Shown here: one piece after another, positions 1-26,490 of the stretch
How positions within the stretch are numbered: position 1 is the first letter of the stretch
Layout of the letters: each line of letters opens with the position of its first letter
NCBI GenBank assembly: GCA_031370785.1
Contig: JANMQY010000126.1
Coordinates: forward strand, 1-26,490
Reading direction: 5' to 3'
Length of the DNA: 26,490 bases
Source of the DNA: Candidatus Eiseniibacteriota bacterium
Lineage (GTDB): Bacteria > Eisenbacteria > RBG-16-71-46
Notes under the pieces: generated by a model
What the model was told of the DNA's origin: nothing
Seen by the model: the letters and a program-made list of their open reading frames with translations, nothing else
Databases searched by the model: none
Translations under genes and position numbers: made by a program

Positions 1-34
1 GCCAGGCCGACGCCGGCGTCTGTGCACCGACGCC

Positions 35-54
35 TGGTCGTCATTTGGTCGTCA
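35..54. repeat. Tandem 9-bp direct repeat TGGTCGTCA (11-bp period), candidate integrase arm-type sites
   Basis: TGGTCGTCA at 35-43 and 46-54, about 120 bp beyond the tRNA 3' end. This arrangement is typical of tyrosine-integrase att arms. Confidence 0.55.
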
Positions 55-99
55 GTTCCGCGACGTTTCCAGTCGCGAAATGGACGCTCCTGACGCGTG

Positions 100-130
100 A
101 AGAAGGGCGCCCCGGTTTCCCGGAACGCCC
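100..130 (-). terminator. Intrinsic terminator-like hairpin downstream of tRNA-Arg
   Basis: Minus strand reads GGGCGTTCCGG-GAAA-CCGGGGCGCCC-TTCTT: an 11-bp stem with two G.U pairs (fully paired only on the minus strand), a GNRA loop and a short T-rich tail. Confidence 0.65.
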
Positions 131-170
131 CGTGGCAGTGCATGAACAGCGGATTCTGCCCTGAAAAGGT

Positions 171-247
171 TGGTGGCCCCGGCTGGAGTCGAACCAGCGG
201 CACGCGGTTTAGGAAACCGCTGCTCTATCCGTCTGAGCTACGGGGCC
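171..247 (-). tRNA. trnR-CCT: tRNA-Arg, anticodon CCU, 77 nt, CCA encoded
   Basis: GGCCCCG/CGGGGCC acceptor stem, D arm GCTC..GAGC, anticodon arm GCGGT-TTCCTAA-ACCGC, T arm GCTGG-TTCGACT-CCAGC, ACCA end. Confidence 0.97.
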
Positions 248-258
248 ACGAGCCGGCG

Positions 259-287
259 ACTGTGTGCGATTGCTTCAGGTGGCGCAA
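259..287 (-). promoter_or_regulatory. Putative sigma70 promoter of the intact tRNA
   Basis: TTGCGC (287-282)-N17-CACAGT (264-259), 11 nt before tRNA +1. The same -35 and spacing recur at 4384-4412. Confidence 0.65.
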
Positions 288-456
288 GCGGGCTGCTCCG
301 TTACTTGAGGGACTTCGGAGCCCGCTTGCCGCGCCTCGGGAGCCGCCGGTTCGACGAACCGTCGCAACGGTTCAAGATCCTCCCGGGAGACGACAGCTTC
401 GGTCTCGGGCTGCTGGCCACTACGGTAGGACCGAACGCTCGTGACACCGGCACCTT

Positions 457-3400
457 TCATCGGCCGCTCGAGCGCCCCGAGGGTTTTGGCGTCGGTAGTT
501 CGGCCAGCACGCTCTCCACCTCTTTCGGCTCAGGTGGTTTGACGAAATGGTGGTTGAAGCCCGCTTCCGCCGTTCGCCGACGATCTTGTTGCTGGCCCCA
601 GCCCGTCAGCGCCGCCAGCACGACGTTCTCCAGGCCGGGCTGCTCCCTCATCCGGCGTGCGACCTCATAGCCGTCCATGCCGGGCATTCCGATGTCCAGG
701 AACACGACATCTGGCGCATAGCCCCGCGCCATCTCCAGCGCCGCCGGGCCGTTGTGCGCGACTCGCACCTCGTGGCCTTGCAGCCGGAGCAACATCGCGA
801 GACTGACGGCGGCGTCCTGGTTGTCATCTACGACCAGCAGCCGGTGACCGGAAGATCGAGCAGGCTCTTGTTGCGGTTCCCTGCATTCTCTTTCATTCGG
901 CTGACGAGGCTTGTCAACCATGAGCGGTAACCGCACGACGAACTCGCTGCCTTTGTCCGTCCCGTCGCTGCGCGCCTCGACGGTCCCGCCGTGCATCTCG
1001 ACGAGATTCTTCACGAGGGTCAGTCCGATACCCAGCCCGCCCTGCGCCTTCGTGGAAGCAGGGTCCACCTGGACGAACAACTCGAAGACGTGCGGGAGCA
1101 TGTCCGGTGCGACACCGATGCCGTTGTCTCGCACCCGCAACACCGCTTGATCGCCGTCTCGTTGAGCCGTCAGCCGAATGTGTCCGTTCGCCTCGGTATA
1201 TTTCGCTGCGTTCGTCAACAAGTTGCCGACGACCTGGGCCAGTCGGACTGGGTCGGCGTCCAGGAGCAGCGATTCGGACGGAAGGGAGAGTTCGAGCCGG
1301 TGTCCCTGGACCTCGATCAGCGGCTGGGCCGTCTCCACCGCGCGGGCGACCACGGTGGCCAATTCCACCGTCTCCTTGCGTAACTCGATCTTTCCCCGCA
1401 TGACACGCGACACGTCCAGCAGATCGTCCACGAGTCGGACGAGGTGGTGGACCTGACGCTCCATCATGTCCCTGGTTTTCTGGACCATCGCCGCATCGAC
1501 CCTCGGCATCTTGAGGATTTGAAGCGAATTGCGGATCGGGGCAAGCGGGTTGCGCAGCTCATGGGCCAACGTCGCCAAGAACTCGTCTTTGCGGCGGTCG
1601 GCATCCCGCAGCGCCTCTTCCATTCTCTTGATGTCGCTGATATCGGTGTTCGTCCCGAACCAGTAAAGGATGCGGCCGTTCTCGTCCCGCAGCGGATTGA
1701 CTCGTGTGAGGAAGGGATGGAATTGTCGGTCCACCCCCCTGAGAGGAAACACCATGTCGAACGGCTCGCCGCTGGCGATCGACCCCTTCCATCGCTCGAG
1801 CACTTTGGGCAGTACGTCCGGATCGTGCACGGACTGCCAGCCCCAGCCCTCCATTTGCTCCGGGGTGGTACCGGTGTACTCGTACCAGCGGCGGTTGTAC
1901 CAGAAGATGTGGCCGTCCGGCCTTGCCATCCATGCCAACTGCGGGATCGTATCCGCCATCAGCCGCAGCTTTTCTTCGCTCTCCCGCAGTGCGGCTTCGG
2001 CCCGCCTGCGGGCGGTGATGTCGTCGTGGACCAGTACGACCTCCCGGACCTTCCCGGCGTCGTCCTTGAGGGGGTAGGCGACGGCGGCGACCCACCGCAC
2101 CGGATCCTGGTGTCGGGTTTGGTTGGGGATCGTCTCATTGGGGTCGTACTCAATCGCCGGGATGAAGGCCGTCTCCCCGGCGAAGGCTTGTCGGATGTAC
2201 GAGAGAACACCTTTCGCCTCGAGCTGCTCGTCCGCCAGGATGTTGTACCCGTCTATCTGGTCGAGGGTGACGCCCCACAACTCCTCCCACGCCCGATTGA
2301 CCCGCACGGTGCGCCCGTCCGGTGCAAACACCTGCACGCTGAACGGGGCCTGTTCCATCAGCCCCCGGAACCTTCCCTCGCTCGCTCGCAAAGACTCTTC
2401 GAGGCGCCTGCGTTCGCTGATGTCCCGCAAATACGCCGTGAACAGCGGCGGACCGTCTGTCGGGATGCGCGTGATCGCCAGTTCCACGAGGAACTCCGTC
2501 CCGTCCGCACGCAAGGCGGGGAGTTCGAGTCGCTTGCCGAGGACCGGCCCTTCTCCGGTAGCGAGGTAATGCGCCATGCCCCGATGGTGGCTGTCCCGCA
2601 GTGAGGGCGGAATGATGAGATCGGCGAGCTCCTGGCCAACGACTTCGGCCCGGCTGTAGCCGAACGTCTTCTCCGCGGCGGGGTTGAACTCGACCACCTT
2701 GCCCTCGCGGTCCATCGTGATGATGCAGTCCAGCGCCGTTTCCAGAATCGCTGCTTTGCGGGCCTCGCTCGCGCGCAATTCGTTCTCGGACCGACGCTGT
2801 TCGGTCACATCCCTGAACACCAGGACCACGCCCGCCAGCGAGCCGGTTGCATCAAGAATGGGGGCAGCGGAGTCGTCGATCGGCCTCTCCGTGCCGTCTC
2901 TGGCGATCAGGACCGTGTGGTTGCCCAAGCCCACGACGCGGCCCTCTCGCAGGACTTCGATGACCGGATTCTCGACCGGAAGGCGAGTCTGCTCGTGGAG
3001 GACGTGGAATACCGTGGCGAGAGGTCGCCCGTGGGCGTCCTCCTGGCTCCAGCCCGTCAGGTCCTGGGCGACGGAATTCAGGAACGTGACACGGCCCTGG
3101 GGGTCCGTGGCGATGACGGCATCCCCGATGCTGGCCAGCGTCACCCGCAGCCACTCCTGCTCCCGCTGCCGACCCTGCTCGGCGGATTTCCGCTCGATAC
3201 CTAGGGCAACCCCGTTGGCGACCGACGACATGGCCCCGAGGGTGGAGTTCGACAGTTTGTGGCGTGAGAACATCGCCATGACGCCCACGAGCCGGTCTTC
3301 CACTACGAGCGGATAGCCAGCGAAGGCGACCATACCTTCCTTCTTGGCCCACTTCCGGTCGCTCACACGAGGATCGCTCTCGACCGCGTTGGTCAGGTGC

Positions 3401-4083
3401 GGCTGACGTTCCTGGGCGATCACCCCGATCTTGTACTTGCCGACCGGAACCCGACTATGCGGTCCATCCAGATGCGTGTATAGACCGGCGCTGGCCCGGA
3501 GTTCCAGCACGTTGTCCCGCGGATTGAGCGTCCAGACGCGTGCGAATGCCCCATCCAGATGTCGGACCATCGCCTCGGTGCAGTGGTGCAGCATTTCGGG
3601 GAGATCGTCGCTCTGGGTGAGGGCGAGGCCCACGTCCTTGATGAAGCCGGCGAGCCGGACTTGCTCCTCGATGTCGTCCTGATTCTGCTTCCACTCCGTC
3701 CGGTCCCGCATGATCTTGGCGAAACCCCTGAGCTTGCGGCTTTCGTCCCACAAGGGCGTCATCGTCCCGCCGCACCAGAAGCGGGAGCCGTCCTTGCGGA
3801 CGTGCCAGCGGTCGTCGTTTCCACGACCCTGCTCCAACGCCTGCTGCATCTCCCGTTGGGGAAAGCCCTTCTCAATGTCCTCCGGGGTAAAGAAGAGGGC
3901 AATGGAATGCCCGATCACTTCTGCTTCCCGATAACCGAGCAGCCGTTCGGCCCCTGGGTTCCAGCTTTCCACTCGGCCTTCCGGGTCGATGACGAAGATG
4001 GCGTAGTCCTGGACGTTTTCGGCGAGCAGCCGAAAGAGCTCGCCCTCCCGTGCCTCCTGCGCTTTCTGCTGTCGATCCGCCAT
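457..4083 (-). CDS. Multi-PAS/GAF hybrid sensor histidine kinase with C-terminal receiver domain (1208 aa)
   Basis: PAS-GAF-4xPAS; H-box FLATLAHELRNPL; N-box NLLTNAAKY; G-boxes DNGIG and GGLGIGL; receiver domain VVDDN...FLDIGMPGMDG...KP. Confidence 0.95.
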   Translation of the reverse strand: MADRQQKAQEAREGELFRLLAENVQDYAIFVIDPEGRVESWNPGAERLLGYREAEVIGHSIALFFTPEDIEKGFPQREMQQALEQGRGNDDRWHVRKDGSRFWCGGTMTPLWDESRKLRGFAKIMRDRTEWKQNQDDIEEQVRLAGFIKDVGLALTQSDDLPEMLHHCTEAMVRHLDGAFARVWTLNPRDNVLELRASAGLYTHLDGPHSRVPVGKYKIGVIAQERQPHLTNAVESDPRVSDRKWAKKEGMVAFAGYPLVVEDRLVGVMAMFSRHKLSNSTLGAMSSVANGVALGIERKSAEQGRQREQEWLRVTLASIGDAVIATDPQGRVTFLNSVAQDLTGWSQEDAHGRPLATVFHVLHEQTRLPVENPVIEVLREGRVVGLGNHTVLIARDGTERPIDDSAAPILDATGSLAGVVLVFRDVTEQRRSENELRASEARKAAILETALDCIITMDREGKVVEFNPAAEKTFGYSRAEVVGQELADLIIPPSLRDSHHRGMAHYLATGEGPVLGKRLELPALRADGTEFLVELAITRIPTDGPPLFTAYLRDISERRRLEESLRASEGRFRGLMEQAPFSVQVFAPDGRTVRVNRAWEELWGVTLDQIDGYNILADEQLEAKGVLSYIRQAFAGETAFIPAIEYDPNETIPNQTRHQDPVRWVAAVAYPLKDDAGKVREVVLVHDDITARRRAEAALRESEEKLRLMADTIPQLAWMARPDGHIFWYNRRWYEYTGTTPEQMEGWGWQSVHDPDVLPKVLERWKGSIASGEPFDMVFPLRGVDRQFHPFLTRVNPLRDENGRILYWFGTNTDISDIKRMEEALRDADRRKDEFLATLAHELRNPLAPIRNSLQILKMPRVDAAMVQKTRDMMERQVHHLVRLVDDLLDVSRVMRGKIELRKETVELATVVARAVETAQPLIEVQGHRLELSLPSESLLLDADPVRLAQVVGNLLTNAAKYTEANGHIRLTAQRDGDQAVLRVRDNGIGVAPDMLPHVFELFVQVDPASTKAQGGLGIGLTLVKNLVEMHGGTVEARSDGTDKGSEFVVRLPLMVDKPRQPNERECREPQQEPARSSGHRLLVVDDNQDAAVSLAMLLRLQGHEVRVAHNGPAALEMARGYAPDVVFLDIGMPGMDGYEVARRMREQPGLENVVLAALTGWGQQQDRRRTAEAGFNHHFVKPPEPKEVESVLAELPTPKPSGRSSGR

Positions 4084-4249
4084 GCTCGGTCACTCTTTAC
4101 GGGTGGGTCGATCTCGGGACTCCCAGCAGGGAGCCGGGCCTGGAAGCATGAGCGTCAATTGTACCGACCTGCCTGTAGGAGAGCCAGACGACGAGACGCC
4201 GCCGCTTGCTGATTTCCGCCCACTGCCGGACCAACTGTCATCGTCGTGG

Positions 4250-4332
4250 CGCGCGTCATGTGCCGCTTGCCCCACTCGCGCATGACCTCGGTGATGGGGG
4301 CGCAGCGTCTTGCCGCAGTCGGTCAGCGGTAC
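4250..4332 (-). pseudogene. C-terminal remnant of an HxlR-family winged-helix regulator
   Basis: Reads LTDCGKTLRP/ITEVMREWGKRH across a 1-nt frameshift in the G run at 4296-4300. Resembles the HxlR tail Y.LT..G..L.P....M..WG..H. Abuts the tRNA half. Confidence 0.6.
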
Positions 4333-4337
4333 ATCTC

Positions 4338-4377
4338 AGGAAACCGCTGCTCTATCCGTCTGAGCTACGGGGCCACG
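4338..4377 (-). repeat. tRNA-Arg 5' half copy (37 nt plus 3 nt leader); att-like direct repeat
   Basis: 40/40 identical to 211-250. Identity stops right after the anticodon CCT. Confidence 0.95.
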
Positions 4378-4383
4378 GGGGCG

Positions 4384-4412
4384 ACTATCATGCGCGTCAG
4401 GGCCATGCGCAA
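4384..4412 (-). promoter_or_regulatory. Putative sigma70 promoter in front of the tRNA half at 4338
   Basis: TTGCGC (4412-4407)-N17-GATAGT (4389-4384)-CGCC. Boxes are conserved with 259-287 while the spacer has diverged. Confidence 0.65.
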
Positions 4413-4460
4413 GCCGGATGGGATACGGTGTGACCGCTATGCAACGCTTGGGCAAACCCA

Positions 4461-7004
4461 TCACCGGGCCGTTTGCGAGCCGTACTTCGCCAGCAGCGCC
4501 TTGAACCGCGGGTGATCGCGGATCGGATCCCAGCGCGGGTCGAGGCGCAGCGTGTGGATGCTGAGGAAAGAGGGCCCCACCAGCAGCCGCTCGATCTCGT
4601 CGAGAGCCGCCTCGGCGTCGCCGGCTTGCGCGAGGATTCGCGCGCGATCCTCCGCGAGGAGCGGGCGGTCAAAAGCGTCCTCGCGATAGACCACCGATTG
4701 CTCCAGCCAATGGGCCTCTTGCAGCGCCTCGTCACAACGCCCGAGTCCGGCCACCGCCATGCCGCGGGCCGCATGCACGCGCCAGTCGTCCGGGAGTTCA
4801 CGGAGTGCGGAGTCCAGACGCGCACGGGCCGAATCGAATGCCGCATGCGCCGCCGAGTGGTCGCTGCGCAACTGGTGCGCCCAGGCGGAGTACAGGGCGC
4901 TTGGCAGGAAGAGATCCTGCACCTCGATGACGTCGGGGTGTGCGATCTCAAGATTCAGCAGGTCGGCGGCGTTCCGTTCCCAGAGCAGGAGATCAGCACG
5001 GTTAGGAACTTCGAGATCCGCGTCGATTGGGACTCGGTTCAGTGCCGCACGCAGCGGATCGAGCTGCCCCAGCCAGAGAACGTGCGTCCTTCCTCGCTGG
5101 AGCGCTGCGTCCTGCAGGTCCGGCGCGAGGCTCAGAGCCCGGTCGAACGCGCCGACGGCATCGGCGTAGCGGTGCAAGCGATTATAGATATTGCCCAGAT
5201 CCATGAACAGCGTTGCGCTACGCGGATCGAGCTGCGCGGCTTTCTCAAATGCAGCGAAGAGCGCGTTCCAGTCTCCCAGCCGGCGGTTCACAGCCCCTAT
5301 TCGCCACCAGAGCTCGGCGTCATTGGGCAGTCCCTTGAGCGCGATCGCGAACTCGTCCAACGCCCGGCGGTAGTCGCGGTAGCCCCAGTAGTGCGACAGG
5401 CCCATCGCGGCGTGGGCCTGTGGCAGGACGGGCGCGAGCCGTAGTGCAGCTTCAGCTCCCTCGCGCTGGCGCGTCGCTCGTGCCACCGAGGGATCGTATC
5501 GCCACCAGTACATCGCGCCATGCACCTGCGAGACTGCCGCGTGCGCGAGCGCGAAGTTGGGGTCCAGCCCCAGCGCTCGCTCGTAGAGTTGCTGCGCGAG
5601 CTCAAAGTTCTGACGGAGATAGCCGGGGCGGGTCCAGTACTCGCGCCCCTGTAGATACAACCGGTAGGCCTCAGCATTCGCCGAGGGCGCCGCCGCGAGC
5701 CTCCCCTGTTCGGCACTGGTCAGTGCAGCCCCCACCGCCGCCACGACCTGCTGCGCCACCTCGCTCTGGATCGCGAACGCATCGTCAAGCTTCCGGTCGT
5801 AGCGCTCCGCCCAGCGATGCGCGTCCGTCACCGCATCGATCAGCTGCACGGTCACCCGCAGCCGTCCGCCCACTACCTGCACGCTCCCCTCCACCACGCT
5901 CCCCACCCCCAGCTCAGTTGCGATTACCTTGAGCGGCTTGGACGTGCCGTGGTAGCCCATCACCGAGGTCCGGCTGATCACCTTGAGCGCCGCTACCTTC
6001 GCGAGCTGGGTCAGCAGTTCGTCGTGCAGCCCGCCCGCGAAGTACGCATGCGGCCCTTCGGCACTCAGGTTCTGGAACGGGAGTACGGCGATCGCGGTGC
6101 GCTCGAGCACCGGAATGGCCGGGGCCGGTGGCGCCATCGCGACGATCGTGGCCGCCGATATGGCGGCCGATTCCCGGTGGGCGAGCGCCTCGGCGAACAG
6201 CGCGACCGGGCTGAACCGGTCGGCGGGGGTCTTGGCCAGCGCCCGCTGCACCGCCAACGCCACCCAGCCCGGTACCGCTGGTCGCAGATCGGTCACCGGG
6301 CGTGGTACGACCGAGAGATGCTGGTACATGAGACTCTCGACGGTGGGCCCGGTGAACGGCGGCTGCCCCGCAAGCATTTCGTACAGCACGCAGCCCAGAG
6401 AGTAGAGATCGCATCGGCCATCCAGATCCCTGGAGCCGGCAGCCTGCTCCGGGCTCATATACGCAGGTGTTCCCAGCGCCAATCCCGTCGCCGTCAGCGC
6501 GCCACCGCCGGCCACCGTGATCGCCAGCGCGATCCCGAAATCCGCGACCACCGCGTGCCCGCTCTGCAACAGGATGTTCTCCGGCTTGATGTCCCGGTGG
6601 ACCAGATCGCGGCTGTGCGCGTAGCTCAGCGCGTCGGCGACCTCGCGGGCGATCTGCAGCGCGTCGTCGAGCGGGAGCTGCTTCTCACGCGTGAGCCTCC
6701 CCCGTAGCGACTCCCCCTCCACGTAGGGCATAACGTAGTAAAGGAATCCACCCGCCTCGCCGGAGTCATGGAGCGGCAGGATGTGGGGGTGGGTCAGGCG
6801 CGCTGCGGTTTCGATCTCGCGCAGGAACCGCTCGGGGCCGATCTCCGCGGCCAGCTCCGGGCGCAGCACCTTGAGCGCGACCTGGCGGCGGTGCCGGAGG
6901 TCCTCCGCGAGGAACACCACCGCCATGCCCCCTGCGCCCAACTCGCGATTGATGCGGTAGCGCGAGACCAGCGCTTCTTGGAGGCGTTCGAGCAGATCGG
7001 CCAT
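4461..7004 (-). CDS. Hanks-type Ser/Thr protein kinase with TolB-like domain and TPR repeats (847 aa)
   Basis: LGAGGMAVV, VALK, HRDIKPEN, DFG, GTPAYMSPEQ; IAVLPFQNLS TolB-like segment; TPR-like helices. Start chosen at ATG 7004 (MADLLERLQ) after GGAG. Confidence 0.93.
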   Translation of the reverse strand: MADLLERLQEALVSRYRINRELGAGGMAVVFLAEDLRHRRQVALKVLRPELAAEIGPERFLREIETAARLTHPHILPLHDSGEAGGFLYYVMPYVEGESLRGRLTREKQLPLDDALQIAREVADALSYAHSRDLVHRDIKPENILLQSGHAVVADFGIALAITVAGGGALTATGLALGTPAYMSPEQAAGSRDLDGRCDLYSLGCVLYEMLAGQPPFTGPTVESLMYQHLSVVPRPVTDLRPAVPGWVALAVQRALAKTPADRFSPVALFAEALAHRESAAISAATIVAMAPPAPAIPVLERTAIAVLPFQNLSAEGPHAYFAGGLHDELLTQLAKVAALKVISRTSVMGYHGTSKPLKVIATELGVGSVVEGSVQVVGGRLRVTVQLIDAVTDAHRWAERYDRKLDDAFAIQSEVAQQVVAAVGAALTSAEQGRLAAAPSANAEAYRLYLQGREYWTRPGYLRQNFELAQQLYERALGLDPNFALAHAAVSQVHGAMYWWRYDPSVARATRQREGAEAALRLAPVLPQAHAAMGLSHYWGYRDYRRALDEFAIALKGLPNDAELWWRIGAVNRRLGDWNALFAAFEKAAQLDPRSATLFMDLGNIYNRLHRYADAVGAFDRALSLAPDLQDAALQRGRTHVLWLGQLDPLRAALNRVPIDADLEVPNRADLLLWERNAADLLNLEIAHPDVIEVQDLFLPSALYSAWAHQLRSDHSAAHAAFDSARARLDSALRELPDDWRVHAARGMAVAGLGRCDEALQEAHWLEQSVVYREDAFDRPLLAEDRARILAQAGDAEAALDEIERLLVGPSFLSIHTLRLDPRWDPIRDHPRFKALLAKYGSQTAR

Positions 7005-7228
7005 CTGCGTCTCGCTCCAATCCGGGCTACGGCCAGTCCCGAGGGGGTTCTGAGGCGGGACCGCGTCGGTTGAGGCGCACCAGCGCATGCGCCATTTCGG
7101 ATCGGAGGGCCCACCACGTGGTGGAATGGGCTGACGAAACGACGCGCGAGCGTAGCACGGCGTCACGAGGGAACCAATGCGCGAGGATCAGAACTCCCAC
7201 TGGCGCTCCGGATCTCTGCCTGTCGACC

Positions 7229-7347
7229 GTCCCGCGCGCGTCGTGGCCGCGGCGCTCGAAGTGCGCAACGATGCGCCCAATCGCCCCCGGCTCGATCACG
7301 GACGCGACGATTCGCATCTCACGGCCGCAGCGCGGGCAGCGTTCCAC
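7229..7347 (-). pseudogene. C-terminal remnant of an IS91-family-like (Y2) transposase
   Basis: CPRCGREMRIVASVIEPGAIGRIVAHF matches the C..CG..M.I...I.....I..IL.H tail of these transposases. No upstream body. Confidence 0.6.
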
Positions 7348-7395
7348 CCCATCCTGATGGACCTGGGCGCGCGTAGTTCTCGTCCATGCCGTAGG

Positions 7396-7467
7396 TCTCT
7401 TATTGGTACTGCCGCGCAAACCTTGAGCCATTCCCACCCGCAACTAGCGGTGCGGAAGAGCGCCCAT
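7396..7467 (+). pseudogene. Possible degenerate tyrosine-integrase C-terminal remnant
   Basis: SLIGTAAQTLSHSHPQLAVRKSAH resembles the box II tail (..V...LGH......T.RY.H) with both G and Y altered. Points toward the arm repeats and the tRNA half. Confidence 0.3.
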
Positions 7468-7493
7468 CGATTCGAGAGACCGCTGCTCTCGCC

Positions 7494-7597
7494 GGCTACG
7501 GTGGCTACGGTCTCATCGTCCATTCAGGTCCGGCGCAGTCTAGCGCAGTCCATAGACACGAAGCGCTCCACCGTCAGCATCCCGATGGAGCGCTTCG
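7494..7597. repeat. att-arm-like cluster: GGCTACGGT x2, GCGCAGTC x2 and a 12-bp perfect inverted repeat
   Basis: GGCTACGGT at 7494-7502 and 7503-7511; GCGCAGTC at 7533-7540 and 7543-7550; CGAAGCGCTCCA 7559-7570 / TGGAGCGCTTCG 7586-7597. Confidence 0.65.
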
Positions 7598-7665
7598 CAA
7601 TACATTCTCGCGACGTTCGTTGACTCGCTCGACTCGAATTCCTTCGATTGTCGTCCGGCCTCGTC

Positions 7666-7707
7666 AGGAAACCGCTGCTCTATCCGTCTGAGCTACGGGG
7701 CCACGAG
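7666..7707 (-). repeat. tRNA-Arg 5' half copy (37 nt plus 5 nt leader); att-like direct repeat
   Basis: 42/42 identical to 211-252. Breaks after the anticodon at the same base as the 4338 copy. Confidence 0.95.
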
Positions 7708-7712
7708 GCCAC

Positions 7713-7740
7713 AAGATAGCGCACTCAGTTCAACGGTGAA
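7713..7740 (-). promoter_or_regulatory. Putative promoter in front of the tRNA half at 7666
   Basis: TATCTT (7718-7713) lies 10 nt before tRNA +1; TTCACC (7740-7735) at 16-nt spacing. Confidence 0.45.
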
Positions 7741-7789
7741 ATCAAGCGTGCACGCGGTCCACCAGACCGCGGTCTCGTCGCCGATGGCC

Positions 7790-10447
7790 TCAGAAATCCT
7801 CGAGCATCCAGATGTTTCCCTGACCCGTGTTGCTCGTGTATGCGACCCGCTTGCCATCGCGCGAGACGGCCGCGGAGTACATCCACATCTGCGGTGGGAT
7901 CAGAGCTGACGTCCGACCGCGGGCATCGACGTGCAGGAGCCGCCACTGCTCACCGGCCTGGACAATGAGCCAGGAGCGCCCGTCGGAACCGTAAGCGAGG
8001 TTTGCGATCTGGACGGGTCGGTCGAGCCGGATTTCGTGGGGCGGGGCACCACTCGTTGAGAGCATGCGGATGCGCGGAATGGAATCTTGAGACGGGACGA
8101 CCATTGCGATGGTCGAGCCGTCGGGCGAGAGGTCCCACATCAGTTGCTCGTGTCCTTCCGCGCGCGACAGTTCCCGGCCACGTCCTCGCACCGGATCGAA
8201 CGCCGAGAAGATCGCGGAGCCGTTCTGAAGCTCACAGAGCACGGGAGACGTTCCGGTCGCCTGCGGAGATCGAAACGACGCGATGCCTTGGGCGTCGAGC
8301 ACCTTCTCGGCGGGGCCGCCGGCGACCGGGACTCGCATGAGTCGCCCGTTCGCCGGGGCCTTACCCGGGCCTACCGCGTCCTCCTCCCTATAGAGGATCC
8401 ACGCCCGGTCTGGGCTCAGTTGCGGCGAGTACTGGTCTCCCGGGCTGGTCACCAGGGGGTCCGCGACGGCGGCGCCGATCCGCTGCCGGAAGATGTCAAA
8501 CGTGCCATTGCGATCGGAACTGAAAACGATCGTCGAATCATCGGGCATCCAAGCCGGCATCATATCCATGCGATCGTCGAGCGTCACACGTCGGATATCT
8601 TGAAGCAGTGCCCCGGCCGCGGCCATACGTCCCACGTAAATGTCACTCTGGTATTCCAGAACGACGACTGACAGTCGCTTGCCGTTCGTGGAGAATGCGG
8701 TGGGCTCCACCAGCGCGAGGCGCTGCCACTGGGTGATACGCCGCGGACTCCCCGATGGAACTCCCGAGCGCGGATCGACCCGCAGCGACCATAAGTTCAT
8801 GTCGCGCTGGTTGGGCGGCGGATCGGTGAGGCCGAAGACCACCCGTCCATCGGGCAGCCACGCAGGGATCGTATAGAAGTGGAGGGGCCGGTCGGTCGCT
8901 GGAGAGTAAAAGACGCGGGTCCGCCCCGCGAGGTCACAGCTTTCGAGTCGGAGGGTCTGCGCTCCCATGTCGGCACGGCCGTAGCCCAGTCGTTTCCCGT
9001 TCGGCGACCAAACGGCCCACGCGGGAATCACTCCACTGGAATCGTCGCCGGTCACACGCCGGGCGTCCTCGCCGCTTACCCCGGAGACCCAGATCTCAGA
9101 GCCGCGCACCCCACGCCGCTTATAGGCGATGTGCGTGCCATCCGGGGAGAGAACCGCGAACGACGCATCGTCGAGCACCTTGTGCGTGCGGCCGCCGGCC
9201 ACGGGCAGCGTCCACACGGCCGGCCGGCCGTCAGCCATGCGACCGCTGACGAGGAGTTGACTCCCATCCGGAAACCAGTTGATCTGGGGAATCGGATAGT
9301 CGAGCGTCAACCCCGCTGGGAGTTCCATGGGATGGCTCTCGCCGCTCTCGATGGAACGAAACGAAAGACCGCTGCGGTCCACGATTGCCAGAGTCTTGCC
9401 GTCAGGCGAGATATCTCCCGTCAACACCGGGTTGCCGGCGGGGTTCGAGGTCAGTTGCCGCTGCTTGAGTTCGGGAGAAGCCGCCGACTGCCGACGCACA
9501 TACCAGACCACCACGATCGCTGCGGCCAGCGCCAGCACCGTCATCGCGACCGGTAGAACTCGCGACGCTTTGATTGCGGGAGCCGCGGTGGTTGCAGATT
9601 CTCCCGATTGCAGGGCTTCAAGCGCCGCGCGCACCTCGCTGGCTCGCTGGTAGCGCTCCCCGGGCTCCTTCGACAGGCAACGCCCGACAACAGCCCGCAG
9701 CCCCGCCGGGACGCGATCTGGCAGCCCCGTCGGGATGTCATTCATGATCGCCGACGCCAGCTCGAAGCTCGTGGTTCCCCTGAACGGCAGAGTCCCGCTC
9801 GCCATCTCGTGCAGCAGCACCCCCAGCGCCCACAGGTCGCTCCGCTCGTCCGCCATTCCCCCGTGCAATACCTCCGGCGCGAGATAGTGCGGCGTCCCAA
9901 CGACCGCGCCGGTCTCGGTGAGCGCCATGCTCAGGGTGGCGCCGCTTTCATGCGGCGATTCTCGGGCGCGCCGCGCGAGGCCGAAGTCCAGCACCTTCAC
10001 CCGTCCGTCCGCCGTGACCGCCACGTTCGAGCTCTTGAGATCGCGGTGGATCACGTGCCGCTCATGCGCGTGCGCCAGCGCCGATGCGATCTGCGCTCCG
10101 TAGCGCGTAACGTTCTCGATGGGAAAGCCCGTGGGGCGCTCGGCGATCATGTCGCTCAGTGGCTGGCCCTCGATCAGCTCCATCGTGAGGTAGACGTGCC
10201 CATCGGCCTCGCCCACCTCATGCACGGTGCAGATGTTCGGGTGGTTGAGCGTCGCCGCGAGCCGCGCTTCACGCAGCAGCCGAGCGCGGGCCGTTTCGTC
10301 GTGCAACGACTCGGTGGGCAAGACCTTGACGGCGACTTCACGCCCGAGCTTGGGGTCGCGCGCACGGTACACCTCGCCCATGCCGCCGGCGCCGAGCGGG
10401 GCGAGGATCTCGTAGGGGCCCAAGTGAGTGCCTGCGGTCAACGGCAT
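7790..10447 (-). CDS. Ser/Thr protein kinase with one TM helix and TolB/PD40-type beta-propeller (885 aa)
   Basis: LGAGGMGEV, VAVK, HRDLKSSN, DFG, GTPHYLAPE; TM VLPVAMTVLALAAAIVVVWYV; repeated SPDG motifs. Start MPLTAGTHLGPY at 10447. Confidence 0.93.
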   Translation of the reverse strand: MPLTAGTHLGPYEILAPLGAGGMGEVYRARDPKLGREVAVKVLPTESLHDETARARLLREARLAATLNHPNICTVHEVGEADGHVYLTMELIEGQPLSDMIAERPTGFPIENVTRYGAQIASALAHAHERHVIHRDLKSSNVAVTADGRVKVLDFGLARRARESPHESGATLSMALTETGAVVGTPHYLAPEVLHGGMADERSDLWALGVLLHEMASGTLPFRGTTSFELASAIMNDIPTGLPDRVPAGLRAVVGRCLSKEPGERYQRASEVRAALEALQSGESATTAAPAIKASRVLPVAMTVLALAAAIVVVWYVRRQSAASPELKQRQLTSNPAGNPVLTGDISPDGKTLAIVDRSGLSFRSIESGESHPMELPAGLTLDYPIPQINWFPDGSQLLVSGRMADGRPAVWTLPVAGGRTHKVLDDASFAVLSPDGTHIAYKRRGVRGSEIWVSGVSGEDARRVTGDDSSGVIPAWAVWSPNGKRLGYGRADMGAQTLRLESCDLAGRTRVFYSPATDRPLHFYTIPAWLPDGRVVFGLTDPPPNQRDMNLWSLRVDPRSGVPSGSPRRITQWQRLALVEPTAFSTNGKRLSVVVLEYQSDIYVGRMAAAGALLQDIRRVTLDDRMDMMPAWMPDDSTIVFSSDRNGTFDIFRQRIGAAVADPLVTSPGDQYSPQLSPDRAWILYREEDAVGPGKAPANGRLMRVPVAGGPAEKVLDAQGIASFRSPQATGTSPVLCELQNGSAIFSAFDPVRGRGRELSRAEGHEQLMWDLSPDGSTIAMVVPSQDSIPRIRMLSTSGAPPHEIRLDRPVQIANLAYGSDGRSWLIVQAGEQWRLLHVDARGRTSALIPPQMWMYSAAVSRDGKRVAYTSNTGQGNIWMLEDF

Positions 10448-10578
10448 CGCGTCAATCTGCCTCAAGCACTTGAAGGATAGAAGGCTGCATGCTCGCGATG
10501 GAGACGGTGTCGCCGATGTCGCCCCAAAGAACCGTGACCACCGAGTAGGGAGTAGGGACCGCCGCTCAGACCGCCGAA

Positions 10579-10597
10579 CCACGAGCCGGCGACTGTG
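10579..10597 (-). repeat. 19-bp copy of the tRNA -10 box/leader
   Basis: CCACGAGCCGGCGACTGTG identical to 246-264. Confidence 0.8.
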
Positions 10598-10598
10598 C

Positions 10599-10881
10599 CT
10601 ATTCGACGACCATCCGGGATGACTTTCGTTGCCCTCGCGCGTTCAACGAATAGAAATAGATACCCGCCGGCACCTGGCGTCCGCGGTCGTCGCGGCGGTT
10701 CCACAGGGCTGAATGCTGACCCGAGGGCAAGAACCCGTCAGTCCGCCCTGCTCACGGGATCCGACGCATCCGTTGTGAAGCTGTACCGGTGAATCAACCC
10801 GGCTTCAGAAACATGCTGAAAGAACGAGTTGGAAAGCGCGACAAGAACCAGACAGAGCAGGATCTTTCTCGGAACGGCCAT
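10599..10881 (-). pseudogene. Internally deleted secreted protein: signal peptide and LamG-like start fused to a FlgD-Ig-type C-terminal tail
   Basis: RBS AGAGG, then MAVPRKILLCLVLVALSNSFFQHVSEAGLIHRYSFTTDASD (stop at 10738). Another frame continues DGFLPSGQHSALWNRRDDRGRQVPAGIYFYSLNARGQRKSSRMVVE*. Not in the ORF track. Confidence 0.7.
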
Positions 10882-11076
10882 GTGAAGACCTCTTTCTCAC
10901 GCGAGTGGTCGCGCTCAGACGAAGAGCCGTCTCGTGGCTGCAGGTGTAGCGGTTGTGTCCCAGGTGACGATGGCGCCGACGCAAGAACTGGAGCTCCTTT
11001 CGAGGTCGCAGGACCAGAGAATAGATCCCGTGGGGCCATTCCCTTACCCATTTCTTGCGATCCGCTTGCCCCGCTG

Positions 11077-11630
11077 ACGAGAACGCCGAGGTGCGCGAGC
11101 GGCGCGACCAGTTCCGGCATCCGCGCTACGCAGCACCCGAGATGCTCGCCACGCGGCCGAACGAGCTCTGGAGCTGGGACATCACGCGACTGCTGGCCCC
11201 ACCAAGTGGACCTACTACTACCTCTACGTGGTGCTCGACGTGTTCAGCCGCTATGCGGTGGGCTGGATGCTGGCGCAGCGCGAGTCCGCGGCGCTCGCTG
11301 AGAAGCTGATCGCCGAGAGCTGCGAGCGGCAGCGCATCGTACCGGGACAGCTCACCGTGCACGCCGACCGTGGCGCGGCGATGATCTCGAAGCCCGTCGC
11401 GCTGCTGCTGGCCGACCTCGGCGTCACCAAGAGCCACTCGCGGCCGCACGTCTCGAATGACAACCCGTTCTCCGAGTCGCAGTTCAAGACGATGAAGTAT
11501 CGGCCCGACTTCCCCGAGCGCTTCGGCTCGATCGAACATGGGCGCAGCTTCGCAGCCGACTTCTTCCGCTGGTACAACCACGAACACCATCATGTCGGGC
11601 TCGGGCTGTTCACGCCGAACGACGTGCATC
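11077..11630 (+). mobile_element. IS3-family transposase (rve core) pseudogene, truncated at both ends
   Basis: PNELWSWDIT / frameshift near 11197 / YLYVVLDVFSR, HADRG, SRPHVSNDNPFSESQFKTMKY, WYNHEHHH. No OrfA and no terminal IRs seen. Confidence 0.85.
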
Positions 11631-11776
11631 CGCCGGGAGGCGATCGGGCGTGGTAGCATGAAAGTCTCGCTGGACAGGCCGTCCCACGCCCCTTGCCTCG
11701 GCGAAATCATCGGGTCGAACGCGTGCCACGACCGGCCTGTGCCGTCGAGATGACTTTCCAAAGTTAGGATGACCGC

Positions 11777-12766
11777 ATGACTTCATGGCTCAAGCTGTTC
11801 TGGACTACGCTGGCCATCCTCGGCTTCGCAGCCATCCTGCCCGCGCCAGTCGGGGCGCAGTGTCCCGCCTACCTCACCCAGTGGGGCTCGCTCGGTAGCG
11901 GCAGTGGGCAGTTCCAAGATGCCTACGGAGTGGCGACAGACGTCGCGGGCAACGTCTACGTCGCGGACACCGGCAACCACCGCATCCAGAAGTTCAGCGG
12001 CACCGGCGCCTATCTCACTCAGTGGGGCTCTCCTGGCAGCGGCGACGGACAGTTCAACAATCCCAGGGGAGTGGCGACGGACGCCGCCGGCAACGTCTAC
12101 GTCGCGGACAACTTCAACCACCGCATCCAGAAGTTCAGCGGCACCGGCACGTACCTCACCCAGTGGGGCTCGTACGGCAGCGGTGATGGGCAGCTCACCT
12201 ATCCCTTCGGAGTGGCGACCGACGGCACCGGCGTCGTCTATGTCGCGGACCAGTACAACCACCGCATCGAGAAGTTCACCGACACCGGCACCTACCTCGC
12301 CCAGTGGGGCTCGTCCGGAAGTGGCGCCGGGCAGTTCAACTATCCCCTCGGAGTGGCGACCGACGCCGTCGGCGACGTCTATGTCGCGGACACCTACAAC
12401 CACCGCATCCAGAAGTTCACCGGCACCGGCACGTACATCACCCAGTGGGGCTCGTATGGCAGCAGTTCTGGACTGTTCGCCTATCCCCTCGGAGTGGCGA
12501 CCAACGCCGCCGGCGACGTCTTCGTCACGGACGCCGACAACTTCCGCATCCAGAAATTCACCAGCACCGGCTCTTACTCGTGCGAGTGGGGCTCGCTGGG
12601 AAGCGGCAATGGGCAGTTCAACCAGCCCAGTGCCGTGACGACGGACGCCGTCGGCGACGTATACGTCACGGAGAAATTTGGCAACCACCGCATCCAGAAG
12701 TTTCACCACACGGCGACGCCCACAAAGACCTCGACCTGGGGACGGCTTAAGAGCCTCTACCGGTGA
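11777..12766 (+). CDS. Secreted NHL-repeat six-bladed beta-propeller protein (329 aa)
   Basis: Signal peptide; six 47-aa repeats (QWGS.GSG.GQF..P.GVATD..G.VYVAD..NHRIQKF); C-terminal TPTKTSTWGRLKSLYR. Confidence 0.93.
   Translation: MTSWLKLFWTTLAILGFAAILPAPVGAQCPAYLTQWGSLGSGSGQFQDAYGVATDVAGNVYVADTGNHRIQKFSGTGAYLTQWGSPGSGDGQFNNPRGVATDAAGNVYVADNFNHRIQKFSGTGTYLTQWGSYGSGDGQLTYPFGVATDGTGVVYVADQYNHRIEKFTDTGTYLAQWGSSGSGAGQFNYPLGVATDAVGDVYVADTYNHRIQKFTGTGTYITQWGSYGSSSGLFAYPLGVATNAAGDVFVTDADNFRIQKFTSTGSYSCEWGSLGSGNGQFNQPSAVTTDAVGDVYVTEKFGNHRIQKFHHTATPTKTSTWGRLKSLYR
11879..12700 (+). repeat. 141-bp intragenic tandem repeat, 6 copies
   Basis: (C/G)AGTGGGGCTC at 11879, 12020, 12161, 12302, 12443 and 12584. 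Confidence 0.9.
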
Positions 12767-12978
12767 TCTGGAGTGACGGGCGTCAACGACGCAGTCGGGG
12801 CGATTGGGTTCGCTCACGAGGCCACTAGTTCACAGTCGCTGTTCAGTAAATCTATGAAGCCAGTGTCTCAAAGTCGTTGACAGATTCCGAAGGCTCGAGT
12901 GTGAACAACCTCCTGAGACTTCACACCTAGAGGCAACGACGAGGAGTTCGGCGGGCCCGTCGCCACTGCGATCCTCAT

Positions 12979-13329
12979 TTACCGTCTATTACGAAGCAGC
13001 CTCAAGACTCCCCTGACGCCGTAGAAGATTCCAGCGCCCCAGAGGAAGCTGTTCCCGCCAATCCAGAATTGGACGGCCAGCCGCCTCCAGCCGTAGTTCC
13101 CTGGTCCGAAGGGTCCGAAGATTGCGTCGTGGATGGTCACCAAAGGAAAGCCAAGGACACTCTTCCAGGCCTCCGCGCCTGGCACTAGCGGGGGCTCGCC
13201 GGCGCCGGGCTCGCTAAGCGAGACCGCGATGTAGGAGCCGACAAAATGAAGCAAGGTCACGACCGCGATCAGCACGTGCATCCCAGACCACACTCTCCTT
13301 CCCTTCGCCGGTCGAGATTTGCTGGTCAT
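12979..13329 (-). CDS. Small hypothetical membrane protein (116 aa)
   Basis: RBS-like AGGGG; two or three hydrophobic segments; no family recognised. Confidence 0.7.
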   Translation of the reverse strand: MTSKSRPAKGRRVWSGMHVLIAVVTLLHFVGSYIAVSLSEPGAGEPPLVPGAEAWKSVLGFPLVTIHDAIFGPFGPGNYGWRRLAVQFWIGGNSFLWGAGIFYGVRGVLRLLRNRR

Positions 13330-13424
13330 AAGCCCCTACCGAAGTGCCCGATGGACATGAGTCTTCCCACCTCTCGCATCACCGCCTCATCCGACAACCT
13401 CGCGTACCGGATCGCGACGCGCTC

Positions 13425-13530
13425 TCACCGCCTCGTGAACTTGAGGTGCACCACCCCGGGCGCCGCGACCGTTTCGCACCAGCTCGAGACCGTGCAGGTT
13501 GGTGCCGACGCTTCACCGGAAGAGCCATCG
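13425..13530 (-). pseudogene. C-terminal remnant of a dihydrofolate reductase/RibD-C family protein
   Basis: LF..VGTNLHGLELVR / TVAAPGVVHLKFTRR* across frameshifts. Confidence 0.55.
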
Positions 13531-13571
13531 ATCGGCCGATCCTCCCCTCGCGGAGGCCGCGCCACTCGACC

Positions 13572-14156
13572 TCACTGGCCGAGCCCAATTTGCTTCATGA
13601 ACTCCCCGTTGTCCCAGAACAGGAACTCCTCGAACATGATGCCCTCCTTGTTCCAATGGCCGATGGTCGCCATCGGAATCCGGTAGGCCTTGCCGGTCGG
13701 CTCGATGGTCTTGCCGTCCGCGAGAACCATGGGTTTGGTGAAGGTGCCTTCGAGCCAGCCGGTGACCGCAGTCCATTGACCATCCTGAGTACCGAAACGG
13801 ATCGGATGCTCCTTGATCCGATTGTCGGGCGCGAACGTCCACATGTACTTCAGATCCTCAATGTGTTTTTCGATTCCCTGCGTCGTGTGGCCATCTGGCC
13901 AGTGAACGATGACGTCCTTGGTATGGGACTTGTGGAGATCCTGCCACTGCTGGTTCGTGTACACGCGAAAGTCGAGGTCATCGAAGTTCGCCAGGTTCTT
14001 CGCGAGCACGGCTGGCATGCCTGGAACCTTGGTAGTCGGCCCACCGACCTTGGTGCCGGGCCACTTGTCACTCTCCGCGGCCCCTGCCAGGCCGAACATG
14101 AAGCTCCCGAAAACCATGCAGAGTGCGACGCCGGAAACACGCGTCTTCCAGGTCAT
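13572..14156 (-). CDS. Secreted SnoaL-like ester cyclase family protein (194 aa)
   Basis: RBS AAGGAG; signal peptide; FDDLDF...VHWPDGHTT.G...GTFT.PM...PTGK...EEFLFWD. Confidence 0.88.
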   Translation of the reverse strand: MTWKTRVSGVALCMVFGSFMFGLAGAAESDKWPGTKVGGPTTKVPGMPAVLAKNLANFDDLDFRVYTNQQWQDLHKSHTKDVIVHWPDGHTTQGIEKHIEDLKYMWTFAPDNRIKEHPIRFGTQDGQWTAVTGWLEGTFTKPMVLADGKTIEPTGKAYRIPMATIGHWNKEGIMFEEFLFWDNGEFMKQIGLGQ

Positions 14157-14252
14157 GACTGGCTCCTTTCTTCGGTCGCTCACGACCGATAGACTTTCCA
14201 CCCGCCGAAGATCACGCGACGACCTCTGAGACTCGACAACGGACTGAACCCG

Positions 14253-14690
14253 TCAGCCGATCCGCTCCGCAAGCTCGATGATGATTCCCTCCGGGCCGCG
14301 GACGTAGCAGAGCCGATAGATGTCCTTGTAGCGCTCCAGCTCGCCGACGAGTTCAGCGCCGCGGGCTCGCAGGCCGGCAACGACGGCGTCGATGTCCTCG
14401 ACGGCCAATGCGATGTGGCGGATACCCGGGGTGTTGGCCGGCGCGTGCCGGTTGTCGCCCTGGCTTGGCGGCGAATGGAATTTCGCGAGCTCGAGTCGTC
14501 CGTTGCCGTCCGGAGTTTGCATCATCGCAATGTCCGCCCGTACGCCCTCGAGCCCCACGATCCGGTCCACGCATCGGCCCGAGACGGGCATCTCGCCCTG
14601 CAGCACGAGTCCGAGCTCGACGAAGAATTCGATCGCGGCCGCGAGGTCGTCAACCACGATGCCGACGTGGTCCATCCGTTGGACAGCCAT
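14253..14690 (-). CDS. VOC/glyoxalase family protein (145 aa)
   Basis: MDHVGIVVDDL, RLEL, GIRHIA, YVRGPEGIIIELAE. Confidence 0.92.
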   Translation of the reverse strand: MAVQRMDHVGIVVDDLAAAIEFFVELGLVLQGEMPVSGRCVDRIVGLEGVRADIAMMQTPDGNGRLELAKFHSPPSQGDNRHAPANTPGIRHIALAVEDIDAVVAGLRARGAELVGELERYKDIYRLCYVRGPEGIIIELAERIG

Positions 14691-14712
14691 GTAGCGAGGG
14701 TACAGGCAGGCG

Positions 14713-15110
14713 CTACGAGAAGACACTGCCCGGCCCCAGGACGAGCACGAACACGAGCAGAACCGTCACGGCCATCCCGATCCATGCGCGGCTCCGATCC
14801 ATTGCGAGTGGCGTGTCCGGCGTCCCGGGCGCCGCGGGTCGCGGCAACGCCGGATACCAGGCGAGCAGCGACGTCCCGCCGAACGAGCGCCGAAGAGCAC
14901 ATTCGCGACACTGCCGGCGGCCGAGATCAGGCGCTGCGCAGTGGCGGACGCCGTCGATTCGTCATGATTGAAGAGGATCGCGTTGAACATCGTCGGTCGC
15001 GCGCCGAGGAGGAGCACGGCGCCGCCGTGGCCGAGACCCTTGTGGACGAGGTTGGCGAGCGGATAGGCGAGCGCGGCAATGGCGATTCCCGTCGGGGTGT
15101 CGATCGAGTC
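14713..15110 (-). pseudogene. Internally deleted membrane protein with a degenerate HExxxH-type motif (peptidase M50-like)
   Basis: N-part LANLVHKGLGHGG...ISAAGSVANVLFG is joined out of frame near 14888 to C-part SFGGTSLLAWY...WIGMAVTVLLVFVLVLGPGSVFS*. Confidence 0.6.
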
Positions 15111-15120
15111 CGCCGAGGGC

Positions 15121-15225
15121 AGCTCCAGCTCGTGATGTTCATGAAGAATCTCGGGTTGCTTGGCGGGGCGCTGCTCATCGTCTACTTCGGTGCCGGCCCG
15201 ATCAGTGTCGACGCACGGCAAGGAC
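15121..15225 (+). pseudogene. C-terminal remnant of a DoxX-family membrane protein
   Basis: QLVMFMKNLGLLGGALLIVYFGAGPISVD is a typical DoxX tail. No N-terminus. Confidence 0.75.
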
Positions 15226-15316
15226 GAGCGTACGTTCGTCGTGGGCGCGCTGTTCAACGGCGCAGCCATCGCCGCAGTGCGAATGGCGTGTCCAAGCTGA
15301 GGTTCTTCACCACGGT

Positions 15317-16408
15317 TTACCGGCGTCCGGCGGAGTCAGGCAGGCTCCACGCATCGAACACGCTGCGCGCGGCCCGCGCGATCAGCGTTTCGGCTCGGCG
15401 CACCGAGCCGCGAGGCCCCCCGACGAGGACGGCGACCGCCACGTCGCCGCCGTTCGGAAGGCGGATGACGCCGACGTCGTTGATCGCCACGGTGACCCCG
15501 CTCGACGTGCCGCCCGTGCCGGTCTTGCGCGCGACGTGCGTACCCTTGGGCAAGAGCGCCGGCAATCGATGAGGTGCCGTCCTGCAACGCGCGAGGACCG
15601 ACTTCAGCGTATCGGTCATCGCCGCGGACAGCAGCTCGCCGTGCCACAGACGTTCGAGCAGGTGGACGCAGGCCTCGGCCGTGCCCGTGTCGCGCGGATC
15701 GAGCAGCATCGCCTGCGCAGCGCTGTCGCGACTCGCGTCCGGGACACCGGCGCGCAGCTCTCGGATCTCTTCCGCGGACCCCATCGTATCGGCGCCGGCG
15801 GGCAATCCGTACCAATCGTCCCCAAGACCTCGCTCGGTGCGGTCGACGCGCAGGTCGTGAATCCCGTGTTGCTCGAGCCACGCGGTCACGGCGAGCGGAC
15901 CGCCGACGAGACGCATCAGGGCATCCGCCGCGCTGTTGTCGCTTCGCGTGGTCATGAGGTCGAGGAGCCTGTAAAGGCGGACCGGGCCTCCCCCGCGCGG
16001 GTAGCGATCGCCGAGCTCTCCCCTCGGATGCATGTCGTGAGCGAGCAGTGTGATGGGTGTGTTCAACGACCATCGTCCGTGGTCCACTCCATAGAGCACG
16101 ACGACGGCCACGGGCAGCTTGACCACGCTCAGCAGCGGAATGCGGGTGTTCGCGTTGACGCGCGCGACGGTACCGTTGCCCAGGTGTTTCGCCATGATCG
16201 AGCAGAGCCCGGGGGCGCCACTCGCGATGGCTCGCAGCCGCGCCTCGAGCAAGGTGTCTGTGTGCTCGGGATACCAATCGACGATCGGTGTCGCCACCGC
16301 TCGGGTCTTCCCGGCGTCACGCGGGCGGGGCCGCCCCGCGGGACGGAACGCGAGCCACGCCGCGAGCAACACGACGGCGGTCACTGCAAGCGCTGCCGCG
16401 CGCTTCAT
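15317..16408 (-). CDS. bla: Class A serine beta-lactamase family protein (363 aa)
   Basis: N-terminal signal/anchor; SVVK (SxxK), SDN, DRTE (E166 equivalent), KTG. Confidence 0.85.
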   Translation of the reverse strand: MKRAAALAVTAVVLLAAWLAFRPAGRPRPRDAGKTRAVATPIVDWYPEHTDTLLEARLRAIASGAPGLCSIMAKHLGNGTVARVNANTRIPLLSVVKLPVAVVVLYGVDHGRWSLNTPITLLAHDMHPRGELGDRYPRGGGPVRLYRLLDLMTTRSDNSAADALMRLVGGPLAVTAWLEQHGIHDLRVDRTERGLGDDWYGLPAGADTMGSAEEIRELRAGVPDASRDSAAQAMLLDPRDTGTAEACVHLLERLWHGELLSAAMTDTLKSVLARCRTAPHRLPALLPKGTHVARKTGTGGTSSGVTVAINDVGVIRLPNGGDVAVAVLVGGPRGSVRRAETLIARAARSVFDAWSLPDSAGRR

Positions 16409-16445
16409 CGCTGAGGCATCCAGCGTCGAGTGAGAAGCACAGCCT

Positions 16446-16919
16446 TCACCGGCGCTTGCGCGTCTTCGCGATCAGCTCCTCGAGCTGGAGCCGGTGCCGC
16501 ATCGGGTGCGCCACCGCGTGTTCGAACATGGCTTCCACGGTCATGGGCGCGCCCCAACGCGAGGTGTAGACGGTGACCGAGTAGAGCCCCTTTGTCGGCA
16601 TCCACGCCACGTGCTTCTCCCAGGCCTTCGCGAGCACCTTCAAGTAAGCCGCGCCCTGTGCGGCTACCTTCTCGGGTTCCGGCGGATCGGGCACCCGGGG
16701 GTCGGGACGGTCCAGCACCTCACAGAGCCACGTGAGGTAGCCCCGGCACGCGCGCAAGGGATGGCGCATCAGCAGGTCGACACTCCGGTACGCTGGGTCA
16801 CGCGTCACGGGTAGCTTCACGCCCAGACGCTTCGCCTTCCTCCACACCGCGAACAACCGGTCCATCTCGTCCATCTGCAGCAGCACGAGCGCGCGCACAC
16901 CTCGCGACCTGAACGTCAC
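16446..16919 (-). CDS. DinB/YfiT-like helical-bundle protein (157 aa)
   Basis: LMRH and MFEHAVAHPMRH histidine pattern. GTG start at 16919 is inferred. Confidence 0.7.
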   Translation of the reverse strand: MTFRSRGVRALVLLQMDEMDRLFAVWRKAKRLGVKLPVTRDPAYRSVDLLMRHPLRACRGYLTWLCEVLDRPDPRVPDPPEPEKVAAQGAAYLKVLAKAWEKHVAWMPTKGLYSVTVYTSRWGAPMTVEAMFEHAVAHPMRHRLQLEELIAKTRKRR

Positions 16920-16971
16920 GCCGACTCGTTTCGCAACTCGGTGATGGCTCCGGTTCGTGCCGCCCAATCGT

Positions 16972-17421
16972 TCACTGCCCATGCTGTCTACGGGATGGCG
17001 CCGCGTGCCTCGCCATGCCCGCCACACGGGCCACCTCGTCGTTCGTGAACACGGCGAACATGTAGGGCTGCGATTCGAGGAACTGGGCCGGGTCGCGCAG
17101 GGTGAGACCCAGCTTCGACAGCCGATACTGCTCGGGCACGCGAAGCCCATGCGCGAAGCACCACACGGCATAGGCGTGCATTGCCACGACGACGTAGAGG
17201 GCCTGGCGTCCCGACCACACTGCAACCCGCGCTACGCGATCCCCAATATCGTCCTCAAGGAAAAGGGCCCCGAACAACATGAGCCCTACCGGGACGAAGG
17301 TCACCAGGAACGCTATTTGCGAACCGAAGTGAGGCTTCAGCCGCTCGCTGACCAGGAGCGGCCCTCCGCAGAACGAGAAGAGGGCTGCGATCTTCAGGAA
17401 CGCAACGCGGAGCCCATTCAT
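16972..17421 (-). CDS. Hypothetical membrane protein, possibly chimeric (149 aa)
   Basis: TGATG coupling to the upstream gene; three hydrophobic segments followed by an abrupt soluble tail. Confidence 0.5.
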   Translation of the reverse strand: MNGLRVAFLKIAALFSFCGGPLLVSERLKPHFGSQIAFLVTFVPVGLMLFGALFLEDDIGDRVARVAVWSGRQALYVVVAMHAYAVWCFAHGLRVPEQYRLSKLGLTLRDPAQFLESQPYMFAVFTNDEVARVAGMARHAAPSRRQHGQ

Positions 17422-18398
17422 CAGTTCTGATCCACCGTGACGACGATCTTTCCGCGAGCGTGTCCCTCGGCGAGACGGCGGAACGCTTCGCATGTCTCGC
17501 TCAAACGATGACGGCTGTCGAAGACCGGCGTCACCTTCCCTGACTCGAGCAGTCGGCCCAGGGTGACCAGGTCCACTTGCTTCAGCCGCGCCACGAAAAG
17601 GACCATCCTTTGACTTGCGAATCGCGAGATCGGCAGCCCGGTCAACACGCGGCCCATCCGGCGGCCAAACCCGCGCCCGTCGGCTCCGCCGACACCCGCC
17701 GCAACGAGGATCCCTTGGGGACTCAGCACGCGTCGGCACGCTGAAAACGAATGATTTGCCACCAGGTCGAAGATCAAGTCGTAGCGCTGCACGCTCCGCG
17801 TGAAGTCCTCCCGCGTGTAGTCCACTACCGGGTCAGCTCCGATGGAACTGACCATCTCCACGTTTCTGGTGCTGCAGACGCCGGTCACGTCGGCGCCGAA
17901 CGACTTGGCGATCTGCACCGCGAACGTTCCGACGCCTCCGGCCGCGCCGTTGATCAGAACGCGTTGTCCGGGCTGGATCCGCCCTGCGCGCAGGCCCTGC
18001 AAGGCCGTGAGCCCTGCGAGGGGAATGGCGGCCGCCTCCTCGAACGAAACGTTCGCGGGCTTCGCGGCCAGCCACGATTCTGAGGCACACGCATACTCGG
18101 CCAGGGACCCGCGGCACAGCCCGAAGACGTCGTCGCCGGGTTTGAACTGGGTCACGCTCCGGCCCACGGACTCGATTCGTCCGGCCACGTCGCGACCGGG
18201 TCGGGTCCTGGGCCTGCGCAGGCCAAGGAACATTCGAGTGAATAGAGGCCGGCCCCGCATGAGACCCCAGTCGTAAGCATTCAACGAAGCCGCTCGAACC
18301 TGGATCAGGACCTCGCTGTCCCCCGGAGTCAGCTTCTCGACGTCCTCTAACCGAAGAGCCTCCGGCGCGCCATAACGGCGACAGACGATGACTTTCAT
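17421..18398 (-). CDS. NAD(P)-dependent MDR-family (alcohol dehydrogenase/quinone oxidoreductase-like) protein (325 aa)
   Basis: VRAASLN, PGRDVAG, GLTALQGL, INGAAGGVGTFAVQIAK, GHARGKIVV. Confidence 0.93.
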   Translation of the reverse strand: MKVIVCRRYGAPEALRLEDVEKLTPGDSEVLIQVRAASLNAYDWGLMRGRPLFTRMFLGLRRPRTRPGRDVAGRIESVGRSVTQFKPGDDVFGLCRGSLAEYACASESWLAAKPANVSFEEAAAIPLAGLTALQGLRAGRIQPGQRVLINGAAGGVGTFAVQIAKSFGADVTGVCSTRNVEMVSSIGADPVVDYTREDFTRSVQRYDLIFDLVANHSFSACRRVLSPQGILVAAGVGGADGRGFGRRMGRVLTGLPISRFASQRMVLFVARLKQVDLVTLGRLLESGKVTPVFDSRHRLSETCEAFRRLAEGHARGKIVVTVDQN

Positions 18399-18486
18399 GA
18401 AGCGGGAATCTACCGCAAGTGCCAGACCGCTCGTAGCGGGGACGCGCGGCAGCACACCCCATTGAAGTGGAACAGGCCTCCCGACG

Positions 18487-19092
18487 TCAGTGAGTACTCG
18501 CCGACGATCGACTCGCGGGAGGCCATTCGTGCCGCCAGCGGGTGATCGAGCCACCCACCACGCCGCCGAGCAGCGCACCGGTGGGTGGAACGGCGATGGC
18601 AATGACGATGGCGGCAGCCCCCGGCTCGTAGGGGAGCGAGTCGGACCAAAGCGCGGTGGCGAGGGCTCCGAGGGCCAGCCCCCCGACAATGCCGTGCCAC
18701 AGGTAGGAGTGCTTGGTTTCCAAACGATCGATGGTGGTCCACGGGACGAGGGAGCCAGAGGTCCTCGAGTCGGCGGCGTGGTCCGGTGTGACGAGTGCGC
18801 CGCCCGGGCGCTGATCCCTTCGCGGAGCGTCGAGAAAAGTGATCCCGAGCGAGTCGACACGGACACGACGGATGTCGAGGCGCGTGTCACCGACCCAGAC
18901 GCGCGCCGCGCGGTGACGCGTGTGGGATTGCAGCATGGCGATCCCCGCTGGCGTCGGGCGACCGTCGTTGGTCATCTCATCGAGCGGTGATGTGCGAGTG
19001 CCCGATGGAGAGAAGATGTTCGCCCGTGCGGGTGCGAGAGGCGCTAGCAGAATCGAGAGAAGCAAGGACGACAGCAACAGACGGAGTTTCAT
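18487..19092 (-). CDS. Hypothetical exported protein with C-terminal glycine-rich TM hairpin (201 aa)
   Basis: Signal peptide MKLRLLLSSLLLSILLAPLAPARA; GIVGGLALG and GALLGGVVGG segments. Confidence 0.75.
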   Translation of the reverse strand: MKLRLLLSSLLLSILLAPLAPARANIFSPSGTRTSPLDEMTNDGRPTPAGIAMLQSHTRHRAARVWVGDTRLDIRRVRVDSLGITFLDAPRRDQRPGGALVTPDHAADSRTSGSLVPWTTIDRLETKHSYLWHGIVGGLALGALATALWSDSLPYEPGAAAIVIAIAVPPTGALLGGVVGGSITRWRHEWPPASRSSASTH

Positions 19093-19101
19093 CGGATGCC
19101 C

Positions 19102-19746
19102 TTACTTCCCGAACCACTCGAAGCGATATGCCATCTCCGGACCACGATCACCGTCGTAGGCGAGTCGTGCGATCAGAATCGTGAATGGTTCAGTGTACCG
19201 GGCGATCCGTAGCGGGCCGACGTCCAGAGGATCGAACCCAACGTCGCGGATCAACTCGGCAGCGACACTCTTCGCGCGTCGATCGTCTCCGCAGTAGACC
19301 AGCGACGGTCGCTTCGCCTTACGCCTGGCCTTGAACACCTCGAACAGCACTTCGCTGGGCACAGTGCCGAACGCGGAGACGACCCGACTCCGCGGCACCT
19401 TCTTGGCAAGCGCCTCCGCACCCGACGACGCGTTGGCGATGACGAGCTTCGAGTCGTTCACACTCATTGGCAGCGAGCAGGTGATGAGGATCTTTTTCGA
19501 CAGGTTCCCCGCCTGTTTCAGCACGTCGTTTACGCGGGACCAGTGCACGGCCAGTAGCAGCACGTCGGATTCCCGTGCAGCGTCAGCCGGTGTGCCTGCG
19601 CGGGCGTTCGCCTTCGCTTCACGCGCGAGCCGCTTCAGCTTCCGCTCGCTGCGCGCGTAGCTGAAGATCACCTCATGCCCGGCTCGCGCGAAGATTGTGC
19701 CGAGCTTCCCTCCCATCAACCCCGAGCCCAGGATGCCGATTCGCAT
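19102..19746 (-). CDS. NADPH-dependent F420 reductase-like / NADP oxidoreductase (214 aa)
   Basis: MRIGILGSGLMGG Rossmann motif, SGAEALA, VVSAF, CGDD..AK, GFDPLDVGPL. Confidence 0.9.
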   Translation of the reverse strand: MRIGILGSGLMGGKLGTIFARAGHEVIFSYARSERKLKRLAREAKANARAGTPADAARESDVLLLAVHWSRVNDVLKQAGNLSKKILITCSLPMSVNDSKLVIANASSGAEALAKKVPRSRVVSAFGTVPSEVLFEVFKARRKAKRPSLVYCGDDRRAKSVAAELIRDVGFDPLDVGPLRIARYTEPFTILIARLAYDGDRGPEMAYRFEWFGK

Positions 19747-19749
19747 GGC

Positions 19750-20610
19750 CTACCTTGCGGTTCCGGCGGGCGCGGCATGGTCGAGAGCGAGCGAGGTGGA
19801 CATGCGATTGGCGTCGATCTGTTCCTTCAGAGCGGCCAGCTTCTGCTCGGCGGCGGCGATGGCATCGGCGCCGGCGATGAAGCGGACCGGTGGGGGTTCC
19901 TGGCTGGCAATCGTGATGAGCGCCTTTGCAAGCTTGGCGGGGTCGCCGGACTGCTGCCCGTTCTGCGACTGCCAGAACTTGAGCTGCTCCGCCGTGCGGC
20001 TTGCATAGTCCTCGATGGACAGCTCGGCGTAGGCCGTAGATTCCTTCGTGAGGAGTTCGGTGAGGAAGAACCCCGGGTTGACTATGGTCGTGTGGATGCC
20101 GAACGGCGCGATCTCGGGGCGCAGCGATTCCATCCAGCCCTCGATGCCGAACTTCGACGCCGCGTACGCGGAACAGAACTCGAAGCCGAGGAGGCCCGCG
20201 GTCGACGAGATTGAGATGATGTGGCCCGAGCGCTGCTTGCGCATGACGGGGAGGACTGCGCGAGTGACGTTCATGGGGCCGAGGAGGGTCGTCGCCAGCT
20301 GGCGCTCGATCTGCTCCGGAGTCAGCTCCTCAAAGTAGCCGGCTTTGAAGTTGCCAGCATTGTTGACGAGCACGTCGATTCGGCCGAACCGGTCGAAAGC
20401 GGTCTGAACGGCCGCCTCAGCATCGGCGCGGCTCGTGACGTCCAGTTTGACGACCAGCAGGTCGTCCGACACACCCACGGCCTTCGCGACGGCGTTCGTG
20501 TCCCGGCCCGTCGCTACGACCGCGTAGCGGGCGGCGAGAGCGGCCTTGGTGATATCGACTCCCATGCCGCGGCCTGCTCCGGTAATGAACCAGATCTTCT
20601 TGCTAGTCAT
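19750..20610 (-). CDS. SDR family oxidoreductase (286 aa)
   Basis: TGAGRGMG, NNAG, YAASK; RBS AGGAGG. Confidence 0.95.
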   Translation of the reverse strand: MTSKKIWFITGAGRGMGVDITKAALAARYAVVATGRDTNAVAKAVGVSDDLLVVKLDVTSRADAEAAVQTAFDRFGRIDVLVNNAGNFKAGYFEELTPEQIERQLATTLLGPMNVTRAVLPVMRKQRSGHIISISSTAGLLGFEFCSAYAASKFGIEGWMESLRPEIAPFGIHTTIVNPGFFLTELLTKESTAYAELSIEDYASRTAEQLKFWQSQNGQQSGDPAKLAKALITIASQEPPPVRFIAGADAIAAAEQKLAALKEQIDANRMSTSLALDHAAPAGTAR

Positions 20611-20652
20611 GGCTTGCCTCCTGCCGTACCGATTCGCATGGCCGCTCCTCGT

Positions 20653-20796
20653 TCACTTCGCGCTGTATTGCTCGTCGCTGACCCTTTCCATCCAGTCGAC
20701 CGCCTTCCCGTCGAGCTGTTCCTGAACGGCGATGTGCGTCATCGCGGTCGTCGGGGCGGCGCCGTGCCAGTGCCGGGTGCGAGTGCCATGCTCCAT
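20653..20796 (-). pseudogene. Cupin gene collapsed by internal deletions (47-aa ORF)
   Basis: RBS GAGGAG and ATG; motif 1 AWHSHP survives out of frame; then [36 protein letters not shown]. Confidence 0.8.
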
Positions 20797-20826
20797 GCGC
20801 TCCTCACTCACCTGAGCGTCGGCGCA

Positions 20827-22694
<1,868 letters not shown>

Positions 22695-22812
22695 GGGCAA
22701 TTTCTCCGTGGCGGGACGTAACGCTGGCGCAATCTCAACCGGCTGGTTCAGGGACCGCATGAGGCTAGCACGCGTGGTACGGCCCGATCCACGCATGGGC
22801 GCCCTTCGCGCG

Positions 22813-24480
22813 TCATCGCGGAATGCCCGGTGGCTCGCCGAGTCCCACCGAGATGTGCTCGCCCCACCACGCCTCCGCGCGCTCCTCGCTCCATGAGTCC
22901 TCGAGAGGGACCGATCTCAGCAGGCGCGCGAGATCCCGGGCACTGGGCGGCCTGCGTTCCGGCGACTTCTCCAGGCAGCGCAGGATCAGAGCGTCGAGTT
23001 CCCGCGGCATCTCTCCGGGAGAATGACGCGACGGTGGGTCTGGCTCCACGTTCACATGCTTCGAAACGACCTCGAGAACGCTGGAACCTTCGAACACCTG
23101 CCGCCCGGTCAAGAGCCAGTATGCAACGCAGCCAAGTCCGTAAAGATCGCTTCGGCCGTCCAGCTCCCGACCCAGAGCAACCTCGGGGGCCATGTACGCC
23201 GGCGTGCCGATCACATGCTCCGGTAGAGTGAGGCGCAGGTCCGACGTCGCCCCCGGCCGCCGATCCGCGACCAGCCCGAAGTCCAGCACCTTGATGAAGT
23301 CGCGCCGAACGCCGGAGCGGCAGACATAGATGTTCGCAGGCTTCACGTCGCGGTGGATCAGTCCATTCTCGTGTGCCTCCCCGAGCGATTCGCACACCTG
23401 TGACAGAAGGTGTACCACGCGAGAGGGAGGCAACGGTCCAAACCGGCGGACGAGCAAATCGAGGTCGAGCCCATCCAGCAGCTCCATGATGTAGTAGAAG
23501 GTCCCGTCTTCCGAGACACCGAAGTCGTAGAGATCGATGGTATGCGCGGAGGTCAGCGACGCGGTCGATTGGGCCTCGAGTTCGAAGCGCTGAAGCATCC
23601 TTTTCGTTTCGGCGGCGCCCAACCCCACAATCGATGATGGCCGGATGAACTTGATGGCCGCCTCGCGCGCGAGGAGCTGGTGTGACGCCCTCCAGACTTC
23701 CCCCATGCCGCCCTGACCGAGGCGTTCGATCAGCCGGTAGCTCCCCAGCTCGCGCGCACGAGACACGTCCGCACCCAGCGTGACCATGATGCGAGTGCCC
23801 CCGTACGCGAGACCGACGACGATGAGGTAGGGAAAGACATAGTGGAGGAAGAACATTCCGGGCGTGAAGACGTGCAGCCCCGCGTGTTGCATGGAGTACC
23901 CGATGACCACGGCCGGTGCGAATGCCGAGGCGAGGAGCGCGAGAAGCGCCCTCCCGAGTGGCGCGGGCACCACGATCGAGTAGACGATCATCCAGATCGC
24001 AACCCAGGACGGCCCGAGCATGAAGAAGACGATCGGCGTGCTCGCGAACTGTTCCGCCCCGGTGTACATCGCGAGCGCGATGCCGTAGCTCCCCAGGACT
24101 TCGAACACGAGTCCAAGGTGTAACTTGGCGCGCCACGATATGCGCGGACTGGAGGCGAGCGCCGCGACCACGATGCCGATCAGAATCGACGCCGCGGTCG
24201 GAATCCAGTGGGACGGGATCCGAAAGTTCTCGGAGAGCCCTCCCATCAGGGCGGAGGACCCGAAATCCGCAAGGAAGAACGCCGACGAGTACAGGAGCGC
24301 GATGGCCCGCAGGCGCCGGGGGAGCTGATCCTGAAGGTGTGGCGGCAGAGTCCACGCGGCGCGGGATTCCGGCTTCTGCGCGCCATGTCCGTGCGGAAGG
24401 AATAGCGTCTCGCCCGGGGAGGCCGCGGGTTTCCCCACGCCGCGCTTGGGTCCGAGGGGCTGCGGGTCTTCCGGCTTCAC
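22813..24480 (-). CDS. Membrane-anchored Ser/Thr kinase, multi-TM N-terminus and C-terminal kinase (555 aa)
   Basis: LGQGGMGEV, AAIK, HRDVKPAN, DFG, GTPAYMAPE. The GTG start overlaps the upstream TGA (GTGA). Confidence 0.92.
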   Translation of the reverse strand: MKPEDPQPLGPKRGVGKPAASPGETLFLPHGHGAQKPESRAAWTLPPHLQDQLPRRLRAIALLYSSAFFLADFGSSALMGGLSENFRIPSHWIPTAASILIGIVVAALASSPRISWRAKLHLGLVFEVLGSYGIALAMYTGAEQFASTPIVFFMLGPSWVAIWMIVYSIVVPAPLGRALLALLASAFAPAVVIGYSMQHAGLHVFTPGMFFLHYVFPYLIVVGLAYGGTRIMVTLGADVSRARELGSYRLIERLGQGGMGEVWRASHQLLAREAAIKFIRPSSIVGLGAAETKRMLQRFELEAQSTASLTSAHTIDLYDFGVSEDGTFYYIMELLDGLDLDLLVRRFGPLPPSRVVHLLSQVCESLGEAHENGLIHRDVKPANIYVCRSGVRRDFIKVLDFGLVADRRPGATSDLRLTLPEHVIGTPAYMAPEVALGRELDGRSDLYGLGCVAYWLLTGRQVFEGSSVLEVVSKHVNVEPDPPSRHSPGEMPRELDALILRCLEKSPERRPPSARDLARLLRSVPLEDSWSEERAEAWWGEHISVGLGEPPGIPR

Positions 24481-24635
24481 GCGAGTTTGGATCCGGGAGT
24501 CGCGTCCAGGAATTCGACCACTGCCTTGTGAACCTCATCGGGGCATTCGAGGTACGAGAAGTGCCCACATTCACTCAAGGTGACGAGCCTGACGCCGGGA
24601 AAGACCGAAGAGTGCATGTCAGCGGTCGGCGCCAT
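24477..24635 (-). pseudogene. Alpha/beta hydrolase C-terminal remnant with a short N-terminal stub (52-aa ORF)
   Basis: MAPTADMHSSVF-PGVRLVTLSECGHFSYLECPDEVHKAVVEFL; catalytic-His motif GH....E.P. Confidence 0.7.
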
Positions 24636-24822
24636 CGGCCAAATGTACCCTACAGAGGCGTCCGAAGGCAGCGGTGTGCCTTCACGGCACCACCGGCTGA
24701 CCCGCTGAGCGGCTGCGGATGGTTGCTCCTTCGCACCCCAGATCGGGGCATTGCCCCCCGTGGTCGGCTAGACTGCATCCGCCCTGACGCTCACCAAACC
24801 CCGCCCTCCGGAGATTCGCGAC

Positions 24823-25647
24823 GTGACCGACCTGAATCCCCAGCACAAGCAGATGGCCGACGAGTCCATGGTGCGTAACCTCGACGCGCAGGCGCGCGCG
24901 ATCTGGCCGCAGGAGACCCCTCTTCTCCAGCGCTACGGGCTGGCGCCGGATATCCGCGTCCTCGACGCGGGATGCGGCACCGGTGAAGGCGCTTCGCGTC
25001 TGGCCGAACTGTTTCCGCAGGCCCAGGTGCTGGCGGTGGACATCCTCGACCATCACCTGGAGCTCGCGCGTCGACGTTACGCGCGGCTCGCCCCGCGGCT
25101 TACGTTCGAGCACCAGAGCATCTACGAGCTGGCCGCGAAAGACGGGACGTTCGACCTCACCGTGTGCCGTCACGTCCTTCACTCGATTCCGTTCCCAGAG
25201 CGCGTGCTGGCCGAGCTGGCGCGCGTGACGCGACCCGGGGGACGGCTTCATCTCATCCCGGAGGACTACGGGATGCTTCACTTCGAGACCGGCGGTGCCC
25301 ACGACCCGCGCGAATTCTGGCACGAGACGGCGGGTCGCTTCGCCCTGGCCACCAACACGGATCTCTTCATTGGTCGAAACGCCTGCCGACATCTCGCTGC
25401 GCTGGGGCTCGAGGACATCACGGTGGACTACATCATCGTCGACACGCTGCGGGTGCCGCGCGAGACGTTTGCGTCGATTCTGGAAGCGTGGCGCGACGGA
25501 TACGTCGAGTCGATCTCCGAGCTGACGCGATTCACCACCGCCGAGGCCAGAGGCAGCTTCGATCAGATGATCGCGAACATCCGGGACCCGAAGCGCTACG
25601 CGGCGTGGATGGTGCCGGTGGTCGCCGCGAGAATTCCCCGGCGCTGA
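24823..25647 (+). CDS. Class I SAM-dependent methyltransferase (274 aa)
   Basis: VLDAGCGTG, FDLTVCRHVLH, RVTRPGG. Confidence 0.92.
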   Translation: MTDLNPQHKQMADESMVRNLDAQARAIWPQETPLLQRYGLAPDIRVLDAGCGTGEGASRLAELFPQAQVLAVDILDHHLELARRRYARLAPRLTFEHQSIYELAAKDGTFDLTVCRHVLHSIPFPERVLAELARVTRPGGRLHLIPEDYGMLHFETGGAHDPREFWHETAGRFALATNTDLFIGRNACRHLAALGLEDITVDYIIVDTLRVPRETFASILEAWRDGYVESISELTRFTTAEARGSFDQMIANIRDPKRYAAWMVPVVAARIPRR

Positions 25648-25690
25648 CGCGCGCAAGACCAACTCGCCGACTCAGAGAGGACCATCGACA

Positions 25691-26490
25691 ATGAGAACGC
25701 AACGGAACCGACGCCATCGCTGGACACGGCCGGCCGCATTCACCCTGCTGGCAGTGATGCTGATCGCCGGCTGCGCTAAAGACAGGCGGAGCGCGGGCGA
25801 TACCCAGCCCACGCAGACGCCTGCGCCGCTCGCGCCGGATGGCCTGCGAGCGCTGTCGATCTATTGGGGCGACGCAAAGGCTGAACGTGTCGTGCCGGTC
25901 ACCCGGTACCTCGATCCCGATTCCGGTCTGGCGCGTGGCGCAATGCTGGCGCTGCTGGCGGGACCGGACGCTGAGGACCGTGCTCGTGGCCTCGCCAGTG
26001 CGGTTCCGGCGGGAAGCCGTCTGCTCGGCATCACGGTGCGCGATTCGATCGCGACCGTCGATCTCTCACGCGATTTCGAGTCCGGTGGCGGCTCGACGGC
26101 CGTGCGCATGCGCCTCGCACAGCTCGTGTACACGCTCACCCGGGTGCGCGGTGTGCGCAGTGTCCGGCTGTGGCTCGAAGGGCAGCCCGTGACGACGTTC
26201 TCGGGCGAAGGCCTCGAGGTCTCGATGGCGCTCACGCGAAACGATTTTCCGGACTTCGCTCCGTTCGACGAGGATCCGCCAGTGGTCCTGCTCGAGCCGG
26301 TGCCCGGCAGCAGTGTTGGAGAGCCGGTGCTGGTGCGCGGCACGGCGAACGTATTCGAGGCCCAGGTCGGGCTGCGCGTGCGCGACGCCGGCGGCAGAGT
26401 CATCGTTCAGACGTGGACCACCGCCACCTGCGGAACCGGCTGCAGGGGCACGTTCGAAAAGTCCGTGACGCTGCCGGATTCCGTGCGCGG
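25691..26490 (+). CDS. GerMN-domain lipoprotein with Gmad2 Ig-like domain; runs off the window end
   Basis: RBS AGAGG; lipobox IAGC; LLAGP, ATVDLS..F..GGGS, AQLVYTLT; GTANVFEA. Not in the ORF track. Confidence 0.88.
   Translation, partial: MRTQRNRRHRWTRPAAFTLLAVMLIAGCAKDRRSAGDTQPTQTPAPLAPDGLRALSIYWGDAKAERVVPVTRYLDPDSGLARGAMLALLAGPDAEDRARGLASAVPAGSRLLGITVRDSIATVDLSRDFESGGGSTAVRMRLAQLVYTLTRVRGVRSVRLWLEGQPVTTFSGEGLEVSMALTRNDFPDFAPFDEDPPVVLLEPVPGSSVGEPVLVRGTANVFEAQVGLRVRDAGGRVIVQTWTTATCGTGCRGTFEKSVTLPDSVR

What the first reader, a model, noticed from the sequence alone, without database searches (positions are those of the whole stretch)
171..10597. Tandem array of single-gene modules delimited by tRNA-Arg 5' halves
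Seen: the intact tRNA (171-247) is preceded by two exact 5'-half copies (4338-4377, 7666-7707) that break at the same base, just after the anticodon, and by a leader remnant (10579-10597). Each interval holds one intact large signalling gene, co-oriented with the tRNA. No intact integrase is present. Established: tRNA-targeting tyrosine integrases usually duplicate the 3' part of the gene, and the anticodon loop is a known crossover sub-site. Inference: elements here carry promoter plus 5' half in attP, insert at the anticodon loop and push the old 5' half upstream. This builds an integron-like stack of signalling cassettes, either mobilised in trans or left by decayed islands.
Basis: partly seen in the sequence, partly recalled or inferred. 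Interest (0 to 1): 0.88.

Follow-up and report, generated by a model that had tools for sequence, protein, structure and literature searches.

The report
Shuffled signalling cassettes upstream of tRNA-Arg
Three signalling genes sit in a row in front of an arginine tRNA gene, separated by copies of the tRNA's front half; related bacteria carry the same kind of gene units, and two of the same genes in the opposite order, which points to a reversed, largely integrase-free version of ordinary tRNA-site integration that may let these bacteria collect and shuffle genes.

Summary
Observation confirmed. The two 5' halves and the leader remnant are exact. The crossover is best read as the 7-nt anticodon loop, with both copies carrying one mismatch. 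The junction at 7666 is flanked by two conserved recombination arms: profiles built only from relatives hit it at E 1e-27 and 7.5e-13. Such halves occur in at least 20 of 88 same-family genomes. Of 51 complete units, 45 show no integrase. One end type, with a tRNA-mimic site 95 bp from the loop, had no integrase next to it in 38 of 38 cases. Orthologues of the histidine kinase (87%) and distal kinase (91%) lie in another genus's array in the opposite order. Mobilisation in trans is inferred, not shown, and two of the three junctions here are decayed. 5'-side tRNA islands and tandem accretion are published; this scan also noted similar arrays on other DNA. Verdict: new variant of a known kind.

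The parts
171..247 (-). Intact tRNA-Arg(CCT); its anticodon loop TTCCTAA (215-209) is the inferred 7-bp crossover
   Evidence: 5' halves end at nt 39 and 3' halves begin at nt 33 in relatives
248..332 (-). Right end of the proximal unit, A-type: putative promoter (TTGCGC, 17 nt, CACAGT) and leader
   Evidence: A-end profile from relatives, E 2.9e-5, best hit in the genome. Promoter inferred from position; not flagged by the consensus scan
34..131 (-). Hairpin (105-131) and direct repeats (34-53) downstream of the tRNA; possible arm of a further element running off the contig
   Evidence: weak: Y-arm profile E 3.4; hairpin z -2.6; coordinates
457..4083 (-). Cargo 1: hybrid histidine kinase, PAS-GAF-PAS-HisKA-HATPase-REC, 1208 aa
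   Evidence: Pfam; 87% identical gene between two halves in G141
4158..4335 (-). Decayed reading frame abutting half 1; no conserved arm. An hxlR-like 3' end is my recalled resemblance only
   Evidence: translation; not confirmed; no hairpin, z -0.6
4336..4377 (-). 5' half copy 1 (tRNA nt 1-39 with loop TTCCTGA, plus 3 nt of leader)
4378..4437 (-). Own leader and putative promoter of copy 1 (TTGCGC, 17 nt, GATAGT), with a degenerate core half-site
   Evidence: read from the sequence; no A- or B-profile hit
4461..7004 (-). Cargo 2: Ser/Thr kinase with TPR repeats, 847 aa from ATG 7004
   Evidence: 70% identical gene as a two-armed cassette in L244
7240..7404 (-). C-terminal remnant of an ISCR-family transposase
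   Evidence: NCBIfam NF052416, E 3.5e-7, profile 440-493 of 509; Pfam Y2_Tnp not hit
7468..7663 (-). Left arm (X-type) after half 2: hairpin 7560-7596, direct repeats 7494-7510, distal core-like half-site 7468-7488
   Evidence: X-arm profile built without the window, E 1.1e-27; hairpin z -4.6
7664..7707 (-). 5' half copy 2 (tRNA nt 1-39 with loop TTCCTGA, plus 5 nt of leader)
7708..7790 (-). Right end, B-type: tRNA-mimic 'site 2' (GCGGT-N7-ACCGC, 7770-7754) 95 bp from the loop, then putative promoter and leader
   Evidence: B-end profile built without the window, E 7.5e-13; spacing
7790..10447 (-). Cargo 3: Ser/Thr kinase with PD40/TolB-like propeller, 885 aa from ATG 10447
   Evidence: 91% identical gene with the same B end in G141, 90.6% nt in G142
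10579..10597 (-). Leader remnant (19 nt identical to the intact tRNA's leader plus GG): decayed junction
11228..11656 (+). IS3-family transposase fragment
13347..13409 (-). 21-residue C-terminal remnant of a tyrosine integrase of the cognate family, co-oriented with the tRNA
   Evidence: tblastn E 2.6e-4 and 7.8e-4

Best explanation
The array was built by repeated site-specific integration into the anticodon loop of tRNA-Arg(CCT) by a tyrosine integrase, in the reversed polarity. Each incoming circle carries right arm + promoter + leader + 5' half + loop + left arm. Crossover in the 7-bp loop gives the tRNA a new promoter and 5' half and leaves the old half upstream, so the newest unit is nearest the tRNA. 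Autonomous parents are small Xis+Int(+Rep) elements with A-type ends. Most units carry no integrase; those with B-type ends, such as cargo 3, most likely move with integrase supplied in trans. Site 2 is probably an accessory integrase-binding site nine helical turns from the crossover. Junctions then decay by deletion, as at 4338 and 10579. Shown: repeats, arms, parents, variable order. Inferred: the reaction itself, supply in trans, the role of site 2, the promoters.
For: Halves end at nt 39 and 3' fragments start at nt 33, overlapping by exactly the loop. A circular phage contig carries integrase, leader and nt 1-39 with no 3' half. L033 and L205 have arm, cargo, HTH_17, PF00589 and A end between a half and the tRNA. 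Arm profiles trained without the window have their best genome hit at the 7666 junction. Of 51 complete units, 45 have no integrase match, and 13 of the 16 with both arms have none. An integrase or remnant lies within 1.5 kb of 14 of 22 A ends and 0 of 38 B ends; without training sites 8 of 13 and 0 of 28. Site 2 lies 94-96 bp from the loop in 31 of 41 anchored B ends, with a variable spacer. Cargo 3 with its B end lies directly before the intact tRNA in G141 (93% nt) but is the third unit here, and the order of cargo 1 and 3 is reversed. Cargo is patchy: 3, 9 and 2 of 88 family genomes, and not found in the one same-genus genome, 88% complete.
Against: No excised circle or empty site of these units was seen. 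The four runs laid are contigs, and none listed bridges a half. Only one of three junctions in the window has both arms. The cargo 1 orthologue in G141 is followed by an integrase remnant and an A end, which is what decay of an autonomous island looks like. Cargo 1 in G111 and cargo 2 homologues in seven genomes show no half or arm in the DNA held. The candidate helper integrase on C25 is cut by the contig edge (78 aa seen). Integrase absence rests on tblastn with this family plus Pfam scans of the larger ORFs only. Kin are not independent, so the A/B contrast overstates significance. The promoters fail the consensus scan.
Confidence: 0.65

Rival explanations
1. Same integration mechanism, but the integrase-free units are dead remnants (CIMEs) of islands that lost their integrase in place. 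They move, if at all, only in cis with a neighbour or by homologous recombination, so the stack is a graveyard and not a cassette system.
For: Integrase C-terminal remnants are common in these arrays (4 of 51 units partial; window 13347-13409). Two of three junctions here are decayed. The three-step decay and accretion model is published (PMC5704250, passages). Cargo homologues also occur away from the tRNA.
Against: 0 of 38 B ends have even a remnant of integrase. Arms keep their hairpin (z -2.3 to -6.1 in 19 of 19 arms folded), repeats and spacing across genera. Units of 0.6-3 kb with both arms recur. Orthologous units change position between genera with their ends attached.
Confidence: 0.27
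2. Site 2 is itself a second crossover site, so cargo is loaded into or swapped within a minimal arm-promoter-half carrier.
For: Site 2 copies tRNA nt 23-32 and 40-49 around a different spacer, and conservation falls to background at its left edge. Some X arms end in a matching half-site; in L186 it continues into a degenerate tRNA 3' part. In G141 cargo 3 has site 2 on both sides; one contig in run X2 shows the same upstream arrangement.
Against: The 7-nt spacer is highly variable, which does not suit homology-dependent strand exchange (established knowledge of lambda-type integrases, recalled). Many X arms and the Y arms lack the distal half-site. The upstream copy in G141 may be a decayed B end of the previous unit.
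Confidence: 0.12
3. The halves arose from whole-tRNA duplications later trimmed, or from misassembly.
For: This genome has two full tRNA-Arg(CCT) genes. No laid contig bridges the halves.
Against: Halves stop at the same loop across genera and phyla, have different leaders and are followed by conserved arms. 54 of 60 contig-end overlaps are 141 nt, which suggests an assembly k far longer than the 40-42 nt repeats (inference).
Confidence: 0.03

Closest known systems
tRNA-gene islands with a displaced 5' fragment (Islander, Hudson et al., PMC4383910; Zhao and Williams 2002, seen only as a citation in PMC1635311 and PMC6563490)
   Same: Tyrosine integrase, anticodon-loop subsite, 5' fragment upstream and co-oriented. 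Islander lists 159 such islands among 3919.
   Different: Islander requires an integrase in each island and in each member of a tandem, and at least 2 kb. Here 45 of 51 units have no integrase match and many are 0.6-3 kb, so they would be filtered out.
CIMEs and tandem accretion at ICE/IME att sites (PMC5704250, passages)
   Same: Integrase-free units that keep att sites, stacked by later integration at the gene-bearing end.
   Different: The tRNA example in the passages read is at a 3' end, and CIMEs are defined as decayed ICE/IMEs. Here the stack is on the 5' side, each unit brings a promoter, and one end type has no integrase remnant in 38 cases.
Tycheposons of Prochlorococcus (bioRxiv 10.1101/2020.12.28.424599, passages)
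   Same: Elements stack at a tRNA, separated by partial tRNA copies, newest nearest the gene; remnants accumulate distally.
   Different: Most tycheposons carry their own recombinase (474 of 501). No integrase-free two-armed cassette class appears in the passages read.
Klebsiella islands upstream of arg2 (bioRxiv 10.1101/2020.11.02.365908, passages)
   Same: Integration upstream of a tRNA-Arg gene with a 5' repeat.
   Different: The crossover is in the D-loop region and the islands are integrase-bearing.
Integrons
   Same: A polar array of mostly single-gene, recombinase-free units whose order varies.
   Different: No IntI (L205 integrase scores 51.5 bits against a cut-off of 265) and no attC. 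The platform is a tRNA gene and each unit carries two phage-type arms.
Phage HP1 integrase system
   Same: Best solved-structure match of the L205 integrase (1aih, E 3.5e-14). That HP1 targets a tRNA anticodon loop and has accessory core-like sites in attP is recalled; my search for it found no paper.
   Different: A prophage with its own integrase; no cassette array known to me.

Membership tests
tDNA island with 5' fragment (Islander) | Co-oriented 5' tRNA fragment upstream of the intact gene | tested here: met
tDNA island with 5' fragment (Islander) | Crossover at a known subsite (anticodon loop) | tested here: met
   5' halves to nt 39, 3' halves from nt 33; one mismatch in both window copies
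tDNA island with 5' fragment (Islander) | Integrase gene inside each island | tested here: not met
   no PF00589 hit on C49; only a 21-aa remnant outside the three units
CIME / accretion array | No integration or transfer genes, tandem position at one att site | tested here: met
CIME / accretion array | Both att sites retained | tested here: inconclusive
   one junction complete; unit 1 lacks a left arm, unit 3 keeps only 19 nt at its left end, unit 2's right end has no profile hit
CIME / accretion array | Derived by decay from an autonomous element | tested here: inconclusive
   integrase remnant beside the cargo 1 orthologue in G141; none at 38 B ends
CIME / accretion array | Mobilised in cis by an adjacent element | not testable with these tools
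   needs excision and transfer assays
Integron | IntI-family integrase | tested here: not met
   TIGR02249: 51.5 bits (L205) and 45.6 bits (C25 downstream integrase), cut-off 265
Integron | attC sites between cassettes | tested here: not met
   Rfam scan of 1-14500 found only the tRNA and one weak unrelated match; the boundaries are tRNA halves
Tycheposon | Own tyrosine recombinase and replication module at the tRNA-proximal end | tested here: not met
   absent from the three units; a related layout is seen only in parents such as L205

The most novel reading that the evidence does not exclude
B-ended units are a dedicated family of non-autonomous cassettes, not decay products. They replace the arm-type repeats of the parent elements with a copy of the tRNA's own anticodon arm placed nine helical turns from the crossover, borrow integrase from helper elements or phages, and shuffle kinases and other cargo between genera. 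The tRNA gene then works as a self-renewing integron-like platform, and may be an entry route for the signalling kinases of this phylum.
Probability: 0.4. Interest if true: 0.8.

Novelty: new variant of a known kind. Interest (0 to 1): 0.6.

Why it matters
Island finders that require an integrase miss these units, so a common route of gene gain may be under-counted. The family gives defined, testable parts: an integrase, an excisionase, two arm types and a target of 39 bp. These allow a direct test of whether integrase-free islands at tRNA genes are dead remnants or a working cassette system, a question left open for CIME-type arrays. If supply in trans holds, minimal ends of about 100 and 200 bp that insert cargo without breaking the tRNA would be a compact integration tool. 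The enrichment of signalling cargo (9 of 51 units carry a Ser/Thr kinase) suggests one way in which such kinases spread.

Tried and rejected
Serine recombinase as the agent: PF07508 not found in the genome, 100% complete by markers but in 147 contigs. hxlR identity of 4158-4335: not confirmed. Y2_Tnp in Pfam: no hit; the ISCR call rests on NCBIfam, with a weak Atlas lead (0.90, 19% of members). Promoter/terminator scan: counts as in shuffles, and none of the proposed sites flagged. Expression: no RNA holder listed. Read support: four contig-only runs laid, no listed record bridges a half; uninformative. Link between C49 and C25: no contig-end overlap. Covariation count on the arm hairpin: alignment A1 was out of register, so arms were folded singly. 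Integrase tree: the upstream-type integrases are not shown to be one clade (2 changes; one change in 16% of bootstrap trees). The 300-aa cassette protein of G012 as a hidden recombinase: only hypothetical-protein clusters. The cargo 3 query was out of frame; redone. Native empty site: not identified; the distal part of the window also looks accessory. Literature: nine searches found no description of this family; the library lacks most subscription papers, and Zhao and Williams 2002 was not held. No supplements were read.
Full report
1. Observation. The window is the whole contig C49 of a 3.44-Mb assembly in 147 contigs. ARAGORN finds one tRNA, Arg(CCT), at 171-247 on the minus strand. Exact repeats are 211-250 = 4338-4377, 211-252 = 7666-7707 and 246-264 = 10579-10597; chance expectations in the window are 8e-18 and 1.3e-6. 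The three cargo genes are a hybrid histidine kinase (457-4083), a Ser/Thr kinase-TPR (4461-7004) and a Ser/Thr kinase-PD40 (7790-10447). The genome has 12 such Ser/Thr kinase matches, two of them in this 10.4 kb (Poisson 6e-4, post hoc).

2. Where the break is. Both copies read TTCCTGA against the loop TTCCTAA. In relatives, 5' halves mostly run to nt 39 and a 3' fragment starts at nt 33, so the two kinds overlap by exactly the 7-nt loop. In a scan of 206 genomes of the class, 20 of 88 same-family relatives and 2 of 41 in one other family have a broken half; the reversed-pattern control gave 0. The pattern is strict, so this is a lower bound. Of the 32 non-own matches, 24 continue through TTCCTAA, 5 read TTCCTTC, 2 TTCCTAG and 1 TTCCTGG. 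Halves also occur in Acidobacteriota records.

3. The ends are conserved. I built four DNA profiles from relatives, leaving the window out: left arms X and Y (after the loop) and right ends A and B (before the leader). Their best hits in the genome are 7639-7469 for X (E 1.1e-27), 7790-7705 for B (E 7.5e-13) and 332-248 for A (E 2.9e-5); Y hits C49 only weakly (E 3.4). Half 2 is thus a complete right-end/half/left-arm junction. Left arms hold a hairpin (z -2.3 to -6.1 in the 19 arms folded, -4.6 here) and short direct repeats; the DNA after half 1 has neither (z -0.6). On 124 metagenome loci not used for training, 96 of 125 halves with enough downstream DNA have an X or Y hit, and 73 of 130 have an A or B hit upstream, at E below 0.05. 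B ends begin with a copy of the tRNA's anticodon arm around a different, variable spacer; it lies 94-96 bp from the loop in 31 of 41 anchored cases (46 B ends collected).

4. The parents. An 84.7-kb viral contig has a 127-nt terminal repeat; read as a circle it runs PF00589 integrase, leader, tRNA nt 1-39, then non-tRNA DNA. A second viral contig with terminase has an integrase 50% identical to the cognate family directly before a half. In L033 and L205 a unit of 6.3 and 4.3 kb between a half and the tRNA carries X arm, cargo, HTH_17, integrase and A end; L205 also has a rolling-circle-type Rep. This genome's contig C25 has a second full tRNA-Arg(CCT) with an integrase C-terminus reading into it from upstream (78 aa, cut by the contig edge) and another reading into it from downstream. 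In a tree of 21 rows the downstream-type integrases of this family form one branch (97/97; four labelled rows and one unlabelled); the upstream type is unresolved. So related integrases use the same loop in both polarities.

5. Most units have no integrase. Among 51 complete units (half to half, or half to tRNA; the window's two included, a few from Acidobacteriota), 2 have a full integrase, 4 a remnant and 45 none. Median length is 2,645 bp (623-8,578). 16 have both arms, 13 of them without integrase, and 9 carry a Ser/Thr kinase. An integrase or remnant lies within 1.5 kb upstream of 14 of 22 A ends, 0 of 38 B ends and 6 of 134 unclassified sites; without training sites, 8 of 13 and 0 of 28. 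Detection used tblastn with this family; Pfam scans of selected ORFs found no other site-specific recombinase in B-ended units, though one holds an IS core fragment. Other cargo includes HEPN/nucleotidyltransferase pairs, a TIR/TPR-S pair, regulators and secreted proteins.

6. The window's own units move. Cargo 1 has an 87% identical orthologue between two halves in G141, another genus. Cargo 3 is 91% identical over the 387 residues held on the same G141 contig. Its 3' part and B end (93% nt) lie on a second G141 contig directly before the intact tRNA; in G142 the same gene and end precede a half. Joining the two G141 contigs across a gap of about 75 bp inside the gene is my inference; the order cargo 1 then cargo 3 is already seen on one contig. 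Here the order is cargo 3, cargo 2, cargo 1, tRNA, so it is reversed. A similar swap is seen between G012 and L244, where a 1.2-kb unit is 90% identical. Cargo 2 has a 70% identical two-armed counterpart in L244. Against exclusive use of this route: cargo 1 in G111 and cargo 2 homologues in seven genomes have no half or arm in the DNA held.

7. Mechanism. Shown: repeats, arms, parents with leader and 5' half, variable content and order. From established knowledge of tyrosine integrases: strand exchange over a 7-bp overlap between inverted core sites, here the anticodon loop and stem. Inferred: each insertion renews the tRNA promoter; the arm hairpin may stop transcription from the displaced half; site 2, 95 bp or nine turns away, is an accessory binding site; B-ended units use integrase in trans. 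In the window only the 7666 junction is intact. Half 1 abuts decayed coding DNA, and at 10579 only the leader remains. I put 0.9 on reversed site-specific integration, and about 0.65 on it together with cassette movement in trans.

8. What is known. Islander (main text read, parts 1-2 of 3) counts 159 of 3919 islands with a 5' fragment and requires an integrase in each. PMC6563490 (passages)' recombination considerably less frequent and notes that arrays at one site are known. PMC5704250 (passages) describes CIME accretion. The tycheposon and Klebsiella preprints (passages) describe stacking at tRNAs and islands upstream of arg2. PMC1635311 was seen for a reference only. Nine searches found no account of this family or of a tRNA-mimic accessory site; coverage is limited. 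This scan's notes list 10 findings in at least 9 genomes with all my search words and further ones; they are unchecked and are not support. No note matched this DNA.

9. Verdict. A real feature and a new variant of a known kind: 5'-side, promoter-replacing accretion at a tRNA. What is new here is a defined end type that was found only on integrase-free units, and orthologous signalling units in changed order between genera. Interest 0.6; 0.8 if supply in trans is shown.

Noticed in passing
L001:248-324 (G000:C25): Second full tRNA-Arg(CCT), differing by one compensatory T-stem pair, between converging integrases. It faces a contig start while the window's tRNA faces a contig end, so one element carrying a whole tRNA could link them; or they are separate loci or strains.
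   Followed up: partly
L036:12206, L042:10339, L076:674: Halves that stop at the CT of the anticodon share about 300 bp of following DNA (80-83%), and in L036 and L042 an IS110 transposase follows: apparently an IS110 element that inserts in the anticodon of these halves.
   Followed up: partly
L044:3831, L045:10773, L047:9666, L314:8405, L315:9710: Halves that abut the 3' end of a convergent gene ending at or near the loop; possibly integration at secondary sites, or deletions that end at the core.
   Followed up: partly
L051:7139 and L318:11427: Integrase-free units on the 3' side of the same tRNA, bounded by 3' halves from nt 33; L051 has a site-2 motif 62 bp before the loop.
   Followed up: partly
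L306:16361-16443, L040:8089, window 10579: Junctions where half and arm are deleted and the tRNA promoter or leader is left just before a kinase start codon; the promoter might then drive the cargo.
   Followed up: no
L186:3405-3209: A half and X arm followed directly by a degenerate tRNA nt 22-77 with a changed loop, suggesting that site 2 derives from a tRNA fragment.
   Followed up: partly
L322 (G000:C124:56000-66000) and L321: Three tRNA-Ser genes, one defective, with a Y-like arm after tRNA-Ser(CGA); X-like arm matches about 14 kb away with no tRNA-Arg half. Related arms serve other sites in this genome.
   Followed up: no
window 11777-12766: NHL-repeat protein with 141-nt repeats and paralogues on C103; its C-terminus resembles a sorting tail seen in this phylum (recalled).
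   Followed up: no
window 10582-10707: Short frame ending at the leader remnant that resembles the C-terminus of an FlgD-like Ig tail (recalled; no Pfam hit).
   Followed up: partly
window 15317-16408 and 22813-24480: A class A-like beta-lactamase family gene (PF13354) and a third Ser/Thr kinase in the distal accessory region.
   Followed up: no
L035:13470-14372: 300-aa protein of no known family, sole cargo of a 1.2-kb unit found at 90% identity in two arrays; nearest Atlas clusters are hypothetical proteins.
   Followed up: partly
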